Shown: piece by piece, positions 1-53,888 of the stretch
How positions within the stretch are numbered: the stretch's first letter is position 1
Layout of the letters: each line of letters starts with the position of its first letter
Program-made: the position numbers and the translations under genes
The notes under the pieces: model-generated
Told to the model about the DNA's origin: nothing
Seen by the model: only the letters and a program-made list of their open reading frames with translations
Database searches by the model: none
Assembly (NCBI GenBank): GCA_034722415.1
Contig: JAYENY010000001.1
Coordinates: forward strand, 1 to 53,888
Direction: 5' to 3'
Length of the DNA stretch: 53,888 bases
Source of the DNA: Patescibacteria group bacterium
GTDB taxonomy: Bacteria; Patescibacteriota; Minisyncoccia; Minisyncoccales; PEYH01

Positions 1-425
1 ATAAAATCGATGTCGTCGCAATGATCTGCAGTAGTTTCAATATTTCTGCCTTGGTCATCAATACAGAAATAATTCGCATTCTCGCCGATTAATAAGACGC
101 TAATGCAATAATGGTAATCTCCTGAATAGCAGGCAAGCGACCTACCATACTCAGCAACATCCATTTGTATTGTTTGCAGCTCTGAATTACTGCTTGGGCC
201 ACCTGCTCCATCACAAAGGCTTTCATAGCTTCCATTTACGACATACATATCCTCTGCTATTTTTCGTGCCTGAACAACCGCTGCAATTATTTTAGTGTTT
301 CTTCCTCTATCTGAAGTCTCTCTTAGCGAAACAATAACAATTGTAGCTAAAATACCAATAATAGCCACCACTATTAAAACTTCAATCAAAGTAAATCCTT
401 TTTTTGTTCTAGCTAAGTGTTGCAT
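1..425 (-). CDS. Type IV pilin (prepilin), 3' end runs off the window; not in the supplied ORF track
   Basis: Manual minus-strand translation from ATG (rc of 423-425) gives MQHLARTKKGFTLIEVLIVVAIIGILATIVIVSLRE.... That is a short basic leader, a G/FTLIE cleavage-methylation motif and a hydrophobic helix. The frame stays open to the window edge. Paralogous to 448..930, with similarly placed Cys residues. Confidence 0.8.
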   Translation of the reverse strand, partial: MQHLARTKKGFTLIEVLIVVAIIGILATIVIVSLRETSDRGRNTKIIAAVVQARKIAEDMYVVNGSYESLCDGAGGPSSNSELQTIQMDVAEYGRSLACYSGDYHYCISVLLIGENANYFCIDDQGRNIETTADHCDDIDF

Positions 426-447
426 TGATATAGATTAAATAAATTAA

Positions 448-930
448 TTACTCACAATGAACTTGCATAGCCGTACACGCAGTAGATGAGGCGTTTGAGA
501 CAACCCTTCCGACACTATCTATACAAAAATATACTGTATTGCCATCTGGATCAGGAGTATTAAGCTCTGCTGAGACACAATAAGTGTCACTACTCTGAGG
601 AGTAACAAGACCAGGATTCTGGACATGACAAACTAATGATATCGATCCCTGTTGATTCGCTATGTCAGATTGTAGAACGTCTAGTTCATCGTAGCTAGTA
701 GTATTTAGTGAAGTACTCCCATCACAAAGCTCTGTATAACCGTAACTCCCCTCCTCAGCTGAAATTAATTCTGCTTGGGTTCTAACTTGATTCATAGCTG
801 CTTTAATTCGTGCATCCTTAGCACGATTAGGAGCTCCTCTTAAAGAAACCAAAACAATAGCAGCTAAAATACCAATGATGGCAATAACCACCAATAATTC
901 GATTAAAGTAAAACCTTTTTTAGATTTCAT
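448..930 (-). CDS. Type IV pilin (major-pilin-like prepilin)
   Basis: MKSKKGFTLIELLVVIAIIGILAAI: canonical prepilin N-terminal methylation motif. 160 aa with C-terminal Cys pairs. Confidence 0.9.
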   Translation of the reverse strand: MKSKKGFTLIELLVVIAIIGILAAIVLVSLRGAPNRAKDARIKAAMNQVRTQAELISAEEGSYGYTELCDGSTSLNTTSYDELDVLQSDIANQQGSISLVCHVQNPGLVTPQSSDTYCVSAELNTPDPDGNTVYFCIDSVGRVVSNASSTACTAMQVHCE

Positions 931-987
931 ATTCTTTTAATTTAAATATTCTTTTGCGACCTTTAGTTTATTTTCATCGTTATTTTA

Positions 988-1016
988 ATTCTACTCTAAA
1001 TAACAGATTTAGACAA
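988..1016 (-). promoter_or_regulatory. Candidate sigma70-type promoter for the pilin genes
   Basis: Minus strand reads TTGTCT (rc 1011-1016), a 17-nt spacer, then TAGAAT (rc 988-993). It lies in the pilC-pilin spacer, roughly 55-60 nt upstream of the ATG at 930. Confidence 0.4.
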
Positions 1017-1033
1017 TAAGTCCTGTGAATAAC

Positions 1034-2248
1034 TTAGAATCCGAAAGAGGACATCCCCTTGTAAACGGGAACAATAATAGAAACCATTAGTCCAGCAACC
1101 AATCCACCTAAAATAACTATTAAAATTGGCTCAATAATATCAACTAATCCATCTATTCTTCTATTAATTTCCCCCTGATAAAAATTAGCCACATTCATTA
1201 ACGCCTCATCTAATTTTCCAGTTCTTTCTCCAACGCGCATCATTTGAATCACTAAACTAGGCATATGTTTTGAATATTTCTCTAAAATAACACTCATAGC
1301 CTCTCCTCTTCTAACTCCTTCTTGGCTTGCTAGAACAATTTTCCGGTAAACTATATTACTCGTAGCATTTCCCACAATTTCTAATGCCTGAGTAATCGGC
1401 AATCCAGCTAATATCAAAGTAGAAAGATTTTCCGTGAATTTAGCCAATTGAATATTTCTCGCCACAGGGCCAATTAATGGAAGTTTTAAAGATAATCGTC
1501 CCATGACCTCTTTCCCTTCTTTTGTGTTGATATATCTCCAGAAAAAAAGGATTGATAAAACTGTAATTAATAACATCGCGAACCACCAGTCTTGTGCAAA
1601 ATCCCCAAATCCTAAAACCATTTGAGTGATCATAGGCAATTCTACATCTAATGAATCAAATGTTTCTTTAAAGGAAGGTAAAACAAAGAAAGTCCCAAAA
1701 ATACCCATTCCTAAGAAAATCGCCGTGATAAAAGCGGGATAGGTCATTCCACTTTTAATCTTACTCACAAGAGTATATTCCCTTTCTAGATGCTCTGAGA
1801 GATAACTTAATGTCTCTGAAAGCTTACCAGTTGCCTCTCCTGATTTAATAATATTAATAAAAAAATCATTAAAGGTTTTGGGAAATTTCGCTAATGCTTC
1901 AGAGAAATAAACGCCACCCTCGATATCATTAGCCATTTTTATAATCTGTTCTCGAAAATCAGATTTTTCTGTTTGTAAAGATAGTGATTTCAAAGATTCT
2001 ACTAATCCCACGCCTGATTTAAGCATCATAGCAAGCTGACGACAAAACATCATTATATCTTTCTTTCTAGCCTTTGTTAAAAATTTAATTTTACGAGCAT
2101 AAAAAGGCTTAGATTCTAAGGCTTCTAGCTGGGTAACATAAAGGCCTTCTTCCTGTAGAAGAGAAATAGCCTCTTTCTTGGATCCCACTTCTATAACCCC
2201 TACCTGGGCTAACCCCTCTTTATTTCGAGCTTGGTAATTAAACCGCAT
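1034..2248 (-). CDS. pilC: Type IV pilus platform protein PilC (GspF/T2SS-F family)
   Basis: 404 aa with a duplicated T2SSF-type domain architecture and three TM segments. Sits next to pilT and pilB. Confidence 0.9.
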   Translation of the reverse strand: MRFNYQARNKEGLAQVGVIEVGSKKEAISLLQEEGLYVTQLEALESKPFYARKIKFLTKARKKDIMMFCRQLAMMLKSGVGLVESLKSLSLQTEKSDFREQIIKMANDIEGGVYFSEALAKFPKTFNDFFINIIKSGEATGKLSETLSYLSEHLEREYTLVSKIKSGMTYPAFITAIFLGMGIFGTFFVLPSFKETFDSLDVELPMITQMVLGFGDFAQDWWFAMLLITVLSILFFWRYINTKEGKEVMGRLSLKLPLIGPVARNIQLAKFTENLSTLILAGLPITQALEIVGNATSNIVYRKIVLASQEGVRRGEAMSVILEKYSKHMPSLVIQMMRVGERTGKLDEALMNVANFYQGEINRRIDGLVDIIEPILIVILGGLVAGLMVSIIVPVYKGMSSFGF

Positions 2249-2250
2249 AA

Positions 2251-3336
2251 TTATTTTCCTAACAGCATTTTCAAGCTGTCCGTATTTAGAGAAAATTTAA
2301 ACGCTGACTCTTTCGTAATTTGCTTAGTATTGACCAAAGAAACTAAAGATCTATCTAAGGACATCATTCCATCTTCTAAAGAAGTCTCTATTACTATAGG
2401 AATTTCATGAACCTTATTCTCTCTTATTAAATTAGCTACTGCTGAATTATTAAAGATAATTTCTGTTGCTGGAATCAATCCTCCTTTTATTCTAGGAATG
2501 AGACGTTGGGAAATAATTCCTAATAAGGAACCAGATAATTGAGCACGGATCTGTTTCTGACTGGAGCCATCAAAGCTATCAATAATACGATGGATTGTTT
2601 GCGATGCAGAGTTAGTATGAAGAGTTGCGAAAACTAAATGACCTGTCTCCGCGGCCGTAATGGCAGTAGAAATTGTTTCTGGATCACGTAATTCTCCCAC
2701 CATGATAACGTCTGGATCTTGACGAAAGGTAGCGCGAAGCGCTCTGGCAAAAGACAAGGTGTCACTAAACACTTCTCTCTGATCAACAATAGATAAATCA
2801 TCTTCAAAGATATATTCTATTGGATCCTCAATTGTAATAATATGGCTCCTTCGAGTATGATTAATTTCATTAATTAGGGCGGCTAAAGTTGTGGATTTTC
2901 CGTGACTAGAAGGACCAGTAATTAAAACTAGCCCCTGATGCGCCTTAGTAAATAAATCTAAGACTGGAGGAAGATTTAATTCTTCGAGGGTTAATATGTT
3001 GCTAGAGATAAAGCGCAGAGAACAACTAACCCTACCCTGCTGAAAATATGCATTTCCACGAAACCGTCCAACGCTTCCTAAATCATAAGAAAAATCAATA
3101 TCACGTTCTCTTAAAAATTTCTCAAACCTATCTTTGGAATAACTTTGAGCTAATAATGTTTTTACTAAAGAAACGATGTCATCTAAGGAAAATTCTTTTG
3201 CTGTTTCCATCACAGAAAGCTCTCCATCTATTCTTAAAATTGGTTTTTTACCAGAAGAAAGATGCAAATCAGATGCTTCTTTTTTTATAGTCAGAGCTAA
3301 TAAGTCTTCTAATGCTTTTTGATAATCTTTTGACAT
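2251..3336 (-). CDS. pilT: Twitching-motility retraction ATPase PilT
   Basis: 361 aa. ASDLHLSSGKKPILRIDGEL N-terminus, Walker A GPSSHGKST, Walker B/Asp box IMVGELRD and a His box TLHTNSA. It has no long GspE N-domain. Confidence 0.9.
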   Translation of the reverse strand: MSKDYQKALEDLLALTIKKEASDLHLSSGKKPILRIDGELSVMETAKEFSLDDIVSLVKTLLAQSYSKDRFEKFLRERDIDFSYDLGSVGRFRGNAYFQQGRVSCSLRFISSNILTLEELNLPPVLDLFTKAHQGLVLITGPSSHGKSTTLAALINEINHTRRSHIITIEDPIEYIFEDDLSIVDQREVFSDTLSFARALRATFRQDPDVIMVGELRDPETISTAITAAETGHLVFATLHTNSASQTIHRIIDSFDGSSQKQIRAQLSGSLLGIISQRLIPRIKGGLIPATEIIFNNSAVANLIRENKVHEIPIVIETSLEDGMMSLDRSLVSLVNTKQITKESAFKFSLNTDSLKMLLGK

Positions 3337-3338
3337 AA

Positions 3339-3701
3339 TTATAGAAGTTTATTAATTTCTTTAATTATTTGGCTAGGAGTATGATCAGATTTTATAAAAT
3401 ACTTATCTGCTCCTAATTTTACTCCTTTTATTACTTCTTCTTTCTGGCTAAGATTCGAAAGAATAATAATCTTTATTCTCTTTAATTTTGATTCTTTTTT
3501 AATCTGCCTTAAAATCTGCCAGCCATCAATATTCGGTAAAATAATGTCTAAAATAATTAAATTCGGCTTTTCTTTTTGTACTATTTTTAAAACTTCTTTT
3601 CCATCTTTGATTACAAGAAATTTAAAGCCTGCTTCTTTTAATTTCGTGGAATAAATATCTATTAAAAACGGATCGTCCTCTATTAATAATATCTTTTTCA
3701 T
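3339..3701 (-). CDS. Single-domain response regulator (CheY-like receiver only)
   Basis: 120 aa. KILLIEDD, phospho-acceptor context DIILPNIDGW and a conserved Lys region KYFIKS. No output domain. Confidence 0.85.
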   Translation of the reverse strand: MKKILLIEDDPFLIDIYSTKLKEAGFKFLVIKDGKEVLKIVQKEKPNLIILDIILPNIDGWQILRQIKKESKLKRIKIIILSNLSQKEEVIKGVKLGADKYFIKSDHTPSQIIKEINKLL

Positions 3702-3723
3702 TATTCCTCTCTATAATCAACTA

Positions 3724-5454
3724 TTACCCAGCAGTTGAAGTTGTGCGAATAACTTCTTCTATTGAAATTTCTCCTCTCAACATTTTTAAAACAGCATCCT
3801 GCCTTATGCTAATCATGCCTTGTCGTTTTGCTTCTTCTGCAATTCTTTTCTCTGTTGGTTCTGCTAAAATTATCTCTCCTAAATCTCTATTCATTTCTAA
3901 TACCTCGAATAAACCAATTCTTCCAGAATATCCACCCCCTCCACACTGACTACATCCGACTGCTTCCCAAATAACTAAATCTTCCCCTATATTATAATCT
4001 GCCCTAGCTTCAGGCGACATAGCATCTAATTCTGTTTTAATTAATTCTCTGGTTCTGACGCTAGGCCTTACTTTTTTGCGACAATGAGGACAAAGCTTTC
4101 TTGCTAGTCGTTGAGCAATAATAACATTAACTGTGGATGGTAAAAGAAATGGCTTTACTTCGAGATCAATCATTCTAGGAATCGCTCCTAAGGCATTGTT
4201 CGTATGAACAGTGGAAAGCACGATATGACCTGTAAGAGAGGCGTGAGTAGCCAAATCAGCTGTTTCTGAGTCTCTGATCTCACCAACCATGATAATATCC
4301 GGATCTTGTCTTAAAACATGCCTAAGCCCAGTAGCAAAGCTATATCCAATCTCTGGTTTTACCTGAGATTGACTTACCCCTCCTATAAAATATTCCACTG
4401 GATCTTCTAGTGTTACAATGTTTACTCCTTCTTTGTTAAGAGAGTCTAGTACTGTATATAAAGTGGTTGTTTTACCAGATCCAGTTGGGCCTGTAACTAA
4501 AATCATTCCAAATGGCTTTGCTGATGCCCTTTTAATAATTTCTAGATTTCTCCCTTCTAACCCGAGCTTATCATAAGTAACCAGCCTTTGGTCTGCATTT
4601 AAAACCCTCATCACTACCTTCTCTCCTAGTGTGGTAGGAAAGGTTGAAACCCTGAAATCGATATCTTGGCCATCTATTGTAATAGAAAATCTTCCATCTT
4701 GAGGAATGCGAGTCTCGTCAATTTTTAATTTAGAAATAATTTTAATCCTAGCTACAATAGAAGGATGAACTTCAGTGGGGAGTATTAAGCTAGAATGCAA
4801 AATTCCGTCTAAACGAAACCTTACTCTGGTTTCTTTCTTCAATGGCTCAATATGGATATCAGAGGCTTGTCCTTCCACTGCATGCTTTAAAATAACAGCT
4901 ACTGTTTTGCTGATTGGAGCATCGCCTCTTTTTTGAACGATCTCTGAAGTACTTTTCGGAGTTGCCTCCTTTTCTCCGGGTTGAAGCTGTTGTTCTAGCT
5001 CTTCTAACGCAACCTTAACTTCTTTTCCTAGTGTTTGATATTGTTTTAAAAATGCTTGAAAATGACTCGGCGTAATTAAACTAACTCTGTAATTAAAATT
5101 TCTTTGACGAGCTAAAAAATTTAACGCTTCTTGGGCCTTAAGATCTTCTGGATAAATCATTCCTACTTCCAACATATTTTCTTTCAGCTCTATAGGAATC
5201 ATCTTGTAATGCTCAACAGAATCCTTGGGAATAAATTCTAAAACTCCTACAGCGACTTCCTTAGGAAGAGATTCTTTAAGTGGAATATTTAGGCTTTCAC
5301 TTTTTAGTTTAAATAATTCTTTCTCTGGAAGAAGATCTTTTTCTAAAATAAGCTCTTCTAGGGTTTTCCCTGAGCTCTTAATTTCCTTCTTTAAAGACTG
5401 GATTGCCTTCTTATCAATAACTTTTGCCTTTGATAGCTCATTAATGAAGGTCAT
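3724..5454 (-). CDS. pilB: Type IV pilus assembly ATPase PilB (GspE family)
   Basis: 576 aa. T2SSE N-domain, Walker A GPTGSGKTT, IMVGEIRD and TVHTNNA. Tetracysteine motif CPHC...CSQCGGGGY. Confidence 0.9.
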   Translation of the reverse strand: MTFINELSKAKVIDKKAIQSLKKEIKSSGKTLEELILEKDLLPEKELFKLKSESLNIPLKESLPKEVAVGVLEFIPKDSVEHYKMIPIELKENMLEVGMIYPEDLKAQEALNFLARQRNFNYRVSLITPSHFQAFLKQYQTLGKEVKVALEELEQQLQPGEKEATPKSTSEIVQKRGDAPISKTVAVILKHAVEGQASDIHIEPLKKETRVRFRLDGILHSSLILPTEVHPSIVARIKIISKLKIDETRIPQDGRFSITIDGQDIDFRVSTFPTTLGEKVVMRVLNADQRLVTYDKLGLEGRNLEIIKRASAKPFGMILVTGPTGSGKTTTLYTVLDSLNKEGVNIVTLEDPVEYFIGGVSQSQVKPEIGYSFATGLRHVLRQDPDIIMVGEIRDSETADLATHASLTGHIVLSTVHTNNALGAIPRMIDLEVKPFLLPSTVNVIIAQRLARKLCPHCRKKVRPSVRTRELIKTELDAMSPEARADYNIGEDLVIWEAVGCSQCGGGGYSGRIGLFEVLEMNRDLGEIILAEPTEKRIAEEAKRQGMISIRQDAVLKMLRGEISIEEVIRTTSTAG

Positions 5455-5519
5455 TTTTCGCTAATATAATTACGTTTAATTGTTTATTGTTTGAAAGCTA
5501 TATATCTCTAAAAATAATA

Positions 5520-5566
5520 CCCCTTAGTCGCCCTGTCAAAAACGGGAATAAATTGCGACAATGGGG
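5520..5566 (-). terminator. Nested imperfect stem-loop with a U-rich tail between the pilMNO-small gene block and pilB (attenuator/terminator candidate)
   Basis: cccc(5520-23)/gggg(5563-66) and gtcgc(5527-31)/gcgac(5555-59) pair. On the minus strand the structure is followed by TATTATTTTT. Confidence 0.3.
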
Positions 5567-5581
5567 CAACAAAACGATCTA

Positions 5582-5905
5582 TTATTCTTCGGGTAAGGTA
5601 GAAGTACTGGTGGTTGAAAGATCCACATAAGGAACAAAAGGATCTTTCCTTCCAAAATTTTCTTGAAAAGGAAAAATTGGACTAAAAAATTCTAATTCAT
5701 ATAATATTTGATTTTCAATTTCCTTAAAGTCTATTTTGATTTTTTCTTCCTTTCTCTCTAAAAAATTTGGTTCTATGGTTGGAATCTCTTCTTCCTTGTT
5801 ACGAAAAACCTTAAACCAAAGAAAGAAAAATGCCAATATCAAAATAGCTACTAAGGCTACTAAATAAATTTCTCTTTTTTTCTTTTCGTAAAATAATATG
5901 GCCAT
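5582..5905 (-). CDS. Small single-pass membrane protein, PilP-like position, with a C-terminal DPF motif
   Basis: 107 aa with an N-terminal TM (LVALVAILILAFFFLWF) and GRKDPFVPY near the C-terminus. Sits immediately after the PilO-like gene. Confidence 0.45.
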   Translation of the reverse strand: MAILFYEKKKREIYLVALVAILILAFFFLWFKVFRNKEEEIPTIEPNFLERKEEKIKIDFKEIENQILYELEFFSPIFPFQENFGRKDPFVPYVDLSTTSTSTLPEE

Positions 5906-5916
5906 AACTTAATTTA

Positions 5917-6450
5917 TCAATAAGAATAAACCTTTAAAATAACATCAAAAAATATGGGCTCGTTTTCTTCTGTGGGCATAGAAAATTCTGAATGAATAAC
6001 ATTTATTAATCGAGAACTTCTTTCTAGAACATAAAGAAAATTCTTAAAAGCAACATACGAGCCAGAAAGTTGTAATCTCAGAGAATACTCTTTAAACCTT
6101 TCTTTTCTCCCCTCTCTTGAGAGAGATATTTCCTGCCAGCTCACGTCTAATAAACTCATTCCAGTTTGATCTGCTGTTGATTCTTTCAAAAAATTCAACA
6201 AAGAAGGAATATCAGGATCAGCTGGTAATGCGCTATTAATTTTGGTGACTAAATCTCTTTTCTCCTCAAGGCTTCTCTCTATTGAAAATAATAACTGTGC
6301 ATATTTGTTTTGATTTTCTAGTTCTATATTTTTTTGACGAAGCTGACTTTGCAAATCATTCAATTCTTCATATTTTGGTTTCAATAAAAACAGTCCTAAA
6401 ATAATAGAAATTGTTACGCTTATAGCAATGATTATGATAGAATATTTCAT
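5917..6450 (-). CDS. pilO: PilO-like pilus alignment protein
   Basis: 177 aa with an N-terminal TM, a coiled coil and a C-terminal SGSYVAFKNFLYVLERSSRLINV segment typical of PilO. 4-nt overlap with the upstream pilN-like gene. Confidence 0.65.
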   Translation of the reverse strand: MKYSIIIIAISVTISIILGLFLLKPKYEELNDLQSQLRQKNIELENQNKYAQLLFSIERSLEEKRDLVTKINSALPADPDIPSLLNFLKESTADQTGMSLLDVSWQEISLSREGRKERFKEYSLRLQLSGSYVAFKNFLYVLERSSRLINVIHSEFSMPTEENEPIFFDVILKVYSY

Positions 6451-6986
6451 CTTGAATCTTTTTCGTCTGTTTTATCTGACGGTAAATAAATTTGGATAAA
6501 AAACTGAATTTCACCTCCTTCTAATTTAACGCTTTCTAGTTCGGCGTCCTCGATGAATCGATCTTTTTCAAAGGCTAAAATCTGCTGACCCAAGCTAACA
6601 AAATCATTAGAAATACCTCCTAATTTTGCCTGAGAATTATTCATATCTAACTCTAGAGAGGTGAAATAAACATTAGGATGAACAAAAACCTCTAGAAAGC
6701 TGAAAAAACTTGAAAGCTTTTTTCGATTCTCTAATAGACCAGCTATATCATCAATTTTCGCTTTAAAAGTTAAAATATCTTGCTCTACATCTTTATAGCG
6801 TTGGCTTTGGCCTGCAGAAATTTCTTGCCTAACCTCGCCTAAAAGAATTTCTGTATTATTAAACTTGTTATTAGTGATTAAATAAAGAAAAATGACAATG
6901 AATACCAAAAGAAAAGAAAACCATGGTAATATTTTCTTTATTCCTGATTCTTTTTTAGCTGATGCTTTGGGAATTACTTGAACCAT
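6447..6986 (-). CDS. pilN: PilN-like pilus alignment protein
   Basis: 179 aa with a short cytoplasmic N-terminus, a single TM and a coiled coil. Lies between pilM and pilO. Confidence 0.6.
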   Translation of the reverse strand: MVQVIPKASAKKESGIKKILPWFSFLLVFIVIFLYLITNNKFNNTEILLGEVRQEISAGQSQRYKDVEQDILTFKAKIDDIAGLLENRKKLSSFFSFLEVFVHPNVYFTSLELDMNNSQAKLGGISNDFVSLGQQILAFEKDRFIEDAELESVKLEGGEIQFFIQIYLPSDKTDEKDSR

Positions 6987-6993
6987 AATTAAT

Positions 6994-8052
6994 CTATTTA
7001 TTAAAACCCCGCAGAGCCATGCCTACAGCTATTGTAAACCCTGACCCAAGTTTTTTCAATGTTTCATCTAGCGTTGGAGGATATGCAATTCCTAAAAAGG
7101 GATTAGCTATTTCTACAGGTAAATTAAGCTCTGCGGATAAATAGTCAGAAAACCCTATAAGAGTTGCTCCGTTCCCAGCAAGAATAACTTTCCCTGCCCT
7201 CTCCTTGTCTTCTAAGTATATTTCATCAAAAATACTCTTTATTTTTTCTAAAATTGCTGTTGCTATGGGCATTGTAATTTCTTGAATAACTGGTTTTTTA
7301 TCAGTAACCCCAAATATCCTTTTAATCGTCTCTGCTTTTTTTGTATCAACCTGAAGTTTTTTTGAGATAGCATCTGTAAAATTTTCTCCAGAAACATCAA
7401 AGCTATAAGAGACTTTCAAAATTCCTTGCGCCACTATATTAATAGTGGTGCTCCTTTCTCCTATATCAACTAAACATACTACATTGCTCTTATCTTGATA
7501 TTTTACTAACGCCCTAACAAGAGCAAAAACTTCTGCTTCCAAAGCAACAACTTTCAATCCTACTGAAAGAGCTATTTTTTGATATTGAGCAATAAGATCA
7601 TTCGGTACAGCAACTAATAAAACACGCAAGGCTGTTCTACCGTCTTTTGATGGACCGCCTTTTATAAGCTGCCAATCTAATGTAACTTCTGACAATGGTA
7701 GAGGGATACGACGCGGAGCTTCATACTTAACTGCTTCAGGAATTTCTGATTCCGACATGGCTGGCAAATTAAAGGTTGTAAAAAAAGTAGCATAATCAGG
7801 AATAGCGAAGAAAGCATCTTTTGATTTAATGCCTGATTCTTTCAATATACTAGACAAGGCCTCAGAAGCGATTGATTCATTTATACCGAGAGTTCCTTTT
7901 TCTCTGCTCTGGCGTGCTTTTCCCATAAAATAATCAGCACCCAAAATACCATAGTTTGATAATGTTTTCCCTTTATCTTTTCCTAGCTCTACCACCTTAA
8001 TAGAAGAGGTCCCTATATCAATGCCTATAAAATTTTTAGAAAATAATTTCAA
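6994..8052 (-). CDS. pilM: PilM (actin-like ATPase fold pilus assembly protein), TTG start
   Basis: 352 aa. FIGIDIGTSSIKVVEL phosphate-1 motif and DIGERSTTINIV phosphate-2-like motif. Confidence 0.85.
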   Translation of the reverse strand: MKLFSKNFIGIDIGTSSIKVVELGKDKGKTLSNYGILGADYFMGKARQSREKGTLGINESIASEALSSILKESGIKSKDAFFAIPDYATFFTTFNLPAMSESEIPEAVKYEAPRRIPLPLSEVTLDWQLIKGGPSKDGRTALRVLLVAVPNDLIAQYQKIALSVGLKVVALEAEVFALVRALVKYQDKSNVVCLVDIGERSTTINIVAQGILKVSYSFDVSGENFTDAISKKLQVDTKKAETIKRIFGVTDKKPVIQEITMPIATAILEKIKSIFDEIYLEDKERAGKVILAGNGATLIGFSDYLSAELNLPVEIANPFLGIAYPPTLDETLKKLGSGFTIAVGMALRGFNK

Positions 8053-8075
8053 GAGATTCTAATATATGTTAAGTT

Positions 8076-8084
8076 TGATATAAT
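8076..8084 (+). promoter_or_regulatory. Extended -10 promoter candidate for comFC
   Basis: TGaTATAAT on the plus strand, about 65 nt upstream of the 8150 GTG (and the 8162 ATG). Confidence 0.35.
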
Positions 8085-8149
8085 GCCTTAACTAATTCTT
8101 TATTTTAACCTTTATTTTAAATTATTGCTATTAAATTTTTAGAGTAAAT

Positions 8150-8836
8150 GTGGAAAACTCTATGACACAAAAAATCCTCACTCAAATTTTGGATTTCCTT
8201 TGGTCTAAACACTGTCTAAATTGCGGCAAAGAGGGCCAATATTTATGCGATGATTGCATCTCTTTAATTGATATTTCAAGAGAACCTCCATGTTCTGGGT
8301 TTAGATATCTCGACAAGCTCTATTTTCCAACAACTTATGATGAAAAATTAGTCCGAGCTGTTATTTCTCGATACAAATACAGTTATGCAAAGGAACTTTC
8401 TAAAACTTTAGCTAATTTAATTATATCTCATTTCAAATTAATGGACAAATCTCCTCCTTTTTTATCAGAAGATACTGATAACTTCCTAATCTGTGCTGTG
8501 CCCCTTTATAAATCAAAATTAAAACAACGAGGATTTAATCAATCAGAAGAAATTGCTAAACATTTATCAAATTTTCTAAACATTCCCTTCTCTCCTAATC
8601 TCTTAATTAAAACAAAAAAGACGTTGCCTCAAATGTCTCTAAACAAGAACCAAAGATTAAAAAATATATCTAACTGTTTTGAAATTAATCCTGAAAAAAA
8701 GAGTCAAATTATTGATAAAAAGATTCTGCTTATTGACGATGTCTTTACTACTGGCGCCACAATAGGAGAATGCGCTAAAATCCTAAAACAAAACCAGACT
8801 CAATTTGTCTGGGGCATTGTAGTGGCAAGAGATTAG
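8150..8836 (+). CDS. comFC: ComF-family competence protein (ComFC, phosphoribosyltransferase-like)
   Basis: N-terminal Zn-finger CLNCG...CDDC and a C-terminal PRTase motif ILLIDDVFTTGAT. The start may be the ATG at 8162. Confidence 0.85.
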   Translation: MENSMTQKILTQILDFLWSKHCLNCGKEGQYLCDDCISLIDISREPPCSGFRYLDKLYFPTTYDEKLVRAVISRYKYSYAKELSKTLANLIISHFKLMDKSPPFLSEDTDNFLICAVPLYKSKLKQRGFNQSEEIAKHLSNFLNIPFSPNLLIKTKKTLPQMSLNKNQRLKNISNCFEINPEKKSQIIDKKILLIDDVFTTGATIGECAKILKQNQTQFVWGIVVARD

Positions 8837-8841
8837 CTATG

Positions 8842-8925
8842 CGGAGAGGGTGGGATTCGAACCCACGAGTCTGTTAGGACGCTGGTTTTCAAAACCAGTG
8901 GAATAAGCCGCTATCCGACCTCTCC
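8842..8925 (-). tRNA. tRNA-Ser(UGA)
   Basis: Hand-folded cloverleaf. Acceptor GGAGAGG/CCTCTCC, anticodon loop TTTGAAA, long variable arm, T-loop TTCGAAT. No encoded CCA. Confidence 0.85.
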
Positions 8926-8950
8926 AAATCTAAATACTTATAATAAAATG

Positions 8951-9035
8951 CGGAGAGGGTGGGATTCGAACCCACGAGGGGAAAATCCCCAACACATTAG
9001 CAGTGTGTCACTTTTAACCACTCAGTCACCTCTCC
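8951..9035 (-). tRNA. tRNA-Ser(GCU)
   Basis: Same acceptor and T-arm as the neighbouring Ser tRNA. Anticodon stem ACACA/TGTGT with loop CTGCTAA, and a long variable arm. Confidence 0.85.
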
Positions 9036-9067
9036 AGTCTGCCTCTATTGTACATTAAAATCAAATT

Positions 9068-9097
9068 TTGACAAGGTCTATTATATTCGGATAGAAT
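9068..9097 (+). promoter_or_regulatory. Near-consensus sigma70 promoter
   Basis: TTGACA (9068-9073), an 18-nt spacer, then TAGAAT (9092-9097). About 40 nt upstream of the ATG at 9137. Confidence 0.55.
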
Positions 9098-9136
9098 GTA
9101 GTAAAATATACAAAGTAACCAATCCAATCAAGACAG

Positions 9137-9841
9137 ATGAGAGGAAAAATATATACAAAATCAGAAAAGGAAAAGGTTAAACAATTGCTTTTAGCTGGTA
9201 AAACTTATAGCCAAATAAGGGCTATTCTCGGCGTGCCCAAAAGCACTATAAGTACTTGGTTCGGCAAAACGCTTAAAAAACCAATCAATAAAAAGATTAG
9301 GCGGGAACATTTTGATAGAATACAGAAATTAGCTTCGGCAGCGATAAAAAAGAAATGGGAACAAAAACGCAAAGAAGAGATTATCCTGATAAAAACAAGA
9401 ATGGAGGAAGAGTTAAAAAACTACCCATTAAATAATATAAGCGTATATAAATCATTGCTTGCCATGTTATACTGGGCGGAAGGAACAAAAAAAATAGGAC
9501 CACTGACATTTACTAATACTGATCCCAATTTATCATACTTTTATATAACATTACTTAGGAAGTGCTATGTACTTGATGAAAAGAGATTTAGAATATGGTT
9601 GCGTGTTCATTATTACCATTCTATAAAAGACACCAAAAAATTCTGGTCGGAATTGCTTGAAATTCCTGTGGGACAATTTTATAAAATTTCGATAAAAAAA
9701 CGTGGTAAAACAAAAAAATTTAGAAAAAATTTTGCGGGAATCTGTACTATTCGCTATTTAGATAGTAGCATAAGAAAAGAATTGGAAGAAATAGGGTCTA
9801 TTCTGCAGAAAATTATAACAGAAGATGCGCCCGTAGCTTAA
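9137..9841 (+). CDS. HTH-domain protein with a LAGLIDADG-like (homing-endonuclease-type) C-terminal domain
   Basis: Resolvase-type HTH KTYSQIRAILGVPKSTISTWF. LLAMLYWAEGTK...FTNTDP...FWSELLEIPVGQF resembles LAGLIDADG_3-type proteins (from memory, unverified). The last 15 nt overlap tRNA-Arg. Confidence 0.45.
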   Translation: MRGKIYTKSEKEKVKQLLLAGKTYSQIRAILGVPKSTISTWFGKTLKKPINKKIRREHFDRIQKLASAAIKKKWEQKRKEEIILIKTRMEEELKNYPLNNISVYKSLLAMLYWAEGTKKIGPLTFTNTDPNLSYFYITLLRKCYVLDEKRFRIWLRVHYYHSIKDTKKFWSELLEIPVGQFYKISIKKRGKTKKFRKNFAGICTIRYLDSSIRKELEEIGSILQKIITEDAPVA

Positions 9842-9899
9842 TGGACAAAGCATCTGATTGCGGATCAGAAGATTGCAGGTTCGAGTCCTGCCGGGCGCA
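9827..9899 (+). tRNA. tRNA-Arg(GCG)
   Basis: Acceptor GCGCCCG/CGGGCGC, anticodon stem TCTGA/TCAGA with loop TTGCGGA, T-loop TTCGAGT. Confidence 0.85.
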
Positions 9900-9904
9900 C
9901 AAAC

Positions 9905-9921
9905 GGCCAGCCCTGCTGGCC
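9905..9921 (+). terminator. GC-rich hairpin after tRNA-Arg
   Basis: ggccagc-cct-gctggcc (7-bp stem, 3-nt loop) followed by an A/T-rich tract. The U-run is poor. Confidence 0.4.
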
Positions 9922-9982
9922 TAAATTAAAAATTAAAAGTAAAAAATTTAATTCTAAATCTTGATTTTCGTATTTTAAACTC

Positions 9983-12115
9983 ATGCAAATTTCTACTCTT
10001 GTAGGAGAGGTTCCTAAAATCGGACCTATTTACATAAAAAGGTTAAATAAAATAGGGGTCAAAACAATTTATGACCTTTTTTTTCATTTTCCTCATAAAT
10101 ATGATGATTTCTCTAATCTTAAAAAAATCTCTAAAGCAAAAATACATGAACCTGTATGCATTAAAGGAGAAATAGTTTTGATTGAAAATCAAGTAACTTT
10201 TCGAAAAAGATTTTCCATAACAAAAGCTGTTATAAAAGATAATACCGGAACCATGCAAGCCACATGGTTTAATCAGCCATACCTAACTCAATCTCTTAAA
10301 CAGGGAGATACTGTTTGTTTTGCAGGAAAGATAAGCGTAGGGAAAGATGGCTTATACATGTCAAATCCTATCTATGAAAAAACTTGGCCTGGGCACAACC
10401 TAGTTCATACCAATCGGATTGTTCCTGCATACCCAGAAACCAAGGGATTAAGTTCAAAATGGTTAAGATTCATTATTAAGCCATTGCTTGAAGAGTTTAA
10501 AAATCAAATTCCCGAATCTTTGCCAAAAGAATTAATAAAAGATAATAATCTTTTAAGTATCCGAAAAGCAATCTGGGAAATACATTTTCCTAGCTCTGTT
10601 AAAATGATGGAAAAAGCTAAGGAACGATTTGCTTTTGAAGAGCTTTTTATACTTGAACTTTTTGTTTTAAATAAAAAACAAGAATTATCACAACTCGAAA
10701 CAATTCCTATCCCTATAAATCTCGAAACAATTAAAAGATTCGCTAAATCTCTACCGTTTAAATTAACTGATGCCCAAAGAAAATCTTCTTGGCAAATTTT
10801 AAAAGATACAGAACGAGATCAGCCAATGACTCGCCTACTTCAAGGGGATGTTGGTTCTGGAAAAACAGCTGTAGCTACCCTAGCAGCTTTAAATACAATT
10901 AAATCAGGTAGCCAAGTTGCTTTTATGGCTCCAACTGAAATTCTTTCTAGGCAACACTTTCAAACTTTAGCCAATCTTTTGAAAGATTTTAATATTAATA
11001 TTGGATTACTCACCTCTAAAACGGATAAATTTGTTTCTAAAAAATTAAAACGGCAAACTATTGAAATTTCCAGAACAAAGCTTATTGAAAAAACCTTAGA
11101 AGGAGAAATAAATATTCTAATTGGCACCCACTCCTTAATTCAAGATAAAGTTAAATTCCAAAAGCTTGGATTAGTGATAGTTGACGAACAACATCGCTTT
11201 GGAGTAAAACAACGTGCCAAGCTCTGTCAAAAAAAGAATGGCAAATCTAAAAAAATACTGATCCCTCATCTCTTATCTATGACTGCAACCCCGATCCCCC
11301 GAAGCTTAGCTCTAACTGTTTATGGAGATTTAGATTTATCTCTTATTGATGAAATGCCAAAAGGAAAAAGAAAAGTAAAAACTTTAATAGTTCCCCAAAA
11401 AGACAGAAAAAAAACATACGAAGTTATTAAAAAAGAAATTAAAAAGGGAAAACAAATTTTTATCATCTGTCCTAGAATCGAAGAAAAAGAAATTGAAGAT
11501 GGCAAAGAAGATAAGACTGGTTGGTCAGACGTAAAAGCTGTTAAAGAAGAATATAAAAGGTTGTCTGAAAAAATCTTTCCTAAATTTAAGTTAGCAATGC
11601 TCCACGGCAAAATGCCAATTACAGAAAAAGCTCAGATAATGAAAAAGTTCAAGAATGGAAAAATAGATATTTTAGTTTCTACTTCTGTTATTGAGGTAGG
11701 AATCGATATTCCTAACGCCACAGTAATGCTTATTGAAGGAGCAGAAAGATTCGGATTATCACAACTCCATCAATTTAGGGGAAGAATAGGGAGAACAGGA
11801 GAACAGTCTTATTGTTTCCTTTTCTATAACTCCCGTTCAAAAAATGCTATTGCTCGGCTTAAGGCACTTTCTAAAATTGAGAATGGGCTCGAGCTTGCTG
11901 AAAAAGATTTAAAAATTCGCGGCCCAGGTCAATTTTTAGGAACAAAACAATGGGGAATTCCAGACATTGCAATGAATGCGCTAAATGATTTCTCTTTAGT
12001 AGAAACAACAAGGGAAGCGGCTAAAAAAATTCTTTCCTCTGACCCTAAATTAAAAAATCTCCCTGCTTTGAAAAAAAGATTAAGCAAATTTACTAAGACA
12101 ATCCATTTAGAATAA
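9983..12115 (+). CDS. recG: ATP-dependent DNA helicase RecG
   Basis: 710 aa. Wedge/OB N-domain, LTDAQRKS, Walker A GDVGSGKT, DEQHRFG, and helicase C motifs QLHQFRGRIGR. Confidence 0.9.
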   Translation: MQISTLVGEVPKIGPIYIKRLNKIGVKTIYDLFFHFPHKYDDFSNLKKISKAKIHEPVCIKGEIVLIENQVTFRKRFSITKAVIKDNTGTMQATWFNQPYLTQSLKQGDTVCFAGKISVGKDGLYMSNPIYEKTWPGHNLVHTNRIVPAYPETKGLSSKWLRFIIKPLLEEFKNQIPESLPKELIKDNNLLSIRKAIWEIHFPSSVKMMEKAKERFAFEELFILELFVLNKKQELSQLETIPIPINLETIKRFAKSLPFKLTDAQRKSSWQILKDTERDQPMTRLLQGDVGSGKTAVATLAALNTIKSGSQVAFMAPTEILSRQHFQTLANLLKDFNINIGLLTSKTDKFVSKKLKRQTIEISRTKLIEKTLEGEINILIGTHSLIQDKVKFQKLGLVIVDEQHRFGVKQRAKLCQKKNGKSKKILIPHLLSMTATPIPRSLALTVYGDLDLSLIDEMPKGKRKVKTLIVPQKDRKKTYEVIKKEIKKGKQIFIICPRIEEKEIEDGKEDKTGWSDVKAVKEEYKRLSEKIFPKFKLAMLHGKMPITEKAQIMKKFKNGKIDILVSTSVIEVGIDIPNATVMLIEGAERFGLSQLHQFRGRIGRTGEQSYCFLFYNSRSKNAIARLKALSKIENGLELAEKDLKIRGPGQFLGTKQWGIPDIAMNALNDFSLVETTREAAKKILSSDPKLKNLPALKKRLSKFTKTIHLE

Positions 12116-12118
12116 GCC

Positions 12119-12147
12119 TTGTAATAATCAATCTTTCATTATAGAAA
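12119..12147 (+). promoter_or_regulatory. Promoter candidate for the GC-rich orphan gene
   Basis: TTGTAA (12119-24), a 17-nt spacer, then TAGAAA (12142-47). A strong SD, AAGGAGG, lies at 12172-78. Confidence 0.3.
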
Positions 12148-12186
12148 TAGTGTACAGCTATTTTACAATTTAAGGAGGAAAACAAG

Positions 12187-13089
12187 GTGGGACTAATAAC
12201 TTATAAAGATGTTCCTTGTTGGTACAGGCTCTCATGGTTAGCAGAAGCACCGGCTATCCTCTTGAGAATTCATCAAGACATGATGGGAATAATAAGATCT
12301 ATCCAACCTGATGCTCCCATCGTGAAATACTTCCAAAAGGAATTGGAATTAGGCGATTTCACCAATGATACACAAGCAGAATTTGGTTTTAATAAGTCTC
12401 TTGTCGCTGAAGACGAGAATAACTCATTTATTACCCTACGACTTACGCTGCCAGTTTCTAGGCAAGAAATTAGACAAACTTGTTCAGTATGCAGAGGATC
12501 TGATAAAGACCTTTTTGGAAACAAATGTGAATCTTGTGGTGGAAGCGGCGACGAACATAAAGAATACAGAGATAATTGGCAATCCTTATTTGCTGCCTCT
12601 GCGAGCTTAACTATTCTTTTCGGGCAGTTAATTTATTCTAAGAAAGAAACTTCTGCCTCCTTTCCACAGCTCCTTACTATTGAAACGACAACTCATCGTG
12701 GCCTTCATGGAGGAACTCTGGGAGGACGCTACAGTAAAAAACTTGTTGCATGGCTTAGTTCTCTTGGTATAAACGTCCAAATTCCAGAAATGATTCAAGC
12801 GATGAAAATCGCCTACGAACATATGGTCACCCGCGACATCTCAGGTCTTAGAAACCAATTCAAGGCCGTGGTGGCCTATAAAAACGGTTGGCTAAATGTT
12901 AGCTGCCCCGGAAATGCCTGCGGCCTGAATCCTGAACATCATGGCCTAGAGAAAGAAACGGGATACCATTGGGATTGCCATAATGTAGACGGCCCCATAC
13001 AACAACTCACACTCATAGCTGGCCTTGCCGCACTATGCGACAGAGCCACAGAAGATCTAAATCTATTAAAAAGACCTGATTCGAAGTAG
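12187..13089 (+). CDS. Hypothetical protein with a DnaJ-type CxxCxGxG zinc-centre motif pair; GTG start
   Basis: 300 aa. AAGGAGG lies 8 nt upstream of the GTG. CSVCRGSD...CESCGGSG, plus later Cys/His clusters (CPGNACG, HWDCH). I recognise no family. G+C is visibly higher than in neighbouring genes. Confidence 0.6.
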   Translation: MGLITYKDVPCWYRLSWLAEAPAILLRIHQDMMGIIRSIQPDAPIVKYFQKELELGDFTNDTQAEFGFNKSLVAEDENNSFITLRLTLPVSRQEIRQTCSVCRGSDKDLFGNKCESCGGSGDEHKEYRDNWQSLFAASASLTILFGQLIYSKKETSASFPQLLTIETTTHRGLHGGTLGGRYSKKLVAWLSSLGINVQIPEMIQAMKIAYEHMVTRDISGLRNQFKAVVAYKNGWLNVSCPGNACGLNPEHHGLEKETGYHWDCHNVDGPIQQLTLIAGLAALCDRATEDLNLLKRPDSK

Positions 13090-13107
13090 AATCAGGTCTA
13101 TTTTTTT
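13073..13107. terminator. Bidirectional rho-independent terminator between convergent genes
   Basis: Perfect 10-bp stem gacctgattc/gaatcaggtc with a 6-nt loop. T-runs follow on both strands (tattttttt on plus, tttttaa on minus). It overlaps both stop codons. Confidence 0.75.
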
Positions 13108-14659
13108 ATCTATGCTTTGGGGTCGGCCAAAAACCCATATACCTTCCAAATAACCAGCGAGTCTGAGCATCAATCGCTGGCAGAGCAGTGAAAAAAACCA
13201 TTGTTAATGGAAGCAAAAACCATTGTAGTGCGGCGAGAAAAACATTAAATCCTTTCTTCTTTGTGCCAGGCTTTGGCGGAAGTAAATAAAAAGTATAATA
13301 AATAGAGCCAAAAAGACCAATCATAGCCATTGATAAAATTCTTCCGGTTATTCTTGGGAAATTATAGGAAAATAGGGTCTGAGAAAATTCGTGCCCTCCA
13401 ATAAAAATAGGAAGCCAGCCCAAAACAGCCAATAGAATTGACGCACAAGCCCAACTCCAATGACCCTCAATAATTTCAAAAGCTAAAGAAATCTTTCTTT
13501 TTAAAGAGATTTTTTTATTCTTTAAGAAACCGAAAATAAAATAAGGAACTTCTCCAACTCCATAAGCCCACCTTCTCTGCTGTTTATACATATTAATTAA
13601 TGTTCTCCAGAAAGTTGGAGCTACATTAGCGTCCATAGAAATTGAAGTGTGAAGCGGTTCAACTCTATAATCCCCATCAAAAGTTAAAAGACATTGCCAA
13701 AAAATCCTAGAATCTTCTGAAACAACATTTATTTGTTTAAACCCAACATCAACTAAAGCATCAAAAGACATGGAGTGAGATGAAAAAGTAATCAACTTTT
13801 CTGCTCGCTCTTGATTGGTAATATGCCAAAAACTAGAAGAAAAGGAAAATACACGAGAAAGACCAGGTGCCTGCCAAATATTGTTTAAAAATAATGGAAT
13901 AGGCTGAAAACTTGTTCTTGTTGGTTTAGCAGTTGTTAAATAATGATAGGTTAAGCAACTAAAATAATTAGCAGATACAACTGTGTCAATATCAAGAGCT
14001 GAAAAAAGAACCCTTTTGTAACCAATATTTAATTTATCCAAAAGATTTTTCGCTTTTTTTGCAGCCCATGTTTCATTAGAGCCCTTGCCTGCGAGTTCTC
14101 CTGGTAGTCCGAAAGGATGCGTGGTTACTAAAAATTTAAAAAACTTATCTTCAAACTCTTCACGTATGCGTTGTCCCATAATATGAGCTTCTTTTCCGGC
14201 TCTTTCTTCTTGGGCTAAAACAACAATCATTTTCTGTTTAGGATAATCTGTTTTTAATAATGCCTTCACAGATTCTTTCACTAATTCGTATGGCTCTTTA
14301 TACATCGGCAGGATCACCAAATGATAAATATCTTGCCAGTCATTTATTGGTAACCCATTGGAAATATTTTTAATATCCCTTAACTTCTCAAGCCAATCGA
14401 TTGCTTCGCTTTCTTTCATCTTTTTATACCCAGCTTTTAGATGAAAAGAAAAATAAACTGCCCTAGCAAACCAATATGGAACAAAAACTAAAATAAAGAA
14501 AGCCACTATTTTAGGCTTGTAATAAGAGAGTGCAACAGCACCGAAAAGAGTGGCCCATGTTAATAGCCCTGGCAACATCTCTAATAATCGAAACAAGGCC
14601 CTTTCTCTGGGATTTTCTAGGTCCTGAGCATGAGAAATTCTTAAATAATATTTAGACAT
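13106..14659 (-). CDS. Membrane-bound family 2 glycosyltransferase (processive, cellulose/chitin-synthase-like)
   Basis: 517 aa with N- and C-terminal TM bundles, a DID acidic motif and the QxxRW motif (QQRRWAYG). Confidence 0.75.
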   Translation of the reverse strand: MSKYYLRISHAQDLENPRERALFRLLEMLPGLLTWATLFGAVALSYYKPKIVAFFILVFVPYWFARAVYFSFHLKAGYKKMKESEAIDWLEKLRDIKNISNGLPINDWQDIYHLVILPMYKEPYELVKESVKALLKTDYPKQKMIVVLAQEERAGKEAHIMGQRIREEFEDKFFKFLVTTHPFGLPGELAGKGSNETWAAKKAKNLLDKLNIGYKRVLFSALDIDTVVSANYFSCLTYHYLTTAKPTRTSFQPIPLFLNNIWQAPGLSRVFSFSSSFWHITNQERAEKLITFSSHSMSFDALVDVGFKQINVVSEDSRIFWQCLLTFDGDYRVEPLHTSISMDANVAPTFWRTLINMYKQQRRWAYGVGEVPYFIFGFLKNKKISLKRKISLAFEIIEGHWSWACASILLAVLGWLPIFIGGHEFSQTLFSYNFPRITGRILSMAMIGLFGSIYYTFYLLPPKPGTKKKGFNVFLAALQWFLLPLTMVFFTALPAIDAQTRWLFGRYMGFWPTPKHR

Positions 14660-14661
14660 TG

Positions 14662-14733
14662 CGACCCCACGGAGAATCGAACTCCGATTGCTAGGTTGAA
14701 AACCTAGTGTCCTGTCCGTTAGACGATGGGGTC
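14662..14733 (-). tRNA. tRNA-Glu(UUC)
   Basis: Acceptor GACCCCA/TGGGGTC, anticodon stem CTAGG/CCTAG with loop TTTTCAA. Its 3' end is 2 nt from the ATG of the GT2 gene. Confidence 0.85.
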
Positions 14734-14805
14734 TAATAGATTCGTTGCAATATGCAGTATAGGAAAAAATTTGTAAAATTTCAAGAGGGCTGATATGCTA
14801 AGAGA

Positions 14806-15996
14806 ATGAAAATTCTAGCAATTGAAACATCTTGCGATGATTCGTGTATTGCAATAGCAAAATGTTCTGCTGGTAAGTTCGAATTGATTTCTAGCTTAAT
14901 TTCTTCTCAAATTGAAATTCATCGCAAATGGGGAGGAGTATACCCTGCCCTAGCTAGAAGAGAGCACCAAAAAAATCTAACTCCTCTTCTTTCTCAAGTG
15001 CTTAAAAAAGATAATCTTCTTGTAGTTTCAAAATCTAAAATCAAAAATCCTGAGCTTAAAAACTTAAAAAATATTCTTGATCGAGAATTAATTCTTTCAA
15101 AAAAACTTATAGAATTTTTAGATGAGTATGAAGCGCCAAGAATAGACTTAATAGCTGTAACAATCGGTCCCGGACTAGATCCCTGCTTATGGACGGGAGT
15201 AAATTTCGCTAGAGCTCTCTCCTATTGTTGGGATATCCCGATTGTGGGAATAAACCATATCGAAGCTCATGTTTTTGCTAATGATAAACTATCAATAATC
15301 CATGATAAAAAAAATCTTCCTTCTCTTGCTTTAATTGTATCAGGGGGGCACACTCAACTTATACTAATCAAAAAGCCTGGGGATTATAAGATACTTGGAG
15401 AGACAAGAGACGATGCAGCTGGCGAAGCCTTTGATAAAATTGCAAGAATCTTGGGGCTTGATTACCCAGGAGGACCAGCTATTGCCGCAGAGGCTGCAAA
15501 AAAATCTTCTGTTTCATCTCAAGGCTCTAAACAAACAGATAAAATAGTTATAAAAGTACCGCGGCCGATGCTAAATACTAAAGATTATGATTTTAGCTTC
15601 TCTGGACTTAAAACAGCTGTGCTGTATGATTATAAAAAAAGAACAAAAAAGGAACAAAAATCAGAAGCTTATATCCAAGCAATGGCTAGCGAGGCCCAAC
15701 AAGCAATTATCGATGTTCTAATTAAAAAAACTATTAAAGCAGCAAAAGACTATCGGGTTAAATCCATCCTTCTCGGAGGTGGTGTAACTGCCAACAAAGA
15801 ACTCCGTAAACAATTCCAGCAAAAAATTAAAAAAGAAAATTCACGCTTCAAGCTTTACGTTTCTCCTCCAAAATATTGTACTGATAATGCTGCAATGATC
15901 GCTACGACTGCTTGTTTTAAACAAACTGCTAAAAATCAATCTCTTGACAGATGGGAATCCATTAAAGCGATCCCCAATCTTAGAATAAACGATTAA
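14806..15996 (+). CDS. tsaD: tRNA N6-adenosine threonylcarbamoyltransferase TsaD
   Basis: MKILAIETSCDDSCIAI, HIEAH, SGGHTQL and GEAFDK motifs. There is an insertion around residues 225-250. Confidence 0.9.
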   Translation: MKILAIETSCDDSCIAIAKCSAGKFELISSLISSQIEIHRKWGGVYPALARREHQKNLTPLLSQVLKKDNLLVVSKSKIKNPELKNLKNILDRELILSKKLIEFLDEYEAPRIDLIAVTIGPGLDPCLWTGVNFARALSYCWDIPIVGINHIEAHVFANDKLSIIHDKKNLPSLALIVSGGHTQLILIKKPGDYKILGETRDDAAGEAFDKIARILGLDYPGGPAIAAEAAKKSSVSSQGSKQTDKIVIKVPRPMLNTKDYDFSFSGLKTAVLYDYKKRTKKEQKSEAYIQAMASEAQQAIIDVLIKKTIKAAKDYRVKSILLGGGVTANKELRKQFQQKIKKENSRFKLYVSPPKYCTDNAAMIATTACFKQTAKNQSLDRWESIKAIPNLRIND

Positions 15997-16002
15997 CTAT
16001 TT

Positions 16003-16722
16003 ATGAATACTGCTCTTATCCTCGTGATACTAGGTCTAATTCCCAGTGCCATCTGGCTACTTTTTTATCTTAGAAAAGATAAAAGGCCTGAGCCTAATGA
16101 AATGGTAATTAAAATCTTTGTTTATGGGATGGCTGTCACACTTCCCGCTGCCCTAATTGAATGGAGATTTATAGAGGTATTAAAAAATCTAAATCTTTCT
16201 TCTGCAGTAACAACAGCTATCTATTTTTTAGTAGGCGTAGCTTTTGTAGAAGAGCTAGCTAAATATTTAATAATAAAATTCAGGGTATTAAGAGATCATG
16301 AGTTTGATGAACCAGTAGATGCTATGATTTATATGATTATAGTTGGATTGGGTTTTGCTGCCCTAGAAAACATACTCATTCTTTCTTTGCTTAGAGAACC
16401 ATACCTTTTAGAAAAAACCATTTATGCTCTTAGTGGAAGATTTATTGGAGCTACTTTTCTTCATGCGCTTTGCTCAGCTAATATCGGATTTTTCTTGGCA
16501 TTATCTTTGCTTAAAACCAAAAAGCGATTACTCCTTTTATCTCTTGGATTATTTATTTCAACGATCTTGCACGGACTCTTTAATATTGGTATAAAGATGG
16601 AAGGGTGGTATGGAACAGCGATGGTGATTACTATATTGGTTGGATTATTTATCCTTGTTCTATATCAATTTAAAAAAGTAAAAAAACTATTAAGCGTTTG
16701 CAGGGTGCGACGAGTATCCTGA
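16003..16722 (+). CDS. PrsW-family intramembrane metalloprotease
   Basis: 239 aa and polytopic. EELAKY and HALCSANIGF motifs. Confidence 0.7.
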   Translation: MNTALILVILGLIPSAIWLLFYLRKDKRPEPNEMVIKIFVYGMAVTLPAALIEWRFIEVLKNLNLSSAVTTAIYFLVGVAFVEELAKYLIIKFRVLRDHEFDEPVDAMIYMIIVGLGFAALENILILSLLREPYLLEKTIYALSGRFIGATFLHALCSANIGFFLALSLLKTKKRLLLLSLGLFISTILHGLFNIGIKMEGWYGTAMVITILVGLFILVLYQFKKVKKLLSVCRVRRVS

Positions 16723-16738
16723 CCCGCTAATAAAAATT

Positions 16739-17161
16739 ATGGCTATGTTTAAAAGAAAAAAAATTGAAGATTTTTTAACTGACAAAGATGTAGAAAATAA
16801 TCCTGACGAAGAGTGGTTGTCAGACAGCGAGGAAGGAGAATTGACTATTGACGCATACGAAACAGAAAAAGAATTTGTTATTCAATCTACAATAGCAGGA
16901 GTAGAATCCAAAAACCTAGATATATCTATAGAAGATGATATGTTAACGATTAGAGGGAAAAGAAAACGACCTGAAAGCACTGAAAAAAGAAACTATTTTC
17001 AAAAAGAATGTTTTTGGGGATCTTTTTCTAAAAAAATAATTCTTCCGGAAAGAGTTAAAATTACTCAAGCAAAAGCAACGATCAAAAACGGTATTTTGCA
17101 TCTAAAAATTCCTAAAGCAAACAGAAAAACAAGTAAAAAGATAATTATTGAAGATAAATAA
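16739..17161 (+). CDS. Hsp20/alpha-crystallin family small heat-shock protein
   Basis: Alpha-crystallin domain: LTIDAYETEKEFVIQSTIAGV...LTIRGKRK...ILPE...NGILHLKIPK. Confidence 0.85.
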   Translation: MAMFKRKKIEDFLTDKDVENNPDEEWLSDSEEGELTIDAYETEKEFVIQSTIAGVESKNLDISIEDDMLTIRGKRKRPESTEKRNYFQKECFWGSFSKKIILPERVKITQAKATIKNGILHLKIPKANRKTSKKIIIEDK

Positions 17162-17211
17162 GTCTTTCGCTCCTTTTTAAACTATATCGTGGGGCAAGAG
17201 AACCTAATGGA

Positions 17212-19209
17212 ATGCAAATTTCTATAAAAAAATTAGAAAAGATTTGTTTAAAAATTATCCACACTTCTTTTTACTTATTACTTCTGTCTCCGCTTCTAAT
17301 CATTCCTTCTCTCTTCTATCCATTCACTACAGCTAAATCTTTTTGCATGATGGCTCTTACAGAGCTTATTTTTTTTACTTGGTTACTTCTATCAATTTTT
17401 ATTCCGAAATATCGTCCTAAAAAAAATATTCTTCTAATCTCTTTTAGTATCTTTCTGTTAATATTAATATTAGCAACCATATTTGGAGTGGATCCATCGC
17501 GTAGCTTTTGGTCTAATTTTAGAAGGATGAATGGTCTTTTAATGTGGCTCCATTTATTCGCTCTCTTCATTTCTACAAGCTCTGTTTTAAATAAAAAAAA
17601 TATATTAAATTTTATATTTTTTTCAGTATTGGCTGCAACAATCGGATCGCTCTCTTTTTGGATGGACAAAATTGGAATGCCAAGCTTACCTAACTCTAAA
17701 ACTGGTTCTTTTATAGGGAATAGCTCCTTTTTAGCCTCTTATATATTATTTAATCTATATTTTGCTATATACGCTTTATTTTCTTTGAAAAAGAAGAAGG
17801 CTAAACTTCTATTCTTTAATAAATCACATGATCTTTATAATGCTTTTCTCACAATCGGAATACTAATCATGACCTTGGCTCTAATGTTTAGCGACGGCAG
17901 AGCAGCTATAATATCATTCTTTGGTGGCTTACTGTTGCTTTTCTTATTGTGGTGGGCTCTTCGAATAAAAAAGCGGAAACTAAGATTCTTAGGCAAAGTC
18001 ATGTTATCCATCTTCATAATATCCTTCCTAATAATTGTCTCTCTTCTCTTAACTCCTAATAGTAGAATCCAACAAAAATTTGGAGAAGTTGGAGGGAGAG
18101 CTCGTCCAATGATATGGGGAGAAGCATGGAATGCTTTTCTAGAAAGACCAATTCTTGGTTGGGGTCCAGAAACTTTTATTATATCTTCTAATAGATATTT
18201 CGACTCTTCTCTTTTTCTATTGGGAGAATATAACCATGATAGGGCGCACAACATCATCTTTGACAACCTTCTTGACGCAGGAATTTTAGGACTCATTAGC
18301 TATTTATCTATTTTCATTTCTGCATTCTACCTTCTCTGGAGATCATATTCTAAAAAAAGAATAAATTTTTGGGCAACGGCTATTCCAACGGTTCTTATTT
18401 TAGCGCATTTTACAAAAAATCTTAGCGTTTTTGATATGCCAAGCGGATACCTTATGTTAATTTTCCTTTTTCTTTTTATTTCATTAACAACATCGCAGGA
18501 GCCTAAAAACAACAAGGTAGTAATTAGAAATAAAAAAAATCATTTTATTTTCCCTGCCATTTTTTTACTTCTAATAATGTTCGTTTCCAGTTTATATTTT
18601 TTTATACAAAAACCAGCTTCGGCAAACATTGGGGCGGCAAAAGTGTTGCGCTCAAAAAAATATAACAAACAAGCATACAAGCAAGCTCTCAATTCTTCTT
18701 GGATAGGCAAATATCAAATTGGCGTTTGTATTGCTGATTCTATGGTTTCTATGGCTAAAGATAAAAGCCGTGAATTATCGCTTGAGGAAATTAGATTAAT
18801 TGAAAAAACGATGGAGCAAAATATAAGATCTTCTCGTCTTGATTATTATAGCCATCTTTTTTTGGGACAAATTTACAATATCCACGGATTTACTTTTGAA
18901 AAATCTAAATTTAATAATGCGGAAAAAATTCTAAGACAAGCGATTATATTATCTCCTACCCACCCGATTGCTTATTGGGAGTTGGCAAAAACAAAAATTT
19001 ATCTAGGTAAAAATAAAGAAGCTGTTATTTTAGCGAAAAAAGTAATTGATTTAGAACCTGAATTACTTAATGCCCATGTATTTTTAATTAATTTATATAG
19101 AAATATTAGTGAAGACAAGGCCGCAGAACAAGCAATAAAAAAAGCAATTAAAATCATTCCGGATATTGTGACTGAATTAGAAGATTTTATAAATATACAA
19201 GAACTTTAG
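17212..19209 (+). CDS. O-antigen-ligase (Wzy_C)-like polytopic membrane protein fused to C-terminal TPR repeats
   Basis: 665 aa with about 12 TM helices. Periplasmic loop with RAHNIIFDNLLDAGILGL. C-terminal TPR-like helices (AYWELAKTKIYLGKNKEA...). Confidence 0.7.
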   Translation: MQISIKKLEKICLKIIHTSFYLLLLSPLLIIPSLFYPFTTAKSFCMMALTELIFFTWLLLSIFIPKYRPKKNILLISFSIFLLILILATIFGVDPSRSFWSNFRRMNGLLMWLHLFALFISTSSVLNKKNILNFIFFSVLAATIGSLSFWMDKIGMPSLPNSKTGSFIGNSSFLASYILFNLYFAIYALFSLKKKKAKLLFFNKSHDLYNAFLTIGILIMTLALMFSDGRAAIISFFGGLLLLFLLWWALRIKKRKLRFLGKVMLSIFIISFLIIVSLLLTPNSRIQQKFGEVGGRARPMIWGEAWNAFLERPILGWGPETFIISSNRYFDSSLFLLGEYNHDRAHNIIFDNLLDAGILGLISYLSIFISAFYLLWRSYSKKRINFWATAIPTVLILAHFTKNLSVFDMPSGYLMLIFLFLFISLTTSQEPKNNKVVIRNKKNHFIFPAIFLLLIMFVSSLYFFIQKPASANIGAAKVLRSKKYNKQAYKQALNSSWIGKYQIGVCIADSMVSMAKDKSRELSLEEIRLIEKTMEQNIRSSRLDYYSHLFLGQIYNIHGFTFEKSKFNNAEKILRQAIILSPTHPIAYWELAKTKIYLGKNKEAVILAKKVIDLEPELLNAHVFLINLYRNISEDKAAEQAIKKAIKIIPDIVTELEDFINIQEL

Positions 19210-19235
19210 ATTCTTCGCAAAAGCTTAAATAAAAT

Positions 19236-19260
19236 CCCGCAAAAAAGCGGGTTTTTATTT
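19236..19260 (+). terminator. Rho-independent terminator
   Basis: cccgc-aaaaaa-gcggg followed by TTTTTATTT. Confidence 0.65.
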
Positions 19261-19266
19261 CTCGTG

Positions 19267-19348
19267 TGCCCCCGGCAGGAGTTGAACCTGCACCTCTTAC
19301 GAGATATGGTCCTAAACCATACGCGTCTGCCAATTCCGCCACAGGGGC
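19267..19348 (-). tRNA. tRNA-Leu(UAG)
   Basis: Acceptor GCCCCTG/CGGGGGC, anticodon stem TATGG/CCATA with loop TTTAGGA, long variable arm. Confidence 0.85.
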
Positions 19349-19435
19349 ATAATATATAAGGTTAACAAAAAAAATCGTCGCCTTCAAGAGATCTCAAAGG
19401 CGAAGATTTAAAACTTTTCCTTAAATTCGACTGGC

Positions 19436-19789
19436 TTACTTCTTTAAAATCATCAGAACTATAGCCACTAATCCTCTGGCTAGAACTGCTACAGCTAAAC
19501 CAATCAACGCATACATTAACAAATTCCTTGCTGTAGCGATTGTATCTGGTTTCCCTCCACCAGTAACAAACATATACCCAGAAACAATAATCATTAAAGA
19601 AACAACTACTATCAAGAAGCCAAAAAGCCAATTAATTGCTTTTGGAAGTATTGCCATAGCCTCGCTGGCCTTATAGTCTACTGGTTCTTTTGAGTCAACA
19701 GTCCAATCAGCTAACGCTGGCACAACAGGGGCAACGGAAAGCCCAACGATAAAAACTAATCCTAATACTCCAATTAATTTCTTACTCAT
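19436..19789 (-). CDS. Small two-TM TrbC/VirB2-like 'T4SS pilin'-type protein
   Basis: 117 aa. Signal peptide, then INWLFGFLIVVVSLMIIVSGYMFVTGGGKPDTIATARNLLMYALIGLAVAVLARGLV: two hydrophobic helices around a GGG(K/D)P turn. Confidence 0.7.
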   Translation of the reverse strand: MSKKLIGVLGLVFIVGLSVAPVVPALADWTVDSKEPVDYKASEAMAILPKAINWLFGFLIVVVSLMIIVSGYMFVTGGGKPDTIATARNLLMYALIGLAVAVLARGLVAIVLMILKK

Positions 19790-19860
19790 TTTTTTATCTT
19801 TTTATTATCTTTTTATTATCTTTCTAAGACCGACCTTTGATTATTTTTTTGATTATCTTA

Positions 19861-19889
19861 ATTCTATAAAACTTAATAGGAAATAGCAA
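19861..19889 (-). promoter_or_regulatory. Promoter candidate for 19436..19789
   Basis: Minus strand reads TTGCTA (rc 19884-89), a 17-nt spacer, then TAGAAT (rc 19861-66). Confidence 0.4.
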
Positions 19890-20007
19890 ATAAGATATCC
19901 ACAGGCAATTATGAGAGAATGCTTGCGCCTAGAATACCGTAGATTGATTTCAATATCTTACAATTCTCCTCTTTTATGATTTATTATTAAATATTCCCTA
20001 ATCAAAG

Positions 20008-20583
20008 CTATGGTTCAATAATCATCAAAACGACAGCAACCAATCCTCGACTTACTACAGCTATAGCCAATCCGACTAAGGAATAGACTAGCCAACGCCT
20101 TGCTTTAGTAATTCCTTCTGGATTCCCAATTGAAATCATGAAAAGATATCCCGAAAGTATAAGAGTTCCAGTAACTACAACTATTAGAAAACCAAAAATC
20201 CAATCAATAACATTAGGAATCACCATCAATGGATCTGAATTCGCAGGGAAGACGGTCCGCAAGATAGAGACTATTCCCTTAGATATGGCGACAATAGTTA
20301 CTCCAATCAATGCATATGTAATAACCTTTCTTCCTGTGGCTGCTTTTTGAGGATCTCCACCAGAAAGGATAAGATAATAAGCTCCAATTATTATCATTAG
20401 AACAGCCACTATTATAGATATGGGGAAAAGCCAACTTAAAACCCGAGTAAACATTTCATCGAATGTGCTCGAAGCTGATGTTCCTGTCCCCATGGGATTA
20501 AAAAAACTAGCACTACTTGTTGCGATAACGGATGAAGCACTGAGTAATAAAAATATAATTAATAGAAAAATCTTTTTATACAT
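20008..20583 (-). CDS. Tandem-duplicated two-TM pilin-like protein (two TrbC/VirB2-like modules)
   Basis: 191 aa. Module 1 is LSWLFPISIIVAVLMIIIGAYYLILSGGDPQKAATGRKVITYALIGV.... Module 2 is IDWIFGFLIVVVTGTLILSGYLFMISIGNPEGITKARRWLVYSLVGL..., which is very similar to 19436..19789. Confidence 0.7.
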   Translation of the reverse strand: MYKKIFLLIIFLLLSASSVIATSSASFFNPMGTGTSASSTFDEMFTRVLSWLFPISIIVAVLMIIIGAYYLILSGGDPQKAATGRKVITYALIGVTIVAISKGIVSILRTVFPANSDPLMVIPNVIDWIFGFLIVVVTGTLILSGYLFMISIGNPEGITKARRWLVYSLVGLAIAVVSRGLVAVVLMIIEP

Positions 20584-20587
20584 ATAT

Positions 20588-20935
20588 TCAAGAAAAACTT
20601 AAGTCACCCATAAAAAAATAAGTTAAGCTTTTTATTATTAATATTATACCAAAAATTACTGCTGTATATAAGATAATTTTTTTACCCAATATAACATTTG
20701 AAGGATTAGCTCCAGCAAATAACATCGTAAAACCACCCCAAATAATACAAAGCGGTCCAACGATTATTGACATCCAAAAAATAACTCCAACCGCCCTATC
20801 GAATAGTTCCCCAAAAGTAGTAGAAACAATAGGATTTATGTCTTGGGCGCTAGAAAGAATCGGACATAAAAAACTTAAACAAACCAAGAAAAAAAGTATT
20901 TTATAAAATAATATTTTTTTATTCATAAATAACAA
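20588..20935 (-). CDS. Small two-TM pilin-like protein (same family)
   Basis: 115 aa. Signal peptide, then VIFWMSIIVGPLCIIWGGFTMLFAGANPSNVILGKKIILYTAVIFGIILI. Confidence 0.65.
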   Translation of the reverse strand: MLFMNKKILFYKILFFLVCLSFLCPILSSAQDINPIVSTTFGELFDRAVGVIFWMSIIVGPLCIIWGGFTMLFAGANPSNVILGKKIILYTAVIFGIILIIKSLTYFFMGDLSFS

Positions 20936-20951
20936 ATATATAATTCTATAT

Positions 20952-21722
20952 TTATTTCTTCCCTAAAAATATCCAAACTAATTCAATTATTCCTCTCGAA
21001 ACAGCTATCATGGCAAACGCAGCTAATGTCCAAAGTATTATTTGCTTACCCTTGTCTATCTTAGTTGGAACGCCTCCTGAAGTAACCATTGTATAGCTAC
21101 CAATAATAATCATTAAAACTGCAAGATATATAGATGATGTAAATAAAAATATGATTACTCTACGAAGAAACTCAAGGATATTATTATCTAAAAGAGGGTT
21201 GTCATAGCTAGTGGCTATACTGGAGGTTAAGGACTCTATTTGGCAATTACTGTCACACCCATCTCCATTATCCGTGTTTCCATCATCGCACTGCTCTACT
21301 GGCGCCTCCAAAATTCCATTTCCACAAACATTGGGAATAGCGGCTGATACAGTTACTAAAGTCGTTACCGTATCGCATACTCTCGGTGCTCCTATAGTCT
21401 CCTCAATGCAAACCTCAACTGTAATTGTGCGAGCTCCTTCGCTAGCATATGTATGTATAAAAGAAAAATGAAATGTCCCACCAGGATTTGTAAAATCGTT
21501 GGCATTAGAACTCCCTCCGTCTCCAAAACTTATATCAACCCAAGCATAAGGACTCCCAGTAGATGGACCTGCTCCTGTTACAGTGATAGTAGCAGAAGCT
21601 CCAACTGTCGGCGAAGTAGGCGAAACCTCAACTAAAATTCCAAACTGGGCATAAATTGGGACTATTGCCGAAAAAACTAAAAATAAGACAAGCAAAAATA
21701 GAAACTTTTTTCTCATAGCCAT
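20952..21722 (-). CDS. Secreted PKD-like + Cys-rich-repeat protein with a C-terminal two-TM pilin-like module
   Basis: The start is probably MAMRKKFLF (21722) rather than 21776. PKD-like WVDISFGDGG...HTYASEGARTITVEV. CGNGILEAPVEQCDDGNTDNGDGCDSNCQIE resembles the Myxococcus-type cysteine-rich repeat. The C-terminal IIFLFTSSIYLAVLMIIIGSYTMVTSGGVPTKIDKGKQIILWTLAAFAMIAV matches the neighbouring small proteins. Confidence 0.7.
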   Translation of the reverse strand: MAMRKKFLFLLVLFLVFSAIVPIYAQFGILVEVSPTSPTVGASATITVTGAGPSTGSPYAWVDISFGDGGSSNANDFTNPGGTFHFSFIHTYASEGARTITVEVCIEETIGAPRVCDTVTTLVTVSAAIPNVCGNGILEAPVEQCDDGNTDNGDGCDSNCQIESLTSSIATSYDNPLLDNNILEFLRRVIIFLFTSSIYLAVLMIIIGSYTMVTSGGVPTKIDKGKQIILWTLAAFAMIAVSRGIIELVWIFLGKK

Positions 21723-21732
21723 TTGCTGTTTA

Positions 21733-22257
21733 TTATTTTTCAAAAATCGCGGACCAGTGATAGGTATCGGCCTCAAGTTTTTTAACTAATTTCATATCTA
21801 AATTGAGCCGCATTAATTTCTCAATTTCGTCTAAGGATACTCTTCCCTCCTCGGGTCCAAATGGTGAATCTACTTTCCAGTCAACAACTATTATTTTCCC
21901 ATTTACGTTAAGAATTCTTTTCGCTTCCCTAAGTATTTCTTCTCTTTTGGTTGATTGAAATAAAATATTAGTTACCAAAACTAAGTCTAACACACCATCC
22001 CTAAGGGTAGATCCTTTTGGTTCCTCTAAGTCACATTGAATTGTTTTTATATTAGACAACCCCTCTACTTTAGCTTTGCCAAGTAGTGCTGAAAGAGGCT
22101 CTTCTTGAATATCTAAGGCATAAACCATGCCTTTGGGTAAAACTCGTGCCAATTCAATTGTAAATCCGCCTTGTCCACATCCAAACTCAGCAGCATTCCA
22201 ATCCTGCTTTATTCCAAGTTGCTCAATAATTTTTTCTGGATCAAGAAAAGTCACCAT
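21733..22257 (-). CDS. Class I SAM-dependent methyltransferase
   Basis: 174 aa. Motif [16 protein letters not shown] and an acidic loop ALDI. Confidence 0.75.
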
Positions 22258-24721
22258 TTTTTAAACTAATTAAAGAAATTATTTTATCGTCATTACTTAA
22301 TTTCATTGTTCTCACACCTTGAGTTGCTCTGCTAAGAACAGAAATATTTTTAGCTGAAACTCTAATAACCTGCCCTCGTTGAGAAATAATAATTAACTCT
22401 TCGTCGCCTTTTAATATTTTTACTCTTGCGAGATCTCCAGTTTTTTTCGTAAGCTTACAGGTTTTAATTCCACTACCACCTCGGCTTTGTAAGCGATAAT
22501 TAGTTAATTTAGTCCTCTTGCCATAACCTCCTTCAGTTAATACTAAAAGATAATCTTTAGTTTGTTCTTTTTCTATAATCTCCATACCTATTAATTCGTC
22601 ATCTTTTTTTAACCGTACTCCCTTATTCCCAGCTGCGTTTCTTTGCATTGGTCGAATTTCTTTTTCTTTAGTTCTAATTGATTGTCCTGCTTTAGTAACT
22701 AAAATTATTTCAGCTTTTCCAGTAGTTTTTTTAACTGATCGCAGAACATCTCCCTTTTTTAACCTTATAGCAATTAATCCAGAATTCCTTATATTCCTAA
22801 AATCTTCTAAAGCACTTTTTTTAATAGTACCATTCTTAGTGGCCATTACTAAATATTTTATCTGTGCTTTTATATCTTTTTTGCCTAGAGGCAAGACAGC
22901 CAAAACCTTATCTTCTTGGTTAATTTCTAAAAAGTTAACAAGCGCTCTGCCTTTTGACGTTCTGGTTCCTGCTGGCAATTCATAAGTGGGCAAAGCAAAA
23001 ACCTTGCCTGAATCAGTAAAGAAAAGCAATTTATCCAAAGTACTCGCTAAAACAAAATGTTCTACAAAATCATCATCTTGAGTCTTTGTACCAATAATTC
23101 CCTTCCCTCCTCTCTTCTGGGTTTTGTAAGTAGATGGACTAATTCTTTTAATATATCCTTTTTGAGTTAATGTAATCAAAACCTCTTCTTCGGCAACTAA
23201 ATCTTCTTCTGAGATTTGCTCTACTTTCTTAACAAAAACCTTTGTTCTTCTCGCATCTCCAAAACTATCTCTCATTTCTTTTAACTCTTTTTTAACTACT
23301 TTTTTTATCTTAGCTGGACTTCCTATAATAGACATTAACTCTTTGATTTTCTCTCTAACTTCTTTTAATTCATCTTTTATTCTCTGTATTTCTAAACGCG
23401 CTAAAGCAGAAAGTTTTGTTTCCAAAATTGCCTCTGCCTGAATATCTGTTAATTTGAATTTCTTTTTTAAATTTACTCTTGCATCATCTCGATTTTTAGA
23501 TTGTTTAATAATTGCTATTACTTGATCAATTTTAGCAAGACATTTAGCTAATCCTTCCAGAATATGCTCTCTATCTTTAGCCTTTTTTAGCTCATATTTA
23601 CTCCTTCTTAAAACAACCTCTTTGCGATGCTCTAAATAGTAATTCAATACTTCTGGTAAAGATAAAATCTTAGGTTGTATTCCATCAACTAGAGCAAGCA
23701 TATTTAGGTGGAATTTTTTTTGTAAATCAGTAGATTTGTATAAACGATTCAATATCTTTTGAGGAAAGGCTCCTTTTTTAAGATCTAAAACAATTCTTAT
23801 CCCTTCCCTCCCGGATTCATCTCTAGCGTCTTTTATTCCTTTTATTTTCTTTTCTTGAATTAACTTAGCAATTTGAGTAACTAGTGTAGCCTTGTTAACT
23901 TGGTAGGGGATCTCGGTAATAAGAATACTCCATAGATCTCCTTTTTTCTCAACAACATCTGCTTTGCCACGAATTAAAATCGGTCCCTTGCCTTGAGAAT
24001 AGGCAGAGACTATTTCTTTTTGGTTATAGATAATTCCTGCGGTAGGAAAATCTGGGCCTTTAATAAACTGAAATAAATCTTCTGTGGTAGCTTTAGGTTT
24101 GTCGATAAGATATATAGCGGCATCACAAACCTCTGTAAGATTGTGAGGAGGGATACTTGTGGCCATACCAACAGCGATTCCCAATGTTCCATTTAATAAA
24201 AGCTGTGGCAATGGTGATGGCAAAACATTTGGCTCCTTCCTAGTAGTGTCATAATTATCTACAAAATCAACCGTATCTTTATTAATGTCTGTAAGCATTG
24301 CTTGCCCTAGTTTGGATAATTTTGCCTCTGAATACCTCATTGCAGATGCAGGATCTCCGTCTAGGCTTCCAAAATTTCCCTGTCCTTGAATTAGAGGATA
24401 CCTCAATGAAAAATCTTGAGCCATTCTGACTAAAGAATCATAAACCGCCACATCTCCGTGTGGATGATAGCGTCCTAACACGCTTCCTACTACAGTTGCT
24501 GATTTTCTAAATTTACTATTATAATATAATCCATCTTCGCCCATAGCATATAGAATACGCCTATGTACTGGTTTCAATCCATCACGAACATCAGGTAATG
24601 CGCGAGAAACTATTACTGACATTGCATAGTCAATATAGCTCTCTTTCATCTCTTCGCTGATTCCTTTCAGTTTAACATGGCCGATATTATTGTTTTGTTC
24701 GCTCTCTTTATTTTTCTTCAT
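22241..24721 (-). CDS. gyrA: DNA gyrase subunit A
   Basis: 826 aa. [26 protein letters not shown], an active-site Tyr region (AMRYSEAKL) and C-terminal beta-pinwheel repeats. Confidence 0.95.
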
Positions 24722-24748
24722 TAATTTTGTTATAAATTAAATCTCTTC

Positions 24749-24988
24749 TTATTGGTTTATCTGCTCTTCCCAATCATCATCAAGAGAAGGAAAAGAGAAA
24801 TCTTCTTTTTCAAAAGATGGAAAATTAATATCTTGTTTAAAATCGCTCCCTGGAAAATTATTTAACCGCTTCGTTGTAATAAAAAGAAAAAAGAATAGAA
24901 AAATTAACCCTATAACAATCATTACTATCCAAAAAATAATCTTTCTTTGTGCTAAAGGTAATTTTTGTATTTTTTTTAAAAAATCCAT
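24749..24988 (-). CDS. Small single-pass membrane protein, unknown function
   Basis: 79 aa with a TM (IIFWIVMIVIGLIFLFFFLFI) and an acidic tail. Packed tightly between conserved genes. Confidence 0.45.
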   Translation of the reverse strand: MDFLKKIQKLPLAQRKIIFWIVMIVIGLIFLFFFLFITTKRLNNFPGSDFKQDINFPSFEKEDFSFPSLDDDWEEQINQ

Positions 24989-24991
24989 TCT

Positions 24992-25642
24992 TTATGCTTT
25001 TAGAACTACAATCTTTGTTTCAGTTGGCAATCCCTGTTTCTTGATTTTCAAACTTGCTTGCGGTTCAATGCCCTCTTGCCCCATAGTCTTTAAAAAGACA
25101 TCTACTCCCTCAAAATCTGTCTTTAGCTTAGGCAGTTTATAGCACATTGGAATAATTATTTTCGGTTCAATTTGATTAACTATTTTTTGAGCTGTTCTAC
25201 TGTCCATAACCTCTTCGCCCCCTACTGGAACCATCAATATATCAACTTGCCCAATGATTTCTAGTTGTTTTGAATCTAATTCTTTTTGATTCAAATCACT
25301 TAAATGACATAACCTCATTCCCTCTGCCTCAATATTATAAATAGTAGTTTGTTTAGATTTTTTTCCCAAGGAAGAATCGTACAAACTAGAAATTCCTTGA
25401 ATAAAAACACCTCCTATCTCGTATTCTCCTGGTCCGTCTATTAAAAAAGGCGCGCCCTTAATTGTTTTAAAATCTTTCTGACTTTTCCCATTGTGCGAGG
25501 TTAATAAAATATTTGCTGTTAGAGACGGTAATTTTAACCCAATAGTTTCCGAGAATGGATCAATAAAAACTATTTTTTTCTCTGCTTGGTTTGAGGGAAT
25601 TCGTATTTCGAAACAAGATTGTCCATGCCAAAAAATATCCAT
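24992..25642 (-). CDS. Metallo-beta-lactamase-fold hydrolase (UPF0173-like)
   Basis: 216 aa. MDIFWHGQSCFEI N-terminus typical of the family. I did not see the canonical HxHxDH motif in it. Confidence 0.65.
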   Translation of the reverse strand: MDIFWHGQSCFEIRIPSNQAEKKIVFIDPFSETIGLKLPSLTANILLTSHNGKSQKDFKTIKGAPFLIDGPGEYEIGGVFIQGISSLYDSSLGKKSKQTTIYNIEAEGMRLCHLSDLNQKELDSKQLEIIGQVDILMVPVGGEEVMDSRTAQKIVNQIEPKIIIPMCYKLPKLKTDFEGVDVFLKTMGQEGIEPQASLKIKKQGLPTETKIVVLKA

Positions 25643-25672
25643 AAAACATTAATTAGTTTATACTATGGTTGA

Positions 25673-25701
25673 TAGTATCATTTATTTTAATTTGATTCAA
25701 C
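25673..25701 (-). promoter_or_regulatory. Promoter candidate for the MBL-gyrA-methyltransferase-pilin-like operon
   Basis: Minus strand reads TTGAAT (rc 25696-701), a 17-nt spacer, then TACTAT (rc 25673-78). Confidence 0.3.
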
Positions 25702-25760
25702 TTATAAAACACTGCTAAAGATACTTGCTAAACGCAATATTTTATGCTACCTTTATTGAT

Positions 25761-26861
25761 ATGAAAATAGATACAAAAACAAAAATTGATTTACAAGATC
25801 TAATTACTCCGCCCAAAAAGGGCCAAACAGTAGAAGGTAAAATTATCGGAACTAATCGTTTCGCTGTTTATATCGATTTAGGCGTAATAGGCACTGGAAT
25901 TATCTACGGAAAAGAATATTACTCAGCTAGAGACATCTTAAAAAGGCTAAAACCAGAAGAAAGCATTAAGGCCAAGGTTGTTACCGTAGATAACGAAGAT
26001 GGATATTTAGAATTGTCTCTACAAGAAGCTCAAAAAGAAATAAGTTGGGAAAACTTAAAAGAAACAGAAAAAAACTCAGAAAACGTAACAGTAAGCATTG
26101 CTGGAGCAAATAAAGGTGGATTATTGGCTGAGCTTGAAGGAATTAGAGGATTTTTACCTCTATCTCAACTTTCTATAGAACATTATCCTAGAGTTAAAGA
26201 CGGCAATTCAACAGAAATATTGAAACATTTACAGCAATTAATAGGACAAGAGTTACAAGTTAAAATTATTGATATATCTCCTCAAGAAAACAAATTAATA
26301 TTTTCTGAAAAAGCAGTTACTTCTCAAGAAATTAATCAACTTCTAGATAGTTATAAGCCGGGAGATATAGTAGAAGGAAAAATTACAGGATTAGCTGATT
26401 TTGGAGCTTTTATTAAATTTCCTACTCAAAAAGACTCAAAAACAGATAATGAATTGCTGCAAGCCGAGGGACTTATCCATATCTCAGAACTAGATTGGCA
26501 ATTAATTGATAATATTTCTGAAATAGTTAAGGTAGGCGATGTGGTTAAAGCAAAAATTACTGATGTCTCTAAAGATGGAAAGGTTTCCTTATCCCTAAAA
26601 GCGCTTAAAAAAGATCCATGGAAGGGAATAAGTGATAAATTTAAAAAAGGAGACATTGTAGAGGGCTTAGTGGTTAAAAAAAATAAACTCGGAGCTTTCG
26701 TAGAGATCGCTCCTAAAATACGTGGCTTAGCTCATCTCTCAGAGCTAAACTCTCAAGAAACCGATGAAAAAACTCTTGTCGAGGGTAAAAAATACAAATT
26801 TGAAATTGTAGTCCTTGATGAAGAGACCCATAGAATGGGATTAAGACCTCAGGACTTATAA
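25761..26861 (+). CDS. rpsA: S1 RNA-binding-domain protein (ribosomal protein S1-like, four S1 repeats)
   Basis: Repeated S1 motifs (GKIIGTNRFAVYIDLG, GKITGLADFGAFIKF, GLVVKKNKLGAFVEI). I prefer the ATG at 25761 over the TTG at 25725. Confidence 0.8.
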   Translation: MKIDTKTKIDLQDLITPPKKGQTVEGKIIGTNRFAVYIDLGVIGTGIIYGKEYYSARDILKRLKPEESIKAKVVTVDNEDGYLELSLQEAQKEISWENLKETEKNSENVTVSIAGANKGGLLAELEGIRGFLPLSQLSIEHYPRVKDGNSTEILKHLQQLIGQELQVKIIDISPQENKLIFSEKAVTSQEINQLLDSYKPGDIVEGKITGLADFGAFIKFPTQKDSKTDNELLQAEGLIHISELDWQLIDNISEIVKVGDVVKAKITDVSKDGKVSLSLKALKKDPWKGISDKFKKGDIVEGLVVKKNKLGAFVEIAPKIRGLAHLSELNSQETDEKTLVEGKKYKFEIVVLDEETHRMGLRPQDL

Positions 26862-26888
26862 TATAATACGAAAAATTTAATACAAAAT

Positions 26889-28742
26889 ATGAACAAGGCA
26901 ACCAAAGGTTTAGCAAAAAATTTTTTAGTTATTGTGCTAATTTTTGTATTCGCTTCTGCTATTTTTGCTCTTTTCTCTCCCTTAACTCCTCCTTTAGATA
27001 AAATATCTATCGGTCAATTAGCTCACGAAATTAATCAAGACTCAATAAAAGAATTAGTTATCTCAGGGAATGATATTTTAATCGAATATCAGGATGGTAG
27101 ACAGGTTGAAAGCAGAAAAGAAACTGAAATGGCAATTTCTGAAAGTTTAATTAATTACGGAGTCAACGAAGAAAAACTAAAACAGTTAAATCTAATTATT
27201 CAAGAGGAAAAACAAGGCTGGATGCAAACCGCTTCTATCTTTATAGTAATTCTCCCCTTATTTCTCTTTGGTTGGTTTTTTTGGATGATCAGCAAGCAAG
27301 CTAAAACAGGCGCAATGCAAGCTTTTAATTTTTCTAAAACCAAAGCTCGTCTTTTTGGAGCAGAAGGACACCCTAAATTAAAAGTTAGCTTTAAAGATGT
27401 TGCTGGATTAAGGGAAGCGAAAGAAGAATTAAAAGAAATCGTTGAATTTTTAAAAACTCCTAAAAAATTCCTTGATATGGGAGCAAGAATTCCAAGAGGT
27501 GTTTTACTTTTAGGCCCACCTGGCTGCGGAAAGACACTTTTAGCAAGAGCTGTAGCTGGAGAAAGTAGTGTTCCGTTTTTCTCAATTGCTGGCTCAGAAT
27601 TTATAGAGCTTTTTGTTGGAGTAGGAAGTGGTAGAGTCAGATCTTTATTCCAAGAAGCAAAAAAGCATAAAAAATCTATTATTTTTATTGACGAGCTAGA
27701 CGCTATTGGCAGAACTAGAGGAACGGGCACTGGAGGAGGACACGATGAGAGAGAACAAACCCTGAATCAAATTTTAGTTGAGATGGATGGTTTTGAAAAA
27801 GATTCAAAAACTATAATTATAGCTGCAACTAATAGACCTGATATTCTAGATCCAGCTCTTTTAAGGCCAGGAAGGTTTGACCGCCGAGTTGTTTTAGACC
27901 TACCAAGTATTGAAGATAGAGAGGCAATCTTAAAAATTCACTCTAAAGACAAGCCCCTAGATTCAACGATTAGTCTAAGAGAGGCTGCTGAAAGAACTCC
28001 TGGCTTTTCTGGCGCTGACCTTGCCAACCTTATTAATGAAGCAGCTATTCTAGCTGCGCGAAGAAATAAAAAGACAGTCTCCCAAAAAGAATTGTTAGAA
28101 TCAATTGAAAAAGTTCTTTTGGGACCTGAAAGAAAGAGTTATGTCTTATCAGAGAAAGAGAAAGAGGTATCAGCTTATCATGAAGCTGGACATGCTTTAG
28201 TAGCTTCGTTCTCTGATGATAACGAACTAGTAAGAAAGGTATCAATTGTTTCGAGAGGGATGGCTGCTGGCTATATTCTAAAATCTCCTCGTAAAGAAAA
28301 ACGAATGAAAACTAAGTCAGAATTTTTATCTGATATCGCTACTTTCTTGGGAGGATATTGTGCAGAGGAAATAAAATTTAAAGAAGTAACAACTGGTGCT
28401 AGTAATGATTTAAAACAAGCATCTCGATTGGCAAGAAAATTAGTTAAAGAATTCGGCATGTCTGATAAACTGGGTCCTATTGTATTTGGAGAAAAAAACG
28501 AACTAATGTTTTTAGGAAAAGAATTTAATGAAGAAAAAAATTATTCTGAAAAAATAGCTGAAAAGATAGACCAAGAGGTTGAAAAAATTATAAAAGATGG
28601 CAAAAAGCAAGCAATGAAAATTCTGAAAACAAAAAAACGTTTCTTAGAAAAAATAGCTAAAAGATTAATAGAGAAAGAAACTATCGAAAAAGAAGAATTA
28701 GAGAGATTGATAGGAGGAGGTGCAAAGAAAAAGCGCGCGTAG
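26889..28742 (+). CDS. ftsH: ATP-dependent zinc metalloprotease FtsH
   Basis: 617 aa. Two TMs, Walker A GPPGCGKT, Walker B IIFIDELD, the SRH region and the zinc motif HEAGHAL. Confidence 0.95.
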   Translation: MNKATKGLAKNFLVIVLIFVFASAIFALFSPLTPPLDKISIGQLAHEINQDSIKELVISGNDILIEYQDGRQVESRKETEMAISESLINYGVNEEKLKQLNLIIQEEKQGWMQTASIFIVILPLFLFGWFFWMISKQAKTGAMQAFNFSKTKARLFGAEGHPKLKVSFKDVAGLREAKEELKEIVEFLKTPKKFLDMGARIPRGVLLLGPPGCGKTLLARAVAGESSVPFFSIAGSEFIELFVGVGSGRVRSLFQEAKKHKKSIIFIDELDAIGRTRGTGTGGGHDEREQTLNQILVEMDGFEKDSKTIIIAATNRPDILDPALLRPGRFDRRVVLDLPSIEDREAILKIHSKDKPLDSTISLREAAERTPGFSGADLANLINEAAILAARRNKKTVSQKELLESIEKVLLGPERKSYVLSEKEKEVSAYHEAGHALVASFSDDNELVRKVSIVSRGMAAGYILKSPRKEKRMKTKSEFLSDIATFLGGYCAEEIKFKEVTTGASNDLKQASRLARKLVKEFGMSDKLGPIVFGEKNELMFLGKEFNEEKNYSEKIAEKIDQEVEKIIKDGKKQAMKILKTKKRFLEKIAKRLIEKETIEKEELERLIGGGAKKKRA

Positions 28743-28807
28743 CTCAGCGGTGGAGCATCCGGCTTATATCCGGACGGTCGCAGGTTCGAATCCTGCCGCG
28801 CGCACCA
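28733..28807 (+). tRNA. tRNA-Ile(UAU), CCA encoded
   Basis: Acceptor GCGCGCG/CGCGCGC, D-stem GCTC/GAGC, anticodon stem TCCGG/CCGGA with loop CTTATAT, T-loop TTCGAAT, then ACCA. The first 10 nt overlap the ftsH 3' end, including its stop codon. Confidence 0.8.
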
Positions 28808-28808
28808 T

Positions 28809-28882
28809 GGGCACTTGGCACAGTTGGTTAGCGCGTCGCTTTTACATAGCGAAGGTCGGGGGTTCGAATCCCTCAGTGCCCA
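28809..28882 (+). tRNA. tRNA-Val(UAC)
   Basis: Acceptor GGGCACT/AGTGCCC, anticodon stem TCGCT/AGCGA with loop TTTACAT. Confidence 0.85.
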
Positions 28883-28884
28883 CA

Positions 28885-29544
28885 ATGAATATAATATATC
28901 AAGATAAAAACCTTTTGGTTATAAACAAACCAGCTGGAATCAATTCAGACAAAGAATTAATGATGGAATTGATAAAAGAGCTTCCTGAGCTTATAAAAGC
29001 AGGAGAATACCCAAGGCACGGCCTAATCCATCGCTTAGACAAAGATACTTCTGGAATATTGCTTATTGCAAAAAATAATAAGTCCTTGTCTTTTTTTCAA
29101 AAACAGTTTAAGGAAAGAAAAGTCGATAAAAAATACATTGCGCTTGTCCAGGGAACAATTCCTAAAAAAAGCGGTGAAATAAAAACCCTTATTAACCGAG
29201 AAGGAATAAAACAGAAAACATTTCCTCTCCTTGGTCCTCAAAGGGTTGGATCAAGAATTGCTGAAACTTCTTGGAAAATAATCAAAGAATATAAAGAATA
29301 TACTTTTGTTGAGGCGACCCCCAAAACTGGAAGAAAACACCAAATAAGAGTTCATTTTGCCCATCTAGGATTTCCAATAGCAGGCGATAAACTTTATTCA
29401 TTTAAAAACAAGAAAAAACCAAAGGGCTTGCAAAGACAATTTTTACATGCTAATCAATTAAAGATAAGATTATTAGACGGAAAAGAAAAGATTTTCCGAT
29501 CTGATTTACCAGAAGAATTAAAACAAATAATTAAGATACTATGA
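28885..29544 (+). CDS. RluA-family pseudouridine synthase (no S4 domain)
   Basis: MNIIYQDKNLLVINKPAG and the catalytic HRLDKDTSGILLIAK. The track ORF 28720.. reads through two tRNAs, so the ATG at 28885 is used instead. Confidence 0.85.
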   Translation: MNIIYQDKNLLVINKPAGINSDKELMMELIKELPELIKAGEYPRHGLIHRLDKDTSGILLIAKNNKSLSFFQKQFKERKVDKKYIALVQGTIPKKSGEIKTLINREGIKQKTFPLLGPQRVGSRIAETSWKIIKEYKEYTFVEATPKTGRKHQIRVHFAHLGFPIAGDKLYSFKNKKKPKGLQRQFLHANQLKIRLLDGKEKIFRSDLPEELKQIIKIL

Positions 29545-30020
29545 CTCAAGAAAACACAACCTTAAACGAAAATATTTCAAACATTAAATCTGGAGATACT
29601 ATTAAAGTTTATCAGATTATAAAGGAAGCAGAGAAGCCAGGAAAAAAGGGCAAAGAAGATCCCAAAAAAGAAAAAATTCAAGTTTTTGAAGGTCTTGTTC
29701 TTGCAAGAAAACATGGGAAAGAGCCTGGATCAACTATTACTGTTCGTAAGGTTATAGATGGTATTGGAGTAGAAAAAATATTTCCCCTACACTCTCCTAT
29801 GATAAAAAAAATAGAGATTGTGAAGCGGAGCAAAGTAAGAAGAGCCAAGCTTTATTACCTAAGAGAAGCAAAAGGAAAAAGAGCTAGGCTAAAAACTCTT
29901 GCGTTTACTCCTGAAAAATCTAAAAAAATTGAAAAAGTAGAAAAAATAAAAGAAATAAAAAAAGAAAAGACAGAAGTAATCGAAAGTACAGAAAAAAACA
30001 CACAACCTTCAGAAAGCTAA
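29541..30020 (+). CDS. rplS: 50S ribosomal protein L19 with a Lys/Glu-rich C-terminal extension
   Basis: GDTIKVYQIIKE...IQVFEGLVLARKHG...ITVRKV..GIGVEKIFPLHSP.IKKIEIV. ATGA overlap with the upstream gene. Confidence 0.9.
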   Translation: MTQENTTLNENISNIKSGDTIKVYQIIKEAEKPGKKGKEDPKKEKIQVFEGLVLARKHGKEPGSTITVRKVIDGIGVEKIFPLHSPMIKKIEIVKRSKVRRAKLYYLREAKGKRARLKTLAFTPEKSKKIEKVEKIKEIKKEKTEVIESTEKNTQPSES

Positions 30021-30102
30021 GCCCAGGTGGTGGAACGGTATACACGGCAGTTTGAGGGACTGTGCTCTTAGGGGCGTGCGGGTTCAAATCCCGCCCTGGG
30101 CA
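30021..30102 (+). tRNA. tRNA-Leu(GAG)
   Basis: Starts on the base after the rplS stop codon. Acceptor GCCCAGG/CCTGGGC, anticodon stem GCAGT/ACTGT with loop TTGAGGG, long variable arm. Confidence 0.85.
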
Positions 30103-30112
30103 CTTAAAAGTA

Positions 30113-30140
30113 AAAAGACCGCCAATAATGGCGGCCTTTT
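30113..30140. terminator. Bidirectional terminator
   Basis: aaaagaccgcc-aataat-ggcggcctttt (one mismatch), with T-runs on both strands. It lies between convergent transcription units. Confidence 0.65.
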
Positions 30141-30157
30141 ACTTCTGGAATTATTTT

Positions 30158-30676
30158 TTATTCTTCAACGAGCTCAATGTAACTATAATGAGCTCCGAAT
30201 TCTATTGCTCCCTCTTTTGATGGGAACCATATATCTATCTGATATTTTTTTCTAGGATGCATTCTGTCTTGAACTACGAATATCTTATTGCCATAGAGTT
30301 CAGGAATTTTTAATTCTGTTCCAAATGGCAAAAAATTCGCTGCAACGATTCCATCTTGGACCCAATTACCAGAAGCGGTAATATATGGATCTCCGTCAGT
30401 TTCATAAGGACAAGAAGAATAAGCTGTAATTGCTACTCTTATTGTCTTTGAATCATTGGAATCGTGAATTAGTTTATGTTCTAACAGATAATGTTCACTA
30501 TTAGGGAACACACTGTTATTCTGAATTACATTAAACGAGCCACTTAATTCAGCAGAGCCTTCTGGTAAAAAACCGTCTTGCACTGCTGCTAGAGCACCTG
30601 ACAAGGAGAATATTACCCCTCCAATCACGCTCCAAACAAAAAAAGTCTCTATTGATCGACTAATTTTAATACTCAT
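30158..30676 (-). CDS. 3D-domain (MltA/RlpA-like) cell-wall-associated protein
   Basis: VAITAYSSCPYETDGDPYITASG...VAANFLPFGTELKIPELYG...VQDRMHPR...IDIWF. The start is probably MSIKISR (30676), preceding a signal anchor. The track ORF extends to 30727. Confidence 0.75.
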   Translation of the reverse strand: MSIKISRSIETFFVWSVIGGVIFSLSGALAAVQDGFLPEGSAELSGSFNVIQNNSVFPNSEHYLLEHKLIHDSNDSKTIRVAITAYSSCPYETDGDPYITASGNWVQDGIVAANFLPFGTELKIPELYGNKIFVVQDRMHPRKKYQIDIWFPSKEGAIEFGAHYSYIELVEE

Positions 30677-30752
30677 ACATTTTCCAGAACTACACACATA
30701 ATAACATTTTCCAATACCTTTTGTCAAGGATTTTCATGTAAAAATCAACTCA

Positions 30753-30771
30753 AAATGCCCTTAGGGCATTT
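30753..30771 (-). terminator. Hairpin downstream of the five-tRNA cluster
   Basis: aaatgccc-tta-gggcattt (8-bp stem). On the minus strand the stem runs into TTTTGAG. Confidence 0.45.
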
Positions 30772-30778
30772 CTTCGTG

Positions 30779-30850
30779 AGCGGGAGACGGGATTTGAACC
30801 CGCGATCTTCTCGTTGGCAACGAGACGCTCTACCACTAAGCTACTCCCGC
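30779..30850 (-). tRNA. tRNA-Gly(GCC)
   Basis: Acceptor GCGGGAG/CTCCCGC, U73, anticodon stem TCTCG/CGAGA with loop TTGCCAA. Confidence 0.85.
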
Positions 30851-30907
30851 ACTAAATTTCTATAATGGACAAGAACACATTAAATATCCTAATGTATTTT
30901 TTTAATG

Positions 30908-30979
30908 TGCCGCGGGTCAGAATTGAACTGACGACCCTTTCTTTTTCAGAGAAATGCTCTACCACTGAGCTACCGCGGC
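30908..30979 (-). tRNA. tRNA-Phe(GAA)
   Basis: Acceptor GCCGCGG/CCGCGGC, anticodon stem TTTCT/AGAAA with loop CTGAAAA. Confidence 0.85.
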
Positions 30980-30980
30980 G

Positions 30981-31057
30981 TGGTGGGCGCGACAGGATTT
31001 GAACCTGTGACCTCCGCAATGTCAATGCGACACTCTAACCAACTGAGCTACGCGCCC
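30981..31057 (-). tRNA. tRNA-Val(GAC), CCA encoded
   Basis: Acceptor GGGCGCG/CGCGCCC, then ACCA. Anticodon stem TCGCA/TGCGG with loop TTGACAT. Confidence 0.85.
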
Positions 31058-31060
31058 ATG

Positions 31061-31144
31061 TGCCCGGGGTGGGATTCGAACCCACATGGCCTTGCGGCCA
31101 CAACATTTTAAGTGTTGCATGTAAACCAGTTCCATCACCCGGGC
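31061..31144 (-). tRNA. tRNA-Leu(UAA)
   Basis: Acceptor GCCCGGG/CCCGGGC, anticodon stem CAACA/TGTTG with loop CTTAAAA, long variable arm. Confidence 0.8.
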
Positions 31145-31151
31145 GAATCCT

Positions 31152-31223
31152 AGGCGCGGATGGGAGTTGCACCCATGTATATCGGTTTTGCAGACCGATG
31201 CCTTGCTACTTGGCTACCGCGCC
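31152..31223 (-). tRNA. tRNA-Cys(GCA)
   Basis: Acceptor GGCGCGG/CCGCGCC, U73, anticodon stem TCGGT/ACCGA with loop CTGCAAA. The T-loop TGCAACT is atypical. Confidence 0.8.
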
Positions 31224-31238
31224 GACAATAATGAATTA

Positions 31239-31583
31239 TTATTTATCGTTTTTATGTATTTTTGAAATCAGCTCTTCAATTCTAGCAGCTTCCTCTACTT
31301 TAGATTCCTCGTAAAATACAATCCTAGGAATTTTTTTTAAATACAATCTTTTATTAAGTTCTTGTTGAATATGATAAATGTCTTTTTTCAAAAAATCTAA
31401 AACTTCCTTCCTTTTTTCTTCAGGCATTACGCTAATAAAAATTTTCGCCCCACTTAACTCTGGAGATATATCCACCCTAGTAACTGTTACCAACATATTC
31501 TTATCAAAACTTTCTTCTTTTAAGAGAATATTCGAAATTTCTCTTTTGAAAAGCTCATTAAGTCGAATTATTCTTTCAGACAT
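31239..31583 (-). CDS. rbfA: Ribosome-binding factor A
   Basis: 114 aa. RLNELFKREISNIL...VTVTRVDISPELSGAKIFIS. Confidence 0.85.
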   Translation of the reverse strand: MSERIIRLNELFKREISNILLKEESFDKNMLVTVTRVDISPELSGAKIFISVMPEEKRKEVLDFLKKDIYHIQQELNKRLYLKKIPRIVFYEESKVEEAARIEELISKIHKNDK

Positions 31584-31648
31584 TTTTTATTAAAAATTAT
31601 ATATCTACGCAATCGTAATTTAATATTTTATGAACATAATAAACAACT

Positions 31649-33184
31649 TTATAACTCTGATTTCTTCTTTTCTTCGATATAAAAATTAAGAATATCGTCT
31701 TCTTGGATTTTTTCTTTCCCTTCATATAAAATCCCTACTTCATCATTTACTTCTGCTCGTTCAATCGCTTTTTTCTCCCTCTGAAGTTCTAGAATTCTTC
31801 CCTTACTCAATAATTCATCTTCTCTTAAAATCTCCATTTTAGCAACTTTTAAAACTTCTCCATCTACAATTCTGCCTCCTATAATTTGACGTCCTTTTTC
31901 GGTTCTAAAAACCTTTAGAACCTGCATTTGCCCGATATCTCGACGTACTATCTCTGATTCTATTTCTCTCTTCATTAATCGACGAATCTCTTGAATCAAT
32001 TCATAGATTACTTCATAATAATAAATTTTTGCACTCTTCTGATCAGCTAATCTTAACGCTAAAGGATTTGGCTTAACTCTAAATCCAAATATTTTTGCTT
32101 TACTCGCAACAGCTAGATTCACATCGTCTTCAACTATTGGTCCAACGTCTGATTTTAAAACACGGATTAATAAATCTTCTTTAGGCAACGACTCTATCAT
32201 CCCCTCTAGTGCTTCTAGTGTCCCGACAACATCTGCCCGCAATATAATGTTTAAGGTCTTTTGCCCTTCTTTTGCTATTGAAGGGGTATTTGTGTTTGCC
32301 TGATCCTTTTTTATAGCATATTCTTTTGCTTTTTCAATCTCTGTAAAAGATTTAAAGATTTCTCCGACAAAAGGCCTTGTTTCAAGCCCTAAAACCGCTA
32401 CTGGCTGAGATGGATTAGCTGTCTTGATAGAATTTCCTTTGTAATCTTTCATGTTCTTTACTTTTCCAGTAGCTCCTTGAGTGGCTATAATATCTTGAAT
32501 TTTAAGAGTTCCATTTTTGATTAAAAGAATAGCTACAAATCCCATCCTTTCGTCTAAGTGAGTTTCGATTACAACCCCTTCTGCGTGTTGATCTGGATCT
32601 GCTTTTAATTCCTGCATTTCGCTCACCAGAAGAATAAGTTCTAGAAGTTCGTCAATGCCTGTTTTTTGAATAGCTGATGTTTCGACACAAGGAATTTCTC
32701 CTCCCAAACCTTCAACAACTATATCTGCTTTTAATAATTCGTTCTTAACTTTTTGAGGATTAGCTTCCGGCTTATCTACTTTATTTAAAACAACAACCAT
32801 TTGAAGCCCGGCATCCTTAATGCAATCAATGGCCTCTTGTGTTTGAGGCTTTATTCCTTCCTCTGCAGCAATAACTAAAAGAGCAATATCAGCTACTTCA
32901 GCGCCCCGTGATCGCATAGCACAAAAAGCCTCGTGTCCTGGAGTGTCTATAAAGGTAATTTTTTTGCTCTTATGCTCCACTTCGTAAGCACCTATATGCT
33001 GAGTAATACCGCCTGATTCTTTATGGGTAATTCTAAAGTCCTTAATCGCCTCGAGAAGCGAGCTTTTTCCATGATCAACATGACCTAGGACCACCACCAC
33101 AGGAGCTTTTTCTATTAAATTTTTAGATTCTTTTGTTGTCATAAACGTATTAAGCATATTACCCCTTTTTGCTTGTTTATTCAA
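31649..33184 (-). CDS. infB: Translation initiation factor IF-2 (short form lacking the long N-terminal region)
   Basis: G-domain [24 protein letters not shown] and NKVDK, followed by the IF2 domains. Confidence 0.9.
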
Positions 33185-33225
33185 GCAAAAACCTGCTCTA
33201 TGGCAGGAATTTCTATCATCTTAAG

Positions 33226-33310
33226 CGGCGGGGGGAGGATTCGAACCTCCGGTTCCAAACGGAACAATGGTTTTCGAAACCACCTCAATAGTCCACTCTG
33301 ACACCCCGCC
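33226..33310 (-). tRNA. tRNA-Ser(CGA)
   Basis: Acceptor GGCGGGG/CCCCGCC, anticodon stem GTGGT/ACCAT with loop TTCGAAA, long variable arm. Confidence 0.85.
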
Positions 33311-33314
33311 ATAA

Positions 33315-34277
33315 CTAAAATAAATCAGCATCTATGGCAAAATTCTTTGGTAATAAAAAAGAAAAATGATTTCCTGTAATATTTCCTAGAGCAACTTCTG
33401 TTTTTCCTTTAAAAATCTTGGGTTTAAAAAATTTCTCTATTTCTTTCTTGTATTTTGTGAAATCAGAAAAGTATTTTATCAAAATGTCTGCTGCTGTTAA
33501 CCCCCAAATAATTCCTCCTCCCGTTGTTGGTTTTGTTAGTCCAATAGCATCTCCACATAAAGTAATATCCCCTGAGTCTGGTAAAGAAATTCCCTGGGGA
33601 ATAAGTGCTGCTTTTAATTTATTTGATTCTAAATGTATCTCTTGTTCTTGGCAAAATTCCTCAAATCCTTCCTTTATAGAAGTGCTTGGCCCAATTCCCC
33701 CATATTCAATTCTTCCTGTTTTGGGAATTTTCCAAAAGAAACCATTCTTTGGAGAATCCTGAAAAAACTTTTCCCAAATTTCAATTTCTCCATCTGAACT
33801 ACTCTCATCCACAAAATATTGAAGGCCTAGTCGAAATATAGGAGAAGGCAATGATAATAATTCTCTTGTTTTAGAAAGTACTCCATCACAGCCAATTATT
33901 TTTGAGAATCCTTGAGGGACCTTATCAACTTCCGTCTCAAAAACAAACCTTACTCCTTCTTTTTTAGCTAAATTAAAAATAAATTGATCTAATTCTTGTC
34001 TCTCAAAGACTAAAAATGATGGTTTTGGTTTTAATCTAATGTCTCTTTTGGGAAAATGAACCAATACTGAATCTGCTTTTCTTTGGTATAGGCTATCAGG
34101 TATCGGAATAAATTTTTTAATCCTCTCTGATATCAATCCGCTACAAGGCTTTGCATAAATTCCATCTTTTTTTTCAAAAACAGTTACATTAAACCCTTTT
34201 TTCTTAAGTTGCCATGCTAAATAAAGACCAATTGGACCGGCCCCAATAATTGCTACGCTATTCTTAATATTCTCCAT
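33315..34277 (-). CDS. FAD-dependent oxidoreductase (geranylgeranyl-reductase-like)
   Basis: Rossmann motif VAIIGAGPIGLYLAWQLKKKGFNVTVFEKK and a C-terminal GDAIGLTKPTTGGGI. Confidence 0.7.
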   Translation of the reverse strand: MENIKNSVAIIGAGPIGLYLAWQLKKKGFNVTVFEKKDGIYAKPCSGLISERIKKFIPIPDSLYQRKADSVLVHFPKRDIRLKPKPSFLVFERQELDQFIFNLAKKEGVRFVFETEVDKVPQGFSKIIGCDGVLSKTRELLSLPSPIFRLGLQYFVDESSSDGEIEIWEKFFQDSPKNGFFWKIPKTGRIEYGGIGPSTSIKEGFEEFCQEQEIHLESNKLKAALIPQGISLPDSGDITLCGDAIGLTKPTTGGGIIWGLTAADILIKYFSDFTKYKKEIEKFFKPKIFKGKTEVALGNITGNHFSFLLPKNFAIDADLF

Positions 34278-35466
34278 TTTTGGTTAATTTAGCAAATTTT
34301 CTTTTGCCAACTTGAATTATCATTCCTTCCTTAACTTTTATATCTCTACGAACATCTTGTTGGGTTTCGGAATCTATCCTAACTCCGCCCTGCTCAATTA
34401 AACGCTTAGCCTCTGCCTTTGACTTCGTTAATTCTAAAGATGCCAGAAGTTCGGTTATAGGATAAACATCCTTGGGAGCAAAAAATACTCTTATATCAGA
34501 AGGTAATCCTTTATTTTTAAAAATTTTACTAAATTCTTTTTCCGCCTTTTCGCTTGCAGCCTTGCCGTGATAAAGAGAAACAATTAATAAGGCTAGTTTT
34601 ACTTTTAAATCTTTTGGATTTACGATCCCTTCTTTCATTTGTTTCTTTATTTCTACCAGTTCTTTACTAGAGATTGGAGTACAAAGCTCAAAATAATCAA
34701 CAATTGCCTCATCTTTCATAGACATTAATTTCCCATACATTTCATTGGGAGGATCTATAATATTTACCACATTGCCCCAGCTAGTCGACATTTTTCTGCC
34801 ATCAAGCCCATTAAGCATTTTAAGTGTAATGATATCTTGAGGTTTCTGATTAAATATTTTTTGAATATCTCTACCAGTATTAAGATTAAAAAGCTGATCA
34901 TACCCACCAAGCTCTACGTCTGACTCAACCATTACCGAATCATATCCTTGGAGTAGGGGGTAGGTAATTTCTTTTAAAGATATTGGTTCTTTCTTGGTCC
35001 ACCTCTCTTTAAAATTTCTTCTTTGAACTAATTGCTGAACAGAAAAAGCGCTGGCTAAAGATAAAAACTCTTTTAATGGCATTTTACTAAACCATTCGCT
35101 GTTGTGACGAATTTCTGTTTTTTTAATATCTAAAATTTTAGAAAACTGATTGATATAGGCCTTCATATTCTTTTCAATATCTTTTTCTGTCAATCCACTT
35201 CTTCCATCGGGCTTATCTGAGGGATCTCCAACTAGGGCTGTAAAATCTCCAATAATTAAAACGATCTTATGCCCTAAGTCCTGAAACTCTTTAAGCTTCC
35301 AAAGCTGAGTTGCTCTTCCTAGATGAATTTTATCTCCAGTTGGATCAACTCCATGTTTAATCCTTAACTTCTTTCCAGATAGCAAAGCTTCTGTAAGGTT
35401 TTTTTTATCAATTATTTTCTCGACACCTCTCGTTAACACTTGATCTATTTTTTTATTATTTTCCAT
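34264..35466 (-). CDS. tyrS: Tyrosine--tRNA ligase
   Basis: HIGH-type GVDPTGDKIHLGR, the KMSKS variant KMSTS and a C-terminal S4-like domain. Confidence 0.9.
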   Translation of the reverse strand: MENNKKIDQVLTRGVEKIIDKKNLTEALLSGKKLRIKHGVDPTGDKIHLGRATQLWKLKEFQDLGHKIVLIIGDFTALVGDPSDKPDGRSGLTEKDIEKNMKAYINQFSKILDIKKTEIRHNSEWFSKMPLKEFLSLASAFSVQQLVQRRNFKERWTKKEPISLKEITYPLLQGYDSVMVESDVELGGYDQLFNLNTGRDIQKIFNQKPQDIITLKMLNGLDGRKMSTSWGNVVNIIDPPNEMYGKLMSMKDEAIVDYFELCTPISSKELVEIKKQMKEGIVNPKDLKVKLALLIVSLYHGKAASEKAEKEFSKIFKNKGLPSDIRVFFAPKDVYPITELLASLELTKSKAEAKRLIEQGGVRIDSETQQDVRRDIKVKEGMIIQVGKRKFAKLTKNGEY

Positions 35467-35482
35467 ATAAGTATTTTAATTG

Positions 35483-35556
35483 TGGACCCAGCGAGATTCG
35501 AACTCGCGACCTTCTCTATGCCATAGAGACGCGCTGGCCAACTGCGCTATGGGCCC
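35483..35556 (-). tRNA. tRNA-Ala(GGC)
   Basis: Acceptor GGGCCCA/TGGGTCC with the G3:U70 Ala identity pair. Anticodon loop ATGGCAT. Confidence 0.85.
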
Positions 35557-35565
35557 GCTTGCTGA

Positions 35566-35638
35566 TGCCCCCACCAGGACTCGAACCTGGATCTATTCCT
35601 TAGGAGGGAATCGTTCTATCCTGTTGAACTACAGGGGC
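35566..35638 (-). tRNA. tRNA-Arg(CCU)
   Basis: Anticodon stem ATTCC/GGAAT with loop CTCCTAA. The acceptor stem has two G:U pairs. Confidence 0.8.
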
Positions 35639-35702
35639 GAATCTTGATTTAGATTATCATTTTTATAGCGAGAAAACAAGATTTCATCAAAAACCTTTCA
35701 TC

Positions 35703-35725
35703 AAAAACCCTTGCTAAAGCAAGGG
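35703..35725 (-). terminator. Rho-independent terminator after tRNA-His
   Basis: cccttgc-taaa-gcaaggg. On the minus strand the stem is followed by TTTTT. Confidence 0.6.
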
Positions 35726-35740
35726 CTTCTGGAAAGATTG

Positions 35741-35814
35741 GGTGACCGAAGGGGCTCGAACCCTCAACCTTCTCGACCACAACGAGAAGCTCTACCAATT
35801 GAGCTACGGCCACC
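35741..35814 (-). tRNA. tRNA-His(GUG) with encoded G-1
   Basis: An extra 5' G opposite C73. Anticodon stem TCTCG/CGAGA with loop TTGTGGT. Confidence 0.85.
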
Positions 35815-35892
35815 ATAAAATTGTTTTAGGACTGTGTAAACACGCGGATAAATAGAACCCCCTCTGCCACTTACCATGCCTCAATCAATATA

Positions 35893-35966
35893 TGCCCCCA
35901 CCAGGGCTCGAACCTGGAGTCTACTCCTTAGAAGGGAGTCGCGTTATCCAATTGCGCTATGGGGGC
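35893..35966 (-). tRNA. tRNA-Arg(UCU)
   Basis: Acceptor GCCCCCA/TGGGGGC, anticodon stem ACTCC/GGAGT with loop CTTCTAA. Confidence 0.85.
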
Positions 35967-36052
35967 TAAAGTAAGTTCAACTATACCAAAAAATCAATAT
36001 AAATCAAGAAAAACAGACTATCCTACTCTCTAATGGTAAATAATTTCTTGTT

Positions 36053-36355
36053 TTATTCTTGATAAAAAGGGTTAGCATAAGTTTTAAAATCCGCCTCAAA
36101 AAACTTCTGTTTTCGCTGAGCATAATTACTTAGAAAATTTTGATAAAGCTTTTCGTCCAATTCTATCATCTTCACTACTGTTATTGGCTCTTTAGTAACA
36201 ACTAAAAAACCATAATAATAAAAAATGGCGCCTCCTATAAGTAGCATTAAAGAAACAAAAATAATAAAGCTTACAAAAGCCTTTTCTCCCAAAAACCAAA
36301 CTATTTTCTGGGAAATTTTTTTAATTTTTTGAAAATTAATTTTAACTTTGGACAT
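36053..36355 (-). CDS. Small single-pass membrane protein at the end of pilus locus 2 (PilP-like position, C-terminal NPF)
   Basis: 100 aa with a TM (FVSFIIFVSLMLLIGGAIFYYYGFLVV) and a C-terminal YANPFYQE. 14-nt overlap with the PilO-like gene. Confidence 0.45.
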   Translation of the reverse strand: MSKVKINFQKIKKISQKIVWFLGEKAFVSFIIFVSLMLLIGGAIFYYYGFLVVTKEPITVVKMIELDEKLYQNFLSNYAQRKQKFFEADFKTYANPFYQE

Positions 36356-36920
36356 AAGCCTTGATTAAAAGATTAATTTCGACATAATCGCCATCAGCAA
36401 TTGTTTCTTTTCCAGATTCATATTTAAAATCTTCTTCTCGATTAATATTTATACTAATTTCTTCTATTAACCATCTGCCATTCTCTAATTTTTCAAGGAA
36501 TCTCATTATATCAACAAATCTCCCTGTTCCTTCAATTCTAAAATTCATATAATCCCAAAATTCACTTTTCTTTTCGTGAAATCCCATGGGAGAAATTTTT
36601 AAGGCTAAATTAAAATCTGAGGCCTGTTCTTTAAAAAAATTAATAAAACTAATTGGAATCTCTGGATCAATAAGCGATTCTTTTTCTAAAAGATTTTCCA
36701 TTTCCTCTAATCCTTGTTCGTAGGAAAGGAAATTCTTCTCAAAATCATCAAAATTTTGACTTAATAATTCAACAGAGGCTAACTCTTCTCTCCGAGAAGC
36801 TAGTTCATCGGAAGTTTCTATAATACTTCTCAGCGTGGGCATAATACAAAACATAAGCAATGAGAAAAAAACAATTACTATAATAAAAATTGAGAGATAA
36901 TCTTTTTGTTTAAAATTCAT
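36342..36920 (-). CDS. PilO-like protein (locus 2)
   Basis: 192 aa with an N-terminal TM, a coiled coil and GTGRFVDIMRFLEKLENGRWLIEEISI. Confidence 0.6.
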   Translation of the reverse strand: MNFKQKDYLSIFIIVIVFFSLLMFCIMPTLRSIIETSDELASRREELASVELLSQNFDDFEKNFLSYEQGLEEMENLLEKESLIDPEIPISFINFFKEQASDFNLALKISPMGFHEKKSEFWDYMNFRIEGTGRFVDIMRFLEKLENGRWLIEEISININREEDFKYESGKETIADGDYVEINLLIKAYVQS

Positions 36921-37444
36921 TTTTCTAAATTAAAGCTCACTCTAAAATTTACGCCTTTTTGTTGTAGCCAATCTGGAATAACAAAATTAGTTTCTTTAAA
37001 GTCTTCCTGTTCTCTTAATGTCTGCCTGAAATTATTAGCTGAATCTATATCTAGAGCGTATCCAGTAAAAACAACTTGCGAACCTCTTGTTTGATAAGAA
37101 AAATTTTCTAAATAAACGCTTGATTCAACCAATAAAGAAAATTCCTCTACAAAAGCAGACAGAGAAAATTGATTTTCGTAAAAATCATTAAGTTCTGATA
37201 AAGAATTATTAACTGAGTTTATCTTTTTTTGAAGGACTTGAACTTGAAAATTTTTTTCTCTTTCTACTTCAATCGAAGCCTCTTGAAATACTATCTCATC
37301 AGCAATGTAAAATTTAATAGAGAGCAAAATTAAACCAAAAGATAACGTAGAGGCTATAATTAAAATCCCTAAAATCCAAATAAGTTTTAAGATTTTTTCT
37401 TGAACTCTTTTTTCTTTTTCGATTGGAGGAAGTAAGCTTATCAT
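36917..37444 (-). CDS. PilN-like protein (locus 2)
   Basis: 175 aa. The N-terminal MISLLPP matches the conserved PilN INLLP-type PilM-binding motif. A TM and a coiled coil follow. Confidence 0.65.
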   Translation of the reverse strand: MISLLPPIEKEKRVQEKILKLIWILGILIIASTLSFGLILLSIKFYIADEIVFQEASIEVEREKNFQVQVLQKKINSVNNSLSELNDFYENQFSLSAFVEEFSLLVESSVYLENFSYQTRGSQVVFTGYALDIDSANNFRQTLREQEDFKETNFVIPDWLQQKGVNFRVSFNLEK

Positions 37445-37498
37445 AATTTATTTTATCTTATGCTCTCTTTATCAATAAAGAGGGGACATAAAAAATGA

Positions 37499-38581
37499 TT
37501 ACAAAACATCTCCTAAGGCTAAGCCTATTGCCGTAGTATAAGATAATAGTTTTTTTCTTTTTAACAAATTCTTAATCTCTTTATCTTCTATTGGTAGATT
37601 AATTAAGGGATTACCCTTTTGCACAATTAATCCTGTTTCTTGTGATAAAAACTTCGTCAACCCGCGCAAGTTGGCTCCGCCACCACAAATAACAATATTC
37701 TTAGTTTCTTTGCCGTTGTTTAAGAATTTTTCATGCTTAGCATGAATTCCATAATAATCAATATGCTTTTTTATCTCCCAACTAAATTCAGTTAAAATAG
37801 GTAGCATTATTTTGAAAAGTTTTTTGGCTCTAGCTCCTGTCTGCTGAAAACCATACGAAGTTTTTAGTTTTTCCGCCTTAGATTTTTTTATTTTCATATC
37901 TTCAGCAATAGCGATGTTTAATTTATTCGAAGAAAATGGAATAAAAGAAGTAAATCGCATAGAGTCCCGGAAATAAACACTAAAATTACTGCAAGTTGCA
38001 CCTATGTCGATTATAAAGATTGGTTTTTTTGTTTTCTGCCCCTTAATCAAAGCTCTAACTGTTGCCTGAGACTCTGTTTCCATGCTAGTTGGAATAAGTC
38101 CTGCCCTATAAATAGCAGAGACATAAGAATCTACTGTTTTCTTAGATAGCGCAGCTAATAAAACTTCTACATGGTTTAAGGAATTATCTGATCGTTTAAT
38201 TATTTGAGAATCAAGATAAACTTTTTCTACGCTAAAGGGAATATAATTCTCTGCTTCAAAGCAAACAGCGCCTTTTATTTCCTCATCGCTCATTTTTGGC
38301 ATCTCAATCAAACTTACAAACGTTTTTTCTTCAGGCAAGGAAACCACAACATGTTTTGTGTCTAATCCGGGAGTTTTATCAACTAACCGCTGAATAGCTT
38401 CTGCTAGTTTTTTTTCATTTTTTATTTCTCCATGCTCAATCACTCCCGCAGGCAACGAAATCTCGTTCATAGCTCCGATTCGTAATTGATTCTTTTGCTT
38501 CTTAATTTTAATGACCTTCAAAGACATGTCAGAAATGTCTAACCCAAAGGTGCTTGGATTGAGATTAAGTAAATCAAACAT
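37499..38581 (-). CDS. pilM: PilM-like actin-fold protein (locus 2)
   Basis: 360 aa. FGLDISDMSLKVIKI, IDIGATCSNFSVY and CGGGANLRGL. Confidence 0.8.
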   Translation of the reverse strand: MFDLLNLNPSTFGLDISDMSLKVIKIKKQKNQLRIGAMNEISLPAGVIEHGEIKNEKKLAEAIQRLVDKTPGLDTKHVVVSLPEEKTFVSLIEMPKMSDEEIKGAVCFEAENYIPFSVEKVYLDSQIIKRSDNSLNHVEVLLAALSKKTVDSYVSAIYRAGLIPTSMETESQATVRALIKGQKTKKPIFIIDIGATCSNFSVYFRDSMRFTSFIPFSSNKLNIAIAEDMKIKKSKAEKLKTSYGFQQTGARAKKLFKIMLPILTEFSWEIKKHIDYYGIHAKHEKFLNNGKETKNIVICGGGANLRGLTKFLSQETGLIVQKGNPLINLPIEDKEIKNLLKRKKLLSYTTAIGLALGDVL

Positions 38582-38605
38582 TAATTAATAGATAATTATT
38601 ATTTA

Positions 38606-40075
38606 TTATTGAATTTCTTCCCATCCCCTATAACTAAACTCTTCGGAGATACATGGTAAAAACGGAGGAGGGTAGTACCCAAGTTCTGGGTTATAAAGAT
38701 TTTCTCTTTCCATGTAACCGCTAACCGGACTTCCTCCTGATGTCCATTGTGTCCCTACTCTACCATTGCTAACTATAGTACCATAAATATTTAATTCTTC
38801 CTTTTTTCCATACGAAGGATACCATGCCGCAGAATAATAATTAATACCAAATTTTCCTGTTTGCGCTATAAAAATTCCGTGAAGATCCATATATTGAGGA
38901 GAATCTGGGCTAATTAAAACATCTTGTTGGCTAATTAAGACAAATCCGTCTGCGTTACCTCCATATTTATACTCAATATTACCTTTTAGCCAGGCGTTTA
39001 CCTCTTCCTCTGGATTAATTAAATTAGCTACGGCCAAAGTCATTCTTCCGCCTATCTCTCCTTCAATCCAGACATTATCTTCTATGTATATAAGGCCACA
39101 ATCTTCTAGGATGTATTCAATCGCCGCGCCTTCTTCGCTAATAATTGAATATTCCCAATGATAACCTTCCTCTTCGGTATAAGCTCTAACTCTACTTAAT
39201 TCTGTAATCTTACTAACACTTAATGTTCTGTCGTCTATTATAACATGATAACCTTCCTCATCAGAAGGAGGGAAATAAAGACCTTTACCATCTCCCTCTG
39301 GTAATGGTTGAGTTAAGGATTTAATTCTGCCTAAATCAACTGTAATTCCTTCGAAATCAAAATGAGAAGATCCAATCCTAAAAAAATCTTGGTTCCCATT
39401 GGCTGTTGTAAAAACTCCTGGGCACACGCATTCCTCGCCAGGTATCCATTCACAGTCAGAAGGACAACTAGTACAGCCATAAGAATGAGTACAAACCCAT
39501 TCTTCTTGCTCTGACATTACTAAAGAATTATTAGTTGCATCCATTCTGATTCCTCCATTAGAGTGATATGGACCCATGATTATTCTATCCGCTCCCGCCC
39601 AAACATCGTGATTCAGAATATATGAATATTCAGCTACGCTAGGTTTAATATAACGTACCCTAATCTTTCTTCGAACATCTGGAAACTGAGGAGTCCAGCC
39701 GATAACGGTAACGCCCATTGCCACACTAACTCCGCAAGACCTATCTTCGTCTATCTCCAATTGATATTTTCCAACTACCCCTACCCCAGGTAAAGCTAAT
39801 TCATATTCACATTCAGCACAATCAGCACAATCAGATGGGGGACAACCAATTTCTTCTCCTCCAAAAATTTCTTGAGATTTTTGAATTAGATACCACTTAT
39901 ATCTATCAAGCCCAGATTCAGCTACATGAAGGGACTGTTCATAGGCAAGCTCATATTTCGCCTGTCTCAACTGTGAAAGAATAAAACTTAATAATCCAGC
40001 TAAAATCAATAAAAAAACAAAACCAAAAATCAAGATATAAGTAATAATAAAACCTTTGTTTTTATCTTTCTTCAT
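38606..40075 (-). CDS. Large PilX-like minor pilin (hydrophobic N-terminal helix without Glu5), Cys-rich
   Basis: 489 aa. KNKGFIITYILIFGFVFLLILAGLLSF followed by LRQAKYELAYEQSLHVAESGLD (PilX_N-like). Cys clusters include CPPSDCADCAEC and CTHSYGCTSCPSDCEWIPGEECVCPG. Confidence 0.65.
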   Translation of the reverse strand: MKKDKNKGFIITYILIFGFVFLLILAGLLSFILSQLRQAKYELAYEQSLHVAESGLDRYKWYLIQKSQEIFGGEEIGCPPSDCADCAECEYELALPGVGVVGKYQLEIDEDRSCGVSVAMGVTVIGWTPQFPDVRRKIRVRYIKPSVAEYSYILNHDVWAGADRIIMGPYHSNGGIRMDATNNSLVMSEQEEWVCTHSYGCTSCPSDCEWIPGEECVCPGVFTTANGNQDFFRIGSSHFDFEGITVDLGRIKSLTQPLPEGDGKGLYFPPSDEEGYHVIIDDRTLSVSKITELSRVRAYTEEEGYHWEYSIISEEGAAIEYILEDCGLIYIEDNVWIEGEIGGRMTLAVANLINPEEEVNAWLKGNIEYKYGGNADGFVLISQQDVLISPDSPQYMDLHGIFIAQTGKFGINYYSAAWYPSYGKKEELNIYGTIVSNGRVGTQWTSGGSPVSGYMERENLYNPELGYYPPPFLPCISEEFSYRGWEEIQ

Positions 40076-40079
40076 TTTT

Positions 40080-41081
40080 TTAATCTTCTCCCATCTTTAA
40101 ATTTCTTAACTGAACCTTGCTTTCTAGAGTATAATCTCCTGGGTCGTAATCTGGCTCCACATTAATAATTAAAGATACTTGCATTAAGCGAGTTTCCTCT
40201 GGTCTAGCGGGATATTCAATAATTTCTTCACCGTTTTCATCAAAATATCTAAAAACATACTTTTCGGGATCCGATAATTTATTTTGAACATAAACAGATA
40301 AAACTTCTACCTCTTCTTGATCGCTTAAATAAACTGGTGGGTCTTCTATTGGATTTATTACTCCTCTCTTAAATTCCATATCCTGCCCCGTAGTAGTTTC
40401 TGTCCAAGACAATATAAATTGTGCTTTCATTGAATGGCCTGGCTCCTGCCAATTGCAAAAATTATCCACTTTTTTAGATGCATCAGCAATAAATTGAAGA
40501 AAATTGTCTTGGGCTTGTTCTGTGACATCAAAAGAAATCGTTGACTGCCAGAAGCCAGAACAATCAGAGCATTCTCCCTGGCTGTCGCATAATTCTCCTA
40601 GACTAATACCGTCAACAAAAATTTCTGAGAATTCCCGTACCCAGCCAAAGTCTCCCTCAATACTAATTTGAACTTGAGCCTGCTCTAATATTCCTTCATA
40701 AAAATCCGAAAAAACAACAGAACACGAACCGCCAGTAATATTGCTAACACAATCTTCGGTTTCTTCTTTATTAGAAACTCCTCCTAAAAAATAGCGTACT
40801 CTTTCTATATCTCCATCATTATCAATGTCGCTGAAAAAAATAAATTCGCTATCTTCCGCTTTTTCAATAATATACGAGCCATCTCCTCCTGCTCGCGCCT
40901 CTCTTATCTCTCTAACCATAACCTTAACCCCTCTTCTCGCCTCATCAATAGCGTATGCTTGATTCCATGCATAATTATTTGTTTTATAAAGAAAAGGAAT
41001 TAAACTAAATAGGGCGCCAGAAATCAGCCCAAAGATTGCGATGGCTACTAACATTTCAATTAATGTAAATCCTTTATTCAT
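40080..41081 (-). CDS. Minor pilin / pseudopilin (PilW/GspJ-like) with a Cys-rich insertion
   Basis: MNKGFTLIEMLVAIAIFGLISGALF prepilin motif. ERVRYFL beta-strand motif. 8-nt overlap with the upstream gene. Confidence 0.8.
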   Translation of the reverse strand: MNKGFTLIEMLVAIAIFGLISGALFSLIPFLYKTNNYAWNQAYAIDEARRGVKVMVREIREARAGGDGSYIIEKAEDSEFIFFSDIDNDGDIERVRYFLGGVSNKEETEDCVSNITGGSCSVVFSDFYEGILEQAQVQISIEGDFGWVREFSEIFVDGISLGELCDSQGECSDCSGFWQSTISFDVTEQAQDNFLQFIADASKKVDNFCNWQEPGHSMKAQFILSWTETTTGQDMEFKRGVINPIEDPPVYLSDQEEVEVLSVYVQNKLSDPEKYVFRYFDENGEEIIEYPARPEETRLMQVSLIINVEPDYDPGDYTLESKVQLRNLKMGED

Positions 41082-42876
41082 ACCTTTCTAATCCTACTGT
41101 TTTATAATCTTCTCCTGTGATACCAAAAGAATACGATTTATTATAATAATTATCTGCTTCAATGTTTAAACTATAATTTGGATTAGAGTCTAAGGGAATA
41201 AAGAGCGCCTCTCCTTCCATGTTTGTGCTATTAGCTTCCTCATACTCTAAGGGAGAATTAGAAAGAGAAACCATGGCTCCAAAAATTGGATCCGTACTAG
41301 AGGCATCTTGAACCTTAACTAATAAAGAGTTGTCTGATTCCAAATAAAGAACAACAGCAGTAGTTGTTCCCGAAGAAAGATTGTATGGCATTGGACTTAG
41401 CCCTTGATTAAGGTTTAATGATTGATCATCCTTGTTGAAATCAGAAAAATAATAATTATCTGTTTCCATTTCTAAAAATTCTTTTTCACCGCTTAAATTC
41501 GAGGAATAATTCCCATCATATTTATAAATCAGCTCTTCGCTTGCATCTGTTCCTACTATTTTATCTCCCCTTAAGTCAAAATTAACGCTAGCGATTGGAG
41601 TGGCTGAGCCATTTTTCCATGAAAGTTGCCAATCGTAAAGAGTTGGAGTTTTTTCTAAATTATTAGTCGAAAAACTTGTTTTAATCTTTAAGTTAGGAAA
41701 CTCTAATACATCTAAAGAAGATAAATCGATCGGAGAAGAATCAAATCCATTCTCGTTGCCAGGCAAATTACTATTTGGAATTAAATGCCAATCACTGCTA
41801 GTGCTATAAAAAAGCTGATAATTAATATCTGTTTGTAATTCTTCAAAGTCAGACCATTCTAATTCATACCATTGAGTTATTCCTGCTGGAATAATAGCGT
41901 CCGAAACTAGGTCCCCTGAAGGAAAATAAGTAACAGGAGAACTGGCTGCTAATGTAGCTTTTCCATCAGCAATTGTTAAATTATTAATTTCGGAAATCTT
42001 ATCTTGATTCAAAAAAGTATCTAAGAAACTACCTCCTCCCCACGAAAGGGAAGTACTTACTGTTAGATCGCTAGATTCATCCATAATAAAAGTAATGGGA
42101 TATACCTCTCCTTCTCTAATCGTGGGATTGTTTCTTGTTGGAGCAACAATAATCGAACCATTGTATTCCTCTCCTGACTTAAATGTTTGATCAATACCAT
42201 ACCCTTGCTTTTCAACAATAATCTTATAATCATTGGATGATTCAGAAGCGTCTAAAATTAAAAGTCTCGTCCCAATGCTTTGTAGATCAGTGCCATAACA
42301 CTGGTCTATGCCAAGAGTTTGATTAATAATGCGAATAGTATCATCTGGGCAGGGGGGCAACTGATCTCCAGTTTGAATCTCAATTGGTTGCCCCGAGCTG
42401 TTGCTTAAAGCAATACGCAAAGCACCCTTTCCCTCTCCCGTTTCTAACCCGTCAGAAGCAATATTTGTACTTAAAACAGTTTCTCCTCCAAAAAAATCAG
42501 CCCAAAGAATTCTAACTTTTATTTTTTTGTAATCATTAGGCGCTACATCTGGAGCGACAATTAATCCACCACAATCAAACCCGCTTATCGTACCATCAGC
42601 ACAGTCATCAAAATCCTCAACTAAAGTTTGAATATTATAAGAAACCCCATTTAGAATAATAGTATCTTCACTCGTCTCAATATTGCTAAAAGATAAATTT
42701 CTTAATTCTTCAATACTTTGGCTTGCTAAATATACGGCTCCCATTTTAGCCTTTGATTGCGCGACGACTTTGATTGCTAATCTAAAACCGCCCACGATTC
42801 CTATAAAAACAATTGAAATTAAAAAACACGCCACCAAAACTTCTATAAGTGTAAATGCTTTTTGTTTTCTTCTCAT
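41074..42876 (-). CDS. Giant minor pilin / pseudopilin (600 aa) with a C-terminal carboxypeptidase-regulatory-like beta-sandwich
   Basis: MRRKQKAFTLIEVLVACFLISIVFIGIV prepilin motif. C-terminal LLVKVQDASSTDPIFGAMVSLSN...EGEALFIPLDSNPNYSLNIEADNYY. Confidence 0.8.
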   Translation of the reverse strand: MRRKQKAFTLIEVLVACFLISIVFIGIVGGFRLAIKVVAQSKAKMGAVYLASQSIEELRNLSFSNIETSEDTIILNGVSYNIQTLVEDFDDCADGTISGFDCGGLIVAPDVAPNDYKKIKVRILWADFFGGETVLSTNIASDGLETGEGKGALRIALSNSSGQPIEIQTGDQLPPCPDDTIRIINQTLGIDQCYGTDLQSIGTRLLILDASESSNDYKIIVEKQGYGIDQTFKSGEEYNGSIIVAPTRNNPTIREGEVYPITFIMDESSDLTVSTSLSWGGGSFLDTFLNQDKISEINNLTIADGKATLAASSPVTYFPSGDLVSDAIIPAGITQWYELEWSDFEELQTDINYQLFYSTSSDWHLIPNSNLPGNENGFDSSPIDLSSLDVLEFPNLKIKTSFSTNNLEKTPTLYDWQLSWKNGSATPIASVNFDLRGDKIVGTDASEELIYKYDGNYSSNLSGEKEFLEMETDNYYFSDFNKDDQSLNLNQGLSPMPYNLSSGTTTAVVLYLESDNSLLVKVQDASSTDPIFGAMVSLSNSPLEYEEANSTNMEGEALFIPLDSNPNYSLNIEADNYYNKSYSFGITGEDYKTVGLERYE

Positions 42877-42923
42877 ATTCCTCCCGTAATCAGGTTTGTT
42901 AGATCCCTAGTTATTATTATTTT

Positions 42924-42932
42924 ATTCTAACA
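42924..42932 (-). promoter_or_regulatory. Extended -10 promoter candidate (TGtTAGAAT) for the minor-pilin/pilMNO unit
   Basis: Minus strand reads TGtTAGAAT (rc 42924-42932). An SD, GGGAGG, lies just upstream of the ATG at 42876. Confidence 0.4.
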
Positions 42933-42957
42933 AAAAAACGCCTAGTTGGCGATTTTT
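42932..42957 (-). terminator. Short terminator after the pilC-like gene
   Basis: Minus strand reads aaaaatCGCC-aacta-GGCGttttttt. The stem is only 4 GC pairs, with A/T extension and a T7 run. Confidence 0.4.
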
Positions 42958-42995
42958 ACGCTCTTGTATTTAATTCTTTTCGTGTCCTCTATTTC

Positions 42996-44231
42996 TTACA
43001 TCCCCTCCATTATCGAATACATAGGTTGAACCATAGCAATGGCAAAAAATCCAACCATTGATCCTATAACTATTAAAAGAACTGGCTCAATAATAGAAGA
43101 TAAATTTTGGGTCGCATTACTTACTTGTTCTTCGAAAAAATCAGCCAATTTAGTTAACATCTCTGATGTTTTTCCTGTTTCTTCCCCTATCTTTAACATT
43201 TGTAAAAAAAGTTGGGGATAAAGATCTGAGAATCCAGACATAGCAGCAGAAAGCTTCTTGCCTTTTTGGACTTCTTTTGCTGAATTTTTTAACGCTTCTT
43301 TGAAATAAATATTGTTTACTGCGCCAGACGAAATTTCAAGTGCAGATACTATCGGAACACCACCGTTTATCATAGCGCTTAAAGACAGGGAAGTGTAAGC
43401 ACAATTTATTTTCCTTATCAAGGTTGAAAGCACTGGAGTTCTTAAGAAAAATTTATCTAAAAACTTTTTGCCTGATTTAGTTCTAGATAAAACAATAATT
43501 AAGAATGGTATTCCAATTAAAAATATAATAACGATATACCAGTAAGAAACGAAAAATCCTCCAAGCGCAATCACAAATCTTGTCATGAGTGGCAAATCTA
43601 TTCCCAATTCTTGAAATGTTTGGCTTAATTGAGGAACAACTTTTACTAACATTACAATGCCAATTAAAATCATGGCTCCAATAATCACTGACGGATAAAC
43701 CATTGCACCCTTAACCTTAGCCCTTAACTTATAATTCCTCTCTAATTGAACTGCTAATATGCCTAAAATTTCTTCCATTTTACCAGTCTGTTCTCCAACT
43801 TTAATCATGCTAGAATAAATTTCAGGAAAAATCTTCGGGTATTTAGCTACTGCAACAGATAATGCTAAGCCCTTAACAATCTTTTCTTTTATTTCTAAAA
43901 GAACTTTTTTAAAATATTTATTCTTAGTTTGAAGAGCTAATACATCTAATGCTTTAGGCAAAGAAACCCCAGCCGAAATCATTACTTGCAAGTTCTTAGT
44001 CATCATTAACTTCTCGGTTAAAGACACTCTACGAAACGTTAGTGAGATATTTATTTCTTTTCCTCCTTTTTTCTTGTCTTTTGCTTTTCCTTTTTTCTTT
44101 GCTTCAGCTGAAATTAAAAAAAAGCCTTCCGACTTTAATAGGCGTGCTAATTTTGCTTTATTACTAGCTTCTTTTTGTCCTTTTTGCTTTTTACCTTCTA
44201 TTGATTTAGCAATGTAATTATAATTTGGCAT
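42996..44231 (-). CDS. PilC/GspF-family platform protein (locus 2)
   Basis: 411 aa with duplicated T2SSF domains and three TMs. A Lys-rich insertion lies near the N-terminus. Confidence 0.85.
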   Translation of the reverse strand: MPNYNYIAKSIEGKKQKGQKEASNKAKLARLLKSEGFFLISAEAKKKGKAKDKKKGGKEINISLTFRRVSLTEKLMMTKNLQVMISAGVSLPKALDVLALQTKNKYFKKVLLEIKEKIVKGLALSVAVAKYPKIFPEIYSSMIKVGEQTGKMEEILGILAVQLERNYKLRAKVKGAMVYPSVIIGAMILIGIVMLVKVVPQLSQTFQELGIDLPLMTRFVIALGGFFVSYWYIVIIFLIGIPFLIIVLSRTKSGKKFLDKFFLRTPVLSTLIRKINCAYTSLSLSAMINGGVPIVSALEISSGAVNNIYFKEALKNSAKEVQKGKKLSAAMSGFSDLYPQLFLQMLKIGEETGKTSEMLTKLADFFEEQVSNATQNLSSIIEPVLLIVIGSMVGFFAIAMVQPMYSIMEGM

Positions 44232-44242
44232 AAATCAAATAT

Positions 44243-45997
44243 TTATTCCATAATTACTCGAAGAATTTCCTCTAGAGTAGTAATTCCTTGAGCTGCCTTA
44301 ACAAAACCATCTTCTGCCATTGTTCTCATTCCTTCTTTAATTGCCCTTTCTTGAATTTGGCTAGAAAAAACTCCTTTATTAATCAATCTCTTTATGCTTT
44401 CTGTAATTGGCAAAACTTCATAAATTCCGCATCTTCCTTTGTAGCCCTTTGGACAGGTTTTGCTTTTTTTATGATTATAGAATTTTATATTAGAAAGATT
44501 TTGACTAGATTTAATAATCTTATCTTCTTTTAGCGCATTTAAAAAACGACTAGAGTCACAAGATTCAAATAATTCTTTTATTTTTTTAGCGCTTATCTTA
44601 TGTTCTTCTTTATCTTCGCAAAGTTTCCTTACTAAGCGCTGTGCTAAAACTAAATTTAATGTAGACGCGATTAAAAACGGTTCTATTTTCATATCTATAA
44701 GGCGAGGGATTGCACCAGCTGCACTATTTGTGTGTAGCGTAGACAAAACTAAATGCCCAGTAAGTGCTGCGTTAATTGCTAAGGAAGCGGTTTCACTATC
44801 TCTAATTTCTCCGACCATAATAACATCAGGGTCCTGCCTCAATAAAGAGCGAAGTCCATTCGCAAATGAAAGCCCAATTTTAGGCTTCACTTGAGTCTGG
44901 TTAACTCTTGGCATCTGATATTCAATAGGATCTTCTATTGTACAAATATTAACCTCTGGAACATTTAAAATTTCCAACATGGAATAAAGGGTGGTTGTTT
45001 TACCAGATCCAGTTGGGCCTGTAACTAAAATTAATCCAGTTGGTTTTTTGATTGCAGTTTCAATATATTCCAGCGCTTTTCCTCTTAACCCTAGTTCTTC
45101 TAAAGAATGTCCTTTTATCCCTTCTGCTAAAAGACGCATCACTATTTTTTCTCCATTCAAAACTGGTAACACAGATACCCTAACTGAATATCTCCCATTG
45201 CTAGTTTTAAATTTGAAGCGTCCATCTTGAGGTAAGCGATGTTCGTCTAGCTTAAGGTCTGCGAGAACTTTTATTCTGGCAACAACTCCTGGAGCAATCT
45301 GCTTAGGGAGAGTCATAGCATCTCTTAATATTCCATCAATTCTATAGCGAACTGTAACTTCTTTTTCTGATGGTTCAATATGAATATCTGACGATCTGTC
45401 TAAAACAGCATGTTGTAAAAGAGTTTCAACTATTCTAATGACCGGCATTTCTTGGGCTACTTGTTCTAAATTTTCTCCGTTTTTTTGCTTAGATTTTTTC
45501 TCTAAAAGTATCGGCTTTATATCCTTAGCCTCTTTTTTAATCAACTCCTTAAACTCTGCTTTTAGAGTTTTTCTGTATTGAGATAAAATATTCTTAATTC
45601 CTACAGGGGTAGTTAATCGTGGCAGAATCTTTAAATCTGATTTCTTTTTTATGAAATTAATAGTCTGAAGATCCTCTGGATCAAGCATTGCTACTTCTAA
45701 TTCCTTTTTTGTCTTTTTAAACGCAACAATATTGTGAGAGCGGGCGATTGGTTCAGGAATAATATCTAGAGCTTCCGGCGCAACAACTGTTTTCTCTAAA
45801 TTAACAAAAGGAATACCAAGAATATATGCTTTTAATCGGCTTAAATCTTCTTGAGAAATAAAATTATTAACAATCAAAACGTCTTCAACGTCTTCTTTGG
45901 ATTCTTTAGCAATTTTTTGTGCTTCAGCGAACTGTTCTTTAGTAAGAAGTTCTGCGTCCAATAAAAATGCCTTAAGTTGTTTGTTATCAACTTTCAT
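44243..45997 (-). CDS. PilB/GspE-family assembly ATPase (locus 2)
   Basis: 584 aa. T2SSE N-domain, GPTGSGKTT, IMVGEIRD and TLHTNSA. The Cys motif is degenerate (one Cys, then CPKGYKGRCG). Confidence 0.9.
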   Translation of the reverse strand: MKVDNKQLKAFLLDAELLTKEQFAEAQKIAKESKEDVEDVLIVNNFISQEDLSRLKAYILGIPFVNLEKTVVAPEALDIIPEPIARSHNIVAFKKTKKELEVAMLDPEDLQTINFIKKKSDLKILPRLTTPVGIKNILSQYRKTLKAEFKELIKKEAKDIKPILLEKKSKQKNGENLEQVAQEMPVIRIVETLLQHAVLDRSSDIHIEPSEKEVTVRYRIDGILRDAMTLPKQIAPGVVARIKVLADLKLDEHRLPQDGRFKFKTSNGRYSVRVSVLPVLNGEKIVMRLLAEGIKGHSLEELGLRGKALEYIETAIKKPTGLILVTGPTGSGKTTTLYSMLEILNVPEVNICTIEDPIEYQMPRVNQTQVKPKIGLSFANGLRSLLRQDPDVIMVGEIRDSETASLAINAALTGHLVLSTLHTNSAAGAIPRLIDMKIEPFLIASTLNLVLAQRLVRKLCEDKEEHKISAKKIKELFESCDSSRFLNALKEDKIIKSSQNLSNIKFYNHKKSKTCPKGYKGRCGIYEVLPITESIKRLINKGVFSSQIQERAIKEGMRTMAEDGFVKAAQGITTLEEILRVIME

Positions 45998-46021
45998 AAT
46001 TCAAAATAATAGTGAAATAAT

Positions 46022-46390
46022 TTAATCCTCTAATGTTTTTCTTACTTTCTCTATCACCTCATCTAAGCTATAGTTCGCTTTTATCAGATAGGTTGTAGCT
46101 CCGAGTTCAATTGCTTTCTCCACCTCTCCTACGTTCTCCAAGTTAGTAAGAATTATAACTGGGATATCTTTTGTTTTCTCTTCTGCTCGTAATCCCTCTA
46201 AAACCTCTATCCCATTTTTCTTTGGGAGGATGATGTCTAAAAGTATTAGGTCAGGATTTCCGCTCTTAGCTAATTTTAATCCCATTTCTCCGTCAATAGC
46301 TGACTCAACTTCATACCCTTTGTTGCGAAGAGATTCTCCTAGAGTTTTTTGAATAGCTGCTTCGTCTTCAACAAATAAAATCTTTTTCAT
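46022..46390 (-). CDS. Single-domain response regulator (receiver only)
   Basis: 122 aa. KILFVEDE, DIILPKKNG and TYLIKA. Confidence 0.85.
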   Translation of the reverse strand: MKKILFVEDEAAIQKTLGESLRNKGYEVESAIDGEMGLKLAKSGNPDLILLDIILPKKNGIEVLEGLRAEEKTKDIPVIILTNLENVGEVEKAIELGATTYLIKANYSLDEVIEKVRKTLED

Positions 46391-46413
46391 AATAAATAAT
46401 TAATGATTAATAA

Positions 46414-47358
46414 TTATGCGGTTGGTAATGTAAAATAAAATGTGCTTCCTTTGTCTTTTTTGGAATTAAACCAAATTTTACCATTCATTCCATCAAGAAT
46501 TAATTTAATGATATAAAGACCTAGACCAGTCCCATAGACTTCTGCTCTAACAGCATTCTTTGCACGAAAAAACTTCTGAAAAATTCGCTTTTGATCTTCA
46601 GCTGGAATACCTATGCCTTCATCTTTTATTTCAAATCTTATCCCTTTGTTGAATGCTTTTAATATAATAGATATCTTTTCTCCTTCTTGGCTATAGCGAA
46701 TGGCATTATTAATCAAGTTTTCTACTACTATTTTAATAAGCGGATAGCTAGCCACAACATAAGATAATTTTTCAGGTGCTTTTAAATCTAGTTTAATCTT
46801 AGAATTTTTAACAGCTTTCTCATGCTCTGCAATAATTTCTTCTGTTAATGCTGTTAAAGAAAATTTCGTCTTTTTATTATCTGTTTTTCCTTCCTTTAAT
46901 CGAGTAATTGTAAGTAAATCATCAATTAATCCCTCCATACGGGCACCATTTTGCTTGATAATATCAAAATACTCGATGTTTTGATCTTTGTTGGCAACCG
47001 TAAACTCCTCAGATAGCAAAAATTGAGTTGCCCATCTCAAATTAGTTAGGGGAGCTCTTAATTGATGGGATACAATACTAACAAACTCTGCCTTCATTCT
47101 ATTCGCTTCAGCTAAATCTTCAAAACTATGAGTTATAATAAAAGCGATGATTAAAAAGATCATCGCAACTGCAAGGACAACAAAGGCCACTATTCTTGGA
47201 TCTGTCACGTAATTTTCTCCTATAGCATAAAAAACAGAACTAGAAATCATAATCACGAAGCCCATCACAACAAAAAGAAATTGAGGACATTGCCGAAGAG
47301 GAACATTATATTTCCTGCATTGAGAAAAAATATTAAGTTGGGAAAGTTTTTCACTCAT
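46414..47358 (-). CDS. Sensor histidine kinase with two TMs and almost no extracytoplasmic loop
   Basis: H-box FVSIVSHQLRAPLT, N-box NLINNAIRYS and G-boxes DEGIGI / GTGLGL. I prefer the ATG at 47358 (MSEKLSQ). The track start at 47421 is a GTG inside a terminator hairpin. Confidence 0.85.
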   Translation of the reverse strand: MSEKLSQLNIFSQCRKYNVPLRQCPQFLFVVMGFVIMISSSVFYAIGENYVTDPRIVAFVVLAVAMIFLIIAFIITHSFEDLAEANRMKAEFVSIVSHQLRAPLTNLRWATQFLLSEEFTVANKDQNIEYFDIIKQNGARMEGLIDDLLTITRLKEGKTDNKKTKFSLTALTEEIIAEHEKAVKNSKIKLDLKAPEKLSYVVASYPLIKIVVENLINNAIRYSQEGEKISIILKAFNKGIRFEIKDEGIGIPAEDQKRIFQKFFRAKNAVRAEVYGTGLGLYIIKLILDGMNGKIWFNSKKDKGSTFYFTLPTA

Positions 47359-47387
47359 AGGCTTATCCTTAATTTTAATATTATCTA

Positions 47388-47396
47388 ATTCTAACA
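47388..47396 (-). promoter_or_regulatory. Extended -10 promoter candidate (TGtTAGAAT) for the kinase-receiver-pilB-pilC unit
   Basis: Minus strand reads TGtTAGAAT, about 30 nt upstream of the ATG at 47358. Confidence 0.4.
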
Positions 47397-47403
47397 CATT
47401 TAG

Positions 47404-47436
47404 AAAAAAGCAAAAGTCCACTAATTAACAGTGGAC
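47404..47436 (-). terminator. Rho-independent terminator of the GC-rich membrane-protein gene
   Basis: gtccac-9 nt-gtggac. On the minus strand it is followed by TTTTGCTTTTTT. Confidence 0.6.
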
Positions 47437-47462
47437 AAAAAAAGAGAGGGGGGGGAATACCC

Positions 47463-47879
47463 TCATATATTCCCCTCATTCTCATAAGTCGCGTGTACAT
47501 CTCTGTCTCGTAAAGATTTGAGAGCCATTCTCGCCGAGCAAAAAATCATACAAACAGGCAAGAAAGAGATAGGCCAGCTATAAATGGATCCGGCAGCGAT
47601 TCGAGAAACGTCAGCCCATGTTGGAGGAAAGGATCTCATAAAAACAAACGCCCAACCCCATCTTGCTATCCAGACCCATAGAAACATGCTCCCAATCCAG
47701 ATCAGCGTTTCTGAACTATCTGATCGATTCTCTTGTCCTATCTCCATTCTCTGTTTTTCTGCCAGTATTTTCTTTCTGTCATAAAAAAACATGGCTCCTA
47801 TCATGAACAGACAGATCAAAAACGGAACCCCTAGCTTGGGATGCTGAGCTAGCCATCCTAAATTAGCCAAATATTTCAT
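47463..47879 (-). CDS. Hypothetical polytopic membrane protein, GC-rich relative to surroundings
   Basis: 138 aa with about 4 hydrophobic segments and many Trp residues. An SD, GGAGGT, lies upstream. I recognise no family. Confidence 0.6.
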   Translation of the reverse strand: MKYLANLGWLAQHPKLGVPFLICLFMIGAMFFYDRKKILAEKQRMEIGQENRSDSSETLIWIGSMFLWVWIARWGWAFVFMRSFPPTWADVSRIAAGSIYSWPISFLPVCMIFCSARMALKSLRDRDVHATYENEGNI

Positions 47880-47899
47880 CTCTACGACCTCCTTTTAAG

Positions 47900-47917
47900 C
47901 CAACACCTAGGTGTTGG
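47900..47917. promoter_or_regulatory. Perfect 18-bp palindrome (operator or 5'-UTR hairpin)
   Basis: ccaacacct|aggtgttgg. It lies between the predicted -10 (47929-34) and the SD of 47463..47879. Confidence 0.5.
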
Positions 47918-47928
47918 TAACTAATTTT

Positions 47929-47957
47929 ATTCTAAGCCTATTGTGTGCCGATGTCAA
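47929..47957 (-). promoter_or_regulatory. Near-consensus sigma70 promoter
   Basis: Minus strand reads TTGACA (rc 47952-57), a 17-nt spacer, then TAGAAT (rc 47929-34). Confidence 0.6.
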
Positions 47958-47977
47958 CAGAACTCACTCACTCACTC

Positions 47978-48006
47978 TTCACAAAAGTAGTAATCTGCAG
48001 TATAAT
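47978..48006 (+). promoter_or_regulatory. Promoter of the tRNA-Pro/tRNA-Gly unit
   Basis: TTCACA (47978-83), a 17-nt spacer, then TATAAT (48001-06). The tRNA starts 10 nt downstream. Confidence 0.55.
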
Positions 48007-48015
48007 CCAAAACAT

Positions 48016-48087
48016 CGGGGCATAGTGCAATTGGTAGCACGAGTCCTTTGGGAGGATTTAGTCCCAGTTCGAGTCTGGGTGCCCCGA
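48016..48087 (+). tRNA. tRNA-Pro(UGG)
   Basis: Acceptor CGGGGCA/TGCCCCG, anticodon loop TTTGGGA, T-arm CCCAG-TTCGAGT-CTGGG. Confidence 0.85.
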
Positions 48088-48109
48088 CATTGAGATAAAA
48101 ATATAATAA

Positions 48110-48180
48110 GCGGGGGTAGTTCAACGGTAGAACCTCAGATTTCCAATCTGATAATGCGGGTTCGATTCCCGTCTCCCGCT
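48110..48180 (+). tRNA. tRNA-Gly(UCC)
   Basis: Acceptor GCGGGGG/CTCCCGC, U73, anticodon stem TCAGA/TCTGA with loop TTTCCAA. Confidence 0.85.
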
Positions 48181-48191
48181 CAAAAACTAAA

Positions 48192-48253
48192 AACCACCTA
48201 TTTTTCTATCCGATTCCCTTTTTAAGAGGGGAGGATAGCCGAAGGTGGTTTTT
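48192..48253. terminator. Long bidirectional terminator hairpin
   Basis: aaccacct (48192-99) pairs with aggtggtt (48243-50), with an inner ctatcc/ggatag pairing. T-runs follow on both strands. It lies between the convergent tRNA-Gly and hup. Confidence 0.6.
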
Positions 48254-48266
48254 AATTTCTAAAAAT

Positions 48267-48539
48267 TTATCTAACGATATCTTTTAACGCTTTACCTGAT
48301 TTAAATCTTGGAACAGTTGTAGCTGCAATCTTAATAGCTGCACCTGTTTGAGGGTTACGTCCCATTCTAGCTTTTCTCTTGCTAACTAGAAATTTGCCAA
48401 AGCCAGTTAATACTACTTCGTCTCCTTTTGCTAGTGCTTTTCCAATTTCATCTAAAAGAGTATTTAAAAATTCTCCGGATACTGTTTTAGAAAGCCCTGA
48501 TTTGCTTGCTAAAACTTCAACTAATTGTTGTTTTGTCAT
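48267..48539 (-). CDS. hup: DNA-binding protein HU
   Basis: 90 aa. GFGKFLVSKRKARMGRNPQTGAAIKIAATTVPRFKSGKALKD. Confidence 0.9.
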   Translation of the reverse strand: MTKQQLVEVLASKSGLSKTVSGEFLNTLLDEIGKALAKGDEVVLTGFGKFLVSKRKARMGRNPQTGAAIKIAATTVPRFKSGKALKDIVR

Positions 48540-48591
48540 GTTTTTATATTCCGTTTACTTATTAACTCGACCTTTATTATCTAATTACTTA

Positions 48592-50121
48592 TTACTTAGC
48601 GTATTCTATCACTCTTTTCTCCCTAATTGCAATAACCTTGATCTCTCCTGGGTATTTTAACTCTTCAGCGATGTTCTTGGCAATATCTCGTGCTAGTTTT
48701 TGAGTTGCCATATCATCTAGCCTGTCTGGGCTAACAAAAACCCTTAATTCTCTTCCTGCTTGAATAGCATATGCTTTTTCCACTCCCTCAAAAGAGGTTG
48801 CTATGCCCTCTAGATCGCTTAGTCGTTTAAGGTAATTTTCAAGAGTATCTTTTCTAGCTCCAGGCCTTGCTCCGGAAATTTGATCAGCAGCTTGGACAAT
48901 ATGGGCCTCAAGAGTTTCATAAGGATATTCTTCGTGATGAGATTTCATTGCAGCGATAACTTCTTTCTCAACGCCAAATTTCTCTAAAATTTTAATTCCT
49001 ATATCAACGTGAGATCCTTGCACTTGATGATCAATCGCTTTACCAATATCGTGGAGAAGTCCTGCTTTACGAGCTACTTTAACATCTGCTCCAATCTCTT
49101 CAGCCAACATTCCGCTCAATAATGAAACCTCTATAGAATGCAATAAAACATTCTGTCCATAACTAGTTCTAAAGCGTAATCGGCCCAATAGCTCAATCAG
49201 CTTCGGCTGAAGATCAAGCACTCCTGTTTCATAAATTGCTGTTTCTCCTGCTTTCTTTATTTGTTCAGATACTTCTTCCTCTACACGGAGAACTATCTCT
49301 TCAATTCTGGCTGGTTGAATGCGACCATCCTTAATTAATCGTTCCATTGCTAGTTTAGCAATATGACGACGCAAAGGATTAAATCCAGAAATAGTTATTG
49401 CTTCTGGAGTTTCGTCAACTAAAACTTCAACGCCTGTAGCTTTTTCAAATGCTCTAATATTTCTCCCTTCTTTCCCAATTATTCTTCCCTTTATTTTATC
49501 AGAAGGAAGAACAACTGTACTTGTTGTACTATCTTGAGCTTGAGAAAGAGCAAATCTCTGAATTGCAAGAGTCAAAATCTCTTTTGCCTTTTGTCTAAAC
49601 TTTTCCTCTCCATCTTTCTCTAATCTCATCATTTTCTCTAAAATCTCTCTTTGAGATTCTTTCTCTACTCTTAACAAAAGCTCTTTTCTAGCTTCGTCTT
49701 GATGAAGTTGAGAAATGCCTTCTAATTTTTGAATCTCCTGACTTACTAAAGAGTTCAATTTTTCTTTCAACTCTTTTATTTCGTCTGCTTTTTCATAAAT
49801 CTCTTTTTCTCTGTTGTCTAAGCCGACAATTCTAGTTTGAAGATTGTTCTCTCTTTTTAAGAGAAATCCTTCTGTTTTAGAGAGCTCTCTTTTTCTAGTT
49901 TCTTCTTCACCTCTGGCTTTTTTAATTATATCTGAGGATCTGCGATCAGCGTCTTTTTTAATTGTCTCAGCTTCTTTCTTTGCATGAGCAATTCTTTTCT
50001 CAATCCTTTCTTCTAGGCTGCCGATTTGCTTCTTGGCAATAGATTGACGAGTTAGGTATCCTAAGAATGAACCGATGACAACACCTGCAATACCTACTAT
50101 CAATAGGGTAAGTTGAATCAT
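48592..50121 (-). CDS. rny: Ribonuclease Y
   Basis: N-terminal TM, a long coiled coil, KH domain (GRIIGKEGRNIRAFE) and HD domain (LLHDIGK). Confidence 0.9.
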   Translation of the reverse strand: MIQLTLLIVGIAGVVIGSFLGYLTRQSIAKKQIGSLEERIEKRIAHAKKEAETIKKDADRRSSDIIKKARGEEETRKRELSKTEGFLLKRENNLQTRIVGLDNREKEIYEKADEIKELKEKLNSLVSQEIQKLEGISQLHQDEARKELLLRVEKESQREILEKMMRLEKDGEEKFRQKAKEILTLAIQRFALSQAQDSTTSTVVLPSDKIKGRIIGKEGRNIRAFEKATGVEVLVDETPEAITISGFNPLRRHIAKLAMERLIKDGRIQPARIEEIVLRVEEEVSEQIKKAGETAIYETGVLDLQPKLIELLGRLRFRTSYGQNVLLHSIEVSLLSGMLAEEIGADVKVARKAGLLHDIGKAIDHQVQGSHVDIGIKILEKFGVEKEVIAAMKSHHEEYPYETLEAHIVQAADQISGARPGARKDTLENYLKRLSDLEGIATSFEGVEKAYAIQAGRELRVFVSPDRLDDMATQKLARDIAKNIAEELKYPGEIKVIAIREKRVIEYAK

Positions 50122-50248
50122 ATTTTATATTGGAAGACTGGTAAAACATTTTAGATTGTTATTAGAATCACCGAATTCCAAGCTTAATTACTAGTGTTTG
50201 AATAAAATCTATCAAAAGAAACCTTATTTGTAAAGCTTTTTTAATTTT

Positions 50249-50836
50249 TTATTTCTTTTTTGCTTCTATAACTGTATCAATTAATCCGTATTCTTTAGCA
50301 TCTTGAGCAGAAAGATAAAAATCTCTATCTGTATCGCTTGCAATCTTTTTTAATGGCTGGCCAGTAAGTTTAGCTAAAATCTTATTAAGTTTATCCTTTA
50401 TCTTTATAATCTGTTTCGCAGTAATTTCAATTGCGCTTGCCTCTCCACTTACTCCGCCAGCAACTTGGTGAATCAAAATTTCACCATTAGGTAATGCAAA
50501 TCTTTTTCCTTTTGCCCCAGCCGCTAAAAGAACGGCTCCCATAGATGCTGCTAATCCGACACACACCGTGCTAACTGGGCAATTAACATATTGCATGGTG
50601 TCGTAAATAGCTAACCCAGCAGTCACAGAGCCACCTGGGCTATTAATGTATAGCTTAATCTCTTTCTTTGGATCTTTGCTTGCTAGAAAAAGTATCTGAG
50701 CAATAATCGAATTTGCTGTTGTGTCAGAAATTGGCCCAGCTAGGAATATAATTCTATCCTCTAATAGGCGAGAATAAATATCATAAGCTCTTTCTCTCTG
50801 TCCATCTTTTTCAATAACTGTAGGAATTAAATTCAT
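50249..50836 (-). CDS. clpP: ATP-dependent Clp protease proteolytic subunit
   Basis: 195 aa. [15 protein letters not shown], catalytic [11 protein letters not shown] and a His in the LIHQ context. Confidence 0.95.
50807..50836. repeat. Direct repeat copy A (first 10 codons of clpP)
   Basis: The 30 nt tttttcaataactgtaggaattaaattcat are identical to 52385..52414. Confidence 0.9.
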
Positions 50837-50914
50837 AATAATTTGTATTAAATATTAATCAATTAGATCCTCCCTTACATCCTCCGGGACGATGTAAGCT
50901 ATTTAATTTGATTT

Positions 50915-51592
50915 TTAATCAATAAATTTGAATGTCGAAAGAATTTCGTCATAGATTAGGTCTTTTTTATCCCAAGAAACAGTTCCCCAAAAAGCGTAAG
51001 CAAAATTATCTGTACGAACGATAAATTTATGTTCATCGTGTATTCCTGTATCGTAAACTTGATCGGCGATACCGCAAATAAATTCCTTAGTTTGTTTACC
51101 ATCAATTTTCAAATCAGAATTTTTATTTTCGGTTATCATACCCATGACACCAGAATGAGCGATGGTTTCATCGGATTCGTGAGAATACCATATCTCGATA
51201 TTGATATTCCGAGACCAAGGATAAAACTCATAATTTTTATCTTTGTCTGCAGAGAACAAAAGATGTGCTGCACAAGAGCCAATACTAAATCTCTTTTCAG
51301 CAATGTGCCATTCTTCCGGATATTTTACCTCAAATCCATATTCATCGCTCCTATAAACTTCCCAATCAGCCATTTCGTCAGCTCGAGGAGTGGAGGTCGG
51401 GGAGGGCGACAGAGTTGGGGTTGGCGACGGGTTTGGGCTAATTGTAGAACTTGGAGAAGGAACGACTTCTGGTAAAAATTGCCAAACCAGAACACCTGCC
51501 ACAACCGCTACTAAAAGAACAACGAGAATCCCTGTCGGCGTAGAAATTTCTTTGTAAGATATTGCTTGAGATTCTTTTTGTTTCTTCTTCAT
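50915..51592 (-). CDS. Membrane-anchored/secreted hypothetical protein with a Pro/Ser/Thr-rich linker
   Basis: 225 aa. Signal anchor GILVVLLVAVVAGVLVW, linker PSPSSTISPNPSPTPTLSPSPTSTP, then a globular domain starting WEVYRSDEYGFEVKYPEEW. Confidence 0.6.
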   Translation of the reverse strand: MKKKQKESQAISYKEISTPTGILVVLLVAVVAGVLVWQFLPEVVPSPSSTISPNPSPTPTLSPSPTSTPRADEMADWEVYRSDEYGFEVKYPEEWHIAEKRFSIGSCAAHLLFSADKDKNYEFYPWSRNINIEIWYSHESDETIAHSGVMGMITENKNSDLKIDGKQTKEFICGIADQVYDTGIHDEHKFIVRTDNFAYAFWGTVSWDKKDLIYDEILSTFKFID

Positions 51593-51649
51593 GACCTTAA
51601 TTATGCTAATTACAAATTATTGATTATTTTTTCCGAGGACAAACTTATA

Positions 51650-51985
51650 TCAATTTAATTTTAACTCAAAACCGGTTCTCTTAATCTCGTTAAGAAAGGC
51701 GCTGCTTGTTGCAAAATCTTCCTCTGTAAATCCTACTGGCTCTAATCCAGCCATCACTTCCTCTCTTTTTCTCTTGGTGAGCAAAAATTCTACGGCTTTT
51801 AATGCGTTCTTAAATTTAGGAGAAATAATACAGACATCTATGTCTGACCAAGTATGTGTTTTCCCCGTAGCTTGAGAGCCAAAAATCATTACTCTCTTTA
51901 TTGGTAATTTTTCTTCTTCTGACAAGCGTTGAGTATAATTCCTCACTATTTTAGCTACTTTTTTTGAAACTCTTTTTTTAGCCAT
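51650..51985 (-). CDS. Minimal nucleotidyltransferase (MNT) domain protein, putative antitoxin
   Basis: 111 aa. The pol-beta NTase motif is FGSQATGKTHTWSDIDV (GS...DxD). Confidence 0.75.
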   Translation of the reverse strand: MAKKRVSKKVAKIVRNYTQRLSEEEKLPIKRVMIFGSQATGKTHTWSDIDVCIISPKFKNALKAVEFLLTKRKREEVMAGLEPVGFTEEDFATSSAFLNEIKRTGFELKLN

Positions 51986-52368
51986 AAAAGTAAATTTTTG
52001 GTAATCTCTAAATATTCTGCGGCTACCGCTTTATTATTATATTTTTGATAAAATTCAAACTTCTCTTCAGAATACCGACCAGCAATATTAAAAGTAAAAA
52101 TTTTATCTAAAGCCATTTGTTGCTCTTTGGTTAAATTCACTCCAGCCAATTCTGCCAATCTTCGCAAATCGTGGACAAAAGGAGCAAATTCCTTGGTTTT
52201 CTTTATAAATAGGGCTTTGAGTATTTTCTCCAAGCTTAAATGACAGAAAAACAACGATTGAGGGTAAAGTCCTTTCTCAAACAAAATTTTCGCTGCCTTA
52301 AAATCGTTGAAGGAACTCTCTCTCCAATATTTTATGCTTTTTTGAAGATAATTGGAATCTATCTTCAT
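51955..52368 (-). CDS. HEPN-domain protein, putative toxin partner of MNT
   Basis: All-helical, with HDLRRLAELAG and AGRYSEE segments typical of MNT-associated HEPN proteins. 31-nt overlap with the MNT gene. I prefer the ATG at 52368 over the TTG at 52392, which lies inside the duplicated clpP fragment. Confidence 0.65.
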   Translation of the reverse strand: MKIDSNYLQKSIKYWRESSFNDFKAAKILFEKGLYPQSLFFCHLSLEKILKALFIKKTKEFAPFVHDLRRLAELAGVNLTKEQQMALDKIFTFNIAGRYSEEKFEFYQKYNNKAVAAEYLEITKNLLLWLKKEFQKK

Positions 52369-52372
52369 GGAT

Positions 52373-52414
52373 TTAATTATAAATTTTTTCAATAACTGTA
52401 GGAATTAAATTCAT
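52373..52414 (-). pseudogene. Relic copy of the clpP 5' end ([10 protein letters not shown] then IYN*), direct repeat copy B
   Basis: 52385..52414 is identical to 50807..50836. Its ATG overlaps the NUDIX stop codon as ATGA. Confidence 0.85.
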
Positions 52415-52932
52415 GATTTTAATATTAATTCTTTTGCTTTTTTAAGAAGAGTTAAATCTCTTTTAACAATAAATTTTCCGTCATAGGTAGTAGGATTGTC
52501 TTGTTCTAAAAAATCAATAGCCTGATCTATCGGCACCCATAATGATTCAAATTGATTCTCTATCTCCTCCTTGTCAAATTGCGGTTTTGATAATTCTCCT
52601 CTTATCTTTGCGAGATAACAATAATTTATTTGCAGTTTATCTATTTTATTCCTATATTCTATGATAATACCTATTGCGTCCCCAATTTCTATTTCGCATC
52701 CCGCTTCCTCACGAACTTCTCTCCTTAACGCCTGCTCTATTGTTTCGTGATCTTCAACTCCTCCTCCTGGGAGTTTATGATAATTGTGCTTAGAAACAAA
52801 TTCAAGGGCAATCTCATTTTTATCATTAATAACAACTCCGCGAACAGCTTTTCTTAAGCGATAAGGCTTATCAAATCTTTCTATCTCGCCATTATTGGTG
52901 TCTTTATCTGTTATTTCTAATAGAAGCTCCAT
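52411..52932 (-). CDS. NUDIX hydrolase
   Basis: Nudix box GGGVEDHETIEQALRREVREEAG. Confidence 0.85.
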   Translation of the reverse strand: MELLLEITDKDTNNGEIERFDKPYRLRKAVRGVVINDKNEIALEFVSKHNYHKLPGGGVEDHETIEQALRREVREEAGCEIEIGDAIGIIIEYRNKIDKLQINYCYLAKIRGELSKPQFDKEEIENQFESLWVPIDQAIDFLEQDNPTTYDGKFIVKRDLTLLKKAKELILKS

Positions 52933-52938
52933 TTCTGT

Positions 52939-53888
52939 TTACGGTTTTATTATCTTACTTGTTAAATCTTCTAAAAACTGTAATGTTTTCTCTTGTTCGA
53001 TTCTCTCTTTAAGATACGCTCTTAATGCCGCATGGTCAATGCTTTCTTTGTTTTTCTCATTAGCGGGATGCTTTAAAAAAGCATTAATTTCTTTTTCCAA
53101 CTCCTCTTTCCTAGCTTCAATTTTTTCTTGTTTTTGTATTTCTCCCAAAACTAATATTTTCTTAATTCTATCTATAATCTCTGAGTCTAAAGAATCTTCT
53201 AATTCTTTTTCGCTCTTTTTAACCTTCTTCAAATAATCTTCAAATGATATCTTAAGAGACTCTGAGACATTTTTTTTCAGATTTTCCATTGCTTTGCGTT
53301 TCTCGCTTACAACTAAAATTTCTGGAACATCCCAATCGCACTCTTTAACAATAGAGCTTAAAATGTCATTTCTTACTCTTTGTCTTTCCATCACTTCTTT
53401 CTCTTTTTCCATTTGAACACTTATTGTTTTTTTCAATTCTTCTGGTTTGTCAAAATTCATTCTTTTTCTTTCCTCTTCTGGTATTTTATCCTTCATTTCC
53501 TGAACTTGTTTAAGGGCTGTTTCAATTTCTTTATCTTCAATAACTATTTTTTGTTTTTTAACTTGTTTAGATATTTTTTTGTAATCAGGCAATTTTATTT
53601 CCGGCAAAACAAAAATTGTGGCCTTAAACTCTAGGGGATTGTTCAATGCTAATTTGAGAATTTCAATTTCTGGCAATCCGAGAGGTTCTAAATCCTTCTC
53701 TTTAATAGCTTGAATATAGTATCCTTGCACAGCTAATTGAGCAGCCTCACCTAAAATCTTGTCTTGCCCAATATCCTTGATAACTATTTCTTTTGGAACT
53801 TGCCCTTTTCTAAATCCTTTTTTTTCAAAATTCTTACACATCTCTTCTTCTGCTTGATCGATAAATTTCTTAAACTCTTCAAATTCAA
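52939..53888 (-). CDS. tig: Trigger factor (N-terminus runs off the window)
   Basis: The reading frame stays open upstream of the track Met (53841): ...FEEFKKFIDQAEEEMCKNFEKKGFRKGQVP. The GFRKGxVP motif of the ribosome-binding domain is present, followed by a helical C-terminal arm domain. Confidence 0.8.
   Translation of the reverse strand, partial: EFEEFKKFIDQAEEEMCKNFEKKGFRKGQVPKEIVIKDIGQDKILGEAAQLAVQGYYIQAIKEKDLEPLGLPEIEILKLALNNPLEFKATIFVLPEIKLPDYKKISKQVKKQKIVIEDKEIETALKQVQEMKDKIPEEERKRMNFDKPEELKKTISVQMEKEKEVMERQRVRNDILSSIVKECDWDVPEILVVSEKRKAMENLKKNVSESLKISFEDYLKKVKKSEKELEDSLDSEIIDRIKKILVLGEIQKQEKIEARKEELEKEINAFLKHPANEKNKESIDHAALRAYLKERIEQEKTLQFLEDLTSKIIKP

Follow-up and report, generated by a model that had tools for sequence, protein, structure and literature searches.

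The four tandem genes behind gyrA in this ultrasmall Patescibacteria bacterium are probably its VirB2-like (PF18895) pilins, belonging to a T4SS whose ATPase/channel core lies elsewhere in the same genome. They form a pilin array of four minus-strand open reading frames, named A, B, C and D (Table 1), with coordinates that agree with those of the original prediction, in a window of 53,888 nucleotides, which is the whole stretch of DNA analysed. The array is of an already described kind, the VirB2-like pilin array of Patescibacteria, of which 441 were surveyed by Quinonero-Coronel et al. 2025 (PMC12102498). In that survey, the mean identity of paralogues within arrays is 25% and the maximum 54%, and VirB4 and pilin genes are found together in 1948 assemblies, the pilin genes lying near virB4 in 1135 of these and not near in about 42% (PMC12102498). 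In Southlakia, such arrays are essential (PMC10633639, PMC12857230).

Table 1. The pilin array and its neighbouring features in the window.
Feature	Coordinates	Strand	Description
gene A	20952..21722	-	MEA3452747.1; signal peptide, beta-sandwich (best called Ig/PKD-like), DUF4215/TIGR02232 repeat, S/T linker, A-type hairpin
gene B	20588..20926	-	bare B-type pilin: signal peptide, DINPI motif, hairpin
gene C	20008..20583	-	U9Q96_00135, MEA3452745.1; tandem double pilin: signal peptide, C1-type and D-like C2 hairpins
gene D	19436..19789	-	U9Q96_00130, MEA3452744.1; bare D-type pilin, last in array
methyltransferase	21733..22257	-	small class-I SAM methyltransferase, 174 aa; Pfam Methyltransf_31/11/25
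gyrA	22241..24721	-	conserved upstream anchor of the syntenic block
sigma-70-like promoter match	19861..19889	-	TTGCTA-17-TAGAAT; within the 218-nt C/D gap
intrinsic-terminator-like hairpin	19378..19403	-	11-bp stem followed by a T run; directly 3' of gene D

Gene A likely starts at the ATG at 21722 or 21716 (254 aa at NCBI, 256 aa in Logan) and gene B at the ATG at 20926 (112 aa in Logan), and the TTG starts listed for both are probably too far upstream. The methyltransferase, to which an NCBIfam scan gave no specific assignment, ends 10 nt ahead of gene A, and its 5' end overlaps the gyrA stop by 17 nt. The genes had been described as apparently co-transcribed with gyrA and a methyltransferase; they lie directly behind these two, with no terminator predicted before the end of D, and the hairpin after D is the sole terminator-like element on the minus strand between gyrA and the tRNA-Leu gene. 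Every related locus likewise has a larger spacer ahead of its D-type gene. The promoter-like site in the C/D gap is a match to the consensus alone, no better than shuffle expectation, and at most hints that D may have a promoter of its own.

The genes share a module of about 75 aa, comprising a signal peptide, a helix, a G-x-P turn, a basic loop and a second helix. A custom module HMM finds exactly five copies in the window: C has two, and A, B and D have a single copy each. This confirms the four same-strand genes with a shared module, present twice in C, of the original prediction. The turn had been given as GG(D/K/N/V)P, which fits A (GGVP), D (GGKP) and the first turn of C (GGDP), but B has GANP and C2 has IGNP, and the Pro alone is constant. 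The basic patch is real, with K/R residues after every turn motif. Signal peptides were called by inspection, from a K-rich n-region, a hydrophobic core and a small-x-small site. The two-helix hairpin topology is supported by hydropathy and by AlphaFold2 monomer models, which give a signal-peptide helix followed by helical hairpins. The model of gene A has helices at 178-211 and 217-250 (pLDDT 76-90), and that of gene C has four long helices, forming hairpins 38-72/78-111 and 118-150/155-189 with a C1-C2 linker of about 10 aa.

Gene C matches PF18895 (T4SS_pilin) at 59.9 bits over two stretches, above the gathering score of 26.6, and the family proposed earlier, PF18895, is the correct one. 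The other genes all fall below that gathering score (D at 26.3, which is 0.3 short, B at 19.7 and A at 19.1 bits); the modules of A, B and D are tied to passing members through orthologues and the custom HMM (89-115 bits, with gene B at 89.7-109 bits). Among short pilins from this and related arrays, PF18895 is matched in 10/10 and TrbC PF04956 in 4/10, with a best E of 7e-7. For the window's own four proteins, a Pfam search gave no PF04956 match at E<=1. Gene C also matches NCBIfam NF045849 weakly, at 22.8 bits, far under the cutoff of 40. A PDB sequence search with the double-pilin profile returned nothing relevant, and Foldseek of the C model against the PDB gave no significant match (8dfu, the Aeropyrum pernix conjugative pilus, came only 46th, at E 5.3). 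A helical hairpin is too simple a fold for Foldseek to be a useful test. The hhalign comparison of array short pilins with five plasmid VirB2/TrbC sequences (MPF_T) gave a probability of 1.1%, non-significant and uninformative. A tblastn search of D against 72,556 plasmids gave no match, and so no evidence for a plasmid or ICE origin. The window holds its own type IV pilus clusters with N_methyl pilins. Type IV pilus machinery was considered as the assembler of A-D and rejected, as PF07963 (N_methyl), present in the true T4P pilins of the window, is absent from A-D, which have Sec-type signal peptides and hairpins.

The modules in the window are 15-50% identical in pairwise comparison. C2 and D had been called nearly identical and recently duplicated from the strings WIFGFLIVVVT and WLFGFLIVVVS; the strings are compared correctly, but the conclusion is overstated, given 50% amino acid identity and the clustering described below. 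Alignment at the nucleotide level gives 61% identity for this pair, with 47% at third positions, and points against a recent duplication. Nucleotide repeats do not exceed 45 nt (73% identity), and there are no conversion tracts. Across six genomes the modules cluster by type and not within genomes, and gene order is fixed; it follows that the duplications are ancient and that the copies are not redundant with one another. The 61% nucleotide identity, the lack of repeat tracts and the clustering by type led us to reject both recent duplication and gene conversion for C2 and D.

The gyrA-methyltransferase-[A,B,C,(E),D] block is kept in nine further distinct loci, and gyrA of the array-carrying loci is 70-91% identical to that of the window. 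In all eight further distinct syntenic loci with upstream sequence captured, the gene directly preceding the array is the methyltransferase. Full-length orthologues of gene C (186-195 aa, 47-60% identity) occur in nine other clusters. D is the best-conserved module, at 68-93% identity between relatives versus 50-82% for the other types.

When the large open reading frames were scanned with Pfam, no T4SS gene (VirB4, VirB6, VirB8, VirD4 or PrgI) was found in the 54-kb window, in line with the earlier statement that it holds no VirB4, VirB6 or VirD4. The further distinct syntenic loci examined likewise have none in the 10 kb flanking the array on each side. The array of the window has no virB4 within 20 CDS on either side, which is how PMC12102498 defines linkage, but an array need not be linked to belong to this kind. 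The machinery is not missing, however: VirB4, PrgI and a TrsD-like protein are encoded on another contig of the same MAG (U9Q96_02675-02695), with a locus-tag prefix that matches the window genes. The order on this contig is U9Q96_02675, PrgI (MEA3453211), U9Q96_02685 (TrsD/TraC-like), VirB4 (MEA3453213.1) and U9Q96_02695. The VirB4 scores 381 bits with NCBIfam NF045971 (cutoff 325), the large proteins beside it start with a weak pilin-like hairpin, and no relaxase is near this MPF_FATA-like VirB4 with PrgI and TrsD in the genome. Both contigs come from Logan sample SRR26901924, with GC of 0.350 and 0.346 and a tetranucleotide r of 0.97. A MAG is a bin, and the array and VirB4 contigs could in principle belong to different strains. 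Assembly CAYYED01 shows the same split, its gyrA-linked array and its KsgA-pilin-...-VirB4 genes being on separate contigs, and in relatives the core adjoins dnaA while the array sits at gyrA. The 70-91% conservation of VirB4 across the clade suggests a working system under strong selection. Since the array is not linked to virB4, it is co-occurrence in the genome alone that argues for functional coupling; the separation of array and core fits the partial linkage of the published survey (PMC12102498).

Gene A places a folded ectodomain in front of its module. The beta-sandwich, at about residues 27-124 of the 254-aa model, has as its best PDB match by Foldseek the PKD domain 4xed (E 1.4e-4, TM 0.67), ahead of CARDB and other Ig-like folds, and on the model is best called Ig/PKD-like. 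For the PKD-like domain of the original prediction, the PF00801 match (19.3 bits, E 0.0012) is below the gathering score of 23.5. The repeat placed beside it, with the pattern CGNG...CDDGN..GDGC..C, stands, as it passes both DUF4215 PF13948 (31 bits against 27) and TIGR02232 (40.7 bits against 20.8). It is present in one copy with four Cys, where AF2 confidence is low; all six Cys of A are within the ectodomain, and the S/T linker ends in YDNPL.

The ectodomain and the module of gene A have different nearest relatives. The gene is chimeric, its ectodomain being nearest to B-position genes of other genomes and its module nearest to A-position genes. Between the window and its closest relative, housekeeping genes are 77-92% identical and modules 50-70%, and the A ectodomain is unalignable. 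B orthologues carry a PKD+DUF4215 ectodomain in three loci (L005, L007 and L010) and a C-terminal 1.1-kaa peptidase/PA14 extension (Peptidase_C1+PA14) in a fourth (L013). Among the 148 top family matches, 19 have N-terminal fusions (fn3, He_PIG, TIG, NPCBM_assoc) and 115 are multi-module chains of 2-8 hairpins; both are recurrent in the PF18895-type family, with 26,355 representatives. Chains of up to eight modules and enzyme fusions are equally compatible with a pilus subunit and a generic membrane anchor. The fusion-bearing ends, whether N- or C-terminal, are both predicted to be extracellular. As ectodomains are swapped between module types and unalignable among close relatives, they are candidate host-binding adhesins, and gene A is a candidate adhesin-bearing minor pilin.

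In the proposed mechanism, the products of A-D would be exported through Sec and lose their signal peptides, leaving membrane hairpins whose N- and C-termini lie outside and whose short basic loop is cytoplasmic. The unlinked core (PrgI/VirB3-like, TrsD-like, VirB4 and large membrane proteins) would pull these hairpins from the membrane and assemble them into a surface filament or stalk, the basic loop lining the lumen and the termini facing outward, as in canonical VirB2/TraA pili. The four genes would represent four ancient, non-redundant subunit types in fixed order. D, a candidate major pilin (the most conserved member, with a promoter-like site before it and a terminator after it), would be the major subunit, C a covalent dimer of C1 and a D-like unit, and B a minor subunit. 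The A ectodomain (Ig/PKD-like and disulfide-rich DUF4215) may act as a host-cell-binding adhesin, on the filament or at its tip, and may be the fast-evolving, exchangeable part that sets host specificity. A survey of these T4SS detected no adhesins (PMC12102498). It is possible, though less likely than not, that pilin paralogues with exchangeable ectodomains are the missing adhesins and host-specificity determinants of the T4SS filament, with four or five fixed subunit types and one or two 'cargo slots'. The Ig-like, Cys-rich or enzymatic domains in these slots, at the N-terminus or the C-terminus, would be exchanged among paralogues and differ from one close relative to the next.

The same features can be read otherwise. 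The PF18895 hairpin could be mainly a two-helix anchor or oligomerisation unit for membrane-anchored surface display of ectodomains (Ig-like, Cys-rich, peptidase or lectin-like), where bare copies form a membrane platform and no filament is made. Such a display would accommodate the diverse ectodomains at either module end (from fn3 to Peptidase_C1+PA14), the multi-module chains, the large VirB4-adjacent proteins that begin with a weak pilin-like hairpin and the want of significant structural or profile matches to solved pilins; moreover, no pilus has so far been observed for any Patescibacteria T4SS, the function of which was called 'completely unknown' (PMC11665869). We consider it unlikely, as bare B and D have no cargo and yet are the best-conserved members, and the four or five types in conserved order look like the subunits of one assembly. 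TrbC/VirB2 Pfam matches recur as well, and in Saccharibacteria the arrays are inside the T4SS cluster and essential along with it (PMC10633639).

Two further readings are less probable still. The low identity of the paralogues, and ectodomains that are wholly different between close relatives, could point to a cassette of interchangeable, recently duplicated pilins for antigenic or host-range variation, comparable to the VirB2 paralogues of Bartonella and Anaplasma, an analogy drawn in PMC12102498. This is highly improbable, since orthologous types in conserved order across genomes with gyrA 70-91% identical are ancient and non-redundant, repeats and conversion tracts are lacking, and the variation sits in ectodomains and not in the choice of paralogue. 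About equally improbable is the reading of the original prediction, an autonomous, T4SS-free surface fibre or scaffold co-expressed with gyrA and the methyltransferase. It draws on the lack of T4SS genes in the window and around the syntenic loci, and on the tight packing of the array behind its two upstream genes with no terminator predicted before the end of D. Its premise fails, because the same assembly encodes a T4SS core on another contig, and relatives likewise. A T4SS elsewhere was also the condition under which the original prediction itself would give way. The conservation of VirB4 across the clade and the published co-occurrence of pilins with VirB4 also speak against it (PMC12102498), and no mechanism is known for membrane extraction of two-helix pilins without a VirB4-type machine.

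The closest known systems are the Patescibacteria arrays. These (such as the six-pilin array of Ca. Southlakia epibionticum ML1 and the 'Sec-secreted array' of Nanosynbacter lyticus TM7x) have PF18895 in common with the present one, as well as the Sec signal peptide with a two-helix hairpin, the chromosomal location and an MPF_FATA-like VirB4 with PrgI and TrsD, with no relaxase close by, in the genome; they comprise 2-11 tandem divergent paralogues, here four genes. Unlike Southlakia/TM7x-type arrays, the one described here is unlinked from virB4, behind gyrA and a methyltransferase, and has a folded Ig/PKD-like and DUF4215 ectodomain on one member and one covalent double pilin. Term searches of the main papers on these arrays found neither an ectodomain-bearing pilin nor a covalent double pilin.

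[quoted passage not shown] The VirB2/TrbC/TraM/TraA pilins of Gram-negative MPF_T and MPF_F systems resemble the present ones in their mature unit of about 65-75 aa with two helices and a charged loop, in signal-peptidase processing and in the sub-threshold to significant PF04956 matches of relatives, but there is no significant direct profile or structural match here. Canonical systems are Gram-negative, whereas the host here is monoderm and the array has no virB operon linkage. Their VirB5 tip adhesin is absent here, and the N-terminal ectodomain on a pilin paralogue may substitute for it. Canonical pilins are not known to form tandem multi-module chains. They build an extracellular pilus in which phospholipid is usually bound. 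The Mycoplasma ICE pilin-like protein (NF045849, Mbov_0395 family) is likewise a small two-helix protein of a monoderm MPF_FATA-type system, but its gene is single-copy within the ICE, with no chromosomal array. Adhesin-tipped minor pilins (type IV pilus minor pilins, VirB5) offer a parallel in the pairing of a specialised binding subunit with a bare shaft subunit, but with unrelated folds and assembly machines.

The array is not a new kind of system, and its novelty is modest, residing in a swappable adhesin-like outer domain on one pilin and a fixed layout. The conserved gyrA block, the ectodomain swapping and the recurrent fusions and multi-module chains are possibly undescribed. For genome scans there is a caution, in that machinery absent from a window is weak evidence with MAG contigs. 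Three leads follow: a pilin operon at gyrA, apart from an oriC-proximal T4SS core, in a Paceibacteria-like clade (a label from the source names on related proteins); paralogues that are ancient, distinct subunit types and not recent variants; and variable folded ectodomains at particular pilin positions as candidate host-binding determinants. If the exchangeable ectodomains do serve the filament, these would be the first VirB2-family pilins natively displaying folded domains and, together with covalent multi-pilin chains, would mean an assembly logic unlike that of canonical conjugative pili. The wider question behind the array is how Patescibacteria recognise and exploit their hosts, with the T4SS essential in the one species tested, and pilin ectodomains may prove useful as markers when host range is predicted from metagenomic data.

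The four minus-strand genes studied, A, B, C and D, are members of the T4SS_pilin family, the Pfam accession of which was given correctly in the original prediction as PF18895. All four match this family; gene C reaches 59.9 bits over two stretches, above the cutoff of 26.6 bits, and D (26.3), B (19.7) and A (19.1) score under it. Each product carries, as judged by inspection, an N-terminal Sec-type signal peptide, followed by a module of about 75 aa: two hydrophobic helices connected through a G-x-P turn and a loop rich in K/R. Gene C has two of these modules (C1 and C2), and an HMM derived from the module detects these five copies and no further one in the window. AlphaFold2 predicts a helical hairpin for A (178-211 and 217-250, pLDDT 76-90) and two hairpins at moderate confidence for C. 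[quoted passage not shown] Among the short pilins of the present and related arrays, 10/10 match PF18895 and 4/10 match TrbC/VirB2 PF04956, with a best E of 7e-7. The pilin profile gave no match in a PDB sequence search, a conjugative pilus appears only at E 5.3 with Foldseek against the PDB, and hhalign against five plasmid VirB2/TrbC proteins returned 1.1% probability; such direct comparisons with canonical pilins are uninformative.

Helix 1 is preceded, at a distance of about 12 residues, by a conserved N-P-[LI] motif (window 20955-21191, and all fused pilins of comparison loci L002-L016). It directly follows the signal-peptide site in bare pilins and marks the junction of module and ectodomain (the folded extra part outside the module) in fused ones, as YDNPL in A-types. 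The motif could be a module cap or a secondary processing site.

The window is a complete contig (53,888 bp) of a MAG with the source name 'Patescibacteria group bacterium' and the locus-tag prefix U9Q96, and has a GC content of about 35%. Gaps in the array are about 10 nt between the methyltransferase and A, about 25 nt between A and B, 4 nt between B and C, and 218 nt between C and D. The small methyltransferase overlaps or abuts gyrA and the array in the window and in L002, L005, L007, L010-L013, L015 and L016; an NCBIfam search gave it no specific assignment, and it might act on the pilins or just be a housekeeping gene. Elsewhere in the window, a tRNA-Ile with the anticodon TAT, unusual for bacteria, lies directly 5' of tRNA-Val(TAC). 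Two separate type IV pilus clusters each encode PilB, PilC, PilM, PilN(/O), N_methyl pilins and a response regulator. The first additionally holds a PilT-like ATPase; the second adds a histidine kinase, very large pilins of 333 and 600 aa, and a 489-aa protein for which a Pfam search found no match. A ComFC-like gene and recG adjoin the first cluster, 7-11 kb from the array, a neighbourhood kept in L002; PMC12102498 reports comF and recG close to the T4SS loci of the ABY1 class.

Coordinates of the pilin array, its surroundings in the window, and the large proteins encoded after VirB4 in comparison loci
Feature	Position	Strand	Remark
A	21776/21722..20952	-	ORF, alternative starts
B	20935/20926..20588	-	ORF, alternative starts
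C (U9Q96_00135)	20583..20008	-	ORF
D (U9Q96_00130)	19789..19436	-	ORF
gyrA	24721..22241	-	826 aa, without intein; upstream of methyltransferase and array
Class-I SAM methyltransferase, 174 aa	22257..21733	-	between gyrA and A
Terminator-like hairpin, strong	19403..19378	-	directly 3' of D; tRNA-Leu farther on
First type IV pilus cluster	448-8052	-	
ComFC-like gene	8150-8836	+	Pribosyltran and double zinc ribbon
recG	9983-12115	+	
tRNA-Ile (TAT)	28733-28807	+	
Second type IV pilus cluster	36342-47421	-	
Large protein downstream of VirB4	L027 4402-6579		
Large protein downstream of VirB4	L023 12098-14653		
Large protein downstream of VirB4	L023 14646-16244		
Large protein downstream of VirB4	L018 18153-20198		

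In nine further distinct loci, four or five pilin genes are flanked by gyrA-methyltransferase on one side and (Wzy)-HSP20-PrsW-TsaD on the other; the sequence of L012 is cut off after three pilin genes. The upstream gyrA and methyltransferase are confirmed in 8/9 of them, L017 beginning within the array, and their gyrA is 70-91% identical to that of the window. No T4SS genes occur within 10 kb on either side of the array in these further loci. Several relatives carry a gyrA intein, giving 989-1358 aa (L007 3605-7681, L010 3954-7676, L013 1463-4432), and L011, the closest relative, has two LAGLIDADG-like ORFs (17947-20449).

The module types are fixed: 33 modules from six genomes group with others of their type and position rather than with those of their own genome. 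A-type modules always bear an ectodomain and B-types are bare or carry one; C1-, D/C2- and E-types complete the set, the window being without an E-type. Gene C is itself conserved, with full-length orthologues in nine other clusters (186-195 aa, 47-60% identity). C2 and D had been taken as nearly identical and recently duplicated. They share 50% aa and 61% nt identity and lack repeat tracts, which, with the type-wise clustering across genomes, excludes a recent event. By these sequence comparisons the array's duplications are old and its copies non-redundant.

The ectodomains, on the other hand, evolve fast and are shuffled. Between the window and L011, housekeeping genes are 77-92% identical and pilin modules 50-70%, and the A ectodomain cannot be aligned. 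Of the module types, D is the most conserved. The ectodomain of A is closest to second-position (B-type) ectodomains of L007, L005 and L010 (34-37%, E 1e-13 to 1e-18), and the A module is closest to first-position (A-type) genes (47-53%), the other A-type genes having unrelated Cys-rich or Pro-rich ectodomains. The adhesin-like fusion foreseen for A is borne out. It starts with a beta-sandwich (model residues ~27-124), with the PKD domain 4xed as best PDB match (E 1.4e-4) and a Pfam PKD score of 19.3 bits, below the cutoff of 23.5. One DUF4215/TIGR02232 Cys-rich repeat, above both cutoffs, comes next, and then a linker rich in S/T that ends in YDNPL. The ectodomain contains every Cys of A (6/6), which matches the expectation for an extracellular, disulfide-bonded domain.

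At E<=1e-3, 26,355 representative proteins match a profile of the five window modules. Of the 148 that rank highest, in an order that favours multi-module proteins, 115 have 2-8 modules per chain, and 19 carry fn3, He_PIG, TIG or NPCBM_assoc domains on an N-terminal extension of 100 aa or more; judging from these architectures, both fusions and tandem chains are frequent in databases. Family representatives P0143-P0290 have up to 8 tandem modules, for example P0144 (820 aa, 8 stretches). In relative CAYYED01, the B-position gene of L013 (6215-9952; 1245 aa) starts with the module, followed by about 1,100 aa with Peptidase_C1 (papain-like), PA14, PKD and other Ig-like domains, an enzyme fused to a pilin module.

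Pfam scans of the large ORFs of the window reveal housekeeping genes and the two type IV pilus clusters, and no VirB4, VirB6, VirB8, VirD4 or PrgI; the absence of T4SS genes first reported is correct. However, the suggestion that the array is independent of a T4SS fails, as another contig of this MAG, 31.5 kb long, carries a T4SS core. A T4SS elsewhere had been named in the original prediction as what would speak against it. CAYYED01, whose gyrA-linked array is on L013, has on contig L018 KsgA, a PF18895 pilin and a 595-aa P-loop_TraG/AAA_10 ATPase. With this ATPase as probe, the search for VirB4 returned P0306, that is MEA3453213.1, a 'DUF87 domain-containing protein [Patescibacteria group bacterium]'. 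With 381 bits it clears the curated NCBIfam cutoff of 325 for 'VirB4-like conjugal transfer ATPase, CD1110 family'. Its immediate neighbours are hypothetical U9Q96_02675, U9Q96_02685 and U9Q96_02695 and a 'PrgI family protein'; a 212-aa neighbour is TrsD/TraC-like. The assignment to one MAG follows from the shared U9Q96 tags, the common sample (SRR26901924, for the Logan contigs of both loci), GC (0.350 vs 0.346) and tetranucleotide usage (r 0.97). Thus the observation is confirmed, and, of the original interpretation, pilin family and adhesin-like fusion stand, and recent duplication and independence do not.

A 130-kb contig of a relative reads KsgA, 719 aa, Band_7, 136 aa, PrgI, TraC-like, VirB4, 97 aa, 851 aa, 532 aa, YidC, RnpA, dnaA and dnaN, an oriC-proximal T4SS order already published for Paceibacteria. 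Large proteins directly downstream of VirB4 open with a weak pilin-like two-helix hairpin (custom HMM, 16-27 bits); their only other Pfam or NCBIfam match on record is NF045849 on that of L027, weak and sub-cutoff at 20 bits. L005 has a TraX-family gene (PF05857; 4262-5095) about 5 kb from its pilin array, with no counterpart in the window. This is the family of the F-pilin acetylase.

We consider it probable that A-D are pilins polymerised by the unlinked T4SS. Once exported by Sec, the hairpins would be embedded in the membrane, both termini pointing outward. The VirB4/PrgI/TrsD machine would then polymerise them into a filament or stalk on the cell surface, and the loop would line its lumen. 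D would be the major subunit, because it is the last and best conserved gene, with a conserved spacer before it and a terminator after it, and C may be a covalent heterodimer. A (B or E elsewhere) would expose a binding domain outward and set host specificity. The main rival takes the hairpin mostly as an anchor or platform that keeps surface proteins at the membrane, with no filament built. It draws on the chains of several modules, on the fusions to enzymes and on the fact that no pilus has been observed; the conservation of bare pilins and their association with T4SS genes argue against it, and we regard it as unlikely. A variation cassette of interchangeable paralogues is very improbable; the ectodomains are indeed shuffled, and the module copies keep to their types. 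About as improbable is an autonomous fibre, which the absence of T4SS genes around the array would suit and the core in the same assembly does not.

A pilin array apart from virB4 is in keeping with published work. In 3,035 Patescibacteria genomes, searched by means of PF04956 and PF18895, Quinonero-Coronel et al. 2025 (PMC12102498) found VirB2-like pilins in 1,948 VirB4-containing assemblies, near virB4 in only 1,135/1,948, and 441 arrays of 2-11 pilin genes (identity mean 25%, maximum 54%); no adhesins were detected. The window array fits this description (15-50% identity, unlinked to virB4), so the core of the finding is already known. The array of Ca. Southlakia epibionticum is essential (PMC10633639; PMC12857230). 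A term search of the searchable literature and of the three main array papers found neither ectodomain fusions nor tandem chains. A conserved operon linked to gyrA in which VirB2-like pilins bear ectodomains or occur in tandem may be an undescribed variant feature.

Follow-up and report, generated by a model that had tools for sequence, protein, structure and literature searches.

The second type IV filament locus (locus 2) of the 53,888-nt stretch of DNA analysed here (the window) is a single operon that is conserved in Parcubacteria/Paceibacteria-type CPR bacteria. On balance we favour the reading that it encodes a second, independent type IVa pilus (T4aP) machine of monoderm format that is primed by giant tip proteins, supplied in trans and controlled by a kinase with a CheY-like receiver, with attachment as the most likely function. 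The organism is a Patescibacteria/CPR MAG, in keeping with the CPR-type cell suggested in a preliminary description made from the sequence alone. All gene calls of that description at locus 2 hold, in Pfam searches or, for PilO2, in BLASTP and, for P489, in fold and profile comparison, and the gene content of the locus is established (Table 1).

Table 1. Genes and other features of the two filament loci, in window positions
Feature	Position	Strand	Basis or remark
Histidine kinase	46414..47421	-	HisKA + HATPase_c (Pfam); start probably ATG 47358
RR2, receiver-only CheY-like response regulator	46022..46390	-	Pfam Response_reg only; 122 aa
PilB2, full-length type IVa extension ATPase, N-terminal MshEN-type domain	44243..45997	-	T2SSE (E 1.7e-126) + MshEN
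PilC2, platform protein	42996..44231	-	T2SSF x2 (Pfam)
Intergenic gap, 119 nt	42877..42995	-	Direct sequence reading
P600, 600-aa modular minor pilin, PilV class	41074..42876	-	N_methyl (Pfam); AF2 model; hhalign
P333, 333-aa minor pilin, tentatively PilW/GspJ class	40080..41081	-	N_methyl (Pfam)
P489, 489-aa PilX/ComZ-type tip pilin (predicted)	38606..40075	-	AF2 fold; hhalign
PilM2, actin-like cytoplasmic ring protein	37499..38581	-	PilM_2 (E 2e-51); TIGR01175
PilN2	36917..37444	-	Pfam PilN (E 5.6e-7)
PilO2, 192 aa	36342..36920	-	BLASTP to PilO1
100-aa single-pass membrane protein, operon end	36053..36355	-	One TM segment
PilM1	6994-8052	-	Pfam
PilN1	6447-6986	-	Locus 1 (1..8052)
PilO1	5917-6450	-	Locus 1 (1..8052)
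107-aa protein after PilO1	5582-5905	-	Locus 1 (1..8052)
PilB1	3724-5454	-	Locus 1 (1..8052)
RR1	3339-3701	-	Locus 1 (1..8052)
PilT	2251-3336	-	Locus 1 (1..8052)
PilC1	1034-2248	-	Locus 1 (1..8052)
PilA	448-930	-	Locus 1 (1..8052)
Second PilA	~434 to window start	-	Truncated by window start

Among the assembly proteins, PilM2 scores 182 bits against TIGR01175, above the cut-off of 133, and PilN2 begins MISLLPP, its ISLLPP motif being of the INLLP type. PilO2 has no match in a Pfam scan and is identified by its 27% identity to PilO1 of locus 1 (E 3e-8) together with a weak PF04350 match of its orthologue in the related locus L003. The membrane protein that ends the operon corresponds in position to the 107-aa protein that follows PilO1. 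No major pilin, PilT or secretin had been seen at locus 2, and these are indeed absent in cis, as is PilD: two six-frame motif scans of the locus gave no additional prepilin ORF and Pfam scans of the other large ORFs of the window found no Peptidase_A24, secretin or second PilT. Nor does a pilT, pilin or secretin gene lie immediately outside the locus, which is flanked by tRNA genes (35482-35966; 48016-48181) and a non-conserved 138-aa membrane ORF.

The three large pilin-like proteins are encoded in the canonical V-W-X order (GspI-J-K type), and an hhalign matrix suggests that they are enlarged core minor pilins of the PilV, PilW and PilX classes, tentatively so for P333. Fold classes are established by modelling for P600 and P489. 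In its AF2 model (pLDDT 86.8) P600 combines a prepilin N-terminus (KA/FTLIE, with Ala rather than Gly before the predicted cleavage site in this genome) and a pilin head with about four Ig-like/CnaB-type beta-sandwich domains. This stalk resembles Gram-positive adhesins in Foldseek searches (B. anthracis TIE, BcpA, SdrD and SpaD; E 1e-11 to 1e-5), and the best hhalign partner of the protein is the PilV-like pilin of locus 1 (score 99 over 135 columns, other classes at most 58). P333 carries a canonical KG/FTLIE motif, six invariant cysteines and an N-terminal GspJ match that falls under the cut-off. It appears to be PilW/GspJ-like, its class being ambiguous because hhalign scores are 77.7 against PilW-like and 72.9 against PilV-like pilins. 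P489 has no Pfam or NCBIfam match and no canonical prepilin motif (KG/FIITY, with Glu5 missing); it is fold and profile comparison that show it to be pilin-like. The model of this cysteine-rich protein (pLDDT 78.5) shows, besides a hydrophobic N-terminal helix, a pilin sheet and a large beta-solenoid, and its sole significant fold match in the PDB is ComZ of Thermus (6qvi, E 3e-8), at a sequence identity of only 10-12%, followed by an ice-binding DUF3494 solenoid; in hhalign the PilX-like protein of locus 1 scores best. TM-scores of the P489 and P600 fold matches are low (0.13-0.32) because domain orientations differ. Each of the three large proteins is strongly acidic, with D+E against K+R at 87/37, 62/26 and 71/36.

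P489 has at least 1197 homologues, and relatives of it occur in 393 species-representative genomes; the 11-gene order recurs in Parcubacteria-group MAGs, being kept in dozens of independent genomes. Conservation of the operon was assessed across 80 genome loci. Of 41 related loci whose sequence extends far enough upstream, 40 have the kinase and receiver genes upstream of PilB2, which bears out the proposed coupling of the filament to its own kinase and receiver, and PilC2-P600-P333 precedes P489 in 62 of 63. PilM2 with PilN2 or PilO2 follows P489 in 49 of 59 loci, the 100-aa membrane protein is found at the end of the operon in 49 of the 80, and 29 are collinear for all 11 genes. Locus 2 is therefore more than a chance arrangement, and both the conservation of the operon and the linkage of its genes are established. 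Since PilM2N2O2 is missing after the P489 gene in about one-sixth of related loci, the machine may in some cases be incomplete by itself. Conservation of the tip proteins is roughly that of the machinery (median identity 45-51%). As host-specific adhesins are expected to diverge faster, this would fit a ligand that is universal, or a role that is structural only.

Locus 1 (1-8052), annotated by Pfam, motif scans and translation, is a conventional locus with PilT and two pilins as first described, the second pilin being cut by the window start. Three related loci (L085-L087) have PilD and four small minor pilins after the second PilA, and in these relatives those genes appear to lie just beyond the position of the window edge; the small pilins of locus 1 are labelled from gene order and weak sub-threshold matches. 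ComFC and RecG flank locus 1, and not locus 2. The two loci are paralogous. PilB2 is 40% identical to PilB1, PilC2 31% to PilC1 and RR2 37.5% to RR1, and the PilB paralogues are old, given that PilB2 scores about as high against M. xanthus PilB (406 bits) as against PilB1 (417 bits). Both PilB proteins are closest to T4aP PilB (M. xanthus, Geobacter), weaker against Thermus PilF and GspE, and far weaker against BfpD. As its relatives hold two tandem PilA genes and PilD, locus 1 is the most likely source of the major pilin and prepilin peptidase of locus 2; the pilin search covered the 54-kb window, and the candidate for the pilin that the locus 2 machine polymerises is the locus 1 PilA. A small prepilin ORF lies within 10 kb in only about 2 of 84 related loci. 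The earlier suggestion of a priming complex fed by pilins encoded elsewhere comes close to this evidence, with a PilV/W/X-class trio at locus 2 and two PilA genes with PilD at locus 1 of relatives.

The kinase has two TM helices joined by an outer loop of about 10 aa (hydropathy) and no extracytoplasmic sensor domain. Its start is probably the ATG (314 aa) and not the GTG, since orthologues have 315-317 aa and a terminator-like hairpin (47436-47416) overlaps the GTG. The probable phospho-acceptor Asp of RR2 lies within LILLDI, and with a median identity of 62% across relatives RR2 is exceeded in the operon only by PilB2. A terminator and a TGtTAGAAT promoter had also been reported between PilC2 and P600. 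They are literally present, as a weak hairpin (CGCC-AACTA-GGCG) followed by T7, plus TGTTAGAAT, but the hairpin is just 4 base pairs long and promoter-like sites occur at shuffle frequency (51 observed, 43.8 expected), so that both are statistically not distinguishable from chance. Gene calls of two related loci (L001 and L003) place PilC2 and the P600 gene in abutment or at most 20 nt apart, the 119-nt gap being missing there.

The view that this combination fits no textbook layout was overstated. The published set of monoderm T4aP comprises PilB, PilC, PilD, PilM/N/O, a single major pilin and three minor ones, PilP and a secretin being absent (PMC6916266), which explains the missing secretin; the expectation that PilMNO works with PilP and PilQ holds for diderms but not beyond them. 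The other missing parts are explained by locus 1, which holds PilT and two PilA genes, with PilD in its relatives. The machines of Streptococcus sanguinis and Clostridia share with locus 2 a PilB-type ATPase, PilC and PilM/N/O (PMC6916266) as well as three minor pilins, some of them large and 'modular' with adhesive modules (PMC6916266; 10.1101/2021.01.27.428410), such adhesion-mediating pilins being known from S. sanguinis (10.1101/2021.01.27.428410). They differ in having major pilin(s), PilD and PilT in cis and vWA or lectin modules, whereas locus 2 has a V-W-X core with a solenoid and an Ig-like stalk, and a kinase and CheY-like receiver as fixed operon parts. For the Saccharibacteria member TM7x, a second PilB/C/M/N/O locus has been published that has no PilT and whose major pilin is encoded elsewhere (PMC11623550). 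In this CPR bacterium and in Southlakia there are two PilB/C/M/N/O sets, the second of which is implicated in host binding (PMC11623550; PMC10633639). No orthology is implied, and TM7x locus 2 differs in holding RecA/RecX together with a single small pilin, a kinase or receiver being unreported there, while the minor pilins of this second system are encoded in a third locus and its PilX2 bears a beta-propeller and not a solenoid. Thermus thermophilus ComZ-PilA2 and cyanobacterial PilX provide the likeness to P489: a PilX/GspK-class pilin without Glu5 but with a large IBP-like beta-solenoid, encoded beside PilV- and PilW-class minor pilins and proposed as tip cap and assembly primer (PMC6561018; bioRxiv 10.64898/2026.02.12.705559). 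For ComZ, a GspK-like pilin into which a solenoid is inserted, a tip location has been argued (PMC6561018), and cyanobacterial PilX proteins, which have the same solenoid, have been proposed to plug the tips of priming complexes (bioRxiv 10.64898/2026.02.12.705559). These are diderms with one shared machinery, whereas the priming set of locus 2 is tied to its own motor, platform and PilMNO, lacks a FimT/GspH-class member and has strongly acidic tip proteins. We found no well-described clade with a canonical locus of precisely this content.

The main rival to attachment is DNA uptake, in which P489 and its partners would form a tip DNA receptor of a competence pilus, capturing DNA for ComEC-dependent import and so feeding a cell unable to make nucleotides. 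ComZ-PilA2 has been proposed as such a receptor in Thermus, and that the only significant solved-structure match of P489 is the competence pilin ComZ (PMC6561018) speaks for the idea, as do the high conservation of the tip proteins, suggestive of a universal ligand such as DNA, and the wide occurrence of Com genes and T4P in CPR, for which DNA scavenging has been proposed (PMC10633639). We nevertheless consider it unlikely. The beta-solenoid PilX is unspecific, being used by both Com and motility/EPS priming sets in cyanobacteria (bioRxiv 10.64898/2026.02.12.705559), and the acidity of all three tip proteins argues against a DNA receptor. Synteny links ComFC and RecG to locus 1, where PilT also lies, locus 2 has no retraction ATPase, and neither ComEA nor ComEC was found among the scanned ORFs of the window.

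A T2SS has no retraction ATPase, and the absence of PilT from locus 2, together with the I-J-K-type trio in canonical order, would also suit a monoderm T2SS-like pseudopilus, a short capped piston pushing folded proteins through the cell wall. Such a role has a precedent as a hypothesis for the second T4P gene set of monoderm Clostridium perfringens (PMC11580942). The ATPase and platform are of the same superfamily; PilB2 is near-equal on the NCBIfam PilB and GspE models (544 and 537 bits, both under cut-off) and PilC2, matching GspF and PilC under cut-off, scores best on GspF. PilB1 and PilC1 give the same GspE/GspF scores, however, so that these do not discriminate, and the best PDB sequence matches of PilB2, M. 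xanthus and Geobacter PilB, align full-length and favour T4aP. PilM, PilN and PilO exist as individual proteins, which is the T4aP arrangement, there is no secretin, and none of 84 loci has a linked GspG-type major pseudopilin, GspC or candidate substrate gene. An Ig-stalk and solenoid also suit a surface-exposed tip better than a piston, and we regard secretion as improbable. Little probability is likewise given to the possibility that locus 2 is no independent machine but an alternative priming set with spare motor parts that plug into locus 1. Two filament types are built with one machinery in cyanobacteria and Thermus (bioRxiv 10.64898/2026.02.12.705559; PMC11623550), a sub-clade of related loci lacks PilM2N2O2, and major pilins, PilD (in relatives) and PilT are all at locus 1. 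Against this, an ancient duplicate of PilB/C/M/N/O and the small membrane protein, at 27-40% identity between paralogues, is kept with the trio in most genomes, a retention in reduced genomes that is hard to explain unless a complex of its own forms. TM7x makes two filaments that are physically distinct, with a dependence on PilB2 (PMC11623550).

In the favoured reading of locus 2 as an independent machine, the PilB2 motor, the PilC2 platform, PilM2-N2-O2 and the 100-aa protein would form a membrane complex apart from that of locus 1. P600, P333 and P489 may come together first in the membrane, prime polymerisation and remain at the filament tip, which the PilX/ComZ-like solenoid of P489 would cap while P600 displays its Ig-like stalk. 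Major pilin and prepilin peptidase would come in trans, and retraction would be absent or shared, the only PilT gene lying in locus 1, some 33 kb away. The sensor-less, membrane-embedded kinase is predicted to phosphorylate RR2 and possibly RR1 too; as RR2 has no output domain it may act directly on PilB2, switching extension on and off. This proposed interaction has an analogue in phosphorylated PixG, which binds PilB1 in a system where one kinase serves two receivers (PMC11181946). Adhesion is likewise suggested by analogy, the PilT-less T4P-2 of TM7x serving host binding (PMC11623550). The most likely function of locus 2 would be attachment, through the tip, to a conserved ligand on a surface, meaning contact with a host or substrate, and labour may be divided between this attachment filament and the PilT-equipped, ComFC/RecG-linked locus 1.

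The window has a GC content of about 35% and derives from a CPR metagenome-assembled genome. Its second type IV pilus locus (locus 2) consists of eleven minus-strand ORFs that follow one another almost without a break from 36053 to 47421, the widest gap being the 119 nt that separate PilC2 from the gene for the 600-aa protein. Most of the products were identified by profile searches (see table). The 489-aa, 192-aa and 100-aa proteins found no match in the Pfam and NCBIfam scans and their identities were therefore sought by paralogue BLASTP, fold search and profile-profile comparison. The 192-aa protein is PilO2, with 27% identity to PilO1 of the conventional pilus locus at the start of the window (locus 1; paralogue BLASTP, E 3e-8) and an orthologue that gives a weak PF04350 match, and the 100-aa protein makes one membrane pass. 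Two six-frame scans for class III signal motifs returned four prepilin ORFs window-wide, those of the 600-aa and 333-aa proteins and of the two small locus 1 pilins, and no small or hidden tiny pilin ORF inside locus 2. In Pfam scans of the locus and of the other large ORFs in the window, no match to Peptidase_A24, a secretin or ComEC appeared, nor did a second PilT. Together the profile searches and motif scans confirm the claim of the preliminary description that a second type IV pilus locus is present without major pilin, PilT or secretin; PilD is missing from it as well.

Two gene-level claims of that description were borne out only in part. The kinase gene is upheld by its profiles, but its start is most likely the ATG at 47358 rather than the GTG, because the orthologues are 315-317 aa long and a hairpin (47436-47416) extends over the GTG. 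The letters of the proposed terminator and TGtTAGAAT promoter are present in the gap ahead of the 600-aa gene, but neither statistics nor conservation supports them: the hairpin has 4 bp, promoter-like sites number 51 against 43.8 in shuffles, and the gap itself is missing in two related loci (L001 and L003). The region's best promoter-like site (47957-47929) lies upstream of a 138-aa membrane ORF between the tRNA genes and the kinase, which is followed by a hairpin and has no counterpart among the 84 related loci. tRNA genes, the sole matches of an Rfam scan, bound locus 2 on either side; the window holds 20 of them, unusually dense for 54 kb, with two tight clusters, one of which directly bounds an end of the locus.

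Coordinates of features in locus 2, locus 1 and the rest of the window
Feature	Position	Strand	Evidence or remark
Histidine kinase	46414-47421	-	HisKA/HATPase_c profiles
RR2, receiver-only regulator, 122 aa	46022-46390	-	profile search
PilB2, full-length ATPase with MshEN-type N-terminal domain	44243-45997	-	T2SSE + MshEN
PilC2, platform	42996-44231	-	T2SSF x2
600-aa protein, prepilin N-terminus	41074-42876	-	profile search
333-aa protein, prepilin N-terminus	40080-41081	-	profile search
489-aa protein	38606-40075	-	fold search and profile-profile comparison; no Pfam/NCBIfam match
PilM2	37499-38581	-	PilM_2, E 2e-51; TIGR01175 above cut-off
PilN2, N-terminus MISLLPP	36917-37444	-	PilN, E 5.6e-7
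PilT (locus 1)	2251-3336		sole PilT found in window
ComFC-like gene	8150-8836	+	double zinc ribbon + phosphoribosyltransferase domain; divergent from PilM1
RecG	9983-12115	+	close to ComFC-like gene
138-aa membrane ORF	47463-47879	-	
tRNA clusters	30778-31223, 35482-35966		
665-aa membrane protein	17212-19209	+	Wzy_C (O-antigen ligase) domain + TPR repeats
T4SS_pilin (PF18895) group with adjoining DUF4215 protein	19436-19789, 20008-20583, 20588-20935, 20952-21776	-	three T4SS_pilin matches, two at or below Pfam cut-off
NTP_transf_2 nucleotidyltransferase and HEPN genes	51650-51985, 51955-52392	-	overlapping

That the locus fits none of the textbook layouts, as had been proposed, is too strong a statement, since the monoderm type IVa pilus and the second pilus set (T4P-2) of the Saccharibacteria strain TM7x both come close. 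A monoderm type IVa machine is made up of PilB, PilC, PilD and PilM/N/O together with one major and three minor pilins (PMC6916266), so that the absence of PilP and a secretin is to be expected. PilB2 and PilC2, placed by PDB and NCBIfam score comparisons, show the T2SSE and MshEN domains and the doubled T2SSF domain respectively, with T4aP PilB as the best PDB matches and NCBIfam PilB and PilC equivalog scores below the cut-offs, and the PilM/PilN/PilO sub-complex is present. Both PilBs of the window align over their full length with T4aP PilB, more weakly with GspE and far more weakly with the type IVb ATPase BfpD (for PilB2, 120 bits against about 400 for PilB). The NCBIfam PilB/GspE and PilC/GspF scores are nearly equal in both paralogues and therefore do not separate locus 1 from locus 2; a T2SS reading drawn from the GspE/GspF scores is uninformative for the same reason, and neither the locus nor the other ORFs scanned in the window yielded a GspD secretin, GspC or the major pseudopilin GspG. 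A Com (ComG) pilus, which has a short ComGA ATPase, ComGB and ComGC-GG pilins and lacks PilMNO, is contradicted by the presence of PilMNO and by a PilB-like ATPase of full length, the ComGA and ComGB models reaching 260 and 152 bits against cut-offs of 300 and 240. A Tad, type IVc or type IVb assignment, for which a TadA/CpaF or BfpD-type ATPase, paired TadB/TadC platforms and Flp or type IVb pilins would be expected, was likewise rejected on a TadA-family score of 51 bits (cut-off 373), the low BfpD score and a single PilC-type platform. Judged by its predicted proteins, locus 2 is of the type IVa class in its monoderm form, and the T2SS, Com, Tad and type IVb classes do not apply to it.

Surveyed in related genomes, the gene order described from this window is that of a conserved operon and no local oddity. 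At least 1197 homologues of the 489-aa protein were found in a collection of 5.8 billion proteins, the best 120 of them being 43-100% identical; the organism, where one is named, is given as Patescibacteria, Candidatus Nealsonbacteria or plain 'bacterium'. Cluster look-ups of distant family members gave no organism names, and an exact-sequence look-up of PilB2 in the assembly index had no match. Scanning one genome per GTDB species by pattern located relatives in 393 stretches, 80 of which were fetched. The individually named genomes are of the Parcubacteria group (Nealsonbacteria, Niyogibacteria, Wildermuthbacteria, Campbellbacteria and Paceibacter); many bulk MAGs are titled 'uncultured Candidatus Saccharibacteria bacterium', a label that we regard as unreliable. 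When the window's proteins were mapped onto the ORFs of the related loci the matches went to the locus 2 paralogue every time and never to that of locus 1. The order is fixed as (RNase Y)-HK-RR-PilB2-PilC2-600-333-489-PilM2-PilN2-PilO2-100. Among loci with enough flanking DNA, HK-RR stands directly upstream of PilB2 in 40 of 41, PilC2-600-333 precedes the 489-aa gene in 62 of 63 and PilM2 with N2 or O2 follows it in 49 of 59, all eleven genes being collinear in 29 loci. In L018, L021, L023 and L034 the operon ends at the 489-aa gene, without PilM2N2O2, and a UvrD-type helicase gene follows, which in L023 contains an intein; L020 has the same pattern, as read from its ORFs alone. PilT is absent from locus 2 and from all related operons examined, and a small prepilin ORF lies within 10 kb in only about two of the 84 loci. 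The operon family thus consistently lacks a major pilin, PilD and PilT in cis.

Predicted folds and profile comparisons suggest that the three large proteins are enlarged core minor pilins whose order, V-W-X (the PilV, PilW and PilX classes), is that of a GspI-J-K type tip complex, the class of the 333-aa protein being tentative. The AF2 model of the 489-aa protein (16-sequence alignment, mean pLDDT 78.5) has a 64-residue N-terminal helix (residues 2-65), a small sheet and a long beta-rich body, a solenoid. Its only significant match among solved structures was ComZ, a competence-associated pilin of Thermus thermophilus (Foldseek, E 3e-8, probability 1.0), a likeness at the level of the fold only since identity is 10-12%, and the next was an ice-binding DUF3494 solenoid. 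ComZ itself has been described as a pilin of GspK-like fold into which a beta-solenoid most closely related to an ice-binding protein is inserted, and a position at the pilus tip has been argued (PMC6561018). The 489-aa protein mirrors this account, with a hydrophobic N-terminal helix that lacks Glu5 throughout the family, a pilin sheet and a large inserted solenoid. Cyanobacterial PilX has the same solenoid and has been proposed as the tip plug of FimT-PilW-PilV-PilX priming complexes (bioRxiv 10.64898/2026.02.12.705559). Some family members (P0383, 916 aa; P0346, 866 aa; P0396, 865 aa) are nearly twice as long; their additional N- or C-terminal regions may represent extra modules or a neighbouring pilin that has become fused.

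The model of the 600-aa protein (pLDDT 86.8) has an N-terminal helix followed by a pilin head and by about four domains of the beta-sandwich type. In fold these match CnaB/Ig-like stalks found in sortase pilins and in adhesins of Gram-positive bacteria (TIE, BcpA, SdrD and SpaD; E 1e-11 to 1e-5); here, as for the 489-aa protein, the TM-scores are low because of the domain arrangement. Large 'modular' minor pilins bearing adhesive modules are known from S. sanguinis (10.1101/2021.01.27.428410). At the predicted prepilin cleavage site the preceding residue is Ala here and in the closest relatives, L005 and L015 (QKA/FTLIE, the slash marking cleavage), whereas distant orthologues mostly have Gly and in a few cases Ser or Leu, and many have Asp for Glu5. 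The three families were compared by hhalign with the four small minor pilins that stand behind PilD at locus 1 in relatives, class references whose labels rest on weak sub-threshold matches in the canonical GspH / PilV-GspI / GspJ / PilX order. The 600-aa family aligned best with the PilV-like reference (99 over the whole 135-column pilin domain; next at most 58) and the 489-aa family with the PilX-like one (48 over 126 columns; next at most 39); no GspH/FimU-class member was found in the trio by this comparison. The 333-aa family was tentatively placed with PilW (77.7, against 72.9 for PilV-like), to which an N-terminal GspJ match lends weak support, and its profile matched PDB sequences in the generic pilin N-terminal helix alone. 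Across relatives the trio is conserved about as well as the machinery, with median identities of 51% (333-aa), 45% (489-aa) and 36% (600-aa) beside 49% for PilC2, 42% for PilM2 and about 30% for PilN2 and PilO2. All three proteins are strongly acidic and rich in invariant cysteines. Those of the 333-aa family (six) and the 489-aa family (about nine) include CxxC-type spacings, which suggests that the extracellular parts contain disulfide knots or bind metal.

Besides PilM1-N1-O1 and a 107-aa protein, locus 1 encodes PilB1, a second receiver-only regulator (RR1), PilT, PilC1 and two small PilA-type pilins, the second of which is truncated by the window start. No PilD was found among the window's scanned ORFs; it is expected just past the window start, because in three relatives (L085-L087) PilD (Peptidase_A24) stands directly behind the two PilA, and four small minor pilins follow it. 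With these additions locus 1 is, to judge by gene content, a complete conventional system with its own priming set. Its ComFC-like neighbour adjoins PilM1, with RecG nearby, in L085-L087 also, a synteny that ties DNA uptake and recombination genes to locus 1 and not to locus 2. Paralogue identities between the loci are 40% for PilB, 31% for PilC, 27% for PilM and 27% for PilO, and PilB2 resembles PilB1 (417 bits) hardly more than it does PilB of M. xanthus (406 bits); by these measures the two gene sets are old paralogues. Locus 2 duplicates in full the motor, the platform, PilMNO and the priming proteins, and must borrow its peptidase and its fibre subunit, the two tandem PilA being the obvious candidates for the latter. 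This evidence supports, in essence, the earlier suggestion that pilins from elsewhere feed a priming complex in a cell that lacks an outer membrane.

The Wzy_C domain of the 665-aa membrane protein is also the catalytic domain of pilin O-oligosaccharyltransferases, and the protein could for this reason be a pilin glycosylase. The overlapping NTP_transf_2 and HEPN genes have the usual form of an MNT/HEPN toxin-antitoxin module. The T4SS_pilin group may belong to the type IV secretion system with pilins that has been described for Patescibacteria (PMC12102498; PMC10633639).

In gene content the closest published analogue of locus 2 is the Saccharibacteria T4P-2, which in TM7x is likewise a second PilB/C/M/N/O set without PilT and with its major pilin at another locus (PMC11623550). 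The two differ in build. The TM7x machinery locus includes RecA/RecX and one small pilin, neither of which occurs in locus 2, and its minor pilins are encoded at another locus whereas the three large pilins of locus 2 lie inside the machinery operon. PilX2 of TM7x is a beta-propeller and the PilX-class protein of locus 2 a solenoid, and no kinase or receiver has been reported for T4P-2 (PMC11623550). The literature yielded general statements on CPR type IV pili and com genes; no description of the operon, of a giant V-W-X trio or of a fixed two-component coupling was found.

We infer that PilB2, PilC2 and PilM2N2O2 form a membrane complex separate from that of locus 1. The V-W-X trio would assemble first, prime the polymerisation of PilA encoded in trans and stay at the tip, with the solenoid as a cap and the Ig-like stalk projecting. 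The kinase has two membrane helices joined by a link of about ten residues and no sensor domain, and may sense something in or at the membrane. RR2 has no output domain and is the second most conserved protein of the operon. A putative kinase-RR2-PilB2 pathway has its closest precedent in Synechocystis, where two CheY-like regulators are phosphorylated by one kinase, PixL, and PixG in its phosphorylated form binds to the motor PilB1 (PMC11181946). RR1 is 37.5% identical to RR2 and, because locus 1 has this regulator but no kinase, a single kinase may serve and coordinate both machines. Control by c-di-GMP through the MshEN domain was rejected, as key Arg, Gly and Gln residues of the motif are missing by eye and the NCBIfam motif model reaches 22.5 bits, below its cut-off of 38. 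The functional reading is drawn from sequence, predicted folds and synteny; on these, it appears fairly probable that the machine is a separate one, with V-W-X at its tip, dependent on parts encoded in trans and gated by a two-component system.

What such a machine would do is a matter of weaker preference. Attachment is the function that we tentatively favour, ahead of DNA uptake, in that host binding by TM7x is mediated by its second pilus, which has no PilT (PMC11623550). Uptake of DNA by the locus 2 machine seems unlikely: ComFC, RecG and PilT are associated with locus 1, the tip proteins are rich in acidic residues (a net charge of about -35 on the 489-aa protein speaks weakly against DNA binding), and the solenoid PilX fold, competence-associated in ComZ, also occurs in non-competence pili (bioRxiv 10.64898/2026.02.12.705559). 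The good conservation of the tip proteins argues against a host-specific adhesin and suggests that the ligand is a common one or that the role is mainly structural. A T2SS-like role, hypothesised for the second type IV pilus set of C. perfringens (PMC11580942), is the least probable of the readings weighed here. Scarcely better placed is the proposal that there is no major pilin at all and that the three giant proteins are the whole extracellular structure. They would then form a short, kinase-gated, non-retractile stub spanning the thin CPR wall, whose solenoid cap and Ig-like stalk would act as a device for host contact or docking, or which would serve as a secretion piston; if true, this would be a type IV filament class built of 'minor' subunits alone.

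Parcubacteria/Paceibacteria are among the most abundant uncultured bacteria. The presence of dual type IV pilus machines in the CPR extends beyond the oral Saccharibacteria, and because the build of the second system differs from theirs it may have arisen or been remodelled independently. The operon raises the questions of how labour is split between two pilus machines in a minimal cell, whether a CheY-like protein gates PilB directly and which ligand the beta-solenoid PilX cap recognises. The locus 2 operon combines a dedicated motor, an unusually large and conserved tip complex and a minimal kinase-to-CheY switch beside the motor gene. Compact, sharply defined and conserved in many genomes, it is a candidate for the step in which these bacteria find and hold a host.

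What the first reader, a model, noticed from the sequence alone, without database searches (positions are those of the whole stretch)
50807..52414. 30-nt perfect direct repeat duplicating the clpP start brackets a ~1.55-kb inserted cassette
**Seen in the sequence.**
- 50807..50836 comprises the clpP ATG plus nine codons ([10 protein letters not shown]).
- It is repeated exactly at 52385..52414.
- In the second copy the ATG overlaps the NUDIX stop codon as ATGA, and the relic reading frame dies after 13 codons.
- Weaker similarity (attaatatt...) continues just upstream of both copies.
- Between the repeats lie HEPN, MNT and a 225-aa secreted protein.

**Established knowledge.** tig-clpP linkage is widely conserved. 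Site-specific integration leaves identical att cores at both ends of the insert.

**Inference.** A small toxin-antitoxin-bearing cassette integrated exactly at the NUDIX/clpP junction and regenerated the clpP start. No integrase or transposase is visible, so the mobilising mechanism is unknown.
Basis: partly seen in the sequence, partly recalled or inferred. Interest (0 to 1): 0.68.

Follow-up and report, generated by a model that had tools for sequence, protein, structure and literature searches.

The report
clpP-start relic in insertion hotspot
The 30-base repeat is real, but it is best read as a leftover copy of the clpP gene start, a scar of recombination in a gene-swapping hotspot between the tig and clpP genes of a Patescibacteria lineage; it does not mark the two ends of a mobile toxin-antitoxin cassette.

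Summary
Positions 50807-50836 and 52385-52414 are identical, chance expects no such repeat, and a second assembly shows the same structure.

- **Hotspot.** Relatives usually have tig directly followed by clpP (4-44 nt apart). The interval occurs in at least six states.
- **Not one unit.** The nearest relative with the whole interval, L094, has tig, a homologue of the secreted-protein gene, then clpP. What it lacks is NUDIX + clpP relic + HEPN + MNT (51630-52946). The relic therefore lies inside the lineage-specific block, and sec225 and the true clpP start lie outside it.
- **Unequal divergence.** A more distant relative, L101, has tig-HEPN-MNT-HTH-sec-clpP with no NUDIX and no relic. Between it and the window, HEPN and MNT are 85% and 82% identical, but the sec proteins only about 29%.
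- **No att evidence.** There is no integrase, no unit-wise empty site and no cassette copy elsewhere. NUDIX homologues are never next to tig or clpP.
- **The 30-mer is frozen.** It is identical in diverged relatives, so perfect identity shows neither recency nor an att core.
- **Other scars.** Relatives carry different ones, including a 105-nt tig-end duplication and an ATPase 5' relic.

Best explanation: recombination between two alleles of this locus, one end homologous and the other an illegitimate A-run junction at clpP +30. The finding is ordinary and of modest interest.

The parts
50807..50836 (-). First 30 nt of the functional clpP gene (ATG plus 9 codons, [10 protein letters not shown]). 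This is the downstream repeat copy.
   Evidence: The same 30-mer starts clpP in L094, L095, L102, L103, L089, L091 and other relatives.
52385..52414 (-). Relic copy of the clpP start. Its ATG overlaps the NUDIX stop as ATGA.
   Evidence: No similarity to clpP codons 11 onward follows it.
52373..52414 (-). Relic mini-ORF of 13 codons plus stop ([13 protein letters not shown]). It ends 4 nt before the HEPN ATG. A role in coupling translation from NUDIX to HEPN is inferred, not shown.
   Evidence: Sequence read directly.
52369..52389 (-). Junction zone: the A-run at the end of the relic (GAAAAA) plus the 16-nt HEPN leader. Homology to the tig-HEPN spacer of L101 begins here (17 of 25 bases match ungapped). 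This is the candidate illegitimate, microhomology junction.
   Evidence: BLASTN homology with L101 starts at 52389. One search gives weak statistical support only for the short leader.
52411..52932 (-). NUDIX hydrolase gene. It is unique to this genome at this locus.
51955..52368 (-). HEPN-domain gene (137 aa), 85% identical to the L101 homologue. It has no Rx4-6H motif.
51650..51985 (-). MNT (minimal nucleotidyltransferase) gene. It overlaps HEPN by 31 nt and carries the motif GSx11DxD.
51593..51629 (-). Spacer upstream of sec225. It is homologous to the tig stop codon plus the tig-sec spacer of L094, and so marks the old tig/sec junction.
   Evidence: 77.7% over 193 nt including the sec N-terminus, E 3.5e-36. 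(5 of 2000 shuffles reach the score)..
50915..51592 (-). sec225: a 225-aa protein with an N-terminal membrane anchor and a Pro/Ser/Thr-rich linker. It is a fast-evolving long-term resident of the locus, with homologues in L093, L094 and L101.
50874..50898 (-). Hairpin (8-bp stem) in the sec225-clpP spacer. L094 has a different hairpin at the same place.
   Evidence: z -2.3. Not reported by the terminator scan, and there is no Rfam hit.
50249..50836 (-). clpP gene (195 aa), intact.
51630..52946 (-). Block present in the window but absent from the nearest relative with the whole interval (L094): new tig tail, NUDIX, clpP relic, HEPN, MNT and about 20 nt.
52939..53888 (-). tig (trigger factor), cut by the contig end. 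Its C-terminal tail (...LTSKIIKP*) differs from that of relatives (...LIK*).

Best explanation
**What it is.** The upstream 30-nt copy is a dead fragment of a clpP 5' end. It is a recombination scar in a hypervariable interval between two conserved genes, tig and clpP, of this Patescibacteria family.

**Proposed history (inferred).**
- One allele of the locus had NUDIX abutting clpP with an ATGA overlap.
- Another allele had tig-HEPN-MNT-sec-clpP, the arrangement seen in L101.
- DNA from one allele recombined into the other. One end was anchored by ordinary homology, in tig or in clpP-rny. The other end joined illegitimately at the A-run ending clpP nucleotide 30, to the leader about 16-21 nt upstream of HEPN.
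- This is the pattern of homology-facilitated illegitimate recombination of linear DNA. A single-crossover integration of a locus-derived circle is a close variant.
- The favoured order is tig-sec-clpP, then gain of HEPN-MNT next to tig, then gain of [tig 3' part-NUDIX-first 30 nt of clpP] from a donor. In that order the relic is hitch-hiking donor DNA.

**Why the two copies are identical.** These 30 nt are invariant across the family, so identity says nothing about recency or a recombinase core.

**Shown:** the repeat, the gene identities, the hotspot, the composite nature of the bracketed DNA, the frozen 30-mer and the other scars.

**Inferred:** the two parental alleles, the direction of transfer, the microhomology junction and DNA uptake by transformation.
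For: - **Hotspot.** The synteny nusA-H+-PPase-tig-clpP-rny-HU is conserved (nusA is seen only where the contig reaches that far). The tig-clpP interval varies:
  - empty in L095 (4 nt), L097-L099 (44 nt), L102/L103 (29 nt) and L104 (12 nt);
  - a sec gene only in L094 and L093;
  - an AAA_14/DUF4143 ATPase in L091;
  - an ATPase 5' relic plus MNT in L082, L085 and L089;
  - HEPN-MNT-HTH-sec in L101.
- **Composite insert.**
  - Against L094, homology stops at 52947 and resumes at 51629. The resumed stretch matches the L094 tig stop, spacer and sec N-terminus.
  - Between the window and L101, HEPN and MNT are 85% and 82% identical in protein. The sec proteins are 29% identical in the C-terminal domain and 55% in the N-terminal anchor, tig is 57%, and synonymous-codon identity is 0.67-0.69 against 0.52-0.55.
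- **NUDIX is foreign to the locus**, and its 3' end is native NUDIX coding sequence.
- **The 30-mer is frozen.** It is identical in L094, L095 and L102/L103, which were found through tig and not through the 30-mer. Synonymous codons elsewhere in clpP are only 48-57% identical, so nine identical codons would be expected with probability about 0.001-0.006.
- **Other scars of the same kind.**
  - L091 has a 105-nt duplication of the tig 3' end, 81% identical, flanking the ATPase.
  - L089 keeps the ATPase upstream region and its first 8 codons fused to about 19 nt of the HEPN 3' end and MNT (score 69 against 17 +/- 2.7 in shuffles).
  - In L101 the spacer after MNT resembles that genome's own tig end (p about 0.03).
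- **No recombinase.** None of the locus genes matches a recombinase family in Pfam (sec225 matches none at all), and none of ten integrase-sized ORFs in the window does either. The window instead carries two type IV pilus clusters.
- **Mechanism precedent.** Integration of linear DNA with homology at one end and an illegitimate joint at the other is documented (PMC3240628).
Against: - Neither parental allele was found at high identity. No tig-NUDIX-clpP genome exists in the collections searched, and the best HEPN-MNT-sec allele (L101) is distant.
- The microhomology is only an A-run in AT-rich DNA. The leader homology to L101 is statistically weak.
- The direction of transfer cannot be decided from the sequence.
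- The relic ends exactly where the family-wide invariant block ends. A random breakpoint would hit that position only by coincidence, which leaves some room for a role of the 30-mer in the recombination itself.
- Competence of this organism is inferred, not shown.
- If both alleles coexist in the sample, linkage across the 30-mer rests on assemblies whose reads were not inspected.
Confidence: 0.6

Rival explanations
1. A discrete element carrying HEPN-MNT-sec225 integrated into a tig-NUDIX-clpP chromosome. Integration was site-specific, or a Campbell-type single crossover, within a 30-bp core identical to the clpP start. This left attL and attR and regenerated clpP. The recombinase acts in trans or has been lost.
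For: - Perfect 30-nt direct repeats bracket 1548 nt.
- clpP stays intact.
- The relic ends exactly at the end of the nucleotide-invariant 30-mer, as an att core inside a conserved target would.
- HEPN-MNT looks more recently shared between lineages than the flanking genes.
- Other inserts at this locus are also flanked by duplicated gene ends (L091).
Against: - No integrase in the locus or among ten integrase-sized ORFs of the window.
- The bracketed DNA is not a unit. The sec gene is present without HEPN-MNT in L093 and L094, and MNT without sec in L089. sec225 has diverged far more than HEPN-MNT between the window and L101.
- The sec225 leader is collinear with the tig/sec junction of L094, which is chromosomal locus DNA and not element DNA.
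- No second instance of a 30-mer-flanked insert appears in 11 metagenome loci carrying the 30-mer. Viral contigs gave no hit.
- The closest other HEPN-MNT modules checked (HEPN 68% identical) lie in unrelated sites without such flanks.
- The 30-mer is not a dyad-symmetric recombinase-type site (by inspection).
Confidence: 0.13
2. A purely intragenomic rearrangement. NUDIX once lay immediately upstream of clpP in this same chromosome. NUDIX plus 30 nt of clpP was then duplicated or moved to the tig-proximal end of the interval, and the original copy was deleted.
For: It explains why NUDIX carries a clpP start and why the two copies are identical without invoking a second genome.
Against: - It needs at least two events, including a precise deletion that restores a sec-leader-clpP junction collinear with L094 (27 nt of leader).
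- No trace of NUDIX lies next to the true clpP.
- No relative has sec-NUDIX-clpP.
Confidence: 0.08
3. An assembly chimera. Two coexisting strains with different alleles of the interval were joined through the shared 30-mer, so the linkage NUDIX-relic-HEPN does not exist on one molecule.
For: - The locus is polymorphic among relatives.
- Both assemblies break at the same base inside tig (53888), which hints at strain heterogeneity nearby.
- 30 nt equals k-1 for a k=31 assembly graph.
Against: - Two assemblies agree base for base over 5.8 kb across both copies.
- A chimera cannot create the junction between the relic and the HEPN leader. That junction must exist in reads.
- 150-nt reads would span a 30-nt repeat.
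Confidence: 0.05

Closest known systems
Scars of homology-facilitated illegitimate recombination (one-sided homologous integration of linear DNA in transformable bacteria; PMC3240628)
   Same: - Foreign genes are added next to a conserved anchor gene.
- One side shows continuous homology and the other an abrupt junction at a short A-run.
- Short duplicated or truncated gene ends are left behind.
- No recombinase gene is present.
   Different: - The parents are not available, so the anchor side and the microhomology are inferred.
- The organism is uncultivated and its competence is unproven.
- The incoming DNA appears to be another allele of the same locus, not unrelated DNA.
attL/attR direct repeats of integrase-mobilised genomic islands, including integrase-less remnants
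   Same: Identical direct repeats flank accessory genes, one repeat forms part of an intact target gene, and the cargo is of toxin-antitoxin type.
   Different: - No integrase.
- The bracketed DNA is composite and partly an old resident of the locus.
- No unit-wise empty site.
- The repeat identity is explained by family-wide conservation.
- Other scars at the same locus involve different sequences (the tig 3' end, the ATPase 5' end).
Chromosomal integration hotspots between conserved core genes, often holding defence and toxin-antitoxin genes (general concept, from my own knowledge)
   Same: - The flanking core genes are conserved.
- At least six different contents occur in relatives, including empty sites.
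- The contents match candidate defence families: PADLOC PDC-S01 for the ATPase, PDC-S09 for MNT and PDC-S07 for NUDIX.
   Different: - The interval is very small (0-2.2 kb) with gene-tight junctions.
- There are no mobile-element genes at all.
- The host is a reduced Patescibacteria genome.
HEPN/MNT (HepT/MntA, type VII) toxin-antitoxin modules (PMC7641770, PMC2701414)
   Same: Adjacent overlapping HEPN and MNT genes, a nucleotidyltransferase motif in MNT, and a patchy, mobile distribution.
   Different: - The HEPN protein lacks the Rx4-6H RNase motif.
- MNT scores below the NCBIfam MntA cut-off.
- Toxin-antitoxin activity is therefore not established here.

Membership tests
Site-specific integrative element (attL/attR-flanked) | Identical direct repeats at both insert ends, one within the target gene | tested here: met
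   30-nt exact repeat, 50807-50836 and 52385-52414.
Site-specific integrative element (attL/attR-flanked) | Recombinase (integrase) encoded in or next to the element | tested here: not met
   Pfam assigns the locus genes to NUDIX, HEPN, NTP_transf_2, no family (sec225) and ClpP. Ten integrase-sized ORFs elsewhere in the window are pilus or housekeeping genes. The rest of the genome was not available.
Site-specific integrative element (attL/attR-flanked) | The bracketed DNA behaves as one unit: absent as a unit at empty sites, or present as a unit elsewhere | tested here: not met
   sec without HEPN-MNT in L093 and L094. MNT without sec in L089. HEPN-MNT-HTH-sec without relic in L101. Divergence is unequal, 82-85% against 29% amino-acid identity.
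Site-specific integrative element (attL/attR-flanked) | An unoccupied attB exists (tig-NUDIX-clpP with an ATGA junction) | tested here: not met
   Not found among 80 genome loci with NUDIX homologues or for the closest homologue. Absence from databases is not proof.
Homology-facilitated illegitimate recombination scar | Continuous homology on one side of the new DNA and an abrupt non-homologous junction on the other | tested here: met
   tig and clpP-rny are collinear with relatives. The relic ends abruptly at +30, with no similarity to clpP codons 11 onward.
Homology-facilitated illegitimate recombination scar | Microhomology of a few bases at the illegitimate joint | tested here: inconclusive
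   An A-run (GAAAAA/AATAA) overlaps the start of homology to the L101 leader. The short alignment is not significant and the parents are unknown.
Homology-facilitated illegitimate recombination scar | The host takes up DNA (natural competence) | not testable with these tools
   Only suggestive: two type IV pilus clusters in the window.
Integration hotspot between core genes | Conserved flanking genes with variable content among relatives, including empty sites | tested here: met
   At least six states across L082-L104 and the window.
HEPN/MNT type VII toxin-antitoxin | MNT nucleotidyltransferase motif GSx(9-13)DxD | tested here: met
   GSQATGKTHTWSDID. Pfam NTP_transf_2, 1.4e-10.
HEPN/MNT type VII toxin-antitoxin | HEPN RNase motif Rx4-6H | tested here: not met
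   No match in the 137-aa HEPN protein.
HEPN/MNT type VII toxin-antitoxin | Curated MntA family score | tested here: not met
   NCBIfam NF047752 scores 32.1 bits against a cut-off of 60.
Integron gene cassette | attC-type imperfect inverted repeat at the cassette end and an intI/attI platform | tested here: not met
   The repeat is the coding 5' end of clpP and has no dyad symmetry (by inspection). No integrase was found.

The most novel reading that the evidence does not exclude
The nucleotide-frozen first 30 nt of clpP, and perhaps the tig 3' end, would serve as a dedicated attachment site. At that site an unlinked, still unidentified recombinase or a competence-coupled pathway would insert small defence and toxin-antitoxin genes in Patescibacteria. 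That would be an integrase-free, integron-like cassette dock. The repeated scars at gene ends in several relatives, and the coincidence of the relic end with the end of the invariant block, would be its footprints.
Probability: 0.07. Interest if true: 0.7.

Novelty: new member of a known kind. Interest (0 to 1): 0.3.

Why it matters
- It corrects a tempting misreading. Perfect direct repeats around toxin-antitoxin genes need not be att sites when the repeated sequence is itself invariant across the lineage.
- It documents a tiny, integrase-free gene-swapping hotspot between tig and clpP in uncultivated Patescibacteria, with several independent scars.
- That is indirect sequence evidence that these reduced, probably DNA-scavenging bacteria gain and lose defence-type genes through homology-assisted recombination and not through classical mobile elements.
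- The effect on understanding is modest. Hotspots and recombination scars are well known.

Tried and rejected
- **Extended repeat.** The upstream 'attaatatt' similarity as part of the repeat is rejected. It is the native NUDIX C-terminal coding sequence.
- **Composition.** The bracketed genes have GC 0.32-0.39 against 0.346 for the window, and GC3 is only slightly raised. This is uninformative.
- **Viral collection.** The 30-mer has no hit there.
- **RNA.** No Rfam family matches in 50100-53100. The hairpin after sec225 is only modestly stable.
- **Promoter and terminator scans.** Counts are near the shuffle expectation.
- **Recombination breakpoint inside tig.** A sliding-window comparison gave no clear signal, so the anchor side stays undecided.
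- **tig-end relic after MNT in L089, beyond the stop-codon context.** Not significant. The same idea has modest support in L101 (p about 0.03) and good support for the window against L094.
- **The HEPN leader of L101 as an older decayed clpP-start relic.** 14 of 18 bases match, which is not significant.
- **Flanking duplications around HEPN-MNT in unrelated contexts (L105, L107).** None found.
- **Integron, Xer/dif-type or transposon target-duplication readings.** Rejected. There is no dyad symmetry, no recombinase or transposase, and 30 nt is far longer than a usual target-site duplication.
Full report
**1.

All genes in the region lie on the minus strand. In coding order they are:

| Feature | Coordinates |
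|---|---|
| tig | 52939 to beyond 53888 |
| NUDIX | 52411-52932 |
| 30-nt copy of the clpP start | 52414..52385 |
| HEPN | 51955-52368 |
| MNT | 51650-51985 |
| sec225 (225-aa membrane-anchored, Pro/Ser/Thr-rich protein) | 50915-51592 |
| clpP | 50249-50836 |
| rny, then HU | downstream |

- The repeat 50807-50836 = 52385-52414 is exact and is bounded by mismatches on both sides.
- None of 100 dinucleotide shuffles contained even one match at up to 3 mismatches.
- It is the only long exact repeat in the window outside tRNA genes.
- The relic ATG overlaps the NUDIX stop as ATGA. Its frame reads [13 protein letters not shown] and stops 4 nt before the HEPN ATG.
- A Logan assembly of run SRR26901924 is identical over 48043-53888.
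- The extra 'attaatatt' similarity upstream is not part of the repeat. In the relic copy it encodes the native NUDIX C-terminus, which resembles the C-termini of NUDIX homologues from unrelated contexts.

**2. Source organism and relatives.**

The contig is a Patescibacteria metagenome-assembled genome. Relatives were found in two independent ways.

- An exact search for the 30-mer in metagenome contigs gave L082-L092.
- Trigger-factor homologues, followed by context look-ups, gave L093-L104.

Nucleotide identities place the window as sister to L093, L094, L095 and L097 (tig 76-80%, clpP-rny 84%). L102, L104 and the L082/L089/L091 group come next at about 77%. L101 is the most distant, with tig at 64%.

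**3. The tig-clpP interval is a hotspot.**

The synteny nusA-H+-PPase-tig-clpP-rny-HU is conserved where the contigs are long enough to show it. The interval between tig and clpP varies as follows.

| State | Loci |
|---|---|
| Empty (4-, 44-, 29- and 12-nt spacers) | L095; L097-L099; L102/L103; L104 |
| One sec gene whose first 61 residues are 62% identical to sec225 | L094; L093 (contig ends inside the gene) |
| AAA_14/DUF4143 ATPase followed by a 105-nt duplicate (81%) of the tig 3' end | L091 |
| ATPase upstream region and first 8 codons, fused to about 19 nt of the HEPN 3' end and an MNT 86% identical to the window's | L082, L085, L089 |
| tig-HEPN (85%)-MNT (82%)-HTH-sec314-clpP | L101 |
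| tig-NUDIX-relic-HEPN-MNT-sec225-clpP | the window |

L089 and L091 are close to each other (92% in tig, 100% over the first 127 nt at clpP) and still differ in content. Turnover at this locus is therefore fast.

**4. The DNA between the repeats is not one cassette.**

- Against L094, homology runs through tig to 52947. It resumes at 51629, which matches the L094 tig stop codon, its tig-sec spacer and the sec N-terminus (77.7% over 193 nt, E 3.5e-36). It resumes again 27 nt upstream of clpP (short-alignment support).
- The block specific to the window is therefore 51630-52946: NUDIX, the relic, HEPN and MNT. One repeat copy lies inside this block. The other lies beyond sec225, an older resident of the locus.
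- Between the window and L101, HEPN and MNT are 85% and 82% identical in protein, with synonymous-codon identity of 0.67-0.69. The sec proteins share only 29% in the C-terminal domain and 55% in the anchor. tig is 57% identical, with synonymous identity of 0.55. The parts have different histories.
- The closest other HEPN-MNT modules whose context was looked up (HEPN 68% identical) lie in unrelated neighbourhoods and have no flanking duplications. The module moves, but it is not tied to this site.
- NUDIX homologues in 80 reference genomes, and the closest homologue (69% identity), are never next to tig or clpP. NUDIX is itself an arrival, and the predicted empty site tig-NUDIX-clpP was not found.

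**5. Perfect identity is not informative here.**

- The same 30-mer starts clpP in L094, L095 and L102/L103. These loci were found through tig, so they were not selected for the 30-mer.
- Synonymous codons in the rest of clpP are only 48-57% identical to the window. Nine identical codons would be expected with probability about 0.001-0.006 per genome.
- The block is therefore frozen at the nucleotide level across the family, and identity always ends at codon 11, which varies.
- A clpP start from any family member, old or recent, would match the resident copy over exactly these 30 nt.
- The relic really ends there. What follows has no similarity to clpP codons 11 onward. It aligns instead with the leader upstream of HEPN in L101, with homology starting within the terminal A-run. 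The short leader alignment alone is not significant.

**6. Mechanism.**

- No recombinase is encoded at the locus or among ten integrase-sized ORFs of the window. Those ORFs belong to two type IV pilus clusters and to housekeeping genes.
- The scars differ between relatives: a tig 3' duplication, an ATPase 5' relic, a HEPN 3' remnant and a clpP 5' relic. Each combines intact homology on one side with an abrupt junction on the other.
- This is the pattern of homology-facilitated illegitimate recombination of linear DNA (PMC3240628). A Campbell-type single crossover of a locus-derived fragment is a close variant.
- My preferred history is tig-sec-clpP, then HEPN-MNT added next to tig, then a donor fragment [tig 3' part-NUDIX-first 30 nt of clpP]. 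That fragment would be anchored in tig and joined at the A-run to the HEPN leader.
- The mirror-image history is equally compatible with the sequence. In it a tig-NUDIX-clpP recipient takes up an HEPN-MNT-sec-clpP fragment anchored in clpP.
- Sliding-window identity along tig shows no breakpoint that would decide between the two.
- DNA uptake by transformation, and a possible role of the relic mini-ORF in coupling HEPN translation to NUDIX, are inferences.

**7. Rival explanations.**

- **Site-specific or Campbell integration of an HEPN-MNT-sec225 element.** This is not excluded. In its favour, the relic ends exactly at the end of the invariant block. Against it are the composite nature of the segment, the lack of a recombinase and the absence of any second instance.
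- **A purely intragenomic move of NUDIX.** This would need an implausibly precise deletion.
- **An assembly chimera.** This is unlikely, because two assemblies agree and the relic-HEPN junction must exist in reads. Reads were not inspected, and both assemblies stop at the same base in tig.

**8. Comparison with known systems, and verdict.**

- The locus is a small integration hotspot between core genes. Its contents match candidate defence families: PADLOC PDC-S01, PDC-S09 and PDC-S07.
- The HEPN/MNT pair resembles type VII toxin-antitoxin modules (PMC7641770, PMC2701414). However, the HEPN protein lacks Rx4-6H and the MNT scores below the MntA cut-off. Toxin-antitoxin function is therefore not established.
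- The repeat is a new example of a known kind of recombination scar. Interest is modest.

Noticed in passing
window 50807-50836; clpP starts in L083-L103: The first 30 nt of clpP are invariant at every synonymous site across relatives whose other synonymous codons are only 35-57% identical. Identity always ends at codon 11. The cause is unexplained; it could be a constraint on translation initiation or some other role.
   Followed up: partly
L091 118-222 and 1605-1709: A 105-nt direct duplication (81%) of the tig 3' end flanks a 420-aa AAA_14/DUF4143 ATPase (PADLOC PDC-S01, 2.7e-89) inserted between tig and clpP. The downstream copy is still an open 32-codon ORF.
   Followed up: partly
L089 5570-5714 (same in L082): The ATPase upstream region and its first 8 codons are fused to about 19 nt of the HEPN 3' end, followed by a solo MNT gene. 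If the pair is a toxin-antitoxin module, this is an orphan antitoxin left by a deletion.
   Followed up: partly
window 53888 (contig end, about 42 nt into tig): The NCBI contig and the independent Logan contig end at exactly the same base inside tig. This suggests strain heterogeneity or a coverage break just upstream of the hotspot.
   Followed up: no
window 50915-51592; L094 7022-7564; L101 2923-3867: The gene next to clpP encodes a surface-type protein. Its N-terminal anchor and Pro/Ser/Thr linker are conserved, but its C-terminal domains are divergent or swapped (225, 180 and 314 aa). No Pfam family matches sec225.
   Followed up: partly
window 51955-52368: The HEPN protein lacks the canonical Rx4-6H RNase motif although it is paired with, and overlaps by 31 nt, an MNT that has an intact GSx11DxD motif. 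The same 31-nt overlap is kept in L101, L105 and L107.
   Followed up: partly
window 50874-50898: An 8-bp hairpin lies between sec225 and clpP (fold z -2.3). L094 has an unrelated palindrome at the same position. It may be a terminator or an mRNA end, but it has no T-run.
   Followed up: partly
window 1034-8052 and 37499-45997: Two separate type IV pilus gene clusters (PilM, T2SSF, T2SSE, an N_methyl pilin) lie in one 54-kb window. An 85-nt repeat (78%) at 320-404 and 837-921 may mark tandem paralogous genes.
   Followed up: no
window 8839-8869 and 8948-8978: Two adjacent tRNA-Ser genes (anticodons tga and gct) share an identical 31-nt 3' segment. The window holds 20 tRNA genes in all.
   Followed up: no
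L101 1805-1825: The leader just upstream of HEPN in L101 (AACTTAATCACTAAAGTT) matches clpP nucleotides 4-21 at 14 of 18 positions. It might be an older decayed clpP-start relic, but the match is not significant (about 10% of shuffles reach it).
   Followed up: partly
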